In this document: positions 1 to 64,000 of the stretch, piece by piece
Numbering within the stretch: position 1 is the stretch's first letter
Layout: each line of letters begins with the position of its first letter
Virus record (IMG/VR): IMGVR_UViG_3300037502_000580
Span: 1 to 64,000 of that record
Strand: one strand, 5' to 3'
From: a virus
DNA length: 64,000 nt
Notes under the pieces: generated by a model
Database searches by the model: none
The model's input: only the letters and a program-made list of their open reading frames with translations
Told to the model about the DNA's origin: nothing
Program-made: the position numbers and the translations under genes

Positions 1-327
1 CCTCGGATCACTGCCGGGGAATGGCTGCTGACATTGAGATACCGGGGGTGCCAAATGCAGAGCTTGCTGCTTATATTAGAGACAACCTGGCTTACACACA
101 GCTTATTCTGGAATTCTATACTCCTGGCGTACCTGACAGTGGTTGGGTTCATGTTAGTTACGATGACAAAGATCTGAAAAAACAGGTCTTAACAGCGACA
201 AGAAAAGACGGTAAAACCGTATACCTGCCTGGATTGGTTGCCTAAATATGCCGTTCATACGCCTTCAGTTTAAGCCGGGAATAAACCGAGACACGACTAA
301 CTACGCTAACGAAGGTGGGTGGTATGA
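1..327 (+). repeat. Terminal redundancy / circular overlap with 63674..64000
   Basis: 1-127 is identical to 63674-63800; beyond that the two copies are clearly homologous but carry many substitutions. Confidence 0.95.
3..245 (+). CDS. C-terminal part of peptidase M15 endolysin (5'-truncated duplicate of 63451..63918)
   Basis: Translation identical to the C-terminus of 63451..63918 ([11 protein letters not shown]...WVHVSY). Confidence 0.9.
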
Positions 328-2377
328 GTGCGACAAAATTCGGTTTTACTCAGGCTACCCACAAAAGTTAGGTGGCTGGGTCAAATACGCCCCTGAGACT
401 TTTATCGGCGTATGTCGGCAATTGTGGAATTGGTTTACGTCTTACACCGACGATTTGATGGCTATCGGTACGGACAAGAAACTCTATATTGAGACAGGTG
501 CCCAGTATTTCGATATCACACCGATCCGTACTACGTTTACATCCCCCACTACCGATAACTGTGTTGAGACAGGGTTTACAGGCACCGGCAGCATCTCTGG
601 TACGACGCTAACAATCTCTAGTGTTACCTCTGGTGCGTTGGCTATAGGTAGTGTGATAACAACGGGCGCTTCTGCTGGTACGACGATTGTCGCTTTTCTC
701 ACCGGCACTGGCGGAATAGGTACATATCAAGTTAATAACACACAGACCGTTGGTTCTACGACAATTGCTGTTGCTGCTTCTACTACGGTCACGTTTGGCA
801 TTACTTCCCATGGTTGCGTAGTTGGTGACTTTGTAACCGTTTCTGGCGTTACAGGTAACGTAGGTGGTGTACCAAACGCAGCATTAAATAAAGAACTTGT
901 TGTCACTCAGGTAGTAGATGCTAACAACTTTACGGTTGTTGTAACTTCAGCCTCAACCTCCGTAGCCACAGGAGGTGGTACCGGTATAACTATTGTCTGC
1001 CAAATTAACGTAGGTTTCTCTACTCAAACGGCTGGTTATGGTTGGGGTACTGGCGGCTGGGGGTCTGATGCGTGGAGTCTTTCTTCCGTGCAGCCGGTTT
1101 ATTTACCACAGCGTGATTGGTTCTTTGATAATTTCGATAACGATCTCGTTGCCAATATCCGTGCTAATACGGTTGGTTCCGGCGCTGCGGTCGGTGGGCC
1201 TATATACTATTGGGAGCGCGGTACATCAGTAAACCCAGCTTCAGCATTAGCAACCCCAGCAGTGCTTCTTTCATCGCTATCTGGTTCTAGCAACGTGCCG
1301 GTGACTGTTGGGCAGATTCTCGTTTCTCAAAACGATAAACACCTTCTGGCTTTTGGATGCCAGCCATTCGGTGGTACTTCCTCCGACTATGATCCCCTAC
1401 TTATCCGTTGGGCCAGCCAAGACGAGCCACAATACTGGAATCCTGGTGGCACAACACCAAATGGTTTGCCAAGTTCGGCTGGTTTTTTACGTGTATCTCG
1501 TGGATCCCGGATTATCCGTGGCATACCTACTCGACAAGAAGTGGTAGTGCTTACTGACACCCACGTCTACTCTTTGCAATTCTTAGGTACTACGGAAGTC
1601 TTTGGCCTGCAGGAGTTGTCTGACAGCATCTCGATTATGTCGCCCCGTGCGCCGACTTCAGTAAACAACGTGGTGTTTTGGATGGGTACAGACAAGTTCT
1701 ACATGTACGACGGTCGGGTACAGGTTCTCCCTTGCACGCTTCGTGAATATGTTTTTAAAGACATCAACCTGGCTCAGTCTGAACAGGTTGTTTCTGGTAC
1801 GAATGAAAGCTATAACGAAGTCTGGTGGTTCTACTGTAGCTCTGGGTCTTCTGTTATAAATCGTTATGTTGTCTTTAATTATTTAGACCAGATTTGGTAC
1901 TACGGCACTCTTGAGCGTACGGCATGGCTGGATAAGGCCTCTGCTGGTAAACCCTTAGCTGCTTCATATAACCCATCAACTGGACTTTCTTATCTTTATG
2001 AACATGAGAATGGGTTAAATGATGATGACTCGCCCATGGTTTCGTACATCCAATCTTCAGACTTTGATTTGAATGACGGTGAGAAGTTTATGCTTACCCG
2101 CCGTATGATTCCTGACATTAACTTTGTATCTTCTACGGCTCAAAACCCTGAGGTTGACTTAACTGTACGCCCAAGAAACTGGCCTGGATCTAACTTCACC
2201 AACGACCCGTCTGATACGCAGCGGGTGATCCAGACTTCTGTCAGCCAATACACAAATCAGATTTTCGTTCGGGCACGTGCTAGACAGATGGCTATAAAAG
2301 TAGCTTCTGATGATCTTGGTGTGTTCTGGCAGTTGGGTGCCTTGCGTCTGGATGCAAGAGAGGATGGTAAGCAGTAA
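248..2377 (+). CDS. Tail nozzle / DNA-stabilization protein (P22 gp10 / T7 gp12-like)
   Basis: 709 aa, beta-propeller-like motifs ([32 protein letters not shown]); lies immediately upstream of the ejection-protein block. Confidence 0.7.
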
Positions 2378-3067
2378 ATGGGGATGGTCAAGTTCAAGTC
2401 CCCTGCGCTACCGCTCCCCCGTGAGTTGTACGACAGGCAGTACTTTGACCAGTTTATTCGTGTTCTTACGCTGTACTTCAATCAGCTAGACTCTACCACT
2501 CCGATTCAGGCTGACGAGTTTATAGGCGGTGTGTTCTACGGCGAGGGTCGTGGGATAAAGTTTCCTCATATAGCAGCGTCTGATTCCACCGATCAAGTAG
2601 CTACCGGGAATAACATTCCAATGATTGTCAAATGGAATACGTTAGATTCTGGTTACGAGTGGACTCTTAGCGCACCAGGCACTGCCACCGCTGATTTTGC
2701 GGGGGTCTATAAGATTACGTATAGCCTGCAGTTCATTAACACAGACAATTCCGTTCATTACGTTGATGTCTGGATGAAAGTAAACAACGTAGATGTGATT
2801 AATTCTACGACTCGGTTCTTTGTCCCAGCGCGTAAAAGTTCTAGCCCTGGCGAGGAAGGTTTTGTAACTGCTTATTCTGAGATCACTTTTACTGTAGCCG
2901 TCGGTGACGATATAGAGCTGTACTGGGCTACGAACTTGGCTGGCAACCCCACTACACCAACTGCCGGGGTGTATATGTTCCACGACAACGCCCAGACAAC
3001 TCCTTTTGCTAGACCTGCCATACCGTCTGCCATCGGGTCAATTACTTTTGTCTCGGCCCTTTCCTGA
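2378..3067 (+). CDS. Virion structural protein with C1q/BclA-like beta-sandwich C-terminus
   Basis: N-terminal LPLPRELYDRQYFDQFIRVL helix, then AGVYKITYSLQF beta-rich domain; abuts previous gene. Confidence 0.55.
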   Translation: MGMVKFKSPALPLPRELYDRQYFDQFIRVLTLYFNQLDSTTPIQADEFIGGVFYGEGRGIKFPHIAASDSTDQVATGNNIPMIVKWNTLDSGYEWTLSAPGTATADFAGVYKITYSLQFINTDNSVHYVDVWMKVNNVDVINSTTRFFVPARKSSSPGEEGFVTAYSEITFTVAVGDDIELYWATNLAGNPTTPTAGVYMFHDNAQTTPFARPAIPSAIGSITFVSALS

Positions 3068-3094
3068 ACCTTGATTAAACCTTAAAATACTGCT

Positions 3095-4450
3095 ATGGCT
3101 AACCAACTTACCCCCTCATACAATCCGGTAGCGCAAGAAGCTCGTGGCTTGGCTGCATTGGGCCGTGGTGGCGACACCATGCTTGTTCACATGTCGCCTG
3201 AAGAAGTTAGTGGCTTGCGTAATTTGGCGCTACAGAACGGTACCGATCTGACCATTAACCCAGATACGGGTTTACCCGAAGCCAAAAGGCTCAAAAAATT
3301 GTTTAGGGCGATAGCCCCTGTGCTTCCTTTCCTTATACCTGGGGTGGGAAGTGCCTTAGGTGCCCTAGGCGCTAAAGCTGGACTTAGTGCCCTCGCTGCT
3401 AAATCTCTTGCAGCCGGTGTTATCGGAGGTTTCGCTGCCCCCGGTAAAGGGTTCAATTTCAAACAGGGCCTAAAAACCGGCCTTATGGCGTATGGTCTGG
3501 GGTCTATACAACAAGGCATGCAGGCTAATCAAGCTGCACAAGCTAATCAGGCTACTCAAGCTGCACAAGCTGGTCAGGCAGGAGCTACTGCAACTGCTGG
3601 ACAAGTAACTCCCGCTGCAACCGCTGGTACGGCGAACATGCCCATAGATATGACTTACAACATAGATGCGGCGGCTTCACCTATAGAAGCGTTGGCACCT
3701 CCCCCCGCCGCTGCGGCTTCTCCGGTTGCTTCTGCAGCCGACATACAAGCAGGGATTGGCGGCACAGGTACAGGCCCAGCTTTCTCCGGCACTCCCTTGA
3801 CTTCTACCCCTGGCCCCGGTGTATTCCCAGAAAGCACTTACGCTGCTAGTGCTGCTCCTGCCGCTGCTACTGGTGCTGCTACTGGTGCCGCTGCCCCTGC
3901 CGCCGTGCCAAGTACATTTGAACAGTACACCGGTATGAAACCCACGACCGCTATTCTGGGCGCTACTCTACTTTCTGGTGCAATGCAGGGCGATGAGGAA
4001 GAGGAAGCTTACAAACGGGAGATGGCTCGGTTAAACGCCGAAGAAGAAAGAAAACGCGCTCTTGGCGAAGCTGCTTTTGCTCGGTCTCTTGGGCGGGTGC
4101 AACAGCCCGTTTTTGCTGCTGGTGGTGGCATCGTTGCTTTGGCTGGTGGCGGTATGCCCACGTTTGAGTACGGTGGTACGACAGCCCCGACCGGTGAACC
4201 CCGTATGGTAAGAGGTGCTGGTGATGGGATGAGTGATAATGTCCCCGCCACTATCGAGGGCGTACAAGAAGCCCGACTTGCTAATGATGAATTCGTAGTT
4301 CCGGCTGACGTTGTAGCGGATATTGGCAATGGTTCAAGCAATGCTGGTGCTGAAAAGTTATACGCTATGATGGATCGTATCCGTAAGGCCAGACACGGAA
4401 CTACTAAACAACCCCCAGAGATTAACGCTGAGCGTTACATGCCAGTTTAA
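3095..4450 (+). CDS. Putative internal virion / ejection protein
   Basis: Ala/Gly/Gln-rich; motifs GRGGDTMLVHMSPEE..INPDTGLPEA and GAGDGMSDNVPA..LANDEFVVPADVV; position after nozzle. Confidence 0.6.
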   Translation: MANQLTPSYNPVAQEARGLAALGRGGDTMLVHMSPEEVSGLRNLALQNGTDLTINPDTGLPEAKRLKKLFRAIAPVLPFLIPGVGSALGALGAKAGLSALAAKSLAAGVIGGFAAPGKGFNFKQGLKTGLMAYGLGSIQQGMQANQAAQANQATQAAQAGQAGATATAGQVTPAATAGTANMPIDMTYNIDAAASPIEALAPPPAAAASPVASAADIQAGIGGTGTGPAFSGTPLTSTPGPGVFPESTYAASAAPAAATGAATGAAAPAAVPSTFEQYTGMKPTTAILGATLLSGAMQGDEEEEAYKREMARLNAEEERKRALGEAAFARSLGRVQQPVFAAGGGIVALAGGGMPTFEYGGTTAPTGEPRMVRGAGDGMSDNVPATIEGVQEARLANDEFVVPADVVADIGNGSSNAGAEKLYAMMDRIRKARHGTTKQPPEINAERYMPV

Positions 4451-4460
4451 AGGATAGATC

Positions 4461-5777
4461 ATGGCCCAAACGATTACCACAACCGGCGACATCCCAAAGG
4501 TACTAGAACCTTTCTATCTAGGTCAGCCTGGACAGGCTGGTCTTTTAGAGCGCGGAATTGCTGAGATCTTCCCAGCTGGTCGGACTGGTCAAGAAGCATT
4601 TACCAATCGCTACAGCAATCTAATTAATGAAGGATTAGTCGGCAGAGGTGCGATTGCTGGGGAATCTGACTATCAGCAGCAGGTGGGGCGCAGGTTAGCG
4701 GGGCTTGAGGTTCCTGATACTTTTGCTTCCGCACGACAATACGGACAAGACGCAGCCTCAGGGCTTACTAGTCTTCAGGGACTTCGTGCTTCTCAAGTCT
4801 CTGCGCCAGAACTAACTCAGTATCAGATGGGGCCAGCCGATCAAGTTGCGGGTGGAACCTTTACCTCGCCTACCATGCAAGCCGCCCAAGTAGAAGGGCC
4901 GCAGATGTTTGGTATGGATCAGTTGCAGCAGTACATGTCTCCATACATGCAGGGTGTTGTTGATGTTCAACAGCGCAAGGCACTTGACGCGGCTCGTATG
5001 GCTCAACTCGGCGCTAATCTTGGTTCCGCACGGATGGGTACGTATGGCGGTGCTAGACAAGCAGTTATTCAGGGCGCTCGTGAAGCTGGCCTCCGTCAAG
5101 AAATGGGTGACATTCAAGCACGTGGTCTGCAAGATGCTTTCTCACAAGCTCAACAGCAATTTGAGCGTGATCGTTCTTCTACCATGCAGGCCAGACTCGC
5201 TAATCTAAATGCACAGCAACAAGCCAACGTGCAGAATCTAGCGGCTCAGTTACAGACTCAAGGACTAACCGCAGAACAGGCGATGCGTGCTGCACTTGCT
5301 AACCAACAGGCCAATCTAACTGTAGGTCAGCAGAACCTCGCCGCTTCTCTTGGGGTGCAGCAACTCGGTGCTGGTCAGAGTCTTGAGGCACAACGGGCCA
5401 ATCAGGCTGCAGATCTTCAGGCCGCACAACAACGCGCACAGGCCGCACAAGGTTTGGGCACTCTTGCTCAAGGTATGGGTACTCTTGGTACGCAACAACT
5501 TGCTGGTGAGCTTGACATACTGAAAAGTATGGGTGCGTATGGTGACTTCCAGCGTAACCTTGAACAACAGCAGAAAGACGCTCAGCGTCAGTTTCTTACT
5601 CAGCAGGCTGAGTACGGCACTACACAAGTGGGTCAGCTATCTAATTTGTTACGTGGTATTCCGATGACCGATACAACGCAACGCACATTTGAGCCGCCAC
5701 AGTCTAATTTCCAAAGTCTGATGCAGTTGGGTCTGGGCGGTATTGGTCTTTACAACGCAATGAATCCACAGCGTTAA
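4461..5777 (+). CDS. Putative DNA pilot / ejection protein
   Basis: Gln/Ala-rich helical protein, YMSPYMQGVVD and GTYGGARQAV motifs, hydrophobic Gly-rich C-terminus. Confidence 0.6.
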   Translation: MAQTITTTGDIPKVLEPFYLGQPGQAGLLERGIAEIFPAGRTGQEAFTNRYSNLINEGLVGRGAIAGESDYQQQVGRRLAGLEVPDTFASARQYGQDAASGLTSLQGLRASQVSAPELTQYQMGPADQVAGGTFTSPTMQAAQVEGPQMFGMDQLQQYMSPYMQGVVDVQQRKALDAARMAQLGANLGSARMGTYGGARQAVIQGAREAGLRQEMGDIQARGLQDAFSQAQQQFERDRSSTMQARLANLNAQQQANVQNLAAQLQTQGLTAEQAMRAALANQQANLTVGQQNLAASLGVQQLGAGQSLEAQRANQAADLQAAQQRAQAAQGLGTLAQGMGTLGTQQLAGELDILKSMGAYGDFQRNLEQQQKDAQRQFLTQQAEYGTTQVGQLSNLLRGIPMTDTTQRTFEPPQSNFQSLMQLGLGGIGLYNAMNPQR

Positions 5778-5788
5778 AGGGATAGACG

Positions 5789-7117
5789 ATGATGCAACAA
5801 GCTCCCATGGCCCCTAAGGCCGTTCAGTCTCCACCCCCCGGTGCAGAAAAGGGTGGTAACGACGAGTACTTCAAGATGGTCGCCCGTATACCGGACATGA
5901 CCGATGAAGAACTGAACACATACATTGGCACCGGCTACGGTGGTCTAGCACTTGCTGAAGTCTCAAGGCGTAATCGCTCCCGTATGGTGGAGCAGGCCAA
6001 AGAAGCTGGGGCAGCGGGGGGTCAGGGGACTATTGCAGAAGGTCAGGTGGCCCAGTTAATGCAGAACCGCATGCGTGAGAAGTTAGCCGCAGATGATCGG
6101 TTTGGCCTTAACAACATCGTCGCCCAGGCAGAACAAGGTAGTCTTGCGTTCGGTCAACCCACAACCTTAGCAGGTGGTGGCATGGTTGCGTTTCAAGAAG
6201 GCGGCAGAAGTTGGTTAGATGAGTTGTTTATGATGGCGGCTCCGACCCCTTCGGCTATGGTTACTCGTCCACCCCTGCAGTCTCAAGCCACAGAAGGCCC
6301 GATTGTCGGAAGGCAAACACCGAAAGCTACCCAAGCAGATGTGCGTAAGGTAGATAACGCAATCGATAAAAAAGCCGCTGAAGCCAAGCCCACCAAAGAA
6401 GAGAAGAAGGAAGCCAAGGACATGGTGGCGGGGCTTAAGAGCCTCACTGCTGAAGACATCCTAAAAGGTGAAGACGCTCTTCTGGCCTCTCGGGGCCTTG
6501 GGTCTTTTGGCGCTGGCGTTAAGGGCAATATCGAGAAGCGTGCCAAGCGTGGTGAAGAGACCTATGGTCGTGCTATGGCTTCTGAGCCTTTCCTTGCTGC
6601 GGCGCAAGCCGTGGGTGGCGGTGGAGCCAAACCTCGTCGCATGGGTAAATTAGAAACTCTCGCCGCTGCTGTAAGTGCTGGTGCTACGTCTGCTGCTGGC
6701 ATCAACCGTGAACGCGCTAAGTATCAAGATAGCCTTGATGACCTGAGAGACAAGGTTGCTCTACAGCAAGAACTTTATGACCGTGGTCGTGTGTCTGATG
6801 CCATGAAGCTTGAGCGTTCGATTAAGCAAGAACAGGCCAAGCTGGCTCTTGAAAGAGAAAAACTCGCGTCTTTGGCTCAGTATCGTCGTGACATGATTCA
6901 GGCGCAGCGCGGCAAAAATGCTGGCGGGGTTAAGCCGTCGGATGTGGTTAGTGCTATGAAAGAAATTAGAGAACTTGAAGGTGCGCTCTATAGCGGAGCG
7001 AATATACCGCCAGAGCAGAAACAAGCAATGATGCAGCGTATCAGAATGTTACAGGGTATCGCTGGTGCTGGGGTCTCACGCGGTATGGGCATATCAATAG
7101 AAGATGTGGCTGACTAA
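5789..7117 (+). CDS. Putative internal virion protein
   Basis: 442 aa helical, LAGGGMVAFQEGG motif, within ejection cluster. Confidence 0.5.
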   Translation: MMQQAPMAPKAVQSPPPGAEKGGNDEYFKMVARIPDMTDEELNTYIGTGYGGLALAEVSRRNRSRMVEQAKEAGAAGGQGTIAEGQVAQLMQNRMREKLAADDRFGLNNIVAQAEQGSLAFGQPTTLAGGGMVAFQEGGRSWLDELFMMAAPTPSAMVTRPPLQSQATEGPIVGRQTPKATQADVRKVDNAIDKKAAEAKPTKEEKKEAKDMVAGLKSLTAEDILKGEDALLASRGLGSFGAGVKGNIEKRAKRGEETYGRAMASEPFLAAAQAVGGGGAKPRRMGKLETLAAAVSAGATSAAGINRERAKYQDSLDDLRDKVALQQELYDRGRVSDAMKLERSIKQEQAKLALEREKLASLAQYRRDMIQAQRGKNAGGVKPSDVVSAMKEIRELEGALYSGANIPPEQKQAMMQRIRMLQGIAGAGVSRGMGISIEDVAD

Positions 7118-10100
7118 TGCCGCGTATTGTTCGTGTCCCTGGACTGAAGGAGCCGTTGACGTTCCCTACCGGGACGCCAGACTATGAGATTTACGCTGCT
7201 GTAACCGATGCTCTTTTCCCTGTAGAAGAACTGCCCCCGGCACCAAAACCCGAGGCTGGTTTTTTAGGTGCATTTGGTGAGGGCATAACTTCTCTTTTCA
7301 AAGCTCCTGAGGCAGTTTCTTACCTGGCATCCCCCACCGGCGAGGCTCGTGGTGAGTTAGCGAAAGAGGCTGAAAGTCCGTACCGATATCAAAGATTTGA
7401 TGAGGTCGAGTCTCTTGGTCAGGCCGCACAGCTTGGTAAAGAGGTAGTCGGTCAGTCTCTAGGTTTCATGGCGGTACCCACCGCTGCCGCTGCTACAGCC
7501 ACTGCTGTTTCTGGGCCGTTCGCTCCGATTGCGGCTCCTGCCGCATTTTTAGGCGCTGCTGGCCTTCAGTACTTAACAGAAACCACGGCACGTCAGGCAC
7601 AAGAACAAGAAGTTAAGGCGGCAAAGGGTGAGGCTACCGAAGCCCCCGATGTAACAAAAGTCGTCGCCTCTTCTGCTGCACAAGCAGGTGTTGACCTCAT
7701 ACCGTTTGTTACCATCTTCAAACCTGTTGGTCGGCTATTCGGTCTTGCCGGTCGTGAGTCTGCAGAGAAGGTAGCCAAGGAAACAGTAGAGACGTTTGAG
7801 AAAGAAGGCTTTGAGGCTGCTGCCAAGAAGTTATCAGGCCTTAATCCCAAACAATCTTTGGCTCTTGGCTTTGGTGCCGGTGCTGCGGTTGAAGGTGTGC
7901 AAGAGCCACTACAGACTTTGCTTGAGCGTTGGGGCGCTGGTCTTGACTTATCAAGCGATGATGCGCTGAAAGAATACATGGAGGCCGCGATTCTTGGGCC
8001 TATCCTTGGTGGGCCGTTCGGTGCAATCTCTACGGGTATCGGCAATGTCCAGCGGGGCATGTCAAATAAAGAGTTCTTGGATCGTCTGCAGGCAGAATCG
8101 CAGGGCAAACCCATTTCCCAAGAACAATTATCCAAAGATTGGGATCGCCAGAAGGCTGAGATTCTTAAGTCTGTAGAGCCGGTATCTCTTGTTAATGAAG
8201 AAGGCAAGCCGCAAAAAATAACGCCAGAACTTCTCACCTCTATCGGTATTAGCCCAAGCGCCAAGGCCTTGAGTGTCGGCAACACGACCGTGCCGATGGA
8301 GACGCTGCTACAAAAAGATACGTCAGACAAGACAGTTCAGGCTTTGTTCGCTGGTCTATTTCAGCGGCGTATGGGTCAGCTTAGCCAAGAATTTAAGCAA
8401 CGCGGCAACCTGATGAGTCAGGAAGAGCGTGAGTCTAAGTTGGCTGAGTACACGCAAGCCGCCCAGTCTTTTAAGAGCGTTCTCACCGTAGCCAGCCCCC
8501 AGAGTGCTATTAACTCTCCTACTAATCTTATTGTTCAGCCATCTCCTGCTGATCCTACTAAGTTCGTGCTGTTCAACCCAATTACCAATCAGCTTGCCAA
8601 AGGTAAAGATGGGAAAGAGCGGCAGTACTCCACGCTACAGACAGCGGAGCGTGCGTTAAACAAGTTAATTGGTGTAGAAGTATCAGCCATAAACAAAACA
8701 GTAAAGGCAGGGGCTGAGCCTGAAAAGGTTGAGGCAGAGAAGAAGGCCGAGGCAAAAGCCCAGCGTGCGAAAGAGATCGCTGCTGCCCCAGACCCATTTG
8801 CTGGAAGAACGGCTACAGTCACAGCGGTTCCGACCCCAACCCCGGCGGCTACACCCGAAACTGCTGCAGCCACTCCACCTAAACCAAGAGATGTCTCTAC
8901 CATGGAAGGGCCTGAGGGAGTAATACCAGACGACCCGTTCCCCCCTGCAGATCTGGAAGATATCTCTTTTAGGCCTACGGCTGAAGCTACACCTACGCCC
9001 ACGACTACGGCTGCGCCTGTAATCGACGCAACACAGAGGTTAGAAGCAAAAGAAGATGCTGAGTTAGAAGCCGGGATACTTGAAGATGAGCAGATTGCCG
9101 CTCAAGCAGCGATTACGCCTGAAGTAAACCAACAACTGCAGGAAGCTCTTACGCTTGCACGGCAGGCTATTGAGGAAGGTGAAGGCCGCACATTTTTCCC
9201 AGAGGATGTAAAAGAGGCGACTGAGTTTGTAAACGGTATAAATTCCGTTTATGCAGGGCTAGAGAGCGGCACCCTTCCTTACGCACGGCAGAGCGTAGAG
9301 AATCTTGTTAAGAGTGCTAATAATCTAAAGCAGAATTTTCAGCAAAGAATCGCTGACCGCGACAAGTTTGAGGCAGAGCAGAAGGCTAGGGGGCCGGGTG
9401 AAGGCTTTAAGCTGGAAGAGAAACCTGACCTTAAGCTGGTGAAGACTGAAAAGACTGTTGAAACTCCCGGTACCGATCCGATAGGTTTTGCTCGCCATCA
9501 GGCGCTCATGTCATTTGATAATCGTAATTCTTCAGACTACAGCAGCCCGGAAGAGGCTATTGATTTTGGTCTGGATAATCTAAACGACACGCTGACTGAA
9601 TACAACGTCACAGACCGATCCATACGTGAACAGGCGGTCGAGACTTATCGAAACGAAATAGCTCGTCTGAAAAAAGAAGCTGCACCAACAGAAACCAAAA
9701 CGACAGAAAAGAAACCCCGTAAGCCCAGAACCAAAAAGATTCAGACGCCTTCTGAAGTTATCCACACGCCACCACCGGCAAAAGTATCGACGTCACGTGC
9801 TGACATGGTTGCAGATCAGATTGCTGCACTTGATGGTAGCGAAGGAGAGACTGGAGAATTCTCTGATATAGCCGAAGGCGTTAGGATGATGAAAGACGAC
9901 GCCAAGATTGATGCGATGTTTGATCTGGCTACACGCCTTAAGAACGCATACGATACGGCACAAGGTCTAAGACCGGGGGTTAGTGAGGCTGATCGGAACG
10001 CTGCCGTAAATCAGATCAATAAAATCTATGATGAGATTGATGCAGTGCAAAGGGTTGGAGAGATACCAGTGACCTCCGAAGGTGTGAAGGCTGCTATGGA

Positions 10101-10167
10101 AAATAATGGCAACGCCAAGGAAGCCCAGAAAATTGCAAGCGAATCCCGTAAGGACATTTGCGAATGA
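7117..10167 (+). CDS. Large internal virion / DNA-transfer protein
   Basis: 1016 aa; N-terminal FPTGTPD, Ala/Gly hydrophobic segments, EGVQEPLQ motif; TAATG-coupled to previous gene. Confidence 0.55.
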   Translation: MPRIVRVPGLKEPLTFPTGTPDYEIYAAVTDALFPVEELPPAPKPEAGFLGAFGEGITSLFKAPEAVSYLASPTGEARGELAKEAESPYRYQRFDEVESLGQAAQLGKEVVGQSLGFMAVPTAAAATATAVSGPFAPIAAPAAFLGAAGLQYLTETTARQAQEQEVKAAKGEATEAPDVTKVVASSAAQAGVDLIPFVTIFKPVGRLFGLAGRESAEKVAKETVETFEKEGFEAAAKKLSGLNPKQSLALGFGAGAAVEGVQEPLQTLLERWGAGLDLSSDDALKEYMEAAILGPILGGPFGAISTGIGNVQRGMSNKEFLDRLQAESQGKPISQEQLSKDWDRQKAEILKSVEPVSLVNEEGKPQKITPELLTSIGISPSAKALSVGNTTVPMETLLQKDTSDKTVQALFAGLFQRRMGQLSQEFKQRGNLMSQEERESKLAEYTQAAQSFKSVLTVASPQSAINSPTNLIVQPSPADPTKFVLFNPITNQLAKGKDGKERQYSTLQTAERALNKLIGVEVSAINKTVKAGAEPEKVEAEKKAEAKAQRAKEIAAAPDPFAGRTATVTAVPTPTPAATPETAAATPPKPRDVSTMEGPEGVIPDDPFPPADLEDISFRPTAEATPTPTTTAAPVIDATQRLEAKEDAELEAGILEDEQIAAQAAITPEVNQQLQEALTLARQAIEEGEGRTFFPEDVKEATEFVNGINSVYAGLESGTLPYARQSVENLVKSANNLKQNFQQRIADRDKFEAEQKARGPGEGFKLEEKPDLKLVKTEKTVETPGTDPIGFARHQALMSFDNRNSSDYSSPEEAIDFGLDNLNDTLTEYNVTDRSIREQAVETYRNEIARLKKEAAPTETKTTEKKPRKPRTKKIQTPSEVIHTPPPAKVSTSRADMVADQIAALDGSEGETGEFSDIAEGVRMMKDDAKIDAMFDLATRLKNAYDTAQGLRPGVSEADRNAAVNQINKIYDEIDAVQRVGEIPVTSEGVKAAMENNGNAKEAQKIASESRKDICE

Positions 10168-13100
10168 GTGCCAAAAATAAGTGGTGTACTTTAGACAACG
10201 GCTCTGTACCAACAGCCTCCCGGCCTAGACAGGCAGTGGGTGAGATTCTTGTCAATACGATCAAGTCTGGTCGTAATATGTCCTCCGACGTACTCGCCAC
10301 ATTAAAGAACCAATTTGCTAACAAGTTAAAGTTCTTGTGGGTCATGGTCGAGCAGATGGACGCCATGGGCTTTAGCCGCGCCAAGGATATTGAAGAGGCC
10401 CTTAAGCGTCAGCGTTCTTATGAAGAAAAGCTGCGTCGGCATGCCGAGAAGAACATTGAGACGTTTACCAATCTTTATAAGCGTAACCGCAAGGCTGCTG
10501 AAGCACTGCAAGATGTGGGCTGGACAGCCAGTGAATCTGGCGTTAACCCCTTTATGCCCCGTAATCGCTATCTTGGTAGGACTGAACTCCTTGACTATGA
10601 AGGCAAGAAAGTTAGCGAAGTTCAACTCTGGGACATCTTAAACGCTGATCTTGCCAAGATCTCCAAGCTGGATGCTGGGGCACCGCTTGCCCTGAAGTCG
10701 ATAATCGACTCGTTTCAGTTCTATAGAAAAGAGTATGCACGGGCCACCATACAGGCAATTAAAGACCGTGCTGGTGAAGGCAACCTCAAAGACGATGAGA
10801 CTTCACCCAATGTTTACGAGCAGATAAAGACTCTGAAGGACGGGTTTGCCCGTGCCGACAATGATGCCTACCTGACGCTGCTACGTACAGGCAAGTACGT
10901 GGTGAATACTTATCGTATGGAAGGTCTGGGAGAAGACGGCGTACCCGCACGAGTGCTGGATGAGTCTCGGTCTTTTGAAGACAGAAGCGAGGCTAGAGAG
11001 TATGCAGATCAAAAGAAACAAGAGTTAAAAGACCCATCGCTGATAGATGAGTTTATCAAGACCGACATCAATGCCATGGTCAATGGCAACGGGCGCTCAG
11101 CCCTAAACTCGTTCTTTGATAAGGTGCGTCCTGCCCTTGATAAGTTAAAGCCGACTGTGGATGTAGGTGATCCTGGCTACGAGACACAGAGCGCAATGAT
11201 CGAGAACTTCAAAGAGCGTATGAAAGATGCCGCGCTCTTGCTGTACCCAGAGACTTCGATTAAGAAGCAACTCATCTCTAAGCGTAAGAACGTGCAGGGT
11301 TACAACCGTGACCTGTTAAAAACCTACGCCATCATGTCTGATAGGTACTCTAATCAGATCGCCAAGATTCGGTACAACGCCTCCATTGATGTGAACCTTG
11401 GTGAACTACAGCAAGAAGTCATCAGCAAGACCCGTGGCAATCGGGACATGAACGAGAAGGCTAACGCCTTACTCAATGAAATTGCCCAACACGTTGTTCG
11501 GTTTGAGGCTCCCCCGTCTGCATTAGATCGATTTGCCGCTGCTACTAATCAGTTAGGCTTTATGTGGTTCTTGGGTCTGAACCCATCATCTGCGCTTATC
11601 AACATGAGTCAGGTGCCTGGGGTGACATTGCCTTGGCTATCAGCACGGTTCCCCGCATCTTCAGTGGGGCAGTTGGGTGTGTCTCGGGAAATGATTAAGG
11701 CGTACCGTGACGTTACGAAGTTCAAGGGGATGCTGGTTGAAGGCACCATCAGTGAGCGCGTCGATGAGTTGATGAAGTTAGATGACGCCACCCTGCGTAA
11801 AGACTACAACCTTACAAAAGATGAAGTAAAGATGTTCGCTGAGCTAGACGAGCTTGGCGCGTTGCGTTCTGGCATGCAGATTTACGACATCAACAGCATT
11901 GCTGATAAAGGCTCTGCTTATCCAGGCTCCATGAGTCATGGGCTTTTTGCCTTCCAAAAATTCGCTGGCTTTGCGTTTCAAAAAGTAGAGCTGATTAACC
12001 GGGAAGTTAGTGCGCTCATGGCCTACCGCCTTGCTAAAAACAAGGCAATGATTGGTAAAGATAAGCCCCTCAATACTGAGGAAGCCGTAAAGTTTGCTGA
12101 ACAGACCATTAACAAAACTCAAGGTCTGTACTCTAATGACCAGGCACCGGCACCGTTCATGAACCCGGCGCTAAAAGTTATCCTAATGTTTAAGAAGTTC
12201 CCCGCACACATGGCAACTCTTTACGTGCTTATGTTCAGGGATATCTTTAAAGGCGCAGACCCCAGCGTTCGTAGAGTGGCACGGCGTCAGTTCACAAGAA
12301 TGATGGGTATGACAGGACTCATGGCTGGCGTTGCTGGTATGCCGTTGTACTACATCATTAGAGACATTATGAACGCCATGCTCGGTGATGAGGATGACCC
12401 GTACAACTTTGATCTTGAGTTACGGCGTGGCTTGATAGAACAGCTTGGGCCTACGGTCGGTAACATGATATTCAGCGGCATCCCCGGTCAGTCTGGTCTT
12501 GGCATCGGGCAACGGCTAGGGTATGAGGCTTCGTTCTTGTTAGGTGGCACGGATGTAGGCATCCCGTTTGTCGGTGGCGTGCTTGGTCTGCAAGATGTTC
12601 GTAGGGCTGAGACACTCAAAGAAGAGGTCGGCAACATAATGTTCAGCCTGCTTGGCCCTGCTGGTGGCATCGTCGATGGTTTGTTCCGTGGGTACGACTA
12701 CATGGAGAAGGGCGATGTGTATCGTGGCATCGAGAGCATGATGCCAGCCTTCTTGCGTAACCCATTAAAAGCCGGTAGGTTTGCAACCGAGGGCGCGTTG
12801 ACTGCACGTGGTGACGCTCTTGTGGAAGATATCTCTACGCTGGAGACGTTAGGACAGTTCTTTGGGTTCAGCCCACAACGGTTGGTAAGTCAGTACTCGA
12901 TCAACCAGGGCATAAAAGATATCGAACAAGACATTATGGATCGGCGTAAAGAACTTCTTGAACAGTATGCCTACGAAGTGCGTACTGGAGATCGTGCTGG
13001 GCAACAAGAAGTGCTGGCTGAGATACGTGAGTTCAGCAAGGTTAACCCATACAAAGGCGTAGCAATAACTCAGGACACGATAAGTCGGTCTTTACGGCGC

Positions 13101-13220
13101 CGGGAAGACATTTCTGACGAAACCCGAAACGGTATTCGTATTGCCAAGGGACTGGAACCCAGGGTGCGTGAACTTCGGGCTATGTCTGATGATCCTCTTG
13201 CAGAAATAGAAGAGACGTAA
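10164..13220 (+). CDS. Large internal virion protein (large polyvalent protein-like C-terminus)
   Basis: ~1018 aa; FLGLNPSSALINMSQ, MFKKFP, PAFLRNPLKA motifs; ATGA overlap with previous stop; last + strand gene. Confidence 0.6.
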   Translation: MSAKNKWCTLDNGSVPTASRPRQAVGEILVNTIKSGRNMSSDVLATLKNQFANKLKFLWVMVEQMDAMGFSRAKDIEEALKRQRSYEEKLRRHAEKNIETFTNLYKRNRKAAEALQDVGWTASESGVNPFMPRNRYLGRTELLDYEGKKVSEVQLWDILNADLAKISKLDAGAPLALKSIIDSFQFYRKEYARATIQAIKDRAGEGNLKDDETSPNVYEQIKTLKDGFARADNDAYLTLLRTGKYVVNTYRMEGLGEDGVPARVLDESRSFEDRSEAREYADQKKQELKDPSLIDEFIKTDINAMVNGNGRSALNSFFDKVRPALDKLKPTVDVGDPGYETQSAMIENFKERMKDAALLLYPETSIKKQLISKRKNVQGYNRDLLKTYAIMSDRYSNQIAKIRYNASIDVNLGELQQEVISKTRGNRDMNEKANALLNEIAQHVVRFEAPPSALDRFAAATNQLGFMWFLGLNPSSALINMSQVPGVTLPWLSARFPASSVGQLGVSREMIKAYRDVTKFKGMLVEGTISERVDELMKLDDATLRKDYNLTKDEVKMFAELDELGALRSGMQIYDINSIADKGSAYPGSMSHGLFAFQKFAGFAFQKVELINREVSALMAYRLAKNKAMIGKDKPLNTEEAVKFAEQTINKTQGLYSNDQAPAPFMNPALKVILMFKKFPAHMATLYVLMFRDIFKGADPSVRRVARRQFTRMMGMTGLMAGVAGMPLYYIIRDIMNAMLGDEDDPYNFDLELRRGLIEQLGPTVGNMIFSGIPGQSGLGIGQRLGYEASFLLGGTDVGIPFVGGVLGLQDVRRAETLKEEVGNIMFSLLGPAGGIVDGLFRGYDYMEKGDVYRGIESMMPAFLRNPLKAGRFATEGALTARGDALVEDISTLETLGQFFGFSPQRLVSQYSINQGIKDIEQDIMDRRKELLEQYAYEVRTGDRAGQQEVLAEIREFSKVNPYKGVAITQDTISRSLRRREDISDETRNGIRIAKGLEPRVRELRAMSDDPLAEIEET

Positions 13221-13256
13221 AAAGATCCCCAGCGGCGAACTCACACTGGGGAGAAA
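13221..13256. terminator. Hairpin between convergent transcription units
   Basis: TCCCCAG...CTGGGGA stem flanked by A-runs, between convergent stops at 13220 and 13287. Confidence 0.5.
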
Positions 13257-13286
13257 GAGAGGAGAGTACAACCTCCTCATTATCTG

Positions 13287-13487
13287 TTAAGTTCTCCATA
13301 CGCGCAATCCCATGATGCCGTTCTCGACCACGACCCGCGTGGTGAATGAGTAGTCTTTAGCGTGTTCCCGTGCTTCTTTTCTGAAGACTTTCAGGGTGTA
13401 AGACGGGTCGAGGGAAGGTATAAAGATCGATGTTCCGACCTTAAACCTATCCCACGGGATTACAAATCTAATCCTGTCCGACCACAT
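13287..13487 (-). CDS. Small conserved phage protein
   Basis: WDRFKVGTSIFIP...GLRVWR pattern; last gene of - strand operon. Confidence 0.6.
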   Translation of the reverse strand: MWSDRIRFVIPWDRFKVGTSIFIPSLDPSYTLKVFRKEAREHAKDYSFTTRVVVENGIMGLRVWRT

Positions 13488-16293
13488 CTATTAGGCTTTC
13501 TGGAATCTCGACACCCATCTTCTCTGCATTTAGCATCAATGCTTCGATAGGTGGCGTACCCAGAGGTGTGCCTTTTGACATGCCCTTCTTGGCTACCTTC
13601 AATAAGACACCCTCTGTCTCTAATTCCCGTATGACTTCTCGGTACGGCATCTGAGATTCGGTACATTCGTTACGGAAATGTTTGGCATCGACGTAGATCA
13701 TCTTGGTGTCTGGCTCCATGCGGATAAGTAGTTGCCCTCTCGGGGTCTGCTTACTAGCAAAGGCTGTCCGTCCATCTGCCACACTGTCGATGATCAGCGT
13801 GTTCTGCGCCATGTACTTCAGAATGTACCGACCAACAAAGGTCTTGGCATCACTGCCGTTATCGGTATTGGTCTCTTTGATCTGGCTTATCGTGTCCAGA
13901 TAGAAGTCAAACAGGTGCTTGAGGTTGTAATCGTGCAGGCCTATGTCTCTAGCAACCTGCCCACCCACTAGGTTGATTGCACCCAGTGCCGCATAGAAAC
14001 GGAAAGAGGGCTTGAGGTTTAGTTTGTCATTGATCTTGTTTACGGTGAGTTTGACCCGGTTGGTTATCTCATCCAGATTGTTACTCACGGCTGTGATGTA
14101 GGGCACCCAAGCATGACCGTAGTTTTCCATTAACAACTCATCAAAGAGCCTCACTCCTTCGTTGACACTGATGTTGGGACTGGGGTGGATGTGATATTCC
14201 ACACACCTAAAAACTTCTCCCTGTGGGAGATCCTTAATCAGATATAGCTTGTCGTAGAAAGAAGCGTTACTTGTTGCCACCCCCACCGTTCGCCATGTCG
14301 TATTGTTTGCCCTCAGAGTATTGGAGTTAGAGTTCATCCGGTCACGGCCCCGGCCTTGGGTGATGCCATACAGAAAGTTCGATACCTCTTCTGGCTTAGA
14401 GTTGGTCATCTCATCAACCGTCAGCGGGATGTTATTCAGCACCCCCATGCGTAGCACGAGAGAGGCTTTTGTATCATCTGCTGAACGCAACGGGTCTTCT
14501 GGGTGGCCCCAGATAGAGTTGATCATTCGTAAGATTGTGGTCTTACCCGTGCCAGAACCCCGGTGAATAAGATTAAGAAGCACGCCTTTGTGGTTTGTTG
14601 ATACTTTCAACAATGGTGCGCCAAATCCAGTCAGGGCGGCGAAGGCCTGGGGTTCAGACCCGGCAACGTTATAGCCGTTAAATGCCTCTTTCCATTTGTC
14701 TAGCGTACCGGCTGGTTTGTACCAGTCCACCATGTCGGATGTTGTCGTAGTTGGTGGCACATAGCGCAGCATACCCTTCTCCAATTCCACGTCTCCTACT
14801 ACGAAGTTACCGGTAGATGTCCATCCGAATTGGTGATGCGCTGTGTCTGCTCGTTTGCTCATCTGTAGTTCCTGCGCCGCTCGTATGACATATGCCTGAA
14901 TCTCTTGCCATTGCTTACCAAAGGTCAGTACTCCACGTTTGGATAACTCACTCTTTAGGGTATCGATGGAAGTCAGCCCGTTCATAGATACGGTGAAATT
15001 CTTGACCCCATCTTTTGGCAGATGCAACCGTATCCAGGCACTCTCACCTTCTGCTGGGTCATAAATCCGCTGAACTACAAACAAGTCATGCGGGTAAACA
15101 ACCTTTTGGTCTTCATTGTTGGTGATGTAGATGCCACCCTTTGCGCCACGGAAGTACGGATCTGGCAATTTAGGGATCTCGTAGGTGATTTCTGCATCAG
15201 AACCCTCTTGTTTTACGACTATCTCGGTCTCTTTCGATGCCGGTACTTCAACACCTAGCGTGATGGGGGACTTGATTTTGCCTTGGTTGACGCATCCTTC
15301 GCATCCTCCAGGGTTTAGTTTTTCAAATGTCTCGCAGTAGTACGGCCCCCGGTTCTCGCCTTTGGTGCGTGCTGCCTCCCGCTCTGTCTCCTCGTATGTG
15401 TAGTTAGGGTGCTTCTCTGAAATCTTATGGATAGCTTTAGCGGCATCTTCACAATGCTCGGCAATCGACAGGCCTGCACGCCATAGGCTCTGATCTATGA
15501 TTTCTTGGTCTTCGTAGATGTGCAGTAGCTGTGGACAACCGGTGCCTTTGACTGACTTGACCAGTATGTTCTTAAAGTACGTTACCTTGTTGCCCATCAG
15601 TGCCTTGGTCAGAGCGCTTGGCTCTTTGCGTGGCATGCCAAGATCCACCTTCGGAGGTGGTGGCGGGGGCATCAGTTTGGCTAACTCGTCTTTATCAAAG
15701 AACGTCTCTGGCGGGATAAGTAGTTTTACCTGACGTGGTTCCTCTTGCTTGAGGTTGTAGGTATCAGGTACACGCAGTATCCGTGCGGCATCAATCGTGC
15801 AACCAGCATCGATAAGAAGTTTCTTCTCTTTGCAAAGAAGCCGCAGGCTCTCTGCTAGTGGTTGCCACTCTTCCCGTGTGAGTTCTTGAGTCAGAGGCCA
15901 GTATGCGTGGAACCCGCCGCCTGAATCTACCAAGGCAGGCCATGGGAACCCGGTCTCCTCTAAGAACTTCTCAAGCGCTTCGATAGCCGCATCTTTATCG
16001 GCATAGCCTTCCCCGGCTTCTGCCTTCTCTGGGCTACAGTCTAGGTCTAACCATATAGCCTTGATAGCCTTGACGTTGGTTTGGGCGCGTGGCTTGGGTA
16101 CATTACGTTCTTTAAATGTGGCAAGTGCAAAGTAGACATCCCTGTGTTGTGACAGGAACGTGTAAATCTCGTTTTCTGTTTCCTCGATACTGCTGAAAAA
16201 GGACTGGACTACAGGGCGATCTGCCTTCTTGTTTATCCCCGTGATGCAATAAAGACCTTCCCCAGCAAGAATGGCTCTCAAAAATTCTTGCAT
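13468..16293 (-). CDS. Primase-helicase (RepB/AEP-like primase N-terminus, DUF927 ATPase C-terminus)
   Basis: WLDLD, DSGGGFHAYW and RILRVP primase motifs; Cys cluster; Walker A GSGTGKTT; Walker B LTVDE. Confidence 0.85.
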   Translation of the reverse strand: MQEFLRAILAGEGLYCITGINKKADRPVVQSFFSSIEETENEIYTFLSQHRDVYFALATFKERNVPKPRAQTNVKAIKAIWLDLDCSPEKAEAGEGYADKDAAIEALEKFLEETGFPWPALVDSGGGFHAYWPLTQELTREEWQPLAESLRLLCKEKKLLIDAGCTIDAARILRVPDTYNLKQEEPRQVKLLIPPETFFDKDELAKLMPPPPPPKVDLGMPRKEPSALTKALMGNKVTYFKNILVKSVKGTGCPQLLHIYEDQEIIDQSLWRAGLSIAEHCEDAAKAIHKISEKHPNYTYEETEREAARTKGENRGPYYCETFEKLNPGGCEGCVNQGKIKSPITLGVEVPASKETEIVVKQEGSDAEITYEIPKLPDPYFRGAKGGIYITNNEDQKVVYPHDLFVVQRIYDPAEGESAWIRLHLPKDGVKNFTVSMNGLTSIDTLKSELSKRGVLTFGKQWQEIQAYVIRAAQELQMSKRADTAHHQFGWTSTGNFVVGDVELEKGMLRYVPPTTTTSDMVDWYKPAGTLDKWKEAFNGYNVAGSEPQAFAALTGFGAPLLKVSTNHKGVLLNLIHRGSGTGKTTILRMINSIWGHPEDPLRSADDTKASLVLRMGVLNNIPLTVDEMTNSKPEEVSNFLYGITQGRGRDRMNSNSNTLRANNTTWRTVGVATSNASFYDKLYLIKDLPQGEVFRCVEYHIHPSPNISVNEGVRLFDELLMENYGHAWVPYITAVSNNLDEITNRVKLTVNKINDKLNLKPSFRFYAALGAINLVGGQVARDIGLHDYNLKHLFDFYLDTISQIKETNTDNGSDAKTFVGRYILKYMAQNTLIIDSVADGRTAFASKQTPRGQLLIRMEPDTKMIYVDAKHFRNECTESQMPYREVIRELETEGVLLKVAKKGMSKGTPLGTPPIEALMLNAEKMGVEIPESLIDVVGQD

Positions 16294-16295
16294 GG

Positions 16296-16526
16296 CTAAC
16301 CCTTGAGCTTGTCTATGAACTCCCGTATCTCAGGAATACGATCCTCTTTTGGGCTTTTGTCTCCACAGAACCACGCGTAAACGGTGGGACGAGACACACC
16401 GAACAGATTGGCGACGACACTAATGGGCACACTCTTCTCAATGCAGATGCGACCCAACATGACACCCCATCCGTCATCCACAGCCCCTTTATTTTTAGCA
16501 ACGACTTCTTGTGAATAACCGATCAA
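16296..16526 (-). CDS. Small XRE/Cro-like HTH protein
   Basis: VANLFGVSRPTVYAWF helix-turn-helix; TTG start after GGAGG. Confidence 0.75.
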   Translation of the reverse strand: MIGYSQEVVAKNKGAVDDGWGVMLGRICIEKSVPISVVANLFGVSRPTVYAWFCGDKSPKEDRIPEIREFIDKLKG

Positions 16527-16540
16527 CTTGACCTCCCTCA

Positions 16541-16579
16541 AAAAAGAAAAGAAGTCGGGTTCTATCAACCTAGCCCGAC
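16541..16579 (-). terminator. Intrinsic terminator
   Basis: GTCGGG...CCCGAC stem followed on - strand by TTCTTTTCTTTTT. Confidence 0.6.
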
Positions 16580-16635
16580 GCTAGTTTGAGCCGCGCCTGA
16601 TAGATGGCGCTCCTGGGGGGACAGGAATCTAAAGG

Positions 16636-17535
16636 TTAGTTGTCGTCATCCCACTCGTTGAGAAGGTCAGCGGTGCTTTTCGTAGGCTTAACTTCTTCCT
16701 GCTTCTTAGCTGCCTTCTTGGTGGGGGGTGCCTCTTCCTCTTCAGCCTCTTCCTTGGGTTCGGCTTTGGGGGCAGGCTTGGGGGTGGGTTTGGGCAATGC
16801 TACCTTGCTTTTGCCTTGCACGCCGTCTGTCTGAGCGACAGTCATGGTGATAGCGGCTTTGGCTTCTGGAGTCTGCGCCTTCAGTGAGCAGATATTATGC
16901 TCATGCTCTTCCAACGGACGCACCGGCGAGAAGAAAAGTTTGGGCGTAGCAGAGTCAATATCGAACCGCATCTCTGTAACAACATCTTCCACGTTAACGC
17001 CGTGAGCCGCCAGGTACTTGACGTAGGACTGTAGCGGCATCTTGTTGTTCTCGGGCTTGCCAAAGATCGACGTAGCCGGAAGGGTAAGTTGGAATACCTC
17101 ACCGTTCATATCAGAAGCCAGCACTACAGCCAGACGCTGTTGGAAACGGCAAGCGCGGGATTCACCCTGACCAGACCCAGCGATATTCTTGGGGCAGTCA
17201 GCACAGGTGGCGTGTTGGGGGGTCTTAACATCTGAGTTCGGACGGATGCCGTCATTAGACCAGCACTCGGGTGCGGCCTGATTGCCTTCTTCATAGGTGC
17301 CAGCGTAGTACTGACGACTGACGTGTTCTGCGGCAGAAACAATAACCACAGGCATAGAACGATCTTCAGACTTTGCAGTCTCCTGACCACCGACCATCAT
17401 ACGAAAGACACCGCCACGGATGGAGATTCTTTTGTTCTGGCTATTGCCCATGAGCGCACGAGTTGTCGCACTCAGGCTACGGTTCTTCAGATAATCGGGC
17501 AAGTTGCCCTTAAACAACGACAGTTCTCCGCTCAT
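16636..17535 (-). CDS. Putative single-stranded DNA-binding protein
   Basis: 299 aa; CWS..G..P and C..CP.N..GS..RAC motifs; Pro/Lys linker and acidic tail (EWDDDN); in replication module. Confidence 0.6.
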   Translation of the reverse strand: MSGELSLFKGNLPDYLKNRSLSATTRALMGNSQNKRISIRGGVFRMMVGGQETAKSEDRSMPVVIVSAAEHVSRQYYAGTYEEGNQAAPECWSNDGIRPNSDVKTPQHATCADCPKNIAGSGQGESRACRFQQRLAVVLASDMNGEVFQLTLPATSIFGKPENNKMPLQSYVKYLAAHGVNVEDVVTEMRFDIDSATPKLFFSPVRPLEEHEHNICSLKAQTPEAKAAITMTVAQTDGVQGKSKVALPKPTPKPAPKAEPKEEAEEEEAPPTKKAAKKQEEVKPTKSTADLLNEWDDDN

Positions 17536-17927
17536 TTAGATCTCCTTACGGTTACGGAATAACGGCTCTCGGAATTGAGGCCTTGTGGTAAAAAACTAGG
17601 GTTCTCCTCCAGCCATGACTTCATGTTCGTCTGGTGAATACGACGCTCAAGAAGGTCAAAAGCCTTATGGTCTCGTATGAAGTTGTGCATGGACTCCCAA
17701 TCTGCTGTCCAGTACCGGGTCTTTACAGAACGGATTACGGTACCGTGGGGGGTCTTGATGCTGTCAGCACCCGTGGCTTTGCAGATCTCCATCAGTTCGT
17801 TCTCAACCATTTCCATCTGCGACTTCAGGTTAGCCACCCGCTCTTCATGCTCACGCTCCATTTGCTGTAGCGTGTCTCTCATCTTAATGTAAATTTTTGC
17901 CAGTTTGTCGGCGCTGATTTCACTCAT
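17532..17927 (-). CDS. Conserved phage coiled-coil protein (replication module)
   Basis: N-terminal coiled coil, SIKTPHGTV, DWES, LLERR, PQGL. Confidence 0.6.
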   Translation of the reverse strand: MSEISADKLAKIYIKMRDTLQQMEREHEERVANLKSQMEMVENELMEICKATGADSIKTPHGTVIRSVKTRYWTADWESMHNFIRDHKAFDLLERRIHQTNMKSWLEENPSFLPQGLNSESRYSVTVRRSK

Positions 17928-19509
17928 TGTTAACTCCAGTTTGGTTGCTCATGTTTACTTTGTCAACCTCTTGATAAAAAAGTTCCACAACTTTTGAGTG
18001 GATGTTCTCTTTTTTTCTCAGGGAGGCGTAAACCTTGGCTTCTACCGTACTGCCCTGTAGGTGGACGACTGTCACATTGTGACGCTGCCCCTTGCGGTGC
18101 GCCCTGGCGTTGGCCTGTAAGTAGGACTCCAGACTGGTGGTGGGGCCGAACCAAATGATCGTGTCGGCGGCTGTAAGCGTTACCCCGTGGGCCGCAGCCT
18201 GGGGCTGAATGACCAGCACCCGTGGGTCTTTTTCCTGCTGAAATGTCCTGAAGATCTCGCTTCGTTTGGTCGCCGTAACCTCACCAGATATGATCTCGTT
18301 GGTTATGCCGTTCTCAGTCAGGAAGTCTGAGACAGAGCCTATCGCATGCTTAAATGGCACGAAGACCAGAATCTTATTAGAGGTTTCCCTAATAACCTCC
18401 AGCAACACATCCAGCCGGTTCTTGCCATCAAACGATATCGCATCGCCGTTGTCGGAATAGACAACACCCACGGACAACTGCAGTAACTTGTTCATTAAGG
18501 TCGCGGCGTTGACTGCTGTAATTGTCTCGTCTGCCGCGTGGATCATCATTTGCCGACTGATCTTGTCGTAGTAGGCCTCTTGCTGTCTTGATAGCGGCAC
18601 CATGCGGGTCACATAGGTTATGTCCGGTAGGTCTAGGCACTGCTCTTTGGTGAACCTGATTGCTGGTTGCAGTGCAGCATGGACTCTTTCCACGGCATCT
18701 ACTCTGGGTAACCAGACGAATCGGGACACTTGCGCCATCACATGATCTTTCCAGGCGGTTTTGAACTTCGGCACGCGATGTGGAGAGACAAGTTTTGCCA
18801 TGCCAAAGGCATCTTCTGGTGACTGTGCCGCAGGTGTGCCGGTCAGCATCCACAACCAGACGTTATCGAACATCAGATTGTTTAGGCACTTCCATCTGCG
18901 GGTAGAGGTGTTCTTGTAGGCATTGGCCTCATCGACAATGATCAGATCAAAGCCAGCCCCCTGCAGATCTTTCAGTATGACTTCCACACCGTCGTAGTTG
19001 ATGATTACGAACTCGGCGTCGCTCTCTATGATCTCTTTGCGCTTCTCTGCCCTACCATGGGCTATGGCTACCCTGCGGTGCATGGCGAACCCAAAAAGGT
19101 CTTGTTGCCAAGCAGATTGCATGATTGACAGAGGGCAGATGATCAGAACCCGATTGATGACACCCTTCTTCATCAGATAATCTGCAGCCCAGATGCAAGA
19201 TGCCGTCTTGCCTGTACCTTGCTCATTGAAACAGAAGGCACGCTTGTGCAGGGTGAGGAAGGATGCCGTCTCTATCTGGTGGCTCATGGGCTTATTGAAC
19301 CCAGGCCAGTTGTAGTCCTTCTTTATAGTGGACGGTACGTTTTTGATGTTGAGTCTGGCTAGAGTCTGTGCTTCGTCAAGTCCCCACTTAACTAGCACCT
19401 CAGATGAACCATCCAGACTATTAACGAGTTTACTGTTGGGAATCGTATCCAGAACGGGTCTGGGATTCTTTAGCCTCAACAGCAAGGCTTTGTTGTCGAT
19501 TATTTGCAT
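17920..19509 (-). CDS. SNF2/SF2 DNA helicase
   Basis: EQGTGKT, IVDEA, LTGTP, HGVTLT, QANARAHRKGQ motifs. Confidence 0.92.
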   Translation of the reverse strand: MQIIDNKALLLRLKNPRPVLDTIPNSKLVNSLDGSSEVLVKWGLDEAQTLARLNIKNVPSTIKKDYNWPGFNKPMSHQIETASFLTLHKRAFCFNEQGTGKTASCIWAADYLMKKGVINRVLIICPLSIMQSAWQQDLFGFAMHRRVAIAHGRAEKRKEIIESDAEFVIINYDGVEVILKDLQGAGFDLIIVDEANAYKNTSTRRWKCLNNLMFDNVWLWMLTGTPAAQSPEDAFGMAKLVSPHRVPKFKTAWKDHVMAQVSRFVWLPRVDAVERVHAALQPAIRFTKEQCLDLPDITYVTRMVPLSRQQEAYYDKISRQMMIHAADETITAVNAATLMNKLLQLSVGVVYSDNGDAISFDGKNRLDVLLEVIRETSNKILVFVPFKHAIGSVSDFLTENGITNEIISGEVTATKRSEIFRTFQQEKDPRVLVIQPQAAAHGVTLTAADTIIWFGPTTSLESYLQANARAHRKGQRHNVTVVHLQGSTVEAKVYASLRKKENIHSKVVELFYQEVDKVNMSNQTGVNNE

Positions 19510-19550
19510 TGGCTCTCAGCACGGGCTACCGGCCCGAGACGGTTTAGGGT

Positions 19551-19859
19551 TTACTTCTTTTCGCGTTTACTAACTTCTGACACGAGTTTGCTCTGCGAGT
19601 TCCGCTTGAAAGACCTATTCTTGCTAGGTGATTCGATACGCACGCCGTGACCGTTACTGCCCCCCTTACTTAGCGCACGCTTGTGGGCTACATCTTTACC
19701 TTCACGAGCATCAGCCTTGCCATTCCCGTTAGCATCTTTACCGTTGCTATCAATCTTGCGTCTGGCTCGCTGCCGCTCCATGCGGAACTCATGTTCCCCA
19801 CGTTCTTTCTGTTGCTCGTATTCTTTCTTGTACGGCCTGGGTTTGTTGACGTAAGGCAT
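19551..19859 (-). CDS. HNH-like small basic protein
   Basis: KDVAHKRALSKGGSN...NR pattern. Confidence 0.6.
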   Translation of the reverse strand: MPYVNKPRPYKKEYEQQKERGEHEFRMERQRARRKIDSNGKDANGNGKADAREGKDVAHKRALSKGGSNGHGVRIESPSKNRSFKRNSQSKLVSEVSKREKK

Positions 19860-20524
19860 TATTCATGTCTCCCATTGTGAACACAGCTTACAACTGGGCA
19901 GTATTGGCGGCATGTGAAGTTTGGTTTGGCGTTCCAGACATCTTCTTTAAACGTCTGGGCCAGCCATTGATACCGGCCTGTCCATTCCTGCATGATGCCA
20001 ACTACGTCTGCCCGAGTGTATTTCCGTGTGATCATGTCCTCACAGACCAGAAACAGCAACGCCGCCTTTATGGTCTGCACTTGCGGGAAGTGGGCAAAGG
20101 TGCATAGCGCCATGAGATCTAACTGCTTGGTGTCTGCATACTTGCTTGACTTACCCGTCTTGTAGTCTACGATTCGGGCCTTCTCGCCGTCAATGACGAT
20201 CAAGTCAGCGATACCTCGTAGCCACACATTGCTGTCAAAGAACCCACATGCCTCACCATCGCTGGTCAGCCCCATCCTGTATTCGCAGTGCTTCTCCCCT
20301 GGTAGTTCCTTTAGTAACCGAAACGGTTCCTCAAACTGCGAGAACTGTGGGGGTACGGGTGCGTCCTCTTTGATGTAGTTCTCTGCCGCCGTGTGGACTG
20401 CCTCGCCATACATGATGGCCTCTGACTTTGGCTCAGTAACATCTTTTACTACCTTGAGGTGGTAGTATTTTTTGGGACACTGCTCAAACAGACCGATAGC
20501 GCTATAAGACCAAGCTGGAGTCAT
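19859..20524 (-). CDS. PD-(D/E)XK Cas4/RecB-like exonuclease
   Basis: SYS..FEQCP, G..VH, RGIAD, IVDYKTG, QL.L.A, terminal C..CP...C. Confidence 0.88.
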   Translation of the reverse strand: MTPAWSYSAIGLFEQCPKKYYHLKVVKDVTEPKSEAIMYGEAVHTAAENYIKEDAPVPPQFSQFEEPFRLLKELPGEKHCEYRMGLTSDGEACGFFDSNVWLRGIADLIVIDGEKARIVDYKTGKSSKYADTKQLDLMALCTFAHFPQVQTIKAALLFLVCEDMITRKYTRADVVGIMQEWTGRYQWLAQTFKEDVWNAKPNFTCRQYCPVVSCVHNGRHE

Positions 20525-20718
20525 TCAAGGTGGCTCTTTGTAACGTTTAGTAGAAGTTTGTTGTTTGCCATCATCTCTTCAATTTTTTCTTTAGCTTCCG
20601 CGTACTGACGCTCGTTCATGAGTTCATGTACTTCACGCAGAAGGCGCTTTATCTCAAGGTAATAAATGGCGTAATCCATTTTAACATTCTCCGTAATTTT
20701 TGCCAATGCCAGACTCAC
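20521..20718 (-). CDS. Hypothetical protein
   Basis: Fills gap between polymerase and nuclease; probable start MDYA. Confidence 0.5.
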   Translation of the reverse strand: MSLALAKITENVKMDYAIYYLEIKRLLREVHELMNERQYAEAKEKIEEMMANNKLLLNVTKSHLE

Positions 20719-22510
20719 AATCTACCGGTAGTCCTTCAGCCCAATCGGGCACCCACCGCATGCACTCCTCAACATACTTCCTCGCTTCCGCGACCTCATA
20801 GTCTCGCACAAGAGTCATCACGGCGTCATGTACCGTCAGCACAACCCGGTACTTCTTAGAGATTCTAAGCATCTGTTCCCCAACCACGCATCGGGCCAAA
20901 CCCTGCACCACGTTCTCCACGACCTTGCCACCGTAGATGTAGATGTTCTTCTCCCGACGAGAATCGTAGGAATAGACAAGGCGACTGCCACCACCCACTA
21001 GCCCTTCGGTTCTGCTGGTTAGGTTGTTATAGATGAGCTTCAACTTACTTGGCAGCTCAAACCCGTTCTTAATGATCTTGATCACACCTTCTCTGCCAAA
21101 TCGTGTGTACTCGTCACTGATCATGGAATTGAGTGCGTTGTTGCCTTGCTCCCATAGATCGCGGATATGCGGATAGGAAGCACGATAGATTTTTATGATC
21201 CGCTCTGCCTCGCTCTCGCTGATGTCGATGCCCTGCAACTTGAGCATGAGGTGAAACTTCTTGTGACCCATGCCGTAGCCAGCACCCAGAATCACGGTCT
21301 TACCAAAGAACCGCTCCTCTTTGGTGATCTCTGATACATCTTTACCGTAGATCTTTGCCGCCATGATCTTGTAGACATCCTCACTGTTGGCAAAGGCGGT
21401 GACTAAATCCTTCTCCTCTGCCAGCCACGCTAGAGTACGCGCTTCGATCTGTGAAGAGTCGCAGTCGATGAAGGTGTAGCCCTCAGGTGCTATCAGTGAT
21501 GTCTTTATTGCCGTGTTGCCACGAGACGGCAGATTCTGCAGATTAACTTTATCCGAGCCACCCCAACGCCCAGTATGCGCCGCGTAATACTTCAGGGGTA
21601 CAGGCAACGCCCCACGCTTACCAATATTGATAAACCGCTGTGTCCTGGTCTCTTCAATCGTGGTCTTCACACCAAGCCTAGCGGCAACTAGGTTCTGTAC
21701 CGCAGGGTTCTCATGCTCTAAGAGTGCCTTGAAATCCCCATCTGTCTTGGCAAATGCCCAAGTCTGCTTGCCCGTACGTGCCGAGATCTTGGTGGGCGGC
21801 CTTACACCCAACGCAAGCAACGCCTCTGCAAACTTGTCATTGGACATGATGATGTCTTTGTGAGCTGCAGCGGCTTCAAGAAGGTCTGCCTTTTTGTCCT
21901 TCAACTCCTCCAGATACTTCTCAAGCATGGGCACATCGATCTGGATTACCGGCTCAGTGAACATCTTCACGGTCAAATCGATCAGCTTCAACTCTTTAAC
22001 CGGGAAGCCTTCGTTGAGGATATGGAAGAGTTTGTAGGTTAGGTCAACGTCGTTCTTGCAATACTCCCCATACTGAGCAAGGTCAGCGGCAGAAAACATG
22101 AACCGCTTCTTGCCCATGGCGTTCACAACTTCCGTACCCTTCACACCAATCTCATACCGTTCAGCCAAGGCTTTCAAGCTACCACCCGCATCGACCCCGT
22201 GTATCGGGCGTGCCATGGATAACGTGTCAAGCCATGCCTTGGGTCTGAGGTTGAAGTGCCAGTTAAGAATAGCCCCATCAAAGATGGCATTGTGGGCAAG
22301 AGCAAAAGAATTGGCCCAGTCGTATTGCATGAGGAACTCTTTTATCTCAGCATGCGAACCACTGAACCACACTGCCTCTCCATCATCTTCCTGCACTGCT
22401 ACGCCTATGACTTCAAATCTTGGGTCGCGTACGTATTCTTCTGTGGTCTGGGTACGAAACCCGATGTCTCGGTCGTAGTAAGTCTCAAAGTCAATCGTTA
22501 GAATTTTCAT
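20681..22510 (-). CDS. polA: DNA polymerase family A with 3'-5' exonuclease
   Basis: IDFET, HNAIFD, YCKND, TGRW, NLQNLP, DSSQIEAR (motif A), RFFGKTVILGAGYG (B), TVHDA (C). Confidence 0.93.
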   Translation of the reverse strand: MKILTIDFETYYDRDIGFRTQTTEEYVRDPRFEVIGVAVQEDDGEAVWFSGSHAEIKEFLMQYDWANSFALAHNAIFDGAILNWHFNLRPKAWLDTLSMARPIHGVDAGGSLKALAERYEIGVKGTEVVNAMGKKRFMFSAADLAQYGEYCKNDVDLTYKLFHILNEGFPVKELKLIDLTVKMFTEPVIQIDVPMLEKYLEELKDKKADLLEAAAAHKDIIMSNDKFAEALLALGVRPPTKISARTGKQTWAFAKTDGDFKALLEHENPAVQNLVAARLGVKTTIEETRTQRFINIGKRGALPVPLKYYAAHTGRWGGSDKVNLQNLPSRGNTAIKTSLIAPEGYTFIDCDSSQIEARTLAWLAEEKDLVTAFANSEDVYKIMAAKIYGKDVSEITKEERFFGKTVILGAGYGMGHKKFHLMLKLQGIDISESEAERIIKIYRASYPHIRDLWEQGNNALNSMISDEYTRFGREGVIKIIKNGFELPSKLKLIYNNLTSRTEGLVGGGSRLVYSYDSRREKNIYIYGGKVVENVVQGLARCVVGEQMLRISKKYRVVLTVHDAVMTLVRDYEVAEARKYVEECMRWVPDWAEGLPVDCESGIGKNYGEC

Positions 22511-22519
22511 CTGCTCTCT

Positions 22520-22894
22520 TTAGGATAGTTCCCACTCAACGAAAGTCTCACCCTTGTGCTGATATATGCAGAGGTCGCCTACGGTTGATGGGGTGTTGTC
22601 AGCTTCCTCGTCTGTCTTGCCGCCTTGGCAGTTCTCGCACCAGAAAGATATACGTAGCCCGTGCCGCCTGTAACTAGGGTTTAGAGTCAGGTCATTGCTA
22701 ATAGTTTCATCCTGGGTGTACTCAAAATTACTGACCGTGACCTTTGTCTGGTCTTCATCCTCGCCTCTAAAGAAGGTCTGGACTTCGCCTTGGTGTAGGT
22801 ATGTACCCGAGCATACTGGGCAGATCAGACGTTCTTCACTGTCACTGTCGCCATACCCAAGCGTTGCCGGTAGTCTAGTTCTGCCCATTTTCAC
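22520..22894 (-). CDS. Hypothetical Zn-binding protein
   Basis: CPVC...YLHQ, NPS.RRHG, FWCENC, QHKGET. Confidence 0.6.
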   Translation of the reverse strand: MKMGRTRLPATLGYGDSDSEERLICPVCSGTYLHQGEVQTFFRGEDEDQTKVTVSNFEYTQDETISNDLTLNPSYRRHGLRISFWCENCQGGKTDEEADNTPSTVGDLCIYQHKGETFVEWELS

Positions 22895-23126
22895 ACTCCT
22901 CTATAAGTTTGTTTAGATACCACTGAGCCTTTTTGAGATCTTGCAGTGCATCATCTTTGTAACCCGTGCGGGACAGGTATTTTATTGCAGTCAACCTCAG
23001 GTGCCCCTTGAATTCTTCTGGTGTTGACTTGGCCTTCATGTAGTCAATCGTCTCAATGCCACCAACCTTGTAGTGTGGTGGGTGGTTGACTGCATCTACT
23101 TCGTACGGCACACCACTCACTTTCAT
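22875..23126 (-). CDS. DUF3310 (SaV / T7 gp1.7-like) protein
   Basis: DAVNHPPHY..GGIETID...KYL.R..QDLKKAQWYL. Confidence 0.88.
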   Translation of the reverse strand: MKVSGVPYEVDAVNHPPHYKVGGIETIDYMKAKSTPEEFKGHLRLTAIKYLSRTGYKDDALQDLKKAQWYLNKLIEECENGQN

Positions 23127-23128
23127 GC

Positions 23129-23392
23129 TTACTCCTTCACTGGTTGACGTTCGGCCCACATGTTCATGCAGGTCTGCTCTAACTCTAGGCTGGGCGGGTT
23201 TGTCTTGAGTGAATCCTTCAACCCCATGCGATATGCCTCTACTACATCTTTGGGCATACGCACCGCGCTAGGATCTGGGGACGCTGTTAGCCGATCAAAC
23301 ACAAGCACCACTAACACCGTAACCATTGCGCCAAAGATAGCGCCACTCCAGTACGTACCGTTTTGTATTTTGTAGTCAAGCCTTGTCTGCAT
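23129..23392 (-). CDS. Hypothetical membrane-anchored protein
   Basis: One hydrophobic segment; coupled in operon. Confidence 0.55.
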   Translation of the reverse strand: MQTRLDYKIQNGTYWSGAIFGAMVTVLVVLVFDRLTASPDPSAVRMPKDVVEAYRMGLKDSLKTNPPSLELEQTCMNMWAERQPVKE

Positions 23393-23730
23393 TATTCTTC
23401 CCCCTTAAATTTCATTAACACTTTTTCAAGCCCCTCTCTTTCTGTGACTTCTATCAATTTCAGGCTAGAAGAGGAAAGGCATTTTTTAGTTTCTATGTCA
23501 TAAAGGGAGCCGGTGATGGCATCCATAAGGAAAGTCTTTTTGCTGGGGTCTGTGCCAATGTATACCGGCGTCATTATTCTTTCCCCCATGGTAGTTGTCC
23601 CAATCAAAAGTTGATGATCGCGTATCCACTCTTTTTTCTTGGACGTAATTCCGTTGGGTGCAAAATAATCGAGACTGTAAAGATTGTGGGAATCAGCGAT
23701 TCTTATGGGCACATCACTTGTGATCTTCAT
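23392..23730 (-). CDS. Hypothetical protein
   Basis: MDAITGSLYD motif; overlapping start/stop with neighbours. Confidence 0.6.
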   Translation of the reverse strand: MKITSDVPIRIADSHNLYSLDYFAPNGITSKKKEWIRDHQLLIGTTTMGERIMTPVYIGTDPSKKTFLMDAITGSLYDIETKKCLSSSSLKLIEVTEREGLEKVLMKFKGEE

Positions 23731-23939
23731 GTGTTCTTCCCCTTTGAAAAAACTTCTTTGCGTAACTTGTCGTACTCATCTTGTAAATCTGCTATCCAAT
23801 CCTGAAGAATATCTAACCCGACCACATCTTTTGGCAAGTTTGGCAATAACCTAACCTGACCTTCTTCTTTATTCATGTCGTAAAACAAACTCCCATGTAT
23901 TAAGTATTTCTCTGGGTAGCTAAAGCTATGCCTTTTCAT
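23727..23939 (-). CDS. Hypothetical protein
   Basis: LDILQDWIADL motif; RBS GGAGAAG. Confidence 0.55.
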   Translation of the reverse strand: MKRHSFSYPEKYLIHGSLFYDMNKEEGQVRLLPNLPKDVVGLDILQDWIADLQDEYDKLRKEVFSKGKNT

Positions 23940-24165
23940 TGTTCTTCTCCTCCTTATCTCTACCATCCCACCCTGACTGAAACCCCGCATCCCACGCCTT
24001 GGCCCAGGCTATGCACCACAGTTCGTATGAACCATCCAGCGGGAACTTAAAGTCCTCCTTACCTTTCATCATCGCCTTAACATCTTTGCGTCTGATGAAC
24101 TTATCCCACGCTTGGTCGCGCTCTTTGTTCAGCATGGGTACATCATCAAATAGTCCTTTGCTCAT
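23926..24165 (-). CDS. Hypothetical protein
   Basis: Coupled ORF in operon. Confidence 0.55.
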   Translation of the reverse strand: MSKGLFDDVPMLNKERDQAWDKFIRRKDVKAMMKGKEDFKFPLDGSYELWCIAWAKAWDAGFQSGWDGRDKEEKNNEKA

Positions 24166-24494
24166 TTCTCACCCCTTGCTCGGATTGCTTTGGCGCACTC
24201 GTCAGAAGCGTCACCTTTCCAAAGAGCTTCATCACTACGACCGGGCCATGACATTTGTTCACACACCTTCGCACACGCCTCACGCTCATCAGCAACGGCT
24301 TTTAACAATACTTTGCCAAAGTTATTTCTCTGACGTACTATTCGCCGCTCAAACTCTTCATTTACTTTCTCTCGCTCATTTTCTGCTATTAGTCTGGCGA
24401 ACTTCTGTAGGTCAAAATTTGACGCTCCATATGTAGATTTTTTTCTACCAATGCCAGCCTTCTCTGCCATCTCAAGGACTTCTTCTCTGTTCAC
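24162..24494 (-). CDS. Hypothetical protein (EREACAK family)
   Basis: EREACAKVCE...AIRARG motif common in proteobacterial phages. Confidence 0.65.
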   Translation of the reverse strand: MNREEVLEMAEKAGIGRKKSTYGASNFDLQKFARLIAENEREKVNEEFERRIVRQRNNFGKVLLKAVADEREACAKVCEQMSWPGRSDEALWKGDASDECAKAIRARGEK

Positions 24495-24688
24495 GTCGTT
24501 CTCCTCTCAATCAGGTTGAACGGGTCATGCCATTTATAAGTCACGGGTACAACTTCGTAATACAAAAACATATTGGATGGCCCACGTTTTTTTGCCATCA
24601 GTCCTGCCTCGACCTGTCTATCTAAGCGGCTACGGGCGGCTTTGAGCGAGATCTTTTTCTTCTTGGCGAAGTCTTTGATGGTCATCAT
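24491..24688 (-). CDS. Small winged-HTH-like protein
   Basis: TIKDFAKKKKISLKAARSRL..AGL; HDPF tail. Confidence 0.5.
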   Translation of the reverse strand: MMTIKDFAKKKKISLKAARSRLDRQVEAGLMAKKRGPSNMFLYYEVVPVTYKWHDPFNLIERRTT

Positions 24689-25008
24689 GTGCCGCGCCCC
24701 CTACTGCAAGGCCAGATAGCCTCCAACTTGTTACGAATAAGACTGTCTGCGGTGTAGTGCCGAGACGCAGGGTTATCTTCTAAATGCTTCTTGATGATGT
24801 CCTGCACCTGACCAGAAGTGATGCCGCTAGGTGGGCAGACTGTCACAGTCGTAAATGTATCGGTCACTCCCATGACGTAACCCAAAGCCAACATCTGACG
24901 CATGTTGCTCCCGTTCATATCGGACAAAAGGTTGTTACCAGACATGAACTCAGCCTGCGCCATTGCTGGCACGAACATCAGACTCAGAAGTAACTTTTTC
25001 ATTTCCAT
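24685..25008 (-). CDS. Rap1a-like immunity protein, secreted
   Basis: Signal peptide, SGN.L, GYVMGVTD, CPP, YL..NP..RH..A, WPC. Confidence 0.8.
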   Translation of the reverse strand: MEMKKLLLSLMFVPAMAQAEFMSGNNLLSDMNGSNMRQMLALGYVMGVTDTFTTVTVCPPSGITSGQVQDIIKKHLEDNPASRHYTADSLIRNKLEAIWPCSRGRGT

Positions 25009-25286
25009 TCCCCTATGAGATCCCTACCCTCATCGGTAACTGCAATGTAGTGACAACGCTCGTCCTGGCCTCTAACCCGAACATCCTTCACGTACTTGCG
25101 CCGCTTCAGCCTAGCCACGTACTTATGTGTAGTAGCCTGACTGGAGATCTTTTCCCGCAAGGCATCGTTGACTAACGTTTGAGTCAGCACCTCTTTGGGG
25201 TATGTGGTCATCTGCTCCAAGAGCATCAACTCTTTAAAATCTAACTTCTTTTCCTTAATGAATTTGAACGCTTGCATCGGTGTCAT
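24999..25286 (-). CDS. MarR-like winged-HTH protein
   Basis: SQATTHKYVARL...D.R...VTDEG. Confidence 0.65.
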   Translation of the reverse strand: MTPMQAFKFIKEKKLDFKELMLLEQMTTYPKEVLTQTLVNDALREKISSQATTHKYVARLKRRKYVKDVRVRGQDERCHYIAVTDEGRDLIGEWK

Positions 25287-25480
25287 TTCAGTAAAACTCC
25301 TCTAACGTATCGTTTATTACGGGATACCAGCACATCTTTAACTAACCCGGCTTTGATTAAGGCCACCATAGCTGCTCGTGCCGTATCGGTAGTGCAATCC
25401 ATACGCTCTGCAATGTCCCATGCAGTGACCGGGGTCTTGCGGGTACGTAGATACGGTAGAAGTTTGTCTGCCACACTCAT
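25283..25480 (-). CDS. Small winged-HTH protein
   Basis: TAWDIAERMDCTTDTARAAMVALIKAGLV. Confidence 0.7.
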   Translation of the reverse strand: MSVADKLLPYLRTRKTPVTAWDIAERMDCTTDTARAAMVALIKAGLVKDVLVSRNKRYVRGVLLK

Positions 25481-25599
25481 CAGAACGGTGCCTCTTCACA
25501 AGTAACCTTTGTCAGTTTTTGCTTTTCCTGGCTTGCAAAGTACTTCTGGACTAGCTTTCTTTCTTCCGGCGTCTTGAAGGGCCAATCCCATCTGTCCAT
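25480..25599 (-). CDS. Small hypothetical protein
   Basis: MDRWDWPF...EEAPF; stop overlaps next start. Confidence 0.45.
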   Translation of the reverse strand: MDRWDWPFKTPEERKLVQKYFASQEKQKLTKVTCEEAPF

Positions 25600-25930
25600 C
25601 GTAAGGCCCGAGGGGTGCATATGTTGTGGGAAATTTTTCAAGTGGTGGGGCTTCGCTGTTTCCTGTGATTGCATGTTTAAGCATCGCTTCCTTGAGTCGT
25701 GTCCGTTCAACATCTTGGTAGTACTCTCGTATCGCCCAAGACACAAATTTAGATTCCAATTTCGTAAGTGCCATTTTTGATATGTCTGATCCGTTAGTGG
25801 ATAACACTCTCCTGCGTATAAAGAACTCAGGCAGGCGACCACTCTCATACAACACCCGTAGCTCACCACAAAACAGACTATCTGGCAAGTAGCTAAAGGC
25901 TTTTAGTAAAAATTTGACCGGCATTATCAA
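25496..25930 (-). CDS. Hypothetical protein
   Basis: GGAGG RBS upstream; 3' end overlaps the small ORF. Confidence 0.5.
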   Translation of the reverse strand: MIMPVKFLLKAFSYLPDSLFCGELRVLYESGRLPEFFIRRRVLSTNGSDISKMALTKLESKFVSWAIREYYQDVERTRLKEAMLKHAITGNSEAPPLEKFPTTYAPLGPYDGQMGLALQDAGRKKASPEVLCKPGKAKTDKGYL

Positions 25931-25960
25931 GTGATCGCCTCCATACTGTTAGGTTGAGGT

Positions 25961-26170
25961 TTACGCCAGCTTGCGGGGCCGCCCCGGCTTGCGCTTAGCG
26001 GGTTTGGCTGGACTTGTCACGTTGTGACGGGCTAATACGTGGGCGAACTCGTCTTTAGTTACAGGTTGCCATGCTGTTGCCTTGTTAGCTGTACGCACCT
26101 GGGTCTCAAGCCCATCGGCGTAGCGGCATAGCGCCTCAATAATGATCTCGTATCGCGTCTTTTCATTCAT
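25961..26170 (-). CDS. Hypothetical protein with AT-hook-like tail
   Basis: KRKPGRPRK C-terminus; GAGG RBS. Confidence 0.65.
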   Translation of the reverse strand: MNEKTRYEIIIEALCRYADGLETQVRTANKATAWQPVTKDEFAHVLARHNVTSPAKPAKRKPGRPRKLA

Positions 26171-26225
26171 CTTTTTATCCTCTCAGGGAACTGGTTTCAG
26201 GTGTTCATCGCAAAATTTACGCACG

Positions 26226-26251
26226 AAAAAAATCCCAGCGTATAGCTGGGA
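26226..26251 (-). terminator. Intrinsic terminator
   Basis: TCCCAGC-N5-GCTGGGA plus T7 on - strand. Confidence 0.75.
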
Positions 26252-26274
26252 CTGGGCAGTTTCTGAAAAGTTCC
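26247..26274 (-). promoter_or_regulatory. Possible ECF/sigmaE-type promoter
   Basis: GGAACTT-N15-GTCCCA directly abutting the palindrome at 26275. Confidence 0.4.
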
Positions 26275-26388
26275 GTCACATTGTGACGATTAGGCGAATA
26301 AAAATAGGTGTGGGGTCAACTCTCTGGAGACACGGAAAATGATCTAACCGTAAAAGGAAAGCCCCCCACTGCGGGTGTTGTTCGCATG

Positions 26389-26718
26389 TCAACACGTCAC
26401 CTCCCGCTGGACGCCACCGCTATCAATTCTGTCCAACAACTCAATAAGGTTTGTTATGTCCTCCCGCACGACGAGAGCCTCGCCCCCGGCATTACGAATA
26501 TCCTGTAAATGTTTATCCTGCAGGGCTGTAGTTTGCCCCTTACCTGCTTTGCACTCAATACCTACAAACCTACCCTTGTAGCAAACCAAGATGTCGGGGA
26601 CGCCTGCATTGCCAAACCCACCAGCAACCGGCATGGCATAGTAAGCGCCCCGCTCCTTGAGAAGTTTAGTTACTCGGGCTTTGACTTTCGCTTCTGGGGT
26701 CAACGAAGTTATCTCCAA
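26389..26718 (-). CDS. VRR-NUC nuclease / Holliday junction resolvase
   Basis: TPEAKVK, GVPDIL, FVGIECK, TALQ. Confidence 0.88.
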   Translation of the reverse strand: MEITSLTPEAKVKARVTKLLKERGAYYAMPVAGGFGNAGVPDILVCYKGRFVGIECKAGKGQTTALQDKHLQDIRNAGGEALVVREDITNLIELLDRIDSGGVQREVTC

Positions 26719-27625
26719 TCAGCACATACGCATTACACATAGTGCCTTGAATCATACCGACACCCGGAACGCTCATGTCTCTGCTTGTCGTGGGTACTAT
26801 ATCTAAGACAGCCATGGAGCCAAGAATATCCGCAGGGAGATTACTTTTCCCGATAACCTTGTCGAACAAATAGTCTTTGCTACCGTTTGTCACAATGTGA
26901 CGAACAACTGTGAACTTCTCACCAGGAGACTCGACAACGAGAACGCTGTGCTTCATAAGTTCTGCACGCGCAGCCTTGGCTTCGTCTATCTTGGCAAAGG
27001 CTTCTTCAAAGCAACGCTTGATAGACTTACCCTCAACCGTCTCGATGCCATCACCCCCACACAAAAGGCTACGCATGACCCGAGTCTGCGTCTCAGCGTT
27101 CATGTAATACAACTTACGCACGAGATTGTCTATCTCACTCTCGCTCTTAGTGAACTCCGAACTCTTGTCGATGAATGTACTCGCATTACTCTTTAAGTAC
27201 TCAGCCAGTGAGGACTGTGCTGTCGGTCGAAGCGCGTGAACATACTTATGTATAGCGTTCCGATCCAGCGTACGCCTGACATTGAACGGACGACGGGTCT
27301 GCACATCGTAGTCAAACCGAATCTGCAACTGTGGTTTTTTCCTCTCGCTACCATCGGGCCTGTGAATACAGAAGCCACCAACATCTTTGTACTCACTGAA
27401 GATAACGACATCGCTGATGCGTCGCCGGTCTGAATCAAAATTAACACGATCAAAACTGACACGCACAAAGAACTCATCATTCTTGGGGTGGGTAAGCAAT
27501 GCCTCCATACCCGTACGCATCAACATGTTCTCCTCTGACACATCAAGGTCTGGACGCCCAAAGATAGCCCTCACGGTCTGGATAGTAATGGGGCAAATCA
27601 TTTCCTGCTCGGCTGCTTGTCGCAT
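26666..27625 (-). CDS. Hypothetical protein
   Basis: 319 aa ORF with AAGGAG RBS. Confidence 0.7.
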   Translation of the reverse strand: MRQAAEQEMICPITIQTVRAIFGRPDLDVSEENMLMRTGMEALLTHPKNDEFFVRVSFDRVNFDSDRRRISDVVIFSEYKDVGGFCIHRPDGSERKKPQLQIRFDYDVQTRRPFNVRRTLDRNAIHKYVHALRPTAQSSLAEYLKSNASTFIDKSSEFTKSESEIDNLVRKLYYMNAETQTRVMRSLLCGGDGIETVEGKSIKRCFEEAFAKIDEAKAARAELMKHSVLVVESPGEKFTVVRHIVTNGSKDYLFDKVIGKSNLPADILGSMAVLDIVPTTSRDMSVPGVGMIQGTMCNAYVLIGDNFVDPRSESQSPSN

Positions 27626-27636
27626 TGTGACACTCC

Positions 27637-28533
27637 TTAGAATGAAAACTTGTTGATGATGTCGTTGACACGGGCATGCACATCAGTGCGAACCAGCACA
27701 GACTCACGAAGATCTTTAGCCGTGATGCCTAGCATGGCCTGCTCCAACTCTCGGCGTGCCTCCTCCAGTCGTGGGTCGTTCGCAATGTTTAGCGAAGACA
27801 GGAGCGCACACATCTCCTGCGTGTTGGTAACGAGCGAGTCACGGAATACTTTCTTCTCCCCACCATCATCAACAGCCAAACGCTCAGAAAGATGTTTAAG
27901 GGTGGTGTGCAGTCTGTCCCACACATCCTGCATCGCCTCCTGCATCTTGGCCTGGAAGTGCGTCTCGTACTGCGCGGTCAACTCTGCCTGCATCTCGTTG
28001 CTCACATCAACACGGAAGTCACCGGACGACGGCAGTGGGTAGTAGTTCACATTGAAGTAGAACTTGCGATCCACCTCGGACTGCGTTGGGTACTCGTCTG
28101 CGTTAAACATGTCACCGAGTTCAAAGGCAACCGCAGACTTTAGCGTCGGGTAGACTGTCACAAAGTGACGCTTCAAGTCGTGCAGTTCGGTTAACTTCTC
28201 ATTGGCTATCGTCACATAGTTCAGATAGTTCTTCATTGGCAGAAGACGGATGCCGCTATCCAGCCAGGGTATAGTCTGCGTGTAGTGCCAATTACGAAAC
28301 GCGCCGACTGCCTTCTTCAGGTCGTCATGCTCTTTGACCCCAGGCAATAAGTTCTTACTGTAATTACCAGCACGGCTCTTGGCGTTCTTGTTCTGCGCCA
28401 CCTCCTCAGACACAGCGCGGTCAGTCTTACGGGCCTGCCAGAACCCGATGTTGAGTTCGACAAGCATTGATTGGTTAATCATTGCGGTTACGTTGCTTGG
28501 GTTCAAGCTCATGTTTGTTTGCGTGGTTTGCAT
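27637..28533 (-). CDS. DUF3150-like protein
   Basis: W..RK.D, T.PW...G.RLLP, F...YP, FRDS motifs; typical neighbour of phage AAA/VWA pairs. Confidence 0.6.
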   Translation of the reverse strand: MQTTQTNMSLNPSNVTAMINQSMLVELNIGFWQARKTDRAVSEEVAQNKNAKSRAGNYSKNLLPGVKEHDDLKKAVGAFRNWHYTQTIPWLDSGIRLLPMKNYLNYVTIANEKLTELHDLKRHFVTVYPTLKSAVAFELGDMFNADEYPTQSEVDRKFYFNVNYYPLPSSGDFRVDVSNEMQAELTAQYETHFQAKMQEAMQDVWDRLHTTLKHLSERLAVDDGGEKKVFRDSLVTNTQEMCALLSSLNIANDPRLEEARRELEQAMLGITAKDLRESVLVRTDVHARVNDIINKFSF

Positions 28534-28547
28534 GGTTCTCTCCAGAG

Positions 28548-29768
28548 TTAAAGTTTGATTACCTTGCCGGGGAAGTTCCCGACCCTACCTTTACTGCTAA
28601 TCACCCAGACCGTAGGCGGCATGCCGCTCCAGTCACCTACATCACCAACCTCTCCATCAGTAAAGATGACCAAAGCCTGACTTGTCACTTTGTGACAGAG
28701 CATGTACTCCCTAACGCAACCAACTGTCGTGCCTCCACCTCCTTCCGGTTTAGTAGACTGCGGGATGCTGTCTATCTGATCTTGCGTATAGATCTCGTGC
28801 TTGCACACTGTCGTGTCCCAATACAGCAGATGAATCTTCTCGGGCTGCACTATCTTGCAGATGCCCACCAACTCAGAGAGGAACTCGATAAGTTCAGACT
28901 GCCCGATAGATCCTGACATGTCAGTGGCAATCGTTATCGACTCCATCGACTCCGAGATCGATGTTGGCATGTACATGTCCTGAGACACGAACCTTCTGTT
29001 AGGACGCCGCCATGACGAGTCACTGCGTGCGGCACATGTTGAGATCATGAATTCCCTAAGAAGTTCATACGGGTTAAGTTTAGGTTCCAACAAGTCAGCG
29101 AAGTCTCGTTGTCCACCCGAGCCAGCCTCTCCCTTCTTCTTAAGTAAGATCTCGCCTTGCCGGAGCGCCTGATCAATCTTGCGCTCAACTTCCTTGCGCT
29201 CCTCTTCATTCCAAGACTCTGCACTTTGCCAATCGTGTTCATCAAACCCTCCGCTGTTATCGCCATCACCGTCGTCACCATCATCGCCGTCGTCGCCGTC
29301 GTCGTCGCCGTCATCTTCATCTTGTTCCTGCATTAAGATGTCAAAGACTTGTCGGGCATCCATACCCTCAAACCGCTTGTCCATGCACCCATTCGCAGGC
29401 ATCTGGGCAACTTCTCCATACGGGTCGTACTTAGTGATCTGCAGGTTGATGACATGATCGCAGGCGGCATTGGCGATCTTGGGGTTCTGCTCGTAGAGGT
29501 TGCGCCACACCAGCATATGTTTGTAGGCCTTGTGCCAATTCTCATGCAGCACCAGGAAGTTCAACTCTTTGTCGGTCAGACTTGTCACAAAGTGACGCCC
29601 GTACTGAGTGTTCAGCCCGTCAGTCCGTGCTGTCATCTTGGGGTTGTCCACGACCTCGGTCTTGCCAGAGACAAGAATCCCCGACATAAGAATAAACTTC
29701 TTATGCGCCATGAGCGTCACATGCGCTCTGTGCAGGCGTTGTTCAGCCGTTAGTTTTGAAAGATCCAT
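28548..29768 (-). CDS. Metallopeptidase-like + VWA domain protein (DUF2201 type)
   Basis: HENWH, N.A.D..IN, acidic linker, MIDAS DMSGS, GGGGT, FTDG. Confidence 0.85.
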   Translation of the reverse strand: MDLSKLTAEQRLHRAHVTLMAHKKFILMSGILVSGKTEVVDNPKMTARTDGLNTQYGRHFVTSLTDKELNFLVLHENWHKAYKHMLVWRNLYEQNPKIANAACDHVINLQITKYDPYGEVAQMPANGCMDKRFEGMDARQVFDILMQEQDEDDGDDDGDDGDDGDDGDGDNSGGFDEHDWQSAESWNEEERKEVERKIDQALRQGEILLKKKGEAGSGGQRDFADLLEPKLNPYELLREFMISTCAARSDSSWRRPNRRFVSQDMYMPTSISESMESITIATDMSGSIGQSELIEFLSELVGICKIVQPEKIHLLYWDTTVCKHEIYTQDQIDSIPQSTKPEGGGGTTVGCVREYMLCHKVTSQALVIFTDGEVGDVGDWSGMPPTVWVISSKGRVGNFPGKVIKL

Positions 29769-29782
29769 CTGTATCTCCTCAA

Positions 29783-30175
29783 TTAATTAACACGAAGTAT
29801 CGTGATCTCAGTTCTGTCTGCATTGAATTCAGTCAGGTAGTTCTTAGACCCAAACAATCTACGACCCGAATTGCACACGACCGAACGCATAGTGTCTGGG
29901 TGGTACTTGCATGGGATAGTCGCTGTCTGCCCAGGCTCAAGCGGGGCGATGTACTCATTAACATACTCAGACGGCTCACCCCTCTTTGCTTCAGGGTTGC
30001 GGGTTGCGACACGCGCAGGCTTCTCCTTCTTTTTCTTCTGCGGTTCGATGACCCCATCGGGGTCATGCACGATAACTTCTCCGTCAGCCAGCACGACTTT
30101 GAACGAGGCTCCGCTGTTGCGTAGGAAGGCGAGTTGCGTCTCGGTTGCTTTACGAACGATGCTTGTGATTGCCAT
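29783..30175 (-). CDS. Hypothetical protein
   Basis: 130 aa with GAGGAG RBS, between AAA and VWA genes. Confidence 0.7.
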   Translation of the reverse strand: MAITSIVRKATETQLAFLRNSGASFKVVLADGEVIVHDPDGVIEPQKKKKEKPARVATRNPEAKRGEPSEYVNEYIAPLEPGQTATIPCKYHPDTMRSVVCNSGRRLFGSKNYLTEFNADRTEITILRVN

Positions 30176-30195
30176 GACTGTATCTCCTCAATTAG

Positions 30196-31266
30196 TTAGC
30201 GTGCTTTGGCAAAGATGTAGTTATTGCGTGTGGCCCAGTCAATGAATGACGCATGGCCTGCCGCCTTGGCGTTGTCAGACTCAAGTAGTGAACGCGCAAA
30301 TACGCCTTGGTTCTCTTTGGGTAGACGCTCAAGGTAGATCATCCAGCGTTCGATGTTCTCGCGCTTAACATGTAAGACAGCCTTGTAGGTCATGATGCAG
30401 TTCGCCACGGGGTCACTCGGTATGCTTATGCCATGCGGGTCAGCGAGAATAGAATCGAAGGTCGGCATCTTGTCATCCAGGTTGATGAACGCATGCAGAG
30501 ACCGCGCACCAGACTCGCCAATCGAACCGATCAAGGCTGCAAGCATTGGCTCATCACCGATTAACTTGCGCTTCTTCACGATGTTGGATGCCTTCTCAAA
30601 CGAACGCGGAGAACAGAAGGCTGTCTGGACTTCTTTAGGGTTGAAGATGTACTGGTTCTTGGCCTGGCTGGGGTCAAGATAGGAAGCCATGGTCTCGGGG
30701 TACTGATCAACGAACGCGATAACTTGTTCTGTCACGTTGTGACGGATCGCCCACTTGATCCACTCTTCAGCCGTGGGCTTACGGAAATTGACCACAGCCA
30801 TACGGTTCTGGGCGTGCGCTTTGAGATGATCGCCTACGCCATCCTGCGACAGATTGCCCGTGGCAAAACGCAAAGACCCCTCGGGTAAGTAAGTGTCACC
30901 GATGCGCCCCTCAAGTAAGAGAGGCAATAACATGTTCTGCACAGACTGCGATGCTTTGGTCAGCTCGTCCAGCATAAGAATGACGGGCCTGCCCGTGTGC
31001 AGTTTGAAGTGTGCGTTTGGATAATATCGCGTGCAGTTCAACTCTCTGTCGATGAACGGCATTGCAATGTCGCCCAGGTCAAGGTTCGCGCAGTCGATGT
31101 ACGCTACCTCGTGATCGGGGAATAACTTAGCAAGATCTTTGAGCATGGATGACTTGCCAACACCAGGCTCGCCACGGAAAAGAATCGTGTCGGTCTGGCC
31201 CAGGTTTGCCACCATGGCAACGGCTTGCTCGTGATTTACGGAAGTTCCAAATGTGATAGTACCCAT
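30196..31266 (-). CDS. MoxR-like AAA+ ATPase
   Basis: GEPGVGKS, LMLDE, ATGN, NR, SPRS. Confidence 0.88.
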   Translation of the reverse strand: MGTITFGTSVNHEQAVAMVANLGQTDTILFRGEPGVGKSSMLKDLAKLFPDHEVAYIDCANLDLGDIAMPFIDRELNCTRYYPNAHFKLHTGRPVILMLDELTKASQSVQNMLLPLLLEGRIGDTYLPEGSLRFATGNLSQDGVGDHLKAHAQNRMAVVNFRKPTAEEWIKWAIRHNVTEQVIAFVDQYPETMASYLDPSQAKNQYIFNPKEVQTAFCSPRSFEKASNIVKKRKLIGDEPMLAALIGSIGESGARSLHAFINLDDKMPTFDSILADPHGISIPSDPVANCIMTYKAVLHVKRENIERWMIYLERLPKENQGVFARSLLESDNAKAAGHASFIDWATRNNYIFAKAR

Positions 31267-31309
31267 GATGCGTAATGCTCCTTAAGATGTTAGAAAGATA
31301 AAACACAGG

Positions 31310-31348
31310 AATAAAAAATAAAAACAAAAACAAAACAAAACAAAACAA
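31310..31348. repeat. (CAAAA)n simple repeat in the leader of the AAA operon
   Basis: ataaaaaataaaaacaaaaacaaaacaaaacaaaacaac. Confidence 0.8.
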
Positions 31349-31437
31349 CTACATCTACCGCCTACATCTGCCGTCACAATGTGACAGCCCCAGCCATACA
31401 TCAACAACTTAATAGACAAATCTATAACCTACCCTTA

Positions 31438-31466
31438 TTGGACAAGAAAAGCCGAACAAAAGTTCC
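31438..31466 (-). promoter_or_regulatory. ECF/sigmaE-type promoter
   Basis: GGAACTT-N16-GTCCAA followed by TAAGGGTAG; intergenic. Confidence 0.7.
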
Positions 31467-31482
31467 CTACCCCTGAAATGTT

Positions 31483-31668
31483 TCAGGTTACATTCAGGAA
31501 GTCTTGACCGAACCATCCACTGCTCCCATCGGCAAAGGCGATCTTGTAGTAGATGTTGTTGCCGAACCATTCCCACTCGACTACTAGTCCGGCATCATCA
31601 ATGCCACGCACATCTACGACCTCGCCCACATTAAACATCTGCCCGATGTCACTTTGTGACACGCTCAC
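31483..31668 (-). CDS. Small SH3-like hypothetical protein
   Basis: FNVGEVV..GLVV..YYKI..WF; GGAGG RBS. Confidence 0.55.
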   Translation of the reverse strand: MSVSQSDIGQMFNVGEVVDVRGIDDAGLVVEWEWFGNNIYYKIAFADGSSGWFGQDFLNVT

Positions 31669-31671
31669 CTC

Positions 31672-31818
31672 CTAATAAGAAAGCATCATCAGAATCATGT
31701 AGGCCAGGAACGCAGCAAAGGCAAGACCAAGAACGCCTAAGAAGTCAAGGAACACTGCCCTAAATTCCTTTGCCCGACGAATACGCCTACGCCTTTCGAT
31801 TGAGTTGATTGAAGTCAT
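31672..31818 (-). CDS. Small membrane protein (48 aa, below ORF-track cutoff)
   Basis: MTSINSIERRRRIRRAKEFRAVFLDFLGVLGLAFAAFLAYMILMMLSY; ATGA overlap. Confidence 0.55.
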   Translation of the reverse strand: MTSINSIERRRRIRRAKEFRAVFLDFLGVLGLAFAAFLAYMILMMLSY

Positions 31819-32027
31819 ACATCTCCCCCTTTTTCTCCGCGTGAATAGATCGTGTCCATCGTCTCTGCTACGAACGACAGGGCAATGCGCTTCTCAGTGC
31901 CACTACGAAACGCCGCCACAGCCAGCACGAACGCTAGTGCTGGTATCACTTGATCGATATGGTGACCATTGAGCGCCTCATCTATCTGCATGAGTAGGCG
32001 CTTGTACTTCTTATCGTCTATTTCCAT
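31815..32027 (-). CDS. Hypothetical protein
   Basis: MEIDD start with GGAGG upstream. Confidence 0.55.
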   Translation of the reverse strand: MEIDDKKYKRLLMQIDEALNGHHIDQVIPALAFVLAVAAFRSGTEKRIALSFVAETMDTIYSRGEKGGDV

Positions 32028-32031
32028 TTCC

Positions 32032-32334
32032 CTACCTCCATGTCCTATGCGTCTCCGCAACATGCTCCATCCCGTCGTACTCCTCGACGAACCACTCCAC
32101 GCCATCCGGCACAGAGAGAACCTTCAACTCGGCGTAGTTACCATTGGCCCTATCGCCTAACTCCTCAACGACTGCCACCAGATCGGCATCGTCGCGGGGC
32201 AGGAAATACTCCAGGGTCGCCTTGGCCTCATCGTTGTCCTCGTAGTTCTCACCCTTGCGAATCGCTAACATCTTTATGGCAAGGTCAGACAGTCCGAACC
32301 CGCCATAGCATCTATTAACCACGACTTTCTGCAT
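32032..32334 (-). CDS. Conserved phage hypothetical protein
   Basis: KVVVNRCYGGFGLS...R.D..LV.VVEELG..ANG...EYDG.E...H.TW. Confidence 0.8.
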   Translation of the reverse strand: MQKVVVNRCYGGFGLSDLAIKMLAIRKGENYEDNDEAKATLEYFLPRDDADLVAVVEELGDRANGNYAELKVLSVPDGVEWFVEEYDGMEHVAETHRTWR

Positions 32335-32429
32335 CTCAAATCCCCCACACATTTAAAAGAATCAGCCCACCGCACACGGTCAGCACTAGGAAATAAAAAA
32401 TAAAGATCATCTGTCCCATCTCGTTCTCC

Positions 32430-32741
32430 TTATGGTCTACCATCAGCGCCAACCCAACCCATGCCGACATAGTCGCTAGGGTCTTCGTAGTTCTCAACCA
32501 TGTCCATGTGGTCAGCGATTGTCCACACGGGCTTCTGCTTGCCGTCGAACCCGAACGCTCTCCACTTGTACAACGCGAACGGCACACATGACTTATGCTC
32601 TCCTCCTTTCATGGCATTAATCAATCGCCAATTCCAATGATCTGTTACTCGGTTGGAATGGTTGTATGCCCATGTCCATGGTTGTGGTCGTTTGCATGTC
32701 CACGGCTGTGGGCGCTTGCTGTATCTTTCCGCTCTGTTCAT
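32430..32741 (-). CDS. Hypothetical protein
   Basis: KRPQPWT tandem duplication; C-terminal MGWVG.DGRP. Confidence 0.55.
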   Translation of the reverse strand: MNRAERYSKRPQPWTCKRPQPWTWAYNHSNRVTDHWNWRLINAMKGGEHKSCVPFALYKWRAFGFDGKQKPVWTIADHMDMVENYEDPSDYVGMGWVGADGRP

Positions 32742-32742
32742 C

Positions 32743-33000
32743 TCACACCGCCTTTCCGTCACTTTGTGACACCTCACGAAGCCTCTGAACCAAGGCCACC
32801 AAACTCTCATCTATGCAGTCGTCATCACCGAACGCGCCCATGTCACCGTCGAACAAGGCAAGGAACTCGGCACACTCACCGCTAACTTCTTCAGCCGTGG
32901 CCTGCAGTATCTGCTCATCGCGGTTGTCGTCCTGAACCAGCAACGCAAGGGCATACGCCCGCTCTAACATCTCAATCAATCTATCCATACTCTCGTCCAT
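32743..33000 (-). CDS. Acidic hypothetical protein
   Basis: 85 aa, coupled in early operon. Confidence 0.55.
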   Translation of the reverse strand: MDESMDRLIEMLERAYALALLVQDDNRDEQILQATAEEVSGECAEFLALFDGDMGAFGDDDCIDESLVALVQRLREVSQSDGKAV

Positions 33001-33001
33001 C

Positions 33002-33298
33002 TCACACCCCCTCGTTGACTAAACCGCCTTTGTTGTTGATGCCCACTGCCGCCTCGCGTGCGAAGGCAGAAGTGAAGTACATCGCCCCTTGTTTGTGTGG
33101 TGTTAAAACACACCATAACTTCCTATCCTGTCTTGCCTGCTCCTCGCCACACTCAAGGCACACGCGCTTGCCAATCTGCCACCGGGCGAACTCAATGTAG
33201 TCACCGCACATGCGGCACTGCGGATCATTGAAGTCGCGGGTTTCTGGTTGCTGATGTGTGTGGTGTTGTTGGTACTGCGTTTTGGTTTGCATGCTCAT
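33002..33298 (-). CDS. DksA/TraR-like C4 zinc-finger protein
   Basis: CRMCG.YI...R...G...CLECG; HKQG; N.KG. Confidence 0.65.
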   Translation of the reverse strand: MSMQTKTQYQQHHTHQQPETRDFNDPQCRMCGDYIEFARWQIGKRVCLECGEEQARQDRKLWCVLTPHKQGAMYFTSAFAREAAVGINNKGGLVNEGV

Positions 33299-33379
33299 CT
33301 CCAGGTTTGCGGGGTGTCACATTGTGACGACCCCAGGGGTTAAAGAAAAATCAAACACAAAAACTTATCCCTACCCTTA

Positions 33380-33408
33380 TTGGACAACGAAACCTGATGA
33401 TAAGTTCC
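33380..33408 (-). promoter_or_regulatory. ECF/sigmaE-type promoter
   Basis: GGAACTT-N16-GTCCAA-TAAGGGTAG; intergenic. Confidence 0.7.
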
Positions 33409-33424
33409 CTAAAGCTGAATTAAA

Positions 33425-33808
33425 TCAAGGACTTACACGACTACCCACCCTCCTCTTTTTCTCCTCATCAAACAACACCCCGCTGAGCGCCTCGACCACC
33501 AGCATCCCCGTGGCTATGCCCATCGAATACCTACCATGCCCACGCCCTGCGGCATGCAGTCCTCGGTTGATAACTTCTCCTAAATTAAACTGCCGTACCA
33601 TCTGCCCTACCGACTCCCCCTGCTCATCGAACTCCAGCCGTGCTATCTGTAAGTTGGGGTTGCACAGCCCGTACTCTTTGACCACACCCGCCAGCACATA
33701 GAACGCCTGCGCTTCGTACTCATAGGTGTCAAGTTGTTGTCGTAGCAGGGTTATTTGTTGTTGCAGTTGGTTTATTTGGTTTATCAGGTCTGCTCGTTCG
33801 TCTTTCAT
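33425..33808 (-). CDS. Hypothetical protein with N-terminal coiled coil
   Basis: 127 aa; ATGA overlap with upstream gene. Confidence 0.6.
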   Translation of the reverse strand: MKDERADLINQINQLQQQITLLRQQLDTYEYEAQAFYVLAGVVKEYGLCNPNLQIARLEFDEQGESVGQMVRQFNLGEVINRGLHAAGRGHGRYSMGIATGMLVVEALSGVLFDEEKKRRVGSRVSP

Positions 33809-34548
33809 TTTCTCCCCCGTATCGCACTGGCGATTAACTCGTCTAGTTTTACCCTCAATAACTCAGCCACCACGGCATCGGCTAACTCATCTTCCTTGAC
33901 CTCCACGGTTCGCAGTGTCTTCATCTCGTCTTTGACTGTCTTCACCTCATCCTTTAGTGCCCTGAGTTCCAGCTTTAGTTCCTTGATGTTGTCGAGAATC
34001 TGCTGACCCAGGCTGATCTTGGGGGCTATGTTGTTTGGGTTAGTTGCGTGGGTTGCGCCAGGGGTTGCGTTGCCCGTTGCGCCGGGGGTTGCGTGTTCTT
34101 GATTCAGTGGATCCTGCTCTAACTTCTCATTGACTCGCCTGTTGTGCTTGGTGCGCGGCCCCTCGGATAGTTGGCAGTGGGCGGGGTTCACACACAAGGG
34201 GTTGCGGCATACCCGTGTGATGCGCCCAAGGGTTGCGGGGTCTTGGTGCAGGAGGGTGTTCAGGCGTTTGAAGATGTAAGAGTGCGCGGGGTAATTCATG
34301 TACCGGGCGGAGCCTTGGTTCTTGTCGGTTGCGCCTTGCCATTCCCAGCAGGGGAGGCCTTTGGTTTGGGGGGTGAGTTTGGCGGCAAGGGCCAGCTTCA
34401 CGGGGTCTGTCACGATGTGACAGTTCTGCCGAACCCAGGCGAGGAACTCGCTCTTTTGGGGGTCTGATAATGGTTGATCATCGCGTAGGGGAATTCCGGC
34501 ACGGTCGATGAATTTGGGGTGTGGGGTGGTTTGGGGGACGAAACGCAT
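33805..34548 (-). CDS. HNH/His-Me-finger-like protein (degenerate active site) with C-terminal coiled coil
   Basis: CWEWQG...AH...CRNPLCVNPAH; the usual catalytic His before CxN reads as R. Confidence 0.65.
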   Translation of the reverse strand: MRFVPQTTPHPKFIDRAGIPLRDDQPLSDPQKSEFLAWVRQNCHIVTDPVKLALAAKLTPQTKGLPCWEWQGATDKNQGSARYMNYPAHSYIFKRLNTLLHQDPATLGRITRVCRNPLCVNPAHCQLSEGPRTKHNRRVNEKLEQDPLNQEHATPGATGNATPGATHATNPNNIAPKISLGQQILDNIKELKLELRALKDEVKTVKDEMKTLRTVEVKEDELADAVVAELLRVKLDELIASAIRGRK

Positions 34549-34581
34549 GGGGTGGACTCCGTGAGTGTGGGGGGAAAAGGG

Positions 34582-34609
34582 TTCGACAGGGGAGGCGTGG
34601 GGAAGTTCC
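34582..34609 (-). promoter_or_regulatory. ECF/sigmaE-type promoter
   Basis: GGAACTT-N15-GTCGAA about 34 nt upstream of ATG 34548. Confidence 0.55.
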
Positions 34610-34613
34610 AGCG

Positions 34614-34922
34614 TGGTTTACAGATTGTAAACGATAGGGTAAATGGGGTGGGTGTTGTAATTTTGCGTCATAAATTTCTTTAATTTACTTATATATTACT
34701 AATTTGTTTGAGCTGAACATTATTATATTACCTTTTTTCTAAATTTCCGAGGAAAATCATGCGCGGAGCAAAAAATACCCCTTTTTTACGGTTTACAATC
34801 TGTAAACCAACGAAACGACATTTTTGGGAACGCCAAAACTGCCGGAAAAAAAGAAAAAAGGTAATATAATAGTAGTGTAGTAGTAGTAGTATAGTAATAT
34901 ATAAGTAAATTAATGAAATTTA
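34614..34922. repeat. AT-rich long inverted repeat, candidate replication origin
   Basis: 34671-34701/34892-34922 (30/31), 34721-34740/34852-34871 (20/20), 34614-34632/34791-34809 (19/19), all inverted. Confidence 0.75.
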
Positions 34923-34932
34923 ATATCTCCTA

Positions 34933-34949
34933 AGCAATGCTTGTGCCAA
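34933..34949 (-). promoter_or_regulatory. sigma54 (-24/-12) promoter
   Basis: TTGGCAC-AAGCA-TTGCT matches TGGCAC-N5-TTGC; intergenic. Confidence 0.6.
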
Positions 34950-34997
34950 CTTTCGGGGGAGTGTCACAAAGTGACAAAAAAACTGCTTTTTTGCGGT

Positions 34998-35031
34998 TGA
35001 TGGCGAGAATTCGTGCGATACCAGTTCCCCC
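34998..35031. repeat. 34-bp conserved non-coding element, copy 1 (copy 2 at 35865..35898)
   Basis: TGATGGCGAGAATTCGT(G/A)CGATACCAGTTCCCCC, 33/34 identical. Confidence 0.85.
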
Positions 35032-35094
35032 TGCAAAGGGCCATGGATCCCTGCGGGTAAGATGTTCATGGGTGTGTCACATTGTGACAGGCGC

Positions 35095-35121
35095 AAAAAA
35101 ACCCCAGGTGTTGCCTGGGGT
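35095..35121 (-). terminator. Intrinsic terminator
   Basis: CCCCAGG-N5-CCTGGGG plus T7, just after stop 35140. Confidence 0.8.
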
Positions 35122-35139
35122 GTTAAGGGTTGGGGTTGC

Positions 35140-35718
35140 TTAGACTGCTTCTTTGAGGAGTCCGTCTTCGATTGCCGCTTCTTCGATATCGGGCCACATG
35201 GTCAACAGGTTCTCGACCGCCTGGGGTTCGCACTGCGACAGGTGATTGCGGAGAACACGCAACGCTTCCGCTACTTTGTCATAGGATGTTGTACCCGAAC
35301 CCGTCCCTGGCGCCGCTTCCCTAGGCGTGTACCGATCTAGCCCTAAGATCTCAACGCAGTAGGTCAAGAATCGGCTGTACTGCTCACGCGGATTACCGCC
35401 TGATTCCGAACGCGCCTTGACACGCTCGACGATTGCCGTCTTGATACCCTGGGCGTATTCCTTGTGGGTCTTCGCCTGTTCAGAGTTCTCCGATTTCAGG
35501 AAATCGACCGCACGCTTCGCTTCCTTGACGATTGCCGGATCACGCTTGCTCAGCATCGCGTAGTGGATCCACTCAGACCCGAACAGGTTGATTGCCTCGT
35601 GGGCGGAAGCACGCCACTGCGCCTTGATTGATTCTCTTGCCTGGGACTCGATATCGAGAGCCTGGTCAACGATAGCGGCGAACACTGCGAACTTCTCAAC
35701 GGTTGTTTGAACTTGCAT
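35140..35718 (-). CDS. Early hypothetical protein, paralog A (192 aa)
   Basis: MQVQTT start with GGAGA RBS; roughly two-thirds identical to 36470..37054. Confidence 0.85.
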   Translation of the reverse strand: MQVQTTVEKFAVFAAIVDQALDIESQARESIKAQWRASAHEAINLFGSEWIHYAMLSKRDPAIVKEAKRAVDFLKSENSEQAKTHKEYAQGIKTAIVERVKARSESGGNPREQYSRFLTYCVEILGLDRYTPREAAPGTGSGTTSYDKVAEALRVLRNHLSQCEPQAVENLLTMWPDIEEAAIEDGLLKEAV

Positions 35719-35789
35719 TTTTGAATCTCCTGGTAAGATGTCACAATGTGACAGGGTTGGTTTAACATCATTACTGCGTCCTACCCTTA

Positions 35790-35818
35790 TAAGACAATGA
35801 AACCTGGTGATAAGTTCC
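35790..35818 (-). promoter_or_regulatory. ECF/sigmaE-type promoter
   Basis: GGAACTT-N16-GTCTTA-TAAGGGTAG, abutting the palindrome at 35819. Confidence 0.7.
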
Positions 35819-35864
35819 GTCACAGTGTGACAAGTCCAGGCGCAACTGGCGAGGCATTGCTGGG

Positions 35865-35898
35865 TGATGGCGAGAATTCGTACGATACCAGTTCCCCC
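35865..35898. repeat. 34-bp conserved non-coding element, copy 2
   Basis: See 34998..35031. Confidence 0.85.
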
Positions 35899-35962
35899 CG
35901 CGCAGGGCCGGTGCATGCAGGCAGTGTCACATTGTGACGGGTCAGTGCAAGAATTTCGGGCG

Positions 35963-35989
35963 AAAAAAAAACCCGCCGATTGGCGGGTT
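35963..35989 (-). terminator. Intrinsic terminator
   Basis: CCCGCC-N4-GGCGGG plus T9 after stop 36008. Confidence 0.8.
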
Positions 35990-36007
35990 ATGTGGAGGGG
36001 GGCGGAC

Positions 36008-36229
36008 CTAGATTTTAAAGAGGGTTCCCCGTCTGAGGTTCCCGTATCTGATCATGATATCGGTAAACCCATCTGCCTTCAGTGCCTCAGTATCGCGGGA
36101 GCTGAGGTATCCGTGAACCTTCATACTCTCGGCCTTGAAATCTTTCCCGGCCTGCCAATCTGCCATGGCTTCCTTCGCGTTTTTGTAGTCACGGCCATAT
36201 GCGGGGGATACAGTTAAAAGGTTAATCAT
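36008..36229 (-). CDS. Conserved small phage early protein
   Basis: PAYGRDYK..KEA.ADW.AGKDF...IRY; CAGGAG RBS. Confidence 0.75.
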   Translation of the reverse strand: MINLLTVSPAYGRDYKNAKEAMADWQAGKDFKAESMKVHGYLSSRDTEALKADGFTDIMIRYGNLRRGTLFKI

Positions 36230-36254
36230 TGTTTTCTCCTGAGATGTTAAAGGG

Positions 36255-36410
36255 TTAAAACCAAACTTCATCTTGCACACCATCACGGAGGCAGAAGGTC
36301 TCGCATGCGTCTGCAATGACCCCGAGGTTCCCGATGATGGGCAGATGGGCGATGAAATTAAAAAGATATCCGATGGGTGATTTCAGAAATGAAACGATAT
36401 GTTTTTTCAT
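36255..36410 (-). CDS. Small hypothetical protein (51 aa)
   Basis: MKKHIVSFLKSPIGYLFNFIAHLPIIG...; GGAG RBS; fills the gap. Confidence 0.5.
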   Translation of the reverse strand: MKKHIVSFLKSPIGYLFNFIAHLPIIGNLGVIADACETFCLRDGVQDEVWF

Positions 36411-36469
36411 GGCTAAATTCTCCGATTAGGGTTAAGACCCCCGTCACGATGTGACGGGGGGAAGGGTTA

Positions 36470-37054
36470 CTACACCGACTCTTTCAGAAGGCCATCAGTC
36501 ACTGCGGCTTCTTCAATGTCTGCCCACATCTCTAGGACATTCTCCACGGCCTGAGGTTCACATTGGGGCAGGTGGTTTCTCAGGACACGCAAGGCCTCTG
36601 CGACTTTATCGTATGAGGTGGTGCCTGAACCTGTGCCGGGGGCTTTGGCCTCTTTCGGCACATAGACATCAGTCAGGCCTGCGGCCTCCACCGCATAGGC
36701 CAGAAACCGACTCCATTGTTCGCGGGGATTTCCGCCATCCTCTGAACGGGCCTTCACGCGATCAGTCACTGCGGCCTTGATGCCTGAGGCATACTCTTTA
36801 ATCGTTTTATAGGTCTCAGAGTTTACGGCCTTTAACTCTGCCACCTTGCGTTTGGCAGTCGCGGCAATGGCCTCATCGCGTTTGGAAAGCATGGCGATGT
36901 GAATCCATTCATTACCGAATAGATCGATGGCCTTGTGTGACATGTCACGCCATGCGGCCTTAATCGCGGCAGAGGCCTCAGACTGAAGGTCAAGGGTAGC
37001 GTCAACAATGGCGCCGAAGGATACTAGCTTTTCGTTTGTCGTTTGTACTTGCAT
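36470..37054 (-). CDS. Early hypothetical protein, paralog B (194 aa), first gene of the leftward arm
   Basis: MQVQTT start, GGAGA RBS, paralogous to 35140..35718. Confidence 0.85.
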   Translation of the reverse strand: MQVQTTNEKLVSFGAIVDATLDLQSEASAAIKAAWRDMSHKAIDLFGNEWIHIAMLSKRDEAIAATAKRKVAELKAVNSETYKTIKEYASGIKAAVTDRVKARSEDGGNPREQWSRFLAYAVEAAGLTDVYVPKEAKAPGTGSGTTSYDKVAEALRVLRNHLPQCEPQAVENVLEMWADIEEAAVTDGLLKESV

Positions 37055-37124
37055 TTTTAAATCTCCAGAAGGTGTCACATCGTGACGGGTTAAGGGTTAC
37101 TAAGGTTTTCTGCCCTAGTGACGG

Positions 37125-37153
37125 TTGGACAATGAAAGCCGGGGATTAGTTCC
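37125..37153 (-). promoter_or_regulatory. ECF/sigmaE-type promoter
   Basis: GGAACTA-N16-GTCCAA. Confidence 0.65.
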
Positions 37154-37484
37154 CTGACATGTCACGATGTGACGGGGTACCGGACGGGGGCACCCCCCGC
37201 CAGCGAGGGGGGGATGGAGCCTCATGACATATTAAACCGCACGACCAATCTCAACTTTTTCAAACTCCCCCCTCCCCTATGTTAGTCTTCGCTAACTTAC
37301 CCGTACCCCCCATTTCCCCTAATACCACCCCCTTGTTTTCTGCTGGAGTCCCGGCTCCTTCGGTGCTATATTTTTCTGGGGTAGGTAGTCGGCGCGGCGA
37401 CTCTAAACAGCCCGTAGCTCCTTTGGCTGGGTGCAAATGTAAAAATCCTACCCCCCTACTATTTTTTGTGTTTATAATCCGCGC

Positions 37485-38108
37485 ATGCAACTACTTGAAC
37501 CGGAAGTAGGCGTGGACGTTCCAGAGTCCAACTTTAATTTTCAAGACGTATACGAGAAAGCTCGTATCGCGTGCAATACTGCTTTGGAATTAAACCAACG
37601 TGGTATGCCTATCGAGATCGATAAAGAAGATGAACTCTTTGCTGAGAGGATCATCAAGGAAGAGATCTCAATCCCCACCAACTACAATTTCTCTGCTGGT
37701 ACCGCAGTAAAACTCGGCGCACTGCTGCAAGAGTACGACGTGCAGGTTGCCAAAAGTGCTGCCCAGTTACGTACCGTCTCCACTAACAAACTCATAGAAA
37801 TGCTAGACGACCCAGACCCCAAGGTCAGGCTTAAGGCTATTGAGTTAATCGGCAAGATTGCTGACGTGGGTCTCTTTGCTGAGAGAACCGAGATAACCAT
37901 AAATCACAAGTCAACTATCGAGTTGCAGCAGGAGTTGGCTAAGTTAGTAAGTGACTATGTGGATGTGGAAACCAAGTTAGTAACAAGTGACACGGAGGAA
38001 GAAGAGGAAGAAGATGGGGCACCACGAGAAGAGGAAGAAAGAGAGAGCGCTGGCACGCAAGAAGGAGATGCAGAAGCTGCTAGAGACGAAACTGAGGAAG
38101 ACAAGTGA
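37485..38108 (+). CDS. terS: Putative terminase small subunit
   Basis: Directly upstream of TerL; RLKAIELIGK...GLF.ER.EI motif; acidic tail. Confidence 0.65.
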   Translation: MQLLEPEVGVDVPESNFNFQDVYEKARIACNTALELNQRGMPIEIDKEDELFAERIIKEEISIPTNYNFSAGTAVKLGALLQEYDVQVAKSAAQLRTVSTNKLIEMLDDPDPKVRLKAIELIGKIADVGLFAERTEITINHKSTIELQQELAKLVSDYVDVETKLVTSDTEEEEEEDGAPREEEERESAGTQEGDAEAARDETEEDK

Positions 38109-39628
38109 TGGGGGCCAACGAGACCCAGAACCTCCTCGACCCGGAGATTCTCAAAAAGATCATCCCAAAGCTGCCGCCTGAGAAGCAGATCGCTGCCAAA
38201 GTTCTCATAGAGGAACTCAAAAACCGCAAGTACAAACAACTTGCACAGAGTAACTTTCTCACCTTTGTAAAACATGTTTGGCCTGAGTTCATACATGGCA
38301 AGCACCATGAGATCATGGCTGATGCGTTTGAGAGAGTTGCCAGGGGTGAGTTAAAGAGGCTCATCATCAACATGCCACCACGGCATACAAAATCTGAGTT
38401 TGCCTCTTACCTGCTTCCATCTTGGTTCCTGGGTAAGTTCCCACAGAAGAAGGTCATACAGACCTCGCACACGGCTGAGCTTGCTACAGACTTCGGTCGT
38501 AAGGTGAGAAACCTTGTGGACAATCCGATGTACAAAGAAGTGTTTACGAGTGTTGCACTGCAATCAGACTCAAAGGCCGCTGGGCGATGGAACACAAACC
38601 ACGGCGGTACGTACTTCGCTATTGGTGTGGGAGGCGCGGTAACAGGTAAAGGTGCTGACCTGCTGATTATTGACGACCCGCACTCAGAACAAGAAGCCAT
38701 ACTGGCGGAAGTTAACCCAGACATATACGATAAGGTCTACGAGTGGTACTCCTCAGGGCCACGGCAGCGTCTGCAGCCAGGGGGAGCTATTGTCATCGTT
38801 ATGACCAGATGGTCAAAGAGAGACCTGACGGCACAGGTAGTTAAGGCCTCTGTGCAGCGTGGGGGAGATGAGTGGGAGGTCATTGAGCTTCCCGCGATAC
38901 TGCCAAGTGGCAAGTCTTTGTGGCCCGAGTTCTGGAGTCTGGATGAGTTAAGCGCTCTGAAAGAAGAACTTCCGGTGCATAAATGGATGGCGCAGTACAT
39001 GCAAGCGCCTACCGGAGCAGAAGGTGCGCTGATAAAGAAGGAGTGGTGGCAGACCTGGGAGCATGAAGACCCCCCATCTTGTGAATACATAATCCAGTCT
39101 TGGGATACGGCGCATACAAAAAGTACGCGGTCAGACTATTCTGCCTGTATAACGCTGGGCATATTCACAACCGAGGATGCAGGGCCACAAATTATTCTGA
39201 TTGATGCTTTTAAAGACCGGCTGGAGTTTCCAGAGTTAAAAGCCAAGGCGCTTGAGAAATACAAAGAGTTCCAGCCAGACTGCTGCATTATTGAGGCCAA
39301 GGCGGCAGGGGCACCCCTTCTACAAGAGTTAAGGCGCATGGGCATACCGATTCAGGACTATACGCCGGTGCGTGGGAACGATAAGATTACTAGGGTCAAT
39401 GCGGTAGCGGATCTATTTGCCTCAAAAATGATCTGGGCACCGAAGATGCGTTGGGCTGAAGAAGTTATAGAGGAGTTTGCATCTTTCCCCGCTGGGGAGC
39501 ATGATGACTTGGTTGACGCTATGACACAGGCGTTACTTAGATTTAGGCAGGGCGGTCTAGTTCGCCTACACAGTGACGAGCCTGATGAGCCACGGGAGTT
39601 CAGGCGTCGGGGCAAAGCATATTACTAG
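38105..39628 (+). CDS. terL: Terminase large subunit
   Basis: NMPPRHTKSE, GKGADLLIIDDP, MTRW, QSWDTA, IEAKAAG, HDDLVDA. Confidence 0.95.
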   Translation: MMGANETQNLLDPEILKKIIPKLPPEKQIAAKVLIEELKNRKYKQLAQSNFLTFVKHVWPEFIHGKHHEIMADAFERVARGELKRLIINMPPRHTKSEFASYLLPSWFLGKFPQKKVIQTSHTAELATDFGRKVRNLVDNPMYKEVFTSVALQSDSKAAGRWNTNHGGTYFAIGVGGAVTGKGADLLIIDDPHSEQEAILAEVNPDIYDKVYEWYSSGPRQRLQPGGAIVIVMTRWSKRDLTAQVVKASVQRGGDEWEVIELPAILPSGKSLWPEFWSLDELSALKEELPVHKWMAQYMQAPTGAEGALIKKEWWQTWEHEDPPSCEYIIQSWDTAHTKSTRSDYSACITLGIFTTEDAGPQIILIDAFKDRLEFPELKAKALEKYKEFQPDCCIIEAKAAGAPLLQELRRMGIPIQDYTPVRGNDKITRVNAVADLFASKMIWAPKMRWAEEVIEEFASFPAGEHDDLVDAMTQALLRFRQGGLVRLHSDEPDEPREFRRRGKAYY

Positions 39629-39644
39629 GGGTTAAGGACAGATT

Positions 39645-42116
39645 ATGGCTATTGAAAAATCGGTTTATTCAGCACCAATGGGACTCGCTGATTTAGCACA
39701 AGAACCGGATATCGAGATTGAGATCGAAGACCCCGAGAGTGTTGAGATCCGCGCCGGTGGGCTTGAGATAGAAATTGGCAAAGGTGGTGGAGAGGGGCTT
39801 GATGACTTCACTGCAAACCTGGCTGAGCATTTAGATGACAGCGCATTAGGTGTTCTAGCCGATGAATTAGTTGGCAACTTCACACAAGATAAAGACTCCC
39901 GCAAAGACTGGGAGAAAACATACAAAGATGGACTGAAGTTACTGGGCCTAAAGATTGAAGATAGAACAGAACCTTGGCCCGGAGCCTGCGGTGTATTTCA
40001 CCCGCTACTCACAGAGGCGGTGGTTAGATTCCAAGCCGATGCGATTATGGAGACTTTCCCCGCGTCAGGCCCGGTTAAGACGCAGATTATTGGAAAACTT
40101 ACCCGACAGAAGGAACAAGCAGCGATTCGTGTCAAAGATGACATGAACTACAAGCTCACGGTAGGCATGTCTGAGTACCGTGCAGAGCATGAAAGGATGC
40201 TGTGGAGCCTTGCGTTGGCGGGTTCCGCGTTCAAAAAGGTCTATTTCGACCCCAATTTAGACCGGCAAGTGTCACTTTTTGTCCCGGCAGAAGACTTTAT
40301 TATCAGTTACGGGGCCTCAGACCTAAGAACGTGCGGCAGATACACGCACGTCATGCGTAAAACGGTCAACGATGTTAAGAAGTTACAGGTTGCGAGGTTC
40401 TACAGAGACGTAGAACTGCCTGATCCTGACCAGATGCCCACTGATTTTAGTGAGGTTGACCCCGAGGACGATGCCTCGACCATCATTCAGGACGACAGAT
40501 ATCTCATTTTAGAGATGCACGTTGACCTTGATATCGAGGAAGACCCCTTTAGAGACGAAGATGGCATTGCACTTCCATATGTAGTCACGATTGAGAGGTC
40601 ATCGAACACGATTCTGTCCATACGTCGTAACTGGAACCCCGATGACAAGCTGCGTTTAAAGCGCATGCACTTCGTTCATTACATCTACATCCCCGGTTTT
40701 GGCTTCTACGGCTACGGTCTCATACATCTTATCGGTGGACACTCTAAATCCAGCACCTCTTTGCTGCGTCAACTGGTCGATGCGGGTACGTTGGCGAACC
40801 TTCCTGGCGGTCTTAAGACCCGTGGGTTGCGGATTAAGGGTGATGACACCCCGATTGCGCCTGGAGAGTTCCGAGATGTGGACGTGGCGAGTGGAAGTAT
40901 CACTGAAAACATCACTTTCCTGCCCTACAAAGAGCCGAGTCAGACCCTATTGGCACTTATGGACAACATTGTTGCCCAGGGGCGGTCACTTGCGGCTGTT
41001 GCAGAGCTGAAAATACAAGATGTCAACAAAGAAACGCCTGTTGGCACTACGTTAGCCCTCTTAGAGCGGTCTCTGAAGGTCATGTCAGCGGTACAAGCGC
41101 GGATACATGCCGCGATGAAGATCGAGTTTGGTCTTCTGAAGGAGATCATCGCTGAATTTGCCCCTGATGAGTACGAGTACGAGCCAGATGGTGCGTTTGA
41201 TGGGCTGGTTGAGGCCAGCCGTGACGACTACGAGCTTGTTGAGGTGGTGCCGGTCTCTGATCCCAACGCATCGACGTTCAGCCAGCGGGTTATTCAGTAC
41301 CAAGCAGCACTTCAGTTAGCCAATACAGCGCCACAACTGTATGACATGGCTCAGTTGCACAGGCAGATGCTTGAAACGCTGGGCATGAGGAACGTGCAGA
41401 AGATTCTGCCGCTGGATGAGGACAAGAAACCGGTAGATCCGATCTCTGAGAACATGAACATCATGAATATGAAGCCTGTGAAGGCCTTCTTGTATCAAGA
41501 TCATGATGCTCACCTCAAGGTTCACACGGCGATGGCACAAGATCCGGTACTTGCACAGGCGCTAGGACAGAACCCGCAGGCTCAGACCATGGCGGCGGCT
41601 CTTCAGGCTCACATTGCTGAGCATTTGGCCTTCCAATACCGTCAGAAGATTGAGACTGTCATGGGTGCGCCTCTGCCCCCGCCTGATGCTCCGTTGCCTG
41701 AGGCCATGGAGATTGAGATGTCTCGTGTTGCTGCACAGGCAGCACAGATGGTTACGGGCATGAGTCGTCAAGAGATGGCGGCGATGCAGGCCCAGCAAGC
41801 CCAGCAGGATCCGGTTGTGCAGATGCAGCAGCAAGAACTGCAGCTTAAGACCGCAGAACTACAGCGCAAGGCACAGAAAGATCAGATGGACTCGCAGCTT
41901 AGAGCAGCACAGATTGAGACCGAAAGGTTGCGGATTGAACAACAGGCCGAGATTGATGGTGCCCGGCTTGGCGCACAGATAGCCAAAGATCAGACTCAAC
42001 AGCAGTTCCAAGAGAGTGTTGAGGCGGTGAAGCAGGAAATAGAGGGTACACGGATGGGGATGGACATGGCTAGATCCCTAGAACAGGCGCAAGCCAAACA
42101 ACCACAAGGTGAATAA
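39645..42116 (+). CDS. Portal protein
   Basis: 823 aa after TerL; GSAFKKVYFD, GFYGYGLIH, DAGTLANLPGG; Gln-rich barrel-like C-terminus. Confidence 0.85.
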   Translation: MAIEKSVYSAPMGLADLAQEPDIEIEIEDPESVEIRAGGLEIEIGKGGGEGLDDFTANLAEHLDDSALGVLADELVGNFTQDKDSRKDWEKTYKDGLKLLGLKIEDRTEPWPGACGVFHPLLTEAVVRFQADAIMETFPASGPVKTQIIGKLTRQKEQAAIRVKDDMNYKLTVGMSEYRAEHERMLWSLALAGSAFKKVYFDPNLDRQVSLFVPAEDFIISYGASDLRTCGRYTHVMRKTVNDVKKLQVARFYRDVELPDPDQMPTDFSEVDPEDDASTIIQDDRYLILEMHVDLDIEEDPFRDEDGIALPYVVTIERSSNTILSIRRNWNPDDKLRLKRMHFVHYIYIPGFGFYGYGLIHLIGGHSKSSTSLLRQLVDAGTLANLPGGLKTRGLRIKGDDTPIAPGEFRDVDVASGSITENITFLPYKEPSQTLLALMDNIVAQGRSLAAVAELKIQDVNKETPVGTTLALLERSLKVMSAVQARIHAAMKIEFGLLKEIIAEFAPDEYEYEPDGAFDGLVEASRDDYELVEVVPVSDPNASTFSQRVIQYQAALQLANTAPQLYDMAQLHRQMLETLGMRNVQKILPLDEDKKPVDPISENMNIMNMKPVKAFLYQDHDAHLKVHTAMAQDPVLAQALGQNPQAQTMAAALQAHIAEHLAFQYRQKIETVMGAPLPPPDAPLPEAMEIEMSRVAAQAAQMVTGMSRQEMAAMQAQQAQQDPVVQMQQQELQLKTAELQRKAQKDQMDSQLRAAQIETERLRIEQQAEIDGARLGAQIAKDQTQQQFQESVEAVKQEIEGTRMGMDMARSLEQAQAKQPQGE

Positions 42117-42319
42117 TGGAAGCACCACGATCCTTTGAGGAGCTTATTCGGAAGAAAATCCGAGATCACATGAACAACTACGCCGATGATTTAGCGACCG
42201 GCGGCGCAAAAGATTACCCCGACTATAGGTTTCAGGTCGGAGTTATTCAAGGATTAGCCATGGCAGAACGGGAAATCCTTGACCTTGTTGAAACCGCGAG
42301 AAAGGCAGAAGGACTATGA
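42116..42319 (+). CDS. Small conserved protein downstream of portal
   Basis: DY..Y...VG.IQGL; coupled start/stop. Confidence 0.7.
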   Translation: MEAPRSFEELIRKKIRDHMNNYADDLATGGAKDYPDYRFQVGVIQGLAMAEREILDLVETARKAEGL

Positions 42320-42714
42320 CATCACGCATAGGTGCAGTGGATAAAGAAGCGACCGTTAGAAAGGCGCAAGAGATTGGGGAAATAAAGATGCCCAATCCGG
42401 TGGGGTACAAGATATTAATTACCCTGCCGAGAATAGAGGACAAGATTGGTGATTCAGGAATCATTCTGGCTGACTCTACAAAGAAAGCCGAAGAAGTAGC
42501 ATCTTGTTTGGGTTTTGTTCTTAAGCTGGGCGAACTCGCATACCGAGATCAGGATAAGTTTCCTAATGGCCCATGGTGCAAAGAAGGTGATTTTGTCATC
42601 ATGCGTAATTATTCTGGAACCCGCTTCTTGGTTGATGGACAAGAGTTTCGGTTGATTAATGACGACCAAGTTGAGGCGGTCGTTGACGATCCTCGTGGTT
42701 ACACACGTGCGTAA
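42316..42714 (+). CDS. groES: GroES-like co-chaperonin
   Basis: P.GYKILI, SGIIL, VLKLG, WCKEGDFV, YSGT, RLINDD. Confidence 0.88.
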   Translation: MTSRIGAVDKEATVRKAQEIGEIKMPNPVGYKILITLPRIEDKIGDSGIILADSTKKAEEVASCLGFVLKLGELAYRDQDKFPNGPWCKEGDFVIMRNYSGTRFLVDGQEFRLINDDQVEAVVDDPRGYTRA

Positions 42715-42724
42715 GGAGTAGGAA

Positions 42725-43777
42725 ATGCCAAAAGAAGAAATCGTTACCACCCTAGAAGAAATCAATAGTCAGCTCGCTAATAAGGGCGATCTGCCCGAAG
42801 TAGAACCTGAAGGCACAGAAATTGGTTTCCCACCGGAACCAAAAGACCCGCCTAAGAAGCAGGCCAAAGAGAAGATTGATATAGAAATTGTTGATGACAC
42901 GCCCCCGGAAGATCGTGGGCGTAAGCCCATGAAGACTCCCCCTAAGGACGGGGATGAGATCGACGAGGTTAATGAGAAAGTCCAGAAGCGCATGGACGAA
43001 CTCAAACGCGCTTGGCATGAAGAGCGCAGGGCTAAAGAACAGGCAGCTAGGGAGCAGTCAGAGGCTCTAGCATATGCAAAAGCCCTGGTGGAAGAGAATA
43101 AACGGCTACAGAAGAAACTCAGTGCCGGTGAGCAGATTATGGTTAAGGAAGCTCAGACTAAAGCTGAGTTGGCCCTTAAGTCTGCCAAACGTTCTCTACA
43201 AGAAGCACAGGAAAGTGGGGACTCAGAAAAGGCCGCAGATGCCATGTCTGAGATTACTAGGGTGACTATGGAGCAGGAGAATTGGAAGAGATTCCAACCT
43301 ACTCAAGTACCTGACGATCCTGAACCCACTTTACAACCGCAAAATAATAATGTAGCTTACTCACAAACTGTTCAGCAGCAGACAGCCGCTCCTGACGAAA
43401 AGGCCGTGTCTTGGTATAACAAAAATACCTGGTTCGGCGTTGACGAAGAGAGAACTGCATTTGCTTATGGACTGCATCAGAAATTAGTCAATGAAGGGAT
43501 TGATCCCCGAAGTGACAGTTACTACGAGCGCATTGACGCTCGGCTGCGGCAAGTTTTTCCCGAGAAGTTTACCTCTGAGACTCCAGAAGATCATGAGGAA
43601 GACGTTCAGCAAAAACGGGTAGAAAAACGCCAACAAACAACGGTGGTAGCACCGGCGACACGGACGACCTCAAGTAAGAAAATTGTCCTGACTAAATCTC
43701 AGGTAGCAATAGCTCGGCGCTTGGGTGTTCCTTTAGAAGTTTATGCGAAACATGTTGCTCTGCAGGAGAATAGATAA
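42725..43777 (+). CDS. Putative capsid scaffolding protein
   Basis: Acidic coiled coil, W...N.WFG, C-terminal IARRLGVPLE.YAK. Confidence 0.7.
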   Translation: MPKEEIVTTLEEINSQLANKGDLPEVEPEGTEIGFPPEPKDPPKKQAKEKIDIEIVDDTPPEDRGRKPMKTPPKDGDEIDEVNEKVQKRMDELKRAWHEERRAKEQAAREQSEALAYAKALVEENKRLQKKLSAGEQIMVKEAQTKAELALKSAKRSLQEAQESGDSEKAADAMSEITRVTMEQENWKRFQPTQVPDDPEPTLQPQNNNVAYSQTVQQQTAAPDEKAVSWYNKNTWFGVDEERTAFAYGLHQKLVNEGIDPRSDSYYERIDARLRQVFPEKFTSETPEDHEEDVQQKRVEKRQQTTVVAPATRTTSSKKIVLTKSQVAIARRLGVPLEVYAKHVALQENR

Positions 43778-44214
43778 TGGGAAATCGTACTGATCGTGAA
43801 CTTGAGTCTCGGGAGAAGACTTCCCGTTCTGTTGTCTATCGTCCAGCTAACCAGCTTCCTGATCCCAATCCACAAGATGGGTATACGTTCCGCTGGATTC
43901 GCACAGCAATCATGGGGCAGTCCGATGCTCGGAATGTCTCCACGCAGCTTCGTGATGGTTACTCACCTGTTAAATTGCAAGACCATCCTGAGTTGATGAT
44001 TCCGTCAGACCCTAAAGGTGGTGAAAATGTCGAGATTGGCGGCTTGATGCTCTGCAAAGCTCCTATCGAGCAAGTAGACGCAAGAAAAGCCTATTATGAG
44101 CGTGTTAATCAGCAGCAGATTCAATCTGTTGATAACAGCTTTATGCGAGAAAATGATCCGAGGATGCCTCTCTTTTCTGAGAAGCGGTCTGAGGTGAGTT
44201 TTGTTAAACGTTAA
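43777..44214 (+). CDS. Conserved head-module protein
   Basis: GY.FRWIR, GGLMLCK. Confidence 0.65.
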   Translation: MGNRTDRELESREKTSRSVVYRPANQLPDPNPQDGYTFRWIRTAIMGQSDARNVSTQLRDGYSPVKLQDHPELMIPSDPKGGENVEIGGLMLCKAPIEQVDARKAYYERVNQQQIQSVDNSFMRENDPRMPLFSEKRSEVSFVKR

Positions 44215-44231
44215 CCTCATAGGAGTTGAAT

Positions 44232-44852
44232 ATGGCTTACCCTACTGTTAGTAAACCGTACGGTTTTAAGCCTGTTAACCGGATTGATGGTCTACCGTAT
44301 GCTGGTGCTGTTCAGCAAATTCGTATTGCCAGCACCTACAACACGGCTATCTATTTCGGTGACACGGTTAAAATCGTTGCCGGTGGTTCTATTGAACTGT
44401 CTGGCGCAACCACGAGCGGCACCATTGTTGGCGTGTTCATGGGATGTCAGTATGTAAATTCCCAAGGACAAACCATTCAGGCTCAGTACTACCCCGGCAC
44501 CAGCGCAACCAGCGCGATTGCTTACGTAGTTGTTGACCCGTATGCTGCATTTAAAGTGGCTATCACTACCTCTGGCGATGCCGGTGTGGTTACTGGTGCA
44601 AACCAGACCATTGTTGGCGCTAACGTAGCTACTGTTTATGGCACCGGATCTACCATTACTGGTGATTCTGGATCTTCTGTTGTTCTTCCGGCAAACGGTG
44701 CTGGTGCTGCTACCACGCTTCCGTTCCGTGTCATTGCTGTTGTTCCTGACACTGCTTATGATTCCAGCGGTACGATTATTTACCCTGAAGTCATTGTGAA
44801 GATTAACGACCCGCAATACTCGGCTCTGACCGGTACTGCGTACACGGCTTAA
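44232..44852 (+). CDS. Putative capsid decoration / cement protein
   Basis: PYGFKPV, IYFGD.V, GVFMGC.Y; directly upstream of MCP. Confidence 0.6.
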   Translation: MAYPTVSKPYGFKPVNRIDGLPYAGAVQQIRIASTYNTAIYFGDTVKIVAGGSIELSGATTSGTIVGVFMGCQYVNSQGQTIQAQYYPGTSATSAIAYVVVDPYAAFKVAITTSGDAGVVTGANQTIVGANVATVYGTGSTITGDSGSSVVLPANGAGAATTLPFRVIAVVPDTAYDSSGTIIYPEVIVKINDPQYSALTGTAYTA

Positions 44853-44863
44853 GGAGAATTTAA

Positions 44864-45775
44864 ATGGCTATTTCACGCGCCCAACTACTGAAAGAGCTGC
44901 TCCCAGGCCTTAATGCGTTGTTTGGTCTGGAGTATGCGAAGTATGGTGAAGAGCATAAAGAGGTCTATGAAACTGAGACTTCTGAGCGTTCTTTTGAAGA
45001 AGAAACCAAACTGTCCGGCTTCTCTGCCGCCCCGGTTAAACCCGAAGGTCAGGCAATTGCGTATGACAACGCACAAGAAGCATGGACGGCTCGTTATACG
45101 CACGAAACCATTGCTCTTGGTTTCTCGATCACTGAAGAGGCGATTGAGGACAACCTGTACGACAGCCTGTCGTCCCGGTATACCAAGGCCCTGGCCCGTG
45201 CTATGGCGTACACCAAGCAGGTTAAGGCTGCTGCGGTTCTGAATAATGGCTTCGCTGCCGGTGTTACATACGGTGACGGTCAGCCCCTGTTCTCCACCGT
45301 GCATCCCCTCGTGTCTGGTGGCGTCAACTCCAACCGTCCCGCTACTAACGCTGACCTGAATGAGACTTCTCTTGAGAACGCTACCATTCAGATCGCTGCG
45401 TGGACAGACGAGCGTGGTCTTCTGATCGCTGCTAAACCCCGTAAGCTGGTTATTCCTCCTGCGCTTATGTTCGTTGCTAAGCGCCTGTTGGATACGGAGC
45501 TTCGTGTTGCTACCGCTGATAATGACCTTAACGCCTTGCGCGCCATGGGTACGATCAGTGAGGGCTACACCGTTAACCACTTCCTGACGGATACCAATGC
45601 ATGGTTCCTGACGACGGATGTGCCCAACGGTCTGAAGCATTTTGTTCGTACCCCGATGCAGACCTCCATGGACGGAGACTTTGACACCGGTAACGTACGT
45701 TACAAAGCCCGTGAGCGTTATAGCTTTGGCGTCTCGGATCCTCTCGGTATTTTCGGATCTCCTGGCTCCAACTAA
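44864..45775 (+). CDS. Major capsid protein (Mu gpT-like, HK97 fold)
   Basis: MAISRAQLLKELLPGL, EDNLY, GDGQPLFS..HP, DFDTGN..YKARERYSFG; strong RBS and downstream terminator. Confidence 0.9.
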   Translation: MAISRAQLLKELLPGLNALFGLEYAKYGEEHKEVYETETSERSFEEETKLSGFSAAPVKPEGQAIAYDNAQEAWTARYTHETIALGFSITEEAIEDNLYDSLSSRYTKALARAMAYTKQVKAAAVLNNGFAAGVTYGDGQPLFSTVHPLVSGGVNSNRPATNADLNETSLENATIQIAAWTDERGLLIAAKPRKLVIPPALMFVAKRLLDTELRVATADNDLNALRAMGTISEGYTVNHFLTDTNAWFLTTDVPNGLKHFVRTPMQTSMDGDFDTGNVRYKARERYSFGVSDPLGIFGSPGSN

Positions 45776-45783
45776 GCAGGGTG

Positions 45784-45814
45784 AAGAAAAGGGGCTTGCG
45801 CCCCTTTTCTTTTT
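45784..45814 (+). terminator. Intrinsic terminator after MCP
   Basis: AAGAAAAGGGGC-TTGC-GCCCCTTTTCTT followed by T-run. Confidence 0.85.
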
Positions 45815-45916
45815 GCGGTACTGTTGTTTTAAGTCCAAGATTTTTACCTATATCGACAGGCTTGGCTGACTTAGTAGAGACGATATAGGAATGTGCTACT
45901 ACACAAGGAGTTAGAA

Positions 45917-46405
45917 ATGGCACGCACTACTTTTTCGGGGCCAGTAGCGTCCCAAAATGGATTTATCAGCGTAGCTTCTACGTCTGGCAAATTACTCGCT
46001 ATTACCGCGCCTGCAGCGCTCTCTGCAGATACCACGCTTGTTTTCCCTAACGGTGCTGGTACAAACGGTCAAGTTCTTACTACTAATGGCACCGGTACGC
46101 TTAGCTGGACTACTAATGGCGCAGGTACCGTAACTTCTGTTGGTGGTACTGGTACGGTAAACGGTCTTACTCTGACCGGTACGGTTACTTCTTCTGGCTC
46201 ACTGACCCTCGGTGGATCTTTTGCTCTGCCGACAAGCACTGCCGCTGCTGTTGCTGATATTGCCAATGCGATTAATACCACTGGTAAATACACCGGCAAG
46301 ATGGTTGTTGATTACGCTACCGGAATTATCTATACGGCGGTCGGCGCAACGGCTGGATCAGACTGGGCACCCTCTGACGCTAGTGGTCTCGTAACCCCGG
46401 CCTAA
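45917..46405 (+). CDS. Head fibre-like structural protein
   Basis: MARTTFSGPV; GTNGQVLTTNGTGTLSW and GTVTSV fibre motifs. Confidence 0.6.
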   Translation: MARTTFSGPVASQNGFISVASTSGKLLAITAPAALSADTTLVFPNGAGTNGQVLTTNGTGTLSWTTNGAGTVTSVGGTGTVNGLTLTGTVTSSGSLTLGGSFALPTSTAAAVADIANAINTTGKYTGKMVVDYATGIIYTAVGATAGSDWAPSDASGLVTPA

Positions 46406-46418
46406 TAAGGAGGCTTGC

Positions 46419-46730
46419 ATGGGTATGCAAACCGATGTCCTAGCGACAAAGCCGTTAACGGCAACGGGTAACTTTAAAGACCAGGGTGATCAAAATATCC
46501 CTCGTTCCCGCATTAAGACGATCTATGCAGTTAACGGTACAAGTGCCGGTTCTGTTGTGATTCGCCAAGGTGGGGCTTCGGGGGACGTGATTATCACGGT
46601 CAATACCGCTGCTAATACGACGGCTGGCTACACCATTATCCCGGTGCCGGGTGAAGGCGTTCTCTGTAAAGAGGGCGACCTGCATGGCACCATTACCAAC
46701 ACCACATCCATTACTCTTTTCTACGGGTAA
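46419..46730 (+). CDS. Small beta-rich structural protein
   Basis: PGEGV..., T.FYG C-terminus; RBS. Confidence 0.6.
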   Translation: MGMQTDVLATKPLTATGNFKDQGDQNIPRSRIKTIYAVNGTSAGSVVIRQGGASGDVIITVNTAANTTAGYTIIPVPGEGVLCKEGDLHGTITNTTSITLFYG

Positions 46731-46734
46731 TCCC

Positions 46735-46989
46735 ATGGCTAAGACCCCGGCTTGGCAGCGTAAAGAAGGCAAGAACCCTAAGGGTGGTTTAAATGCCAAA
46801 GGACGTGCCTCTTATAATGCTGCTAATCCGGGTAAGCCTGGGCTAAAGGCTCCGCAACCTGAGGGTGGCGCTCGTAAGAAGTCATTCTGTGCCCGTATGA
46901 CCGGCATGAAGAAGAAACTTACTTCTGCAAAGACCGCGAATGACCCGAACAGCCGGATCAATAAATCTTTACGTGCATGGAAATGTTAA
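46735..46989 (+). CDS. DUF6321-like basic protein
   Basis: WQRKEGKNPKGGLNAKGRAS...SFCARM...SLRAWKC. Confidence 0.75.
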   Translation: MAKTPAWQRKEGKNPKGGLNAKGRASYNAANPGKPGLKAPQPEGGARKKSFCARMTGMKKKLTSAKTANDPNSRINKSLRAWKC

Positions 46990-47235
46990 ATGGAGATGAT
47001 GCTTTGGAATATCGCGTTGAGCGCGATAGTGGCGGTGATGGGCATGTTGCTTAAGGGCAAGTTTGATGAGTTGCAGCGCATCAGTATCCTGCTTAATAGA
47101 ACGCGGGAAGAAGTAGCGCGAGACCACATCACACGTGCAGAAGTTAGAGCGGATCTGGAAAAGATTCGTGAACATTTTGACAATGGCTTTAAGCGTCTTG
47201 AGGACAAGATAGACGCTCTAGCGCAAAGGAATTGA
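46990..47235 (+). CDS. Small membrane / coiled-coil protein
   Basis: N-terminal TM, LLNRTREE, RLEDKID. Confidence 0.7.
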   Translation: MEMMLWNIALSAIVAVMGMLLKGKFDELQRISILLNRTREEVARDHITRAEVRADLEKIREHFDNGFKRLEDKIDALAQRN

Positions 47236-47236
47236 C

Positions 47237-47872
47237 ATGGCTAAGAGACTTCGTAACGTAGCACTTCTTGGTGGAGCAGCACTTCTTGCCTCAAAGATGT
47301 TAGGTGGTAAGAAAGAAGCCGAGACCCCCCGTGCGGAATCGAAGGAAGATCAAGAACGTGACCGTAGGGAATCAGCAATTGCTGGCCCTCTGCGTGCCTT
47401 GGCTTCTACCACCCCCGCTACCGAACCCAAGTCTGAGGCACGTAAACCCACTGCCCGTAAGGCTGCACCGGCAGAAGCACCTGGCATTTCTGTAGAAGAA
47501 GGTCGGGCGGCTATGGGCCTCCCCCGCGAAGCTCGTGGAAGAAGCTCTGGGGTTATGGAAGGGGCGTCGGCCTCTGGACTACCCCGTGAAGCTCGTGGTC
47601 GTGGTATGGATGAAGGAATAACTACCTCTGGGTTGCCACGCGAAGCTCGTGGCGTTCCTCGTGGAGATGTTCCTGGTTCTCAGGTCTATGCTCAGATTAA
47701 TGCAGACCGCATTGCCCGTCAGCGCCGTGCCGCAGAAGAAGATCGGTTTATGTCTGGTGGCATGAAAGAAGGCGGTAAGGTAAAGATGCAGTCTGGTGGC
47801 ATGGTTGGTAAGGCTTCTAAACGTGCTGATGGTATCGCTACCAAAGGCAAAACCCGCTGCAGGATCATCTAA
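47237..47872 (+). CDS. Hypothetical virion-associated protein with GLPREARG x3 and GG motifs
   Basis: Internal repeats; MKEGGKV, MQSGGMV, RADGIATKGKT. Confidence 0.7.
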   Translation: MAKRLRNVALLGGAALLASKMLGGKKEAETPRAESKEDQERDRRESAIAGPLRALASTTPATEPKSEARKPTARKAAPAEAPGISVEEGRAAMGLPREARGRSSGVMEGASASGLPREARGRGMDEGITTSGLPREARGVPRGDVPGSQVYAQINADRIARQRRAAEEDRFMSGGMKEGGKVKMQSGGMVGKASKRADGIATKGKTRCRII

Positions 47873-47874
47873 TC

Positions 47875-48189
47875 ATGGCAAATTATCCGATGAAGACTCG
47901 TAAGTCCTCTAAGTTCCGTGAGCGAGAGGATGAGAAAAAAGAACTTCAAGACCTAGCAGACACACCTCCTAGCATGTTGAGTGAAGGTGAGCGGTTTAGG
48001 CTTTTTGGTAAGACAACGAAGCCGCTAGATCCTACACAGAGGGCTGAGCCGAAGAAAGAGGAGTCGTTTGAAGAGCGTATGCGTAAGGCTGATCCCGCAC
48101 AACGCAAATATATGTTGGCTAAAGGTGGCTTTGTTCGTGCCGCTGATGGTATTGCTAAACGTGGTAAAACGAAAGGAAAGATGCTATGA
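47875..48189 (+). CDS. Small basic protein (GG-motif family)
   Basis: LAKGGFV, ADGIAKRGKTKG. Confidence 0.7.
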   Translation: MANYPMKTRKSSKFREREDEKKELQDLADTPPSMLSEGERFRLFGKTTKPLDPTQRAEPKKEESFEERMRKADPAQRKYMLAKGGFVRAADGIAKRGKTKGKML

Positions 48190-48341
48190 AGAAGGCAATG
48201 GGTGTGGCTCCCACCAAAATGGGCAAAGTTAAGACCGCTACTAAACCTGATGGCGTTATTAAAAAAGGCGCTACCAAGGGTAAGCAAATTAAGATGGCCT
48301 ACGGCGGCAAAGTGAAGATGCGTGGCGGCGGGAAGTGCTAA
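48186..48341 (+). CDS. Small basic protein, 51 aa (GG-motif family)
   Basis: MKKAMGVAPTKMGKVKTATKPDGVIKKGATKGKQIKMAYGGKVKMRGGGKC. Confidence 0.65.
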   Translation: MKKAMGVAPTKMGKVKTATKPDGVIKKGATKGKQIKMAYGGKVKMRGGGKC

Positions 48342-48626
48342 ATGAGACCCTCGCGCGGGATGGGGGCTATCAGCCCCTCTAAGATGCCCAGGGCCAAGAC
48401 AGGACGCCGCAAAGATGGTGACTCGTTTCAGACGTTCAAAGATGGCGGGAAGGTCAAGTCTCGCGTCAATGAGGCAGGTGTTTACACAAAGCCTGGGATG
48501 CGTAAGAGCCTTTTTGAAAAGATTAAAGGTTCTGCGACTCAAGGGACTGCTGCGGGTCAATGGTCAGCAAGAAAAGCACAACTCTTGGCAAAGAAGTACA
48601 AAGCCGCAGGTGGTGGATATAAGTGA
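48342..48626 (+). CDS. Basic protein, DUF5872-like N-terminal half
   Basis: YTKP..R, GQWSARKAQ, YKAAGGGY. Confidence 0.7.
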   Translation: MRPSRGMGAISPSKMPRAKTGRRKDGDSFQTFKDGGKVKSRVNEAGVYTKPGMRKSLFEKIKGSATQGTAAGQWSARKAQLLAKKYKAAGGGYK

Positions 48627-48725
48627 TTCGGGCACCGGTGTACGACCCGAGGAGAGACGGAAATGTCTTTTCGTGGGTTTTAAAAGCTGCGGAAGTATAC
48701 CGGGAACGAAAAAGGACTGAGCGAA

Positions 48726-48965
48726 ATGCCGCTAAAGAAGCCGCAGCAGAGCTTGAAAGACTGGACAGCACAAAAGTGGAGAACTAAAAGTGGGAAACCG
48801 TCTTCCGTTACTGGCGAGCGTTACCTCCCAACGTCAGCGATCAACGCATTATCTCCATCTGAGTATGCAGCGACGACAAGAGCGAAAAGAGCTGGCAAAG
48901 CTTCTGGAAAGCAGTTCGTTAAACAACCAGCAGGAATTGCAAAGAAAACAGCGAGGTATCGATAA
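48726..48965 (+). CDS. Basic protein, DUF5872-like C-terminal half
   Basis: SLKDWTAQKWRT, ERYLP, GKQFVKQP. Confidence 0.7.
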   Translation: MPLKKPQQSLKDWTAQKWRTKSGKPSSVTGERYLPTSAINALSPSEYAATTRAKRAGKASGKQFVKQPAGIAKKTARYR

Positions 48966-49324
48966 TGAAATCTGAGAACGAGAAGAAAACAGAAGACAAG
49001 CGCTCTAGCCGTACTAAGTGGTTAGATTCGCTACCAGATAACGCCATGACGAAAGCTTCCCGTGCAATAAGTCGGGCTGGAGACGCTGTTGGTTTTACTC
49101 AGGAAGAGCAATACAAGGACAAGAAGTACCAAGTGCCTGAGAAGAAAGCCAAGGGTGGGTGGATCCAGAAGGCTATTAAGAAGCCCGGTGCGCTACGGTC
49201 TTCCCTTGGTGTTAAGAAGGGTGAGAAGATCCCTGCCGGTAAACTCGCCGCCGCTGCTAAGAAACCTGGCAAGATGGGGCAACGTGCCCGTCTGGCACAG
49301 ACCCTAAAGAAGTTAGGAAAGTAA
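48965..49324 (+). CDS. Small basic protein
   Basis: WIQKAIKKPGALR..LG...KIP...RARLAQTL. Confidence 0.7.
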   Translation: MKSENEKKTEDKRSSRTKWLDSLPDNAMTKASRAISRAGDAVGFTQEEQYKDKKYQVPEKKAKGGWIQKAIKKPGALRSSLGVKKGEKIPAGKLAAAAKKPGKMGQRARLAQTLKKLGK

Positions 49325-49325
49325 G

Positions 49326-50039
49326 ATGACCACTTCTGGCACCGCAACATTTAACCTAGATCTCAATGACCTCATAGAAGAGGCATTTGAGCGTTGCGGC
49401 CTTGAAGTTCGTACAGGCTATGAGCATCGTACGGCTAGGCGGTCTTTGAACCTTCTGACTGTAGAGTGGGCTAACCGGGGCATCAACCTCTGGACGATTG
49501 AAGAGGGGTCGATAACTCTTAGTCAGAACGTAGCTACCTACCCACTGCCCGTAGATACGATTGACCTTCTGGAGCATGTGATCCGTACAGACCCGGCAAC
49601 ATCGAATCAGACCGATATCAACATCAGTCGTATTAGTGTTTCTACCTACTCAACCATTCCAAATAAGACCGCGACGGGGCGTCCGATCCAGGTTTACGTG
49701 GATAGGAAGAGCGGAGCTACTACCCCTACTGGCGTGCAGAACCCAACGATAACGGTTTGGCCTGTTCCAGAACCCGGTTCTGCCTATACGTTCGTCTATT
49801 GGCGTATGCGTAGGATTCAGGACTCTGGGGGCGGTACAAACACCCAAGATATACCGTTCCGTCTTCTACCCTGTTTGGTTGCTGGGTTGGCTTATTACCT
49901 ATCGCTAAAGATCCCCGACGCGGTTAGTCGCATTGATATGTTAAAAGCAGCGTACGAAGAGCAATGGCTCTTTGCGTCTGGCGAAGACCGTGAGAAGGCT
50001 TCTGTGAGATTCGTGCCACGGGACATCTTCTATGCCTAA
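49326..50039 (+). CDS. Head-tail adaptor-like protein
   Basis: IEEAFERCG, ARRSLNL...WANRG.NLW, GRP.Q, WPVP, GLAYY. Confidence 0.65.
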   Translation: MTTSGTATFNLDLNDLIEEAFERCGLEVRTGYEHRTARRSLNLLTVEWANRGINLWTIEEGSITLSQNVATYPLPVDTIDLLEHVIRTDPATSNQTDINISRISVSTYSTIPNKTATGRPIQVYVDRKSGATTPTGVQNPTITVWPVPEPGSAYTFVYWRMRRIQDSGGGTNTQDIPFRLLPCLVAGLAYYLSLKIPDAVSRIDMLKAAYEEQWLFASGEDREKASVRFVPRDIFYA

Positions 50040-50463
50040 CAAGTTTGCCTCAGGCAAGTATGCGATCTCGCAGTGCGACAGGTGCAACTTCAGGTACCCC
50101 CTGAAGGCGCTGAAAAAGCTCGTCATTAAGACGAAAAACGTCAACCTGCTTGTTTGCCCTGAGTGCTGGGAACCTGATCAGCCGCAGTTACAGCTTGGTC
50201 TTTATCCCGTAAATGACCCACAGGCTATTAGAAACCCCCGCCCAGATAGCCCAAGTTACTTGGTTTCTGGCGTAAATGGTCTTCAGACCAACCCTGCTGG
50301 CGGCACTGGGCAGGATGGGTTTGGTTTACCCGAAGGCGGTAGTAGAATTATTCAATGGGGGTGGGCACCCGTTGGCGGCGGTAGGTTGAATGACATTGGT
50401 TTGACGCCCAATAATCTAGCGCTGGGTATAGCGCTCGGTTCAGTTACTGTAACTACTACATAG
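50032..50463 (+). CDS. Conserved Zn-finger virion protein
   Basis: CDRC..., VCPEC, DPQAIRNPRPD. Confidence 0.65.
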   Translation: MPNKFASGKYAISQCDRCNFRYPLKALKKLVIKTKNVNLLVCPECWEPDQPQLQLGLYPVNDPQAIRNPRPDSPSYLVSGVNGLQTNPAGGTGQDGFGLPEGGSRIIQWGWAPVGGGRLNDIGLTPNNLALGIALGSVTVTTT

Positions 50464-50472
50464 GAGTTCAAA

Positions 50473-50673
50473 ATGGCGCACCCAGATGTAGCAAAAGACA
50501 AGAGCGTGGTTAAAAAAGCCGTGCATAAGCACGAAAAAACTATGCACCCCGGAAAACCGTTAACCAAGTTGAAAAAAGGCGGCGTGCCTATGATGGAGTC
50601 CAAGCTAGAGGGTCGCATGGGCAAAGGCATGGCTAAAGTAATGATGCAAAAGAAAGCCGGAAGGGGCCGATAA
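50473..50673 (+). CDS. Small basic protein (GG-motif family)
   Basis: KAVHKHEK.MH.GK...LKKGG. Confidence 0.7.
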   Translation: MAHPDVAKDKSVVKKAVHKHEKTMHPGKPLTKLKKGGVPMMESKLEGRMGKGMAKVMMQKKAGRGR

Positions 50674-50816
50674 TGCAATACAATCAACCAAAACCTTGCC
50701 CGATCCCGCCCAATAATATGGGCTACCCAAATAACGTGCCGAACACTCAGACCATGAAAACTCGTGGTACGGGCGCGGCTACTAAAGGTACTAACTCGTC
50801 TAAGAAGATGGGCTAA
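50673..50816 (+). CDS. Small protein, 47 aa
   Basis: MQYNQPKPCP...KTRGTGAATKGT; TAATG coupling at start, abuts next gene. Confidence 0.6.
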   Translation: MQYNQPKPCPIPPNNMGYPNNVPNTQTMKTRGTGAATKGTNSSKKMG

Positions 50817-51533
50817 ATGAACTACGCTGCTCTGTTTGAGACGATCAAGGGGTATGTCGAGAATGACTTCCCCAGCACTCAGTACTCGGATTCGTCTGGG
50901 AACTTAGTTAACTATACGTCTAAAGAACAGATTGATACGTTCATTCAGCAAGCTGAGCAGCGGATCTATAACAGCGTTCAGTTCCCGTCGATACGTAAAA
51001 ATGTGACGGGGGTTACTTACGCTACAAATCCGTATCTCTCATCGCCCATAGACTTCTTAGCGGTTTATTCTCTTGCTGTCATTGATGGTAACGGCAACTA
51101 CGAGTACCTGCTTAACAAAGACGTTAACTATTTACGGGCTGCGTATCCAAATCCAAACAGCACGGGCATACCTAAGTACTACGCTTTGTTTGGGCCTACG
51201 ACGACTAATGGCAACCCGCCAGCTATTACCAATGAGTTGAGCTTCATGTTGGCTCCCACACCGAACGCTGTTTATAACGTAGAACTTCATTATTACTACT
51301 ACCCCGAGTCAATTGTTACGGCAGGCACGACATGGCTTGGTGATAACTTTGACTCTGCGCTTCTTTACGGCGCACTGATTGAGGCGTACACCTTTATGAA
51401 GGGTGAGGCTGACGTTATTGCTGGATACAACAAGCGCTATGAAGAGGCCATGATTTTGGCTAAACGTCTTGGTGATGGTATGGAACGTAGAGACGCATAC
51501 CGATCTGGTCAGATCAGATTGTCGGTGAACTAA
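50817..51533 (+). CDS. Tail tubular protein A / adaptor-like protein
   Basis: FIQQAEQRI, GIPKYY, LAPTP, TWL, LLYGALIEA. Confidence 0.7.
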   Translation: MNYAALFETIKGYVENDFPSTQYSDSSGNLVNYTSKEQIDTFIQQAEQRIYNSVQFPSIRKNVTGVTYATNPYLSSPIDFLAVYSLAVIDGNGNYEYLLNKDVNYLRAAYPNPNSTGIPKYYALFGPTTTNGNPPAITNELSFMLAPTPNAVYNVELHYYYYPESIVTAGTTWLGDNFDSALLYGALIEAYTFMKGEADVIAGYNKRYEEAMILAKRLGDGMERRDAYRSGQIRLSVN

Positions 51534-51944
51534 ATGGCCTTCACGGGGAACTTTACTTGCAACTCTTTTAAAAACGGTCTGTTAGAAGGTGCGTTTAACT
51601 TTGACTCAGGCACGTTCAGAATTGCGCTGTACACCAACAATGCAACGTTAAACGAGGACACTACCGAGTACACAACAACCGGTGAGGTTGTTGCCGCAGG
51701 ATATACAGCAGGTGGGATAGTATTGACGCCCACACAAGGAATTACAGGCGGGACGTCGTTTGTTTCGTTTGCAACAGTGTCGTGGTCTGGGGCTTTTACT
51801 GCACGGGGTGCCTTGATCTATAAGGCGGGTAGCAATGGGGCGGTTTGTGTTTTAGACTTTGGGGCAAATAAGACGTCTACCACGACATTCACGGTGACAT
51901 TCCCATCAGCATCCAGCACGGATGCTTTAATTCGACTTTCGTAA
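51534..51944 (+). CDS. Virion structural protein
   Basis: SFK..LL, FRIALY, GYTAGG, ARGALIY, VLDFG. Confidence 0.65.
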   Translation: MAFTGNFTCNSFKNGLLEGAFNFDSGTFRIALYTNNATLNEDTTEYTTTGEVVAAGYTAGGIVLTPTQGITGGTSFVSFATVSWSGAFTARGALIYKAGSNGAVCVLDFGANKTSTTTFTVTFPSASSTDALIRLS

Positions 51945-51952
51945 AGGAGTTT

Positions 51953-52531
51953 ATGATGCAAGTTAAGGCCAAAAGCACCGATCTGGTAAACGGAACGGTC
52001 ACGACAAATCAAGGTTTTGGTGAAGGCGCTGCTGGTGGTGGCGTGTTTCATTTCAAGTGCTATGACAAAGATGGCAACCTGAAATGGGAAGATTCTGCTA
52101 AGAACCTAGTGGTAAACGCTGGTTTGCAGGATATGAACACCAAGTACTTTACAGGCTCTAGCTACACTGCCGCTTGGTATATCGGTCTTGTCAATGATGC
52201 TGGTTTTACGGCTTATGCGGCTGGAGATACTCTGTCTTCGCACACTGGCTGGGTTGAAACCACATCGTATTCTGGTGGCAATCGAGCCACAGCCACTTTC
52301 GGCACGGCTACTACTGCCGATCCTTCGGTAATTAGCAATTCCGCTTCTCCTGGTGCGTTCAGCATTACTGGTACGGTAACGGTTCGTGGCGCATTTTTGT
52401 GTAACGTTCAGAGCAATACTAACAATACCGGACTTCTTTTTTCTGTGTCTGATTTCACTGGCGGCAATCGATCTGTTGTTAACGGCGACACGTTGAATGT
52501 GACTTACACATTTAACCTTGATGCAGCTTAA
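51953..52531 (+). CDS. Virion structural protein
   Basis: NLVVNAG, WYIGL, GDTLNVTY. Confidence 0.65.
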   Translation: MMQVKAKSTDLVNGTVTTNQGFGEGAAGGGVFHFKCYDKDGNLKWEDSAKNLVVNAGLQDMNTKYFTGSSYTAAWYIGLVNDAGFTAYAAGDTLSSHTGWVETTSYSGGNRATATFGTATTADPSVISNSASPGAFSITGTVTVRGAFLCNVQSNTNNTGLLFSVSDFTGGNRSVVNGDTLNVTYTFNLDAA

Positions 52532-52541
52532 GGAGTAAAAC

Positions 52542-52721
52542 ATGGCAACAATGTTTACTAAAAATCAAACTGTACGTCTTAAGTCTGTAACCCCAGAAGG
52601 TGCAGTAGAAGCCTTACGTATGGATGAAGATGGTACGGTTTTTTATCGTATCTCTTGGACTGATGCTACAGGCGCTACGCATACACGGTGGTTTGCTGAG
52701 TCCGAGTTAGAAGCTGCTTAG
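52542..52721 (+). CDS. Small SH3-like protein, 59 aa
   Basis: MATMFTKNQTVRLK...RWFAESEL; AAGGAG RBS. Confidence 0.6.
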   Translation: MATMFTKNQTVRLKSVTPEGAVEALRMDEDGTVFYRISWTDATGATHTRWFAESELEAA

Positions 52722-52730
52722 AGGTAATGC

Positions 52731-54113
52731 TTGTTTGGCTACGCTACCTTTGCTGAGACTCCATTTGCATCCGCAGCAGGCAGTGCTTATGGAGTTTTCA
52801 TTTCTGAGTCTGTTACTGGCACAGACACAGTAGCGGCTGTACTTAGCCGTGTAGGGCTTATAAGCGAAACAACAACGGCTTCTGTTTCTGATAGCGCTGT
52901 TTTATCTGCTGTCGCTTTTGTACTAGAAACAGCGGTTTCATCTGACTCAATTGCAAGTCTTCTTACTATTCCCGTGGATGTGGCTGAAACCACGGTCGCA
53001 CTTGATGCATTTGATGGTTTTGTAACATTTCAAGTTTCGTTATCGGAAACTATTTCAATAGCTGATACTACAGATGCAACACCAGCATTTTTAGATTTTA
53101 TTGTTGAGAATGTTACAGGGGCAGAAACAACGACTGTCTCGTTGGTTCGTGTAGGTGATGTCTCTGAGACGGTAACTGCTACTGATACATTTGTTTCTAT
53201 TGCTGTAGTCAACTCTGCAGTAGCGGAGACCGTTGTTGGGTCTGATGCTGTTAATTCGTTAGTTGTATTTAATTCGTCTTTTGCCGACACAGTTACTGCC
53301 GCAGAACAAACTAACGCTATCCTCATAGCAGCGGCAGACATTTCAGAAACCAGCACCGGGGCAGATAGCGTTACTGTTGTTGCTACACGGATTGGCAACA
53401 TTGCAGAAACAACTGTAGCTTCTGATTCTGTTGCATCGGTTTTAACTGCCGTAGTATCGGTGGCGGAAACTGTTACTGGTGCTGATACAACAGACTCTTT
53501 AATCGTTATTACTTCGGCGGTCACTGAATCTGCAACCATCACAGAGCAAAATACGTCGGTTCTTGTCACTGTTGTAGAAGTTCAAGAAAGCATGGCGGTT
53601 GATGACACGGTTTCTGTAACGGCTACTCGTTTAGGTGTAATAAATGAAAGCGCTTTAGGTACTGCAACTTTTGCATCCAGACTAACTACTTCTGGTGCTA
53701 TATCAGAAACTGTAACGGGAACAGACACCTTTGCCGGTGTACGGGTGCGTGTTGGCAGTGTCTTAGAGACGGGTACGGTTTCAGAAACAATGGCGGCAAA
53801 AATAACGCTTGTTCTAAGCATCTCAGAAACAACGACCGCTACGACATCGATTACATCTGTGTTGAACGCTGTTGCTACAGTTTCAGAAACTGTAGATGTT
53901 AGTGCTGCACCTAACGCTGCCGGAATCTTTACTTCTCAAATTACTGAGCTTGTGCAGATCAGTGACTCAATTAATAGACGTCTATTATGGGAGATCATTG
54001 ACACTTACGAAGTCTCCAACTGGGCAAACATCAATACGTATACGGCGTCTCCATGGGTAAATATAAATACCAACACGCCAAATACGTGGCAAAACATCAA
54101 GACCGTAAATTAA
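52731..54113 (+). CDS. Repetitive fibre / shaft protein
   Basis: MFGYATFAETPFA start; ~22-aa repeats containing (V/I)xETxxxxD; Trp-repeat C-terminus. Confidence 0.65.
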   Translation: MFGYATFAETPFASAAGSAYGVFISESVTGTDTVAAVLSRVGLISETTTASVSDSAVLSAVAFVLETAVSSDSIASLLTIPVDVAETTVALDAFDGFVTFQVSLSETISIADTTDATPAFLDFIVENVTGAETTTVSLVRVGDVSETVTATDTFVSIAVVNSAVAETVVGSDAVNSLVVFNSSFADTVTAAEQTNAILIAAADISETSTGADSVTVVATRIGNIAETTVASDSVASVLTAVVSVAETVTGADTTDSLIVITSAVTESATITEQNTSVLVTVVEVQESMAVDDTVSVTATRLGVINESALGTATFASRLTTSGAISETVTGTDTFAGVRVRVGSVLETGTVSETMAAKITLVLSISETTTATTSITSVLNAVATVSETVDVSAAPNAAGIFTSQITELVQISDSINRRLLWEIIDTYEVSNWANINTYTASPWVNINTNTPNTWQNIKTVN

Positions 54114-54123
54114 GGGGTACCGT

Positions 54124-55671
54124 ATGGCACTTGTAGTCAAAGACAGAGTTAAAGAAACTACGACCACGACTGGTACCGGCACATACACGCTTGCAGGTGC
54201 GGTGACAGGTTTCCAGTCTTTTGGTGTTATTGGTGACGGCAACACAACGTACTATGCAGCTACGAACGGTGTTGACTGGGAAGTTGGCGTAGGTACCTAT
54301 ACTTCTTCTGGTACTACGTTAGCCAGAACCACAATTCTTGAGTCTTCAAACGCTGGTAGTGCGGTTAACTGGGGTGCTGGTACTAAAGACATTTTCGTAA
54401 CCTACCCCGCTGAACGAGCTGTCTATTTAAACGCAGCAGGATTGTCTGTTGATGTTCTTGATATTGGTACCCTTGGTGCTGGCACGATAAATGTCACTAC
54501 AGCAAATATTACGGCTGGTACGGTTAGCACGACTCCAACCAGCAATACAGACCTAGTTAATAAACAGTATGTCGATGCGCTGATTGCTTCTGGTATTCAC
54601 TATCACCAGCCTGTACGGGTAGAGTCCCCAATTAACCTCAATGCCACATACAATAATGGCACATCTGGTGTAGGTGCTACGCTTACCAATGCGGGTACTC
54701 AAGCGGCTCTGGTTATTGATGGTGTGACGGTCAGTGTAAACGACCGGGTTCTGGTATATCAGCAGACAACACAGACACAGAACGGCATTTACACGGTCAC
54801 TAACGTAGGTTCTGGCTCAACAAACTGGGTATTAACCCGTGCTACAGACGCAGATACATACGTCTTTGACAGTCCAAATGGACTAAGCGAAGGCTCTACG
54901 GTCTTTGTTCAAGAAGGTGCTACGGGGGCTGGTGAGACCTATACGTGTAATACGGTAGGCACGATCACGTTTGGTACGACCAACATCACGTTTACACAGA
55001 TCAGCAGCGCTCAGATCTATAGTGCTGGTACAGGGTTAACCCTAACAGGTACGCAGTTCAGTCTTTCTAATGTTGGTACGGCGGGTACGTATGGTTCTGC
55101 CTCGCAAGTTCCGGTCTTTGTTACAAACGCTCAAGGCCAGGTTACCAGCGTCACAGACACTAGCATTGCCATCAGCACCACTCAGATTACGTCTGGCATT
55201 TTGCCAAGTGCCAACGGCGGTACTAACAATGCTTTTTTCCAAGTCAGTGGCCCGACAACATCCGTAAAAACATACACATTTGCCGATGCGAATATGACGA
55301 TTGTCGGCACGACCGACACCCAGACGCTCACAAACAAGCGTGTCACCCCTCGTATCGGTACGGTAGCCAGCAGCGCCACAATCACGCCTACAGGCGATGA
55401 CAGCGATCAGTACAACGTCACGGCTTTGGCGACACCGGCAACGATTGCTGCGCCCTCTGGCACCCCTACCAACGGACAAAAATTGATCTTACGCATCAAG
55501 GATGACGGTACGGCTCGGGCGCTTACCTGGACAACAACGTCTGGGGCATATAGGGCAGTCAGTGTGTCGCTACCGACCACAACTGTAATTTCTAAAGTAC
55601 TCTACGTAGGTTGCGTGTATAACGCTCAAGACACGTTCTGGGATGTAGTTGCAGTTGCACAACAAGCATAA
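54124..55671 (+). CDS. Tail fibre-like protein
   Basis: DRVKETTTTTGTG, NKQYVD, DRVLV..Q...QNGIY.V, TQTLTNK. Confidence 0.7.
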   Translation: MALVVKDRVKETTTTTGTGTYTLAGAVTGFQSFGVIGDGNTTYYAATNGVDWEVGVGTYTSSGTTLARTTILESSNAGSAVNWGAGTKDIFVTYPAERAVYLNAAGLSVDVLDIGTLGAGTINVTTANITAGTVSTTPTSNTDLVNKQYVDALIASGIHYHQPVRVESPINLNATYNNGTSGVGATLTNAGTQAALVIDGVTVSVNDRVLVYQQTTQTQNGIYTVTNVGSGSTNWVLTRATDADTYVFDSPNGLSEGSTVFVQEGATGAGETYTCNTVGTITFGTTNITFTQISSAQIYSAGTGLTLTGTQFSLSNVGTAGTYGSASQVPVFVTNAQGQVTSVTDTSIAISTTQITSGILPSANGGTNNAFFQVSGPTTSVKTYTFADANMTIVGTTDTQTLTNKRVTPRIGTVASSATITPTGDDSDQYNVTALATPATIAAPSGTPTNGQKLILRIKDDGTARALTWTTTSGAYRAVSVSLPTTTVISKVLYVGCVYNAQDTFWDVVAVAQQA

Positions 55672-55680
55672 GGAGAAAGT

Positions 55681-55911
55681 ATGGCTCAGGAAATGATTAA
55701 GATAGATTTCGTTATGGATAACGGCGTCCACAGTTTTTCTGATGCGTTGCATCTACCCGCCAATCACACATATACAGAAGAAGAAATTCAAGCTATGAAG
55801 CAAGCTAGGTTTGACAACTGGTTAAAGGTTATTATGTCCCCACCGGTTGAAGTTTTTGAAACTATTAGCACACCTGAAGTAATTGACGTTGTTGACACCT
55901 CTGGTCAGTAA
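55681..55911 (+). CDS. Small fibre-associated protein
   Basis: F.DALHLP...MKQARFDNW; AAGGAG RBS. Confidence 0.65.
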   Translation: MAQEMIKIDFVMDNGVHSFSDALHLPANHTYTEEEIQAMKQARFDNWLKVIMSPPVEVFETISTPEVIDVVDTSGQ

Positions 55912-55921
55912 GGAGCCTTAA

Positions 55922-58900
55922 ATGGCAGATAGGTATTGGGTAGGCGGTACAGGTACATGGGATGCCACTGTTGGCACTAAATGGGCCGCTACATCCGGCG
56001 GTGCAGGTGGTCAAACCGTTCCCACTTCTGCTGACAACGTTTTCTTTGATGCAAATTCAGGTGCAGTAACAGTTACTGTGTCTGGAAATCGTGTGTGTTT
56101 AACTCTTAATGCAACTGCATTTACAGGAACGATTACTGGTACGTCTACTCCAAGTCTAACTATCTATGGTAGTTTGCTTCTTGGTAGTGGTATGACATTT
56201 GATAGTACTTCCGGGCCAGATATTACATTTTTTGGAAGTGCTGGTGCCGCTATTAATACAGGAGGTAAGGTACTTCGAGGAATCACTATACAAAAAACTT
56301 TTTATCTCCAACTTCAATCAGCGGTTACTTGTAATAGCAGTACTTTTTTAGTACAAGGTACTTTACAGTTACTTAATTACACATTTACCACGCCTGCTCT
56401 TTTTTCTAATTATACTAACACAAGAGGCATTGATTTTGGTTCCGGATCAAATAGTAAGATTGTTTTTACTGGTAGCGGTGCTGTTTTTGGTCTGACTACA
56501 ACAACTGGTTTTACACTTTCTGGAACGAGTAGTAGAACACTTGAATTTGCTTTACAAGCAAATCAAAGCTTAAATGCGGTGAGCAACACAACCCTATATC
56601 AATATGATATAGTAGTGCCATCAACAGCGGGTAATTTCACCTTTAGTTTAAACATCAGCTCTCAGCTGACATATTATAGAAGTTTACGCTTTGAGAATGC
56701 CACATACACCGTAGCTTGGGCACCTAGTAATAATATTGTACAACTTTCTGGTAATTTATTTATTGGTGGCCCTAATGTTAGTTTTACAGGTCTAGGTACT
56801 GGGGGTTTACGTTTTGGTACAAATATTAGCGCAAGCATAACAACAAACGGCAATATAACTCCTTTTATATTGAGTATAGGCATTTCCGGGAATGCTAGTT
56901 CAGGAACTATAACCCTTGCAGATAGTTTAACAAATACTGCAACTGTTACATTAAATGCTGGAACTTTAGCATTAAGCTCGTATACGCTAACAATGAGTAA
57001 CTTTAGTTCTAGTAACACTACCACTAGATCCATATCTTTTGGTACTGGTAAGATTGTGATGTCTCAGGCACCCAGTACTGGGACTTATTGGAATACCACT
57101 ACAGCTACTAACCTTACTCTAACTGGTAGCAAAGCAATAGAGTTTGTTCCCCCTAATTCTGGTATTACTGCAACTTATTCGGTTGGTACCGGTTTTAATG
57201 ATACTAATGCACCAAACGGAACTATTGTTTCTGGTGGTACTGGAACTATAAGCCCTTTTGGTTCTTATGTAAATTTTACGGCAAAAGATTTTGGCTACAC
57301 GGTTGCTGCTACTACTATTGGTGTTGCTGGAAATCTTTTAATTGAGGGTACTAATCCAATTTTTAACAGTGGAGGTACCTTTTCTTTCTTTGGTACCGGT
57401 TCTGGTACGAACACTATAAACACAGGTGGAGAAACTACCACCTGGAACCTAAACTTTGTTCAGGCTATTACTAAAACCTATCGGTTTGACAGTGACTATA
57501 TTTCAGCAGCGGGGAATACGACCACACTAACACTTACCACTGGTATTGTTTCTTTACAAAGTTACACTGTAAATATAAATAATTTTTCCTCTAATAACAC
57601 TAATACACGGTCTATAAACTTTGGCACCGGTAAAATTGTTATAAATAACAACAACATCGCCAGCAACACGATATGGAATATGACCAGCTCTTCCCTGTTT
57701 ACAAGCAGTGGTAGTAGACTTGTGGAAGTGTTTGCCCCCACAGTTCCTGCTACTAAAGATATGGTAATGGGAACAAACGTAGCTGAAGCTAATACTTTAA
57801 ACGTATCAGTTGTTGCGAGTGGTACTGGGGGTCAGTTACGCATCCAGGGTCGAGTTAACAACCTTTCTTTTATAAACACCGCATACACCCTGGGTTTTGG
57901 CCCATCTGTTTACGGAAATATATTTTTCTCTGGTACCGGCCCTAGTGTTACTGGTTTTTCTTTACAAACTATTGCAAGTTCAGGAACTAAGACAATCACA
58001 ACAAACGGAGTTACTTTAGGCATTTTAACCATAAGTAATTCGATATCTGCGTCAACTCAGCTAATAGATGCTCTTACTACTGTTAGTAACCTTTCTCTTG
58101 ACCAAGGCATATTGGATCTTCAATCCTATACTTTAACCGCCGCCACTTTTCAATCTAGTAATAGTAATGTTCGATCTGTAAATTTTGGAACCGGGAAAAT
58201 TGTATTAACTAGCACGTTAACTGCGGGCGTTGTAGGTATGTATACCTCAACCAATTTTACGTCCTCTGGCACACGTTTAATTGAGGCACTTACTGGTGGG
58301 TCAGGTGGCAGAACGTTAGCTTTTGGTACAGGCGTAACAGAAGCTAATACGCTAAATCTAAGTATTGTTCTAGGTGCAAGTCCAGGCGGTGGATCATTTC
58401 TTGTTACAGGGCGTATAAACAATTTCAACGCATCTGCTTCCGCTGTTATGGCGGTTAATTTTGATCCAGTAGTTTACGGAGATTTTTTCTTTGATTCTTC
58501 AGTGTTATTTAACGCTGGAGGTACATCAACCACTACGTTCGCAGCCACATCAGGTACTAAGAGCATCACCACTAGCGGCGTAACGATGCAGTGCGGCGTA
58601 GATTTTAACGGCGTTGGCGGAACCTGGCAGTTACAAAGTGCATTGACCGTCGGCACCGCCCATAGAATGACGTTGACTGCCGGTGCTGTAGACCTTAACG
58701 ACTATTCCTGTTCGGTAGGTAGCTACACCCTAGCCTCAAACTCCAATGTCAAGAGCATCGACTTTGGTACAAGTGAGATCTTCATTACCGACAGCCTTGG
58801 GTATTCAATAAACGCTAATACAGCACTTAATATACCTTCTGCCGGATATACAAATTACTCAGTTGCCGGGTTGAACAGATTTGCGCTCAGTCCAGGCGCT

Positions 58901-59989
58901 TCTGACATACTTATTTTTAGTGCCGGTAATTTTGAAAATTTAGTTCCAAGTTTACGTGTAGTGTCTGCAACTACAATTCTTGTTAGTAGTTTAACGATTA
59001 AAGACCTAATTCTTTCTGGTAGCGGTGATATACGCCCATCAACTCAAAGCTCTAACGTTATTGAAGTCTATGGAAACTTGTTGGCTGAAGCAACGTGGAC
59101 TGGGCAGTTTGGTGCTACAGGCGATCCGTCGTTTAACCCACCGTTCTACTATAACAAGCTAACTTTTGTATCCACGACAGGCGTCAAGACAATTACGTCA
59201 AATGGCAAAACGATTAACGCCATCATACAGTTTAGTAGCGCCACAGGTTCATGGCGGTTTGAAGATGCGTATACTCAATCTGTACAAAGCGACCCCAGTA
59301 GTTTTGTGCGCTATATGTATCTGGATACTGGCACTATTGACTTAAATGGGTACACAGTAGCGGTTAATTCGTTTAGAAAATTAACAGGCACTGCCACTCT
59401 CACCTTCAACGGTGGGCGACTTTCTATCCTTGCTGATGATGTCGCTTACCCGAGTCCAGGCGCTGACTATGGGCCATGCTACATAGACTTTAATAACCTC
59501 ACTCTCAACCGTGATACCGGCATTATTTCTTTTGATACTACCGGCGCTACGACGTTCTGGGGTGGTGGGGCTGGCGCGTATCTTAACGTAGTAGCACCAA
59601 AAATCAGGGCAAACTTAAGTAGTAATGGTTTACGTATCCGAGTTTTAAGCACACGCTTAACTATTGAAGATCTATTGCCAATTGCATCTGGAAATTCGTA
59701 CTTCTTCTTTGACAATGGCTCTACTTACTACTTTGAAAATTTTACCCTGACGCCTAGTGGCAGTAATCGAGCATTCCTCCAGTCAACCTCGCCCAGTAGT
59801 CCTTACTATTTTGTTTTAAACATCGGCGTTGCATCTGGAGATAATCTTAACATCCAAGATTCAAACGCAACCCCGGCTACAGCTACCTGGTTTGCAGGGG
59901 CAAATTCTGTCGATGCTGGCGGTAACACCGGCTGGATCTTTGGTACACCAGGTGTGGTAAGTAGCAACATGTTCTTGCTGCTTATGTAG
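55922..59989 (+). CDS. Large beta-helix adhesin / tail spike-like protein
   Basis: 1355 aa Thr/Gly/Ser-rich; RYWVGG..W N-terminus; repeated L..YT....F.S.N...RSI.FGTGKI units; GNTGW C-terminus. Confidence 0.65.
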   Translation: MADRYWVGGTGTWDATVGTKWAATSGGAGGQTVPTSADNVFFDANSGAVTVTVSGNRVCLTLNATAFTGTITGTSTPSLTIYGSLLLGSGMTFDSTSGPDITFFGSAGAAINTGGKVLRGITIQKTFYLQLQSAVTCNSSTFLVQGTLQLLNYTFTTPALFSNYTNTRGIDFGSGSNSKIVFTGSGAVFGLTTTTGFTLSGTSSRTLEFALQANQSLNAVSNTTLYQYDIVVPSTAGNFTFSLNISSQLTYYRSLRFENATYTVAWAPSNNIVQLSGNLFIGGPNVSFTGLGTGGLRFGTNISASITTNGNITPFILSIGISGNASSGTITLADSLTNTATVTLNAGTLALSSYTLTMSNFSSSNTTTRSISFGTGKIVMSQAPSTGTYWNTTTATNLTLTGSKAIEFVPPNSGITATYSVGTGFNDTNAPNGTIVSGGTGTISPFGSYVNFTAKDFGYTVAATTIGVAGNLLIEGTNPIFNSGGTFSFFGTGSGTNTINTGGETTTWNLNFVQAITKTYRFDSDYISAAGNTTTLTLTTGIVSLQSYTVNINNFSSNNTNTRSINFGTGKIVINNNNIASNTIWNMTSSSLFTSSGSRLVEVFAPTVPATKDMVMGTNVAEANTLNVSVVASGTGGQLRIQGRVNNLSFINTAYTLGFGPSVYGNIFFSGTGPSVTGFSLQTIASSGTKTITTNGVTLGILTISNSISASTQLIDALTTVSNLSLDQGILDLQSYTLTAATFQSSNSNVRSVNFGTGKIVLTSTLTAGVVGMYTSTNFTSSGTRLIEALTGGSGGRTLAFGTGVTEANTLNLSIVLGASPGGGSFLVTGRINNFNASASAVMAVNFDPVVYGDFFFDSSVLFNAGGTSTTTFAATSGTKSITTSGVTMQCGVDFNGVGGTWQLQSALTVGTAHRMTLTAGAVDLNDYSCSVGSYTLASNSNVKSIDFGTSEIFITDSLGYSINANTALNIPSAGYTNYSVAGLNRFALSPGASDILIFSAGNFENLVPSLRVVSATTILVSSLTIKDLILSGSGDIRPSTQSSNVIEVYGNLLAEATWTGQFGATGDPSFNPPFYYNKLTFVSTTGVKTITSNGKTINAIIQFSSATGSWRFEDAYTQSVQSDPSSFVRYMYLDTGTIDLNGYTVAVNSFRKLTGTATLTFNGGRLSILADDVAYPSPGADYGPCYIDFNNLTLNRDTGIISFDTTGATTFWGGGAGAYLNVVAPKIRANLSSNGLRIRVLSTRLTIEDLLPIASGNSYFFFDNGSTYYFENFTLTPSGSNRAFLQSTSPSSPYYFVLNIGVASGDNLNIQDSNATPATATWFAGANSVDAGGNTGWIFGTPGVVSSNMFLLLM

Positions 59990-60034
59990 CCTTCGGGTAT
60001 ATTGACACAACTTCTTCTTGTTCTGGAGTAACTT

Positions 60035-61972
60035 ATGGCAAGTTCATACAGCCCACTAAAAGTCGAACTTATCGGTACCGGCGAGCAAGCTGGTACCTGG
60101 GGTACGACAACCAACACGAACTTAGGCACAGCGTTAGAAGAAGCGATCACAGGCCGTGCTACGGCTACGTTTCCCACAGATGCTAACTATACGCTGCCCT
60201 ATACCGATAGTAATAGTTCGCAGGTCTTTCGTAATCTCGTCCTGAATGTAACCTCTTCAGCTAATCTGGGGGCTACAAGAGACTTAATAATTCCCGCTAT
60301 TGAAAAGCAATATATCGTTGAGAATAATACTTCCGGTAGCCAAAGCATTCGCATTAAAACTTCTGCTGGTACAGGTGTAACTATCTCAAATGGTAGAACC
60401 GCACACGTCTACTGTGATGGCACCAATACACGGTTTGCTGATGATCTTGTAGATATTAATGGTGGATCTATTGACGGCACGCCTATCGGTGCTTCTGCTA
60501 CTTCAACCGGTGCCTTTACTACTGTAAACGCAACATCTGTAACAGCAACCACTGTTAACACAACCAACCTTAACTTAACCTCTCCTTTGGGGGTCACATC
60601 TGGTGGTACGGGACTGGCAACTGCGACACAGGGCGATATTCTTTATTCTTCTGCTAGTAATACCTATGTTGCCTTACCCAAAAATACAACTGCTACCCGG
60701 TATCTTGCTAATACTGGCACGAGTAATAATCCGGCATGGTCACAGGTTGATTTAACAAACGGCGTAACTGGAAACCTGCCTGTTACAAATGGTGGTACAA
60801 ATTTAAACACCGTAGCACAGGGCGACATCCTCTACGCCTCGGCAACTAATACTTTTCTTGCGCTGCCTAAGAACACTACTGCAACACGCTATCTCTCCAA
60901 TACCGGCACTAGCAACAACCCTGCTTGGTCGCAGATCGATCTCACAAATGGTGTGACAGGAACCCTACCCGTTAATCGTGGGGGTACTGGCGTAGCTTCT
61001 GTAACGGCTGGTGCGTTATTACTCGGTGCTGGTACAAGTGCTTTTACTACCCTTACTGGTACGGTGACGGGTCAAGTTGTTTCTTGGAATAACACTTCTG
61101 CTACCTGGGAAGTTGGCACGGTAGCTTCTTCGGGAGTTACATCATTTAGCGCTGGCACGACAGGCTTTACACCCAGTACAGGCACGACAGGTGCAGTAAC
61201 TCTTGCTGGCACATTAAATGTGGCAAACGGTGGTACCGGTCAGACTTCCTATACCAACGGACAACTTCTTATTGGCAACACTACTGGTAATACACTTACT
61301 AAATCTACGTTAACTGCTGGTACGGGAATTAGCATTACGAACGGTGCTGGGTCAATAACAATTGCGTCTACTGTAACTTCCGGTGGTGTTAACGGACAAG
61401 TTTTTACTGGAAACGGTACTTTTACTATTCCAGCAAATGTTACTAGGCTTAAAGTCACGGTAGTCGGTGGAGGTGGAGGTGGTGGTGCGTTTTATAACTC
61501 AGGATGCAGTACGTCTATGGGTGGTGGTGGAGGCGGTGGGGGTGCCGCAATTAAATGGCTATCTGGGTTAACTCCTGGTAGTACACTTTCTGTAACGGTA
61601 GGTGCTGGAGGCTCTGGCGGTAGCTCTGGAAACACATCATCTGTTGCGTCTGGAACACAAACTATAACCACTGTTTCTGCAACTGGAGGTGCCGCAGGGG
61701 GTGCTGGATTTTTTGGAAGCGGTTTTGGTGGTGCTGGCGGTTTAGGGTCAAATGGAGATTTGAATATTGGTGGGTCTGCTGGAAGTCCAGGTATGAATGT
61801 AGCCCCACAAACTAATGGTACAGGGGGTTCTTCTATACTTGGGGGTGGTGGTGTTGCAACTCAAGGCTCAGGATCTACTGGACGACCGTATGGTGGTGGT
61901 GCGTCAGGTGGTGGAAGTTTTCCCTCCCCTGATGGGGTCGGGGCAGCTGGTGTAGTAATTTTTGAATGGTGA
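60035..61972 (+). CDS. Tail fibre with glycine-rich C-terminal domain
   Basis: GEQAGTWGTTTNTN N-terminus; 63-aa internal duplication; VTVVGGGGGG...GVVIFEW. Confidence 0.75.
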   Translation: MASSYSPLKVELIGTGEQAGTWGTTTNTNLGTALEEAITGRATATFPTDANYTLPYTDSNSSQVFRNLVLNVTSSANLGATRDLIIPAIEKQYIVENNTSGSQSIRIKTSAGTGVTISNGRTAHVYCDGTNTRFADDLVDINGGSIDGTPIGASATSTGAFTTVNATSVTATTVNTTNLNLTSPLGVTSGGTGLATATQGDILYSSASNTYVALPKNTTATRYLANTGTSNNPAWSQVDLTNGVTGNLPVTNGGTNLNTVAQGDILYASATNTFLALPKNTTATRYLSNTGTSNNPAWSQIDLTNGVTGTLPVNRGGTGVASVTAGALLLGAGTSAFTTLTGTVTGQVVSWNNTSATWEVGTVASSGVTSFSAGTTGFTPSTGTTGAVTLAGTLNVANGGTGQTSYTNGQLLIGNTTGNTLTKSTLTAGTGISITNGAGSITIASTVTSGGVNGQVFTGNGTFTIPANVTRLKVTVVGGGGGGGAFYNSGCSTSMGGGGGGGGAAIKWLSGLTPGSTLSVTVGAGGSGGSSGNTSSVASGTQTITTVSATGGAAGGAGFFGSGFGGAGGLGSNGDLNIGGSAGSPGMNVAPQTNGTGGSSILGGGGVATQGSGSTGRPYGGGASGGGSFPSPDGVGAAGVVIFEW

Positions 61973-61976
61973 CAAT

Positions 61977-62207
61977 ATGAAAGCACTTATAGCGACAAAT
62001 GAACCTAGAGAGACTGGCTATCGTGTAGCTGAAGTTGACCCTCAAGAGACTTTCCATGCGGATATGCCGCTCTTCTGGACTGACTGCCCAGACTATGTAG
62101 TGGCGGATCGTTACTGGTATAACCCAGTAGACCAACAGTTTGTTAAGTTCCCAGAGCCAGAACCCCCTGTAACACAACCACAGACCACTGGTACTCAAGA
62201 TCTATGA
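61977..62207 (+). CDS. Tail fibre assembly chaperone-like protein
   Basis: RVAEV...F...LFW.DCPD...Y; follows fibre gene. Confidence 0.55.
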   Translation: MKALIATNEPRETGYRVAEVDPQETFHADMPLFWTDCPDYVVADRYWYNPVDQQFVKFPEPEPPVTQPQTTGTQDL

Positions 62208-62482
62208 ACGCTGTAAACCCCACCCATTCGTTTTCATACGCAGGCGCTATGGTAAATGTATATCACGCTAACAAGGGTCAGGGTTTACCAAAGCACGAAC
62301 ATCTGTACGCTCACGCCACACTATGCACATCAGGCTCCTGCATCATCAGAAAAGAGACTGTAGAGAAGGTCATCACTAAAGATGATGGTGCGTTTAACCT
62401 CCTAGCAAAGCAATGGCATGAGATAGAAGCACTGGAAGATGGAACTGTTTTTATCAATATCTTTGATGCAAAGTATCAATAG
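62204..62482 (+). CDS. Cupin-domain protein
   Basis: LPKHEH.Y.H...C..G...WHEIEALED.TVF. Confidence 0.75.
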   Translation: MNAVNPTHSFSYAGAMVNVYHANKGQGLPKHEHLYAHATLCTSGSCIIRKETVEKVITKDDGAFNLLAKQWHEIEALEDGTVFINIFDAKYQ

Positions 62483-62489
62483 GTGACCT

Positions 62490-62903
62490 ATGAATACCGA
62501 CATCGAACTGTTAAAGATTCAGGCTCAGATCGAGCTTGACAAGTTAGAGGCCCAAGCCGCTGCCAAGGATGTTGCGGGTAAAGCGATTGGTAAGCACGGG
62601 CTACCCTACATCACTGCCATAGTAGTCATCGGTGTTGTTGCCAGCATCTTCTTGGATGAAAGCAAGATGGCTGCGGTCATGGGCCTACTCGGTGCTTCAC
62701 TCACCGCCTTGATCTCTATGCTTAACGGCATTGCTGGCACGGCACCGAAACAAGAGCGCCCAGAGTTTGAAGTCATCAAGACCCTTATCGACAGGTTAGA
62801 CAAGCTGGCAGACAAAGCCGAGCCTATGGCAGTTACGGTAGATGGCGAGCGGGTAATAGTACGGAAAGGTGACGATGTAGTTACGACCGGAAAGGGAAAG
62901 TGA
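62490..62903 (+). CDS. Membrane protein (2 TM), lysis region
   Basis: Two hydrophobic helices. Confidence 0.6.
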   Translation: MNTDIELLKIQAQIELDKLEAQAAAKDVAGKAIGKHGLPYITAIVVIGVVASIFLDESKMAAVMGLLGASLTALISMLNGIAGTAPKQERPEFEVIKTLIDRLDKLADKAEPMAVTVDGERVIVRKGDDVVTTGKGK

Positions 62904-63340
62904 TGCTACCCATTGCCGCACTGCTGTCTATCGGAGAAAAGGTACTCGATAAGGTACTTCCCGATCCCCAGGCCAAAGCCGAAGCCCAGGCCAAACTCAT
63001 GGAGATGGCACAGAAGGGGCAGCTGGCTGAACTGGAGTTCATGGCTAAAGAGATGGACTCAGCCAGACGGCGGGAGATTGAGATTGCGGTATCGGCTAAT
63101 GCGCCCTTCATCAGCAAGGTAGTGACGCCTATCCTGGCGCTAGGCACGGTTGGCCTGACCTTTATCCTCTTTACCGTCATCATTTTTGTAGATGTCAACG
63201 CCCAATCTAAAGACATTCTGGTCTACGTGCTGGGCGGTCTTACCTCTGCCATGACTATGGTGCTTGGGTACTACTTCGGTAGTTCTGCTGGTAGTAAAGA
63301 GAAAACTAAACAGATTGACGATCTGCTTGAGAAGAAATGA
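62900..63340 (+). CDS. Holin-like membrane protein
   Basis: PDP..KA.A, D..SAR..E, two TM helices, YYFGSS; upstream of endolysin. Confidence 0.7.
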   Translation: MMLPIAALLSIGEKVLDKVLPDPQAKAEAQAKLMEMAQKGQLAELEFMAKEMDSARRREIEIAVSANAPFISKVVTPILALGTVGLTFILFTVIIFVDVNAQSKDILVYVLGGLTSAMTMVLGYYFGSSAGSKEKTKQIDDLLEKK

Positions 63341-63347
63341 CTTGGTT

Positions 63348-63449
63348 TGACAAGATTCTGTACATGACGGATAAGGAATGACAAGATTCTGTACATGACG
63401 GATAAGGAATGACAAGATTCTGGCTATAACAGATAAGGAATGACAAGAT
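63348..63449 (+). repeat. 31-bp tandem repeat (3.3 copies) between holin and endolysin
   Basis: TGACAAGATTCTGTACATGACGGATAAGGAA x2, a variant third copy and a partial fourth. Confidence 0.9.
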
Positions 63450-63450
63450 A

Positions 63451-63918
63451 ATGACCCAACTGACCAAGAACTTCAGCCTAGCCGAGATGGCCAAAAGTGA
63501 GACGGCGTTGCGTCATGGTCTTGAGAACAACCCTGGCCCAGATGAACTAAACAACTTGCTGAACCTCTGCGCCAACGTATTGCAGCCTATCCGTGACCAC
63601 TATCAGAAGGGTGTCAAGGTCAACTCGGGCTATCGCTCGCCAGACGTAAATGCTAAAGTGGGCGGGTCGAGAACCTCGGATCACTGCCGGGGAATGGCTG
63701 CTGACATTGAGATACCGGGGGTGCCAAATGCAGAGCTTGCTGCTTATATTAGAGACAACCTGGCTTACACACAGCTTATTCTGGAATTCTATACTCCTGG
63801 TGTACCTGACAGTGGTTGGGTTCATGTTAGTTACGATGACAAAGATCTGAAGAAACAGGTCTTGACCGCAACCCGTAAAGACGGCAAAACCGTATATCTG
63901 CCTGGACTGGTAGCCTAA
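63451..63918 (+). CDS. Endolysin, peptidase M15A family
   Basis: [26 protein letters not shown]. Confidence 0.9.
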   Translation: MTQLTKNFSLAEMAKSETALRHGLENNPGPDELNNLLNLCANVLQPIRDHYQKGVKVNSGYRSPDVNAKVGGSRTSDHCRGMAADIEIPGVPNAELAAYIRDNLAYTQLILEFYTPGVPDSGWVHVSYDDKDLKKQVLTATRKDGKTVYLPGLVA

Positions 63919-63919
63919 T

Positions 63920-64000
63920 ATGGCGTTTATAAAGCTAATATTTAAGCCGGGGGTAAACCGAGACACTACCAACTACGCTAACGAAGGCGGGTGGTATGAG
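63920..64000 (+). CDS. 5' end of a variant copy of the tail nozzle gene (cf. 248..2377)
   Basis: [27 protein letters not shown] vs [27 protein letters not shown]. Confidence 0.85.
   Translation, partial: MAFIKLIFKPGVNRDTTNYANEGGWYE

Follow-up and report, generated by a model that had tools for sequence, protein, structure and literature searches.

An early-arm palindrome array in an uncultured aquatic phage and its relatives, with the first early gene product as candidate binder

What reads the palindrome GTCACNNNGTGAC (GTCAC-N3-GTGAC), and why is it repeated along one arm of a phage genome? The locus lies in the window, the 64,000-nucleotide stretch analysed here, which comes from IMG/VR record IMGVR_UViG_3300037502_000580 and represents an uncultured aquatic phage of ~64 kb. 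The full record (87,451 bp) resembles a ~63.7-kb genome joined to 23.8 kb of a diverged relative. This appended piece ends at the ~23.9-kb equivalent of the first copy, short of the point (26 kb) from which it would have an array domain of its own.

The array is real. There are 21 exact sites where shuffling predicts 0.08, with at most one in 100 shuffles, and they are the same 21, at exactly the same coordinates, that a preliminary description of this DNA had listed. No further exact copy occurs across the whole 87,451-bp record, in which a reversed control pattern has 0 matches. Twenty of the 21 fall within 26.0-37.2 kb, an 11-kb domain of the arm that we infer to be early. All sites are preceded by a pyrimidine (-1) and followed by a purine (+1), and the spacers are A/T-rich with W as central base in 20 of the 21, also in line with the earlier description. 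On the plus strand the central base is T in 11 sites, A in nine and G in one, indicating no strand bias. Spacing along the early genes is ~0.1-1.1 kb, at an overall density of ~2 sites per kb; the rise in density noted before is borne out by nine sites within 34,409-37,173. Roughly half of the sites are intragenic and distant from any promoter. A one-mismatch site, GTCGCATTGTGAC, lies at 27619..27631 at a two-gene junction and is the positional homologue of a site at 13186 in the relative L007, and a second one-mismatch match at 9792 has a chance-like appearance.

The array starts at 37161..37173, in a divergent intergenic region ahead of the first promoter-like box of the early arm, and the relative L005 has an exact site at the corresponding position. 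The gene previously called terS (37485-38108) does lie directly upstream of terL, this position being the sole basis for the name, with no PHROGs hit. The box itself is a putative ECF-sigma-like promoter, GGAACT-N17-GTCCAA (37125..37153, minus strand), the first of four minus-strand copies of GGAACT-N17-GTC in the early arm (the others at 35790..35818, 33380..33408 and 31438..31466). As described earlier, a site separates each box from the next start codon. In three 5' leaders the ATG follows closely, 20 nt downstream of 37074..37086 (head gene A), 22 nt downstream of 35740..35752 (head gene B) and 24 nt downstream of 33316..33328 (a zinc-finger gene); the fourth site, 31373..31385, lies in the leader ahead of the ATPase gene, 3' of the box at 31466-31438. 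Two sites had been said to abut promoter boxes. This holds for 35819..35831, which adjoins the GGAACTT of the element at 35818-35790. The intergenic 26275..26287 adjoins a GGAACTT as well, but one that lacks a matching -10 and is followed by a rho-independent terminator (26253-26231).

The sites at 35926..35938 and 35076..35088 are found directly past minus-strand terminator-like hairpins, the former behind the rho-independent one at 35970..35989 that closes the first early unit and the latter behind the one at 35101..35121, 3' of head gene B. The site at 36443..36455 is 15 nt past the stop of head gene A, and its C5/G5 flanks give a 10-bp inverted repeat. At 34963..34975 a site sits between a 33-bp repeat box and an AT-rich non-coding island; this island (34.56-34.95 kb) contains inverted repeats and has sites on both sides. 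Sites within genes comprise 34409..34421 (HNH-like gene, coding CHIVT), 32758..32770 (other reading frame, VSQSD), 30731..30743 (MoxR-type ATPase gene, coding RHNVT), 29584..29596 and 28684..28696 (both in the DUF2201/VWA gene), 28157..28169 (DUF3150-like gene), 26889..26901 (a 319-aa gene) and the array's last site, 26016..26028 (a 69-aa gene), along with the outlying site at 18071..18083 in the helicase gene of the same leftward arm. The site at 31648..31660 is at a small ORF start, again in the VSQSD frame. The position of the site at 28684 is common to L005 and L007.

The order site, promoter, site, Shine-Dalgarno, ATG recurs with the ECF-like promoter in the window and with a sigma-70-like promoter in the relative L031, and in both the array opens with a site 5' of the first promoter. 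The interval 10-25 nt ahead of start codons is enriched 5.9-fold in sites, and 23% of all sites fall 10-50 nt ahead of a start codon.

Relatives were collected from IMG/VR with an ATPase profile, which gave 356, and 80 loci spanning ±10 kb were kept, to which gene comparisons are limited. In most of the 80, a single palindrome of the form xT[AC]ACA-N1-2-TGT[GT]Ax is present 7-25 times, and the array is a family-wide feature of these phages. The half-site differs by lineage: the window phage has GTCAC, in the others it is mostly CTAAC, and an intermediate lineage combines TAACA with TGTGA. Spacers of either 1 bp or 2 bp occur side by side in single genomes. The core TAACA-W-TGTTA is essentially kept among relatives from many samples with ATPase identity down to 44%. 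In five long relatives (four at least 90% complete), CTAAC-N3-GTTAG forms a single early domain of 9-12 kb, with 0 control matches, so the confinement to the early arm first noted in the window extends to relatives. Promoter types differ among relatives, ECF-like versus sigma-70-like. A search of 185,579 species genomes gave no plasmid or prophage copies.

The sites are under selection that acts on the DNA itself. For 15 of the 21, L005 has an exact site at the homologous position, where local identity is 68-88%. The same ATPase codons read RHNVT in the window and NNNVT in L007, each bearing its own phage's motif. Intragenic sites override protein conservation. The outer pair is complementary in 644 of 810 sites, against 654 expected (z -0.95), and 614 perfect sites are accompanied by 63 single-half variants (background 16.6) and by nine compensated doubles (background 9.2). 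Of eight sites initially listed for L007, seven are the asymmetric TAACA-W-TGTGA. The half-sites therefore vary independently and compensatory changes are absent, a pattern more in keeping with a predicted symmetric protein dimer bound to duplex DNA than with a hairpin, and in agreement with the dimeric protein proposed earlier.

Which protein could this be? The paralogs named as candidates in the preliminary description are members of the gene family whose distribution follows the motif most closely. Head gene A (36470..37054, minus strand, 194 aa), the first early gene, makes up a short transcription unit by itself, with sites on either side; head gene B (35140..35718, minus strand, 192 aa) is a paralog with 71% identity to it. 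Their product is a member of an orphan helical family that occurs twice in the window phage and whose gene clusters are homologous (hhalign 97.9% and 81.6%). Sites border head genes in 38 of 41 cases at the start and 33 of 41 at the stop. Among the 32 loci that cover terS to ATPase, all 28 with the motif type have the head family and all four without the motif type lack it, these four having another motif and an unrelated first gene, or no array. These counts show an association of motif type with head-gene family, which draws on three or four independent lineages only. Two arrayless loci, L067 and L078, are nested within the CTAAC clade and contain decayed sequence at the homologous site positions; L067 is without the head gene, and the sequence of L078 does not span that region. 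One lineage nested in this clade thus appears to have lost both head gene and sites.

Structure prediction points to a head-protein homodimer, with a complex score of 0.79 versus 0.00 for the best control, a mark attained by 20 of 30 proteins whose solved structures are pairs of one chain and by one of 23 whose solved structures are single chains. Contact agreement between model runs is at least 73%, and the partner pLDDT at least 82. Profile and structure searches (Pfam, PHROGs, NCBIfam, PDB profile search, Foldseek, VIA) assign the head protein no DNA-binding domain, fold or family, and its mildly acidic nature (median pI 5.5) counts against the binder reading. Because the CTAAC class includes head proteins of two quite different subfamilies, no specificity residue is traceable. 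The HNH-like protein and the two wHTH proteins (24999, 25283) lack conservation across the family and are therefore poorer candidates. On genomic association and modelling, the first early gene product would most likely be the site binder and is our best candidate.

At roughly even confidence, we favor the explanation that the palindromes are docking sites for a phage-made symmetric dimer, putatively this first early gene product, that would control the whole early arm in a stoperator-like manner. Against it, the strictness of conservation (614 perfect versus ~46 excess imperfect sites) exceeds that of most operator sets, and many sites are mid-gene, far from promoters.

No described system matches the array, as had been suspected. 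In Cluster A mycobacteriophages, a single phage-encoded protein (L5 gp71 and relatives) has 20-35 short, near-identical target sites, the stoperators, which occur at promoters, in intergenic gaps and inside transcription units and are read as blocking initiation and elongation (PMC9283540, PMC6550527). They are asymmetric 13-mers, oriented with transcription, monomer-bound and present on both arms of temperate phages (PMC9283540, PMC6550527). The window likewise has many near-identical promoter, intergenic and intragenic sites, but these are perfect, unoriented palindromes of the early arm, with no recognised repressor homolog and no prophage copies. Of the L5 analogy drawn previously, functional resemblance is what remains. 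The conserved inverted repeats (CIRs) of temperate phiC31 resemble our sites as inverted repeats in an early region near early promoters: more than 12 operators of 17 bp, mainly beside early promoters, are bound by repressor c (PF25746), a member of a known family. By Pfam the head protein falls outside PF25746; a language-model similarity of 0.77 is a lead only. Coliphage T1 and Citrobacter phage Stevie, both lytic, carry a 22-bp repeat in 16-20 mostly intergenic copies of unknown role (PMC4319613). In contrast to the array, those repeats are asymmetric, transcription-oriented, non-palindromic and not confined to an early arm.

A structural role of the same protein-DNA sites is unlikely: they might serve for centromere, ParB- or KorB-like loading, as an origin or fork barrier, or for a nucleoprotein coat that organises, protects or imports the early arm. 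KorB at the OB operators of IncP plasmids and ParB at parS bind perfect 13-16 bp palindromes dispersed over the replicon, some intragenic, as dimers that act at promoters from various distances. The perfect, dispersed, often intragenic palindromes, their sharply confined domain and the inverted-repeat island between sites would suit such a role. So would the 8-13 isolated half-sites that several relatives cluster within a ~450-bp non-coding stretch adjoining the head gene, which resemble an origin or centromere as much as an operator and count against the favored explanation. However, the proteins scanned include no ParA, ParB, KorB or initiator domain, the array is on a phage replicon and far denser, partition has no obvious use given the lack of plasmid or prophage copies, and the recurrent placement at promoters and in 5' leaders is what transcription control predicts.

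It is very unlikely that the sites serve a sequence-specific enzyme, such as a phage nuclease of the nicking or homing type or an enzyme that modifies DNA. Their strictness is enzyme-like, an HNH/His-Me-finger-like protein is coded within the array (33805-34548), and T5-like phages are known for site-specific nicks. Yet the HNH-like gene is limited to the window's sub-clade (cluster 48), methyltransferases are sporadic, and neither regular promoter and ribosome-site adjacency nor one-arm confinement is expected for such a motif. Just as improbable is a host protein, either a MatP-like organiser or a transcription factor recruited or titrated by the phage. MatP organises the enterobacterial Ter domain at matS, which shares the GTGAC/GTCAC pentamers, a 13-bp dyad and ~20 domain-defining sites, and different promoter types suggest different hosts, a possible cause of different motifs. 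But the half-sites are in swapped order, giving another geometry, and the matS arrangement GTGAC-N3-GTCAC occurs 0 times in the window; the core persists over wide ATPase divergence, and both spacer lengths coexist within genomes. The motif moreover differs from one phage lineage to the next, in step with the first gene that each phage carries, and is lost together with that gene in the nested lineage, which argues against a host factor and against the MatP/matS analogy of the preliminary description. Least probable is a hairpin in RNA or single-stranded DNA, as translational operator, processing site or N4-like promoter used by a virion RNA polymerase. A stem of 5-6 bp closed by a 3-nt loop, positions ahead of start codons, an ATPase ~26% identical to those of N4-like phages and very large virion proteins matching C-terminal parts of giant phage proteins would suit it, but compensation is absent, L007-type sites would have a stem mismatch, the central base is unbiased, sites also lie upstream of the first promoter or deep within genes, host-type promoters are present, and the ~1,000-aa virion proteins have no PDB sequence match.

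Under the favored explanation, docking of a phage-encoded dimer, the palindromes would be high-affinity double-stranded DNA sites with half-site tGTGACr and central W. The symmetric dimer occupying them would most likely be the first early gene product, an orphan helical protein with two paralogs whose own gene is bracketed by sites. Since the sites flank early promoters, sit in 5' leaders before ribosome sites and recur through early genes, the early arm may be controlled as one block. The likeliest mode would be negative feedback or shut-off, in which the bound protein hinders initiation and, in stoperator fashion, blocks elongating host RNA polymerase.

The motif GTCACNNNGTGAC occurs 21 times in the window, against a mean of 0.08 and a maximum of 1 in shuffled sequences. 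Extending the search to the full 87,451-bp record adds no further site, and a reversed control pattern gives no match. Every one of the sites is flanked by a pyrimidine at -1 and a purine at +1, and the spacers are A/T-rich; pooling of the halves yields a half-site tGTGACr around a central W. On the plus strand the central spacer base is T at 11 sites, A at nine and G at one, and thus displays no strand bias. Twenty of the 21 palindromes fall inside the initial 11 kb of the leftward arm, the sole outlier (18071) lies in the helicase gene of the same arm, and the late arm has none. The 21 coordinates of the preliminary description were thus all reproduced exactly, its Y/R flanks were borne out at every site and its AT-rich spacers in general, and the confinement to the early arm that it proposed holds in the window, in the whole record and in the long records of relatives. 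The sequence at 27619-27631, which departs from the motif at one base, is probably a further member, since in a relative, L007, the homologous gene junction also bears a site. The array is genuine and under strong selection.

The layout of the genome offers a greater level of detail about where the sites are placed. Because record positions 63,674-87,451 (23.8 kb) repeat about 1-23.9 kb at 65-80% identity, the true genome would be about 63.7 kb, in agreement with the 60-66 kb of complete relatives. Identity is 80.6% between 1-3097 and 63674-66754, and more matches of 65-80% extend to about 23.4 kb. The 87-kb record is probably this genome plus 23.8 kb of a related phage, in a chimeric or concatenated assembly, and its CheckV rating of '100% complete' is therefore misleading. 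Minus-strand genes run leftward from 37.1 to 13.3 kb, with small unknown genes, a MoxR-type ATPase, DUF2201/VWA and DUF3150-like genes, followed by DNA polymerase, helicase and primase. Rightward genes (terL, portal and tail genes) extend from 37.3 kb. Just beyond the array end, among small early/middle genes, a 107-aa protein (24685-25008, minus strand) matches the Rap1a immunity-protein family at E 4e-16.

Four near-identical boxes, GGAACT-N17-GTCCAATAAGGGTAGG, are found on the minus strand at 37153-37125, 35818-35790, 33408-33380 and 31466-31438, all in the array and nowhere else in the window. Judged by their consensus, GGAACT-N17-GTC[CT][AT]A, they look like ECF-sigma (RpoE/AlgU-type) promoters; a scan of the region for the sigma-70 consensus gave fewer matches than in shuffles. 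A palindrome lies 30-58 nt downstream of each box, and three of these four palindromes stand 20-24 nt before a start codon. Rho-independent terminators end the first two units, with a further site after each terminator. Between the terminator-proximal site and the next site, there is in both cases a copy of a 33-bp repeat, GGGGAACTGGTATCG[TC]ACGAATTCTCGCCATCA (35895-35869 and 35028-35002, minus strand), which may be a second promoter type. Three copies of a box analogous to this repeat were observed in L007. A 96-aa C4 zinc-finger protein (33002-33292, minus strand) weakly resembles the DksA/TraR zinc finger (E 0.0066, which misses the Pfam cutoff). RNA polymerase is the target of TraR-type proteins, which stimulate sigma-E promoters, and a protein of this kind would fit the ECF-like early promoters.

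With the profile of the MoxR-type ATPase, whose gene lies inside the array, we gathered 356 relatives from IMG/VR and kept the loci of 80 for palindrome analysis. A de novo palindrome count returned 7-25 copies of one dyad in most loci, with the dyad varying by lineage. The window and L005 share GTCAC-N3-GTGAC, three relatives (L006, L007 and L016) combine TAACA and TCACA halves, and the majority of loci carry CTAAC-N3-GTTAG. Further loci have the CTAAC/GTTAG halves plus one extra central base, or ATAAC, GTAAC, TTAAC and TAACC variants, and CGTAAAA-S-TTTTACG represents a further dyad type. Two loci without a TAACA-type dyad have other repeats near the head of the early arm: GAAGCAGCGGAAGC occurs 5-6 times in a cluster in L040, and CGACATATTGTCG seven times and GTAATATTAC 4-10 times in L047. 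Apparent stop-codon recoding in L029 proved to be a gene-calling artefact, and the ATPase there is intact.

The count across relatives, which the preliminary description had proposed as a check, resolved one early domain in each of five long records (four of them at least 90% complete), where the CTAAC dyad is restricted to a single stretch of 9-12 kb. One of these domains, that of L031, begins at the divergent promoter region and reaches as far as the gene preceding DNA polymerase. The first gene of L031 displays the order of site, promoter, site, SD and ATG seen in the window, but its promoter is of the sigma-70 type, indicating that the palindromes are independent of promoter type. A distant cultured cyanophage with the same divergent genome architecture, Planktothrix phage Pag-Yong1 (L094, OL906435.1, record 16.8-58.5 kb), carries 22 copies of GGTTCAGnCTGAACC, and those compared with the annotation lie at gene junctions, 17 in the early arm and five in the late arm. 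A megablast of the array against cultured phages gave no match, and a literature search with the motif strings likewise turned up no relevant paper. Of the sampled 31-mers of window positions 30000-38000, 42-99% were recovered in Logan contigs of 20 runs, which belong to 14 studies. As these studies comprise subsurface, lake, freshwater, seawater and aquaculture metagenomes, the window phage or very close kin is widespread, and near-identical versions of its early arm are present in runs of at least 14 studies. None of the runs listed is an RNA data set. Contigs of four sequencing runs aligned to the array displayed about 640 variant positions.

Comparison of homologous positions points at the DNA itself as the target of selection. 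Fifteen window sites are matched by an exact site at the homologous position of L005, with a surrounding identity of 68-88%. Eleven sites are intragenic, and nine of these are in the frame reading [RC]HxVT. At the site in the ATPase gene, the codons read RHNVT in the window and NNNVT in L007, each with its own phage's motif, so the protein sequence yields to the DNA motif. The palindromes are best described as a family-wide set of predicted duplex DNA binding sites.

The best candidate for the site-binding protein is the product of the first early gene. The window has two such genes at the head of the early arm, head genes A (36470..37054, minus strand) and B (35140..35718, minus strand), paralogs of 194 and 192 aa with 71% identity. 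Profile comparison identifies the BLAST clusters of head genes as homologs (97.9% and 81.6%), and the resulting family has at least 269 members, none with an informative name or a Pfam domain. Among 32 loci spanning terS to the ATPase, each of the 28 with a T[AC]AC-type array encodes a member of the head family, and each of the four without one lacks it. Of these four, L034 has GTAAA as a divergent motif and an unrelated gene of 270 aa in first place, L046 and L047 carry motifs of other kinds, and an array is missing from L067. On the ATPase tree, the CTAAC clade encloses both L067 and its sister L078, which have kept the conserved core genes in the absence of the array, with decayed sequence at the intragenic site positions of relatives (e.g., CTAACATTGTTAG vs GCAACATCGTCCG). 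L067 lacks a head gene, and the L078 locus stops short of the head-gene region. Of 41 head genes, 38 carry a site at the start and 33 carry one just past the stop. Both paralogs had been proposed as binders, and theirs is the family that best tracks the motif; the winged-helix proteins (24999 and 25283) and the HNH-like protein, suggested alongside them, are limited to the sub-clade of the window.

Structure prediction supports the formation of a homodimer by the head protein. In model confidence, the homodimer scored 0.79 against 0.00 for the best control, a mark reached by 20 of 30 proteins solved as one-chain pairs and by one of 23 solved as single chains, with at least 73% contact agreement between runs and a partner pLDDT of at least 82. 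Spacers of 1 and 2 bp at the center of the dyad occur side by side in one genome, and the ATPase tree shows many switches between the two, which suggests two loosely coupled half-site readers. Several features count against the candidate: the median pI of head proteins is 5.5, and two dissimilar subfamilies have the CTAAC motif in common, such that no specificity residue can be traced in the alignment. Also against it, the head protein belongs to no family in Pfam, PHROG or NCBIfam, a PDB profile search returned nothing, and Foldseek found no match in PDB or BFVD at E 0.001 or better; the best VIA Z of 5.4 was to generic helical bundles. Among the early proteins scanned, no recognised DNA-binding family recurs, and 108 small early proteins from nine relatives gave only sporadic Pfam matches (Sigma70_r4, HTH_7, Myb and TrmB). 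The DUF3150-like, 309-aa and 286-aa core families of the array domain had no PDB matches. No kinship to the head family was detectable for the first early protein of Pag-Yong1.

The placement of the sites beside promoters, in 5' leaders and along operons fits a regulator that would hinder initiation and block elongation over the whole early arm. With its own gene in the first, separately terminated unit, such a regulator would be subject to negative feedback, followed by shut-off; we infer this circuit from the layout. A temporal switch of a virulent phage is more likely than lysogenic immunity, since a search of 185,579 species genomes turned up no prophage relatives. The sites may instead have a structural role, with an origin, centromere or barrier-like function. 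Their very strict conservation and the many intragenic sites are compatible with this reading, as are the half-site clusters that adjoin the head gene in several relatives. The window itself has an AT-rich non-coding island with nested inverted repeats (34560-34950, self-match 34671-34922), between two palindrome sites and the HNH-like gene, which looks origin-like, and in relatives a non-coding stretch placed like this island holds 8-13 isolated half-sites.

That the sites act as hairpins, for instance as promoters of the N4-type virion RNA polymerase, seems very unlikely to us. Form alone (a stem of 5-7 bp and a loop of 3 nt) is compatible with such hairpins. However, N4-type promoters are strand-specific, and the absence of strand bias in the central base excludes a uniformly oriented hairpin promoter. 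Base pairing would also predict compensating changes in variant sites, and none are seen in excess: in 40 loci with 614 perfect sites, single-half variants number 63 against a shuffle background of 16.6, and compensated double variants nine against 9.2. At the outer pair, the bases are complementary in 644 of 810 sites (57 loci), compared with 654 expected under independence. Stem bases that are read specifically in a hairpin would likewise show no compensation. The asymmetry of the L007 sites is the stronger argument, as seven of the eight listed at first join a TAACA half to a TGTGA half and would leave any stem with a mismatch. A query for a virion RNA polymerase found no PDB sequence match for the 1016-aa and 1020-aa proteins, and the PHROG matches of the ~1,000-aa proteins are only to unnamed or DarB-like giant proteins. 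In the second genome copy, one 2,395-aa protein (record 72362-79549) is the counterpart of two adjacent proteins of this size (7117-13220, plus strand). The latter of these two is similar to giant phage proteins in their C-terminal parts, and some of the giant proteins bear the label DarB-like antirestriction. Other ideas on the array were rejected: the flanks of the sites are not conserved, ruling out a mobile mini-element, their spread across 11 kb rules out iterons or pac sites, and the DraIII-type core CACNNNGTG is enriched rather than avoided.

Among known systems, the CIRs of phiC31 and the KorB operators have a similar layout, although a family link was found for neither. As here, the phiC31 repressor c binds many inverted-repeat operators in the early region. 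This repressor belongs to family PF25746, which gave no match in Pfam scans of the head and other early proteins, even at an E of 10 for 16 head-family members; an Atlas similarity of 0.77 between the head protein and the phiC31 repressor family is a lead only, which Pfam does not confirm. No ParB/KorB-type DNA-binding protein was detected among the proteins scanned, and many of the small proteins belong to no family. MatP is a host protein with the site GTGACRNYGTCAC, so a motif bound by it should track the host. Here, the motif instead varies with the first early gene of the phage, both with its presence and with its type, and the matS arrangement GTGACNNNGTCAC has no match in the window, which speaks against the earlier MatP/matS analogy. 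The stoperators of Cluster A phages are asymmetric 13-bp sites bound by a monomeric repressor (PMC9283540). In contrast, the present sites are perfect dyads whose halves behave identically. Stoperators are oriented with transcription and spread over both arms, whereas these palindromes show no strand bias in the central base and lie almost entirely (20 of 21) in 11 kb, with none in the late arm and a like confinement in relatives. Cluster A phages are also temperate, with an immunity repressor and integrase, and in the part of the proteins that was scanned here neither an integrase nor a repressor family was detected. The L5 stoperator analogy drawn in the preliminary description thus retains its regulatory logic and loses its defining features, namely asymmetry, orientation and genome-wide spread. 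Unexplained repeat arrays do exist in lytic phages, such as coliphage T1 and Stevie (PMC4319613). The array adds a new version to the dispersed-operator theme, with a type of binder that has no recognised family.

A broader reading, which we put forward tentatively and consider less likely than not, is that the head protein is the first known member of a family of dimers that bind DNA sequence-specifically. In a large group of virulent aquatic phages, this protein, about 20 perfect palindromes and, in some lineages, half-site clusters would build a nucleoprotein domain on the early arm. Such a domain would act as a temporal gate for the whole arm or as a DNA-handling structure, and nothing comparable has been described in lytic phages. 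Between lineages, the specificity of the protein would have changed again and again (GTCAC, CTAAC, GTAAC and ATAAC, with a 1- or 2-bp center). The palindrome array provides a simple sequence signature of the early arm in metagenomic phage contigs. If the regulatory reading is right, the known DNA-binding families would gain a member, and the lineages would form a natural series of protein/site specificity shifts, of use for how recognition evolves, as well as an orthogonal collection of tight operator-repressor pairs. One protein and some 20 perfect operators would then run the whole early block in a large, global group of uncultured 60-66 kb aquatic phages.
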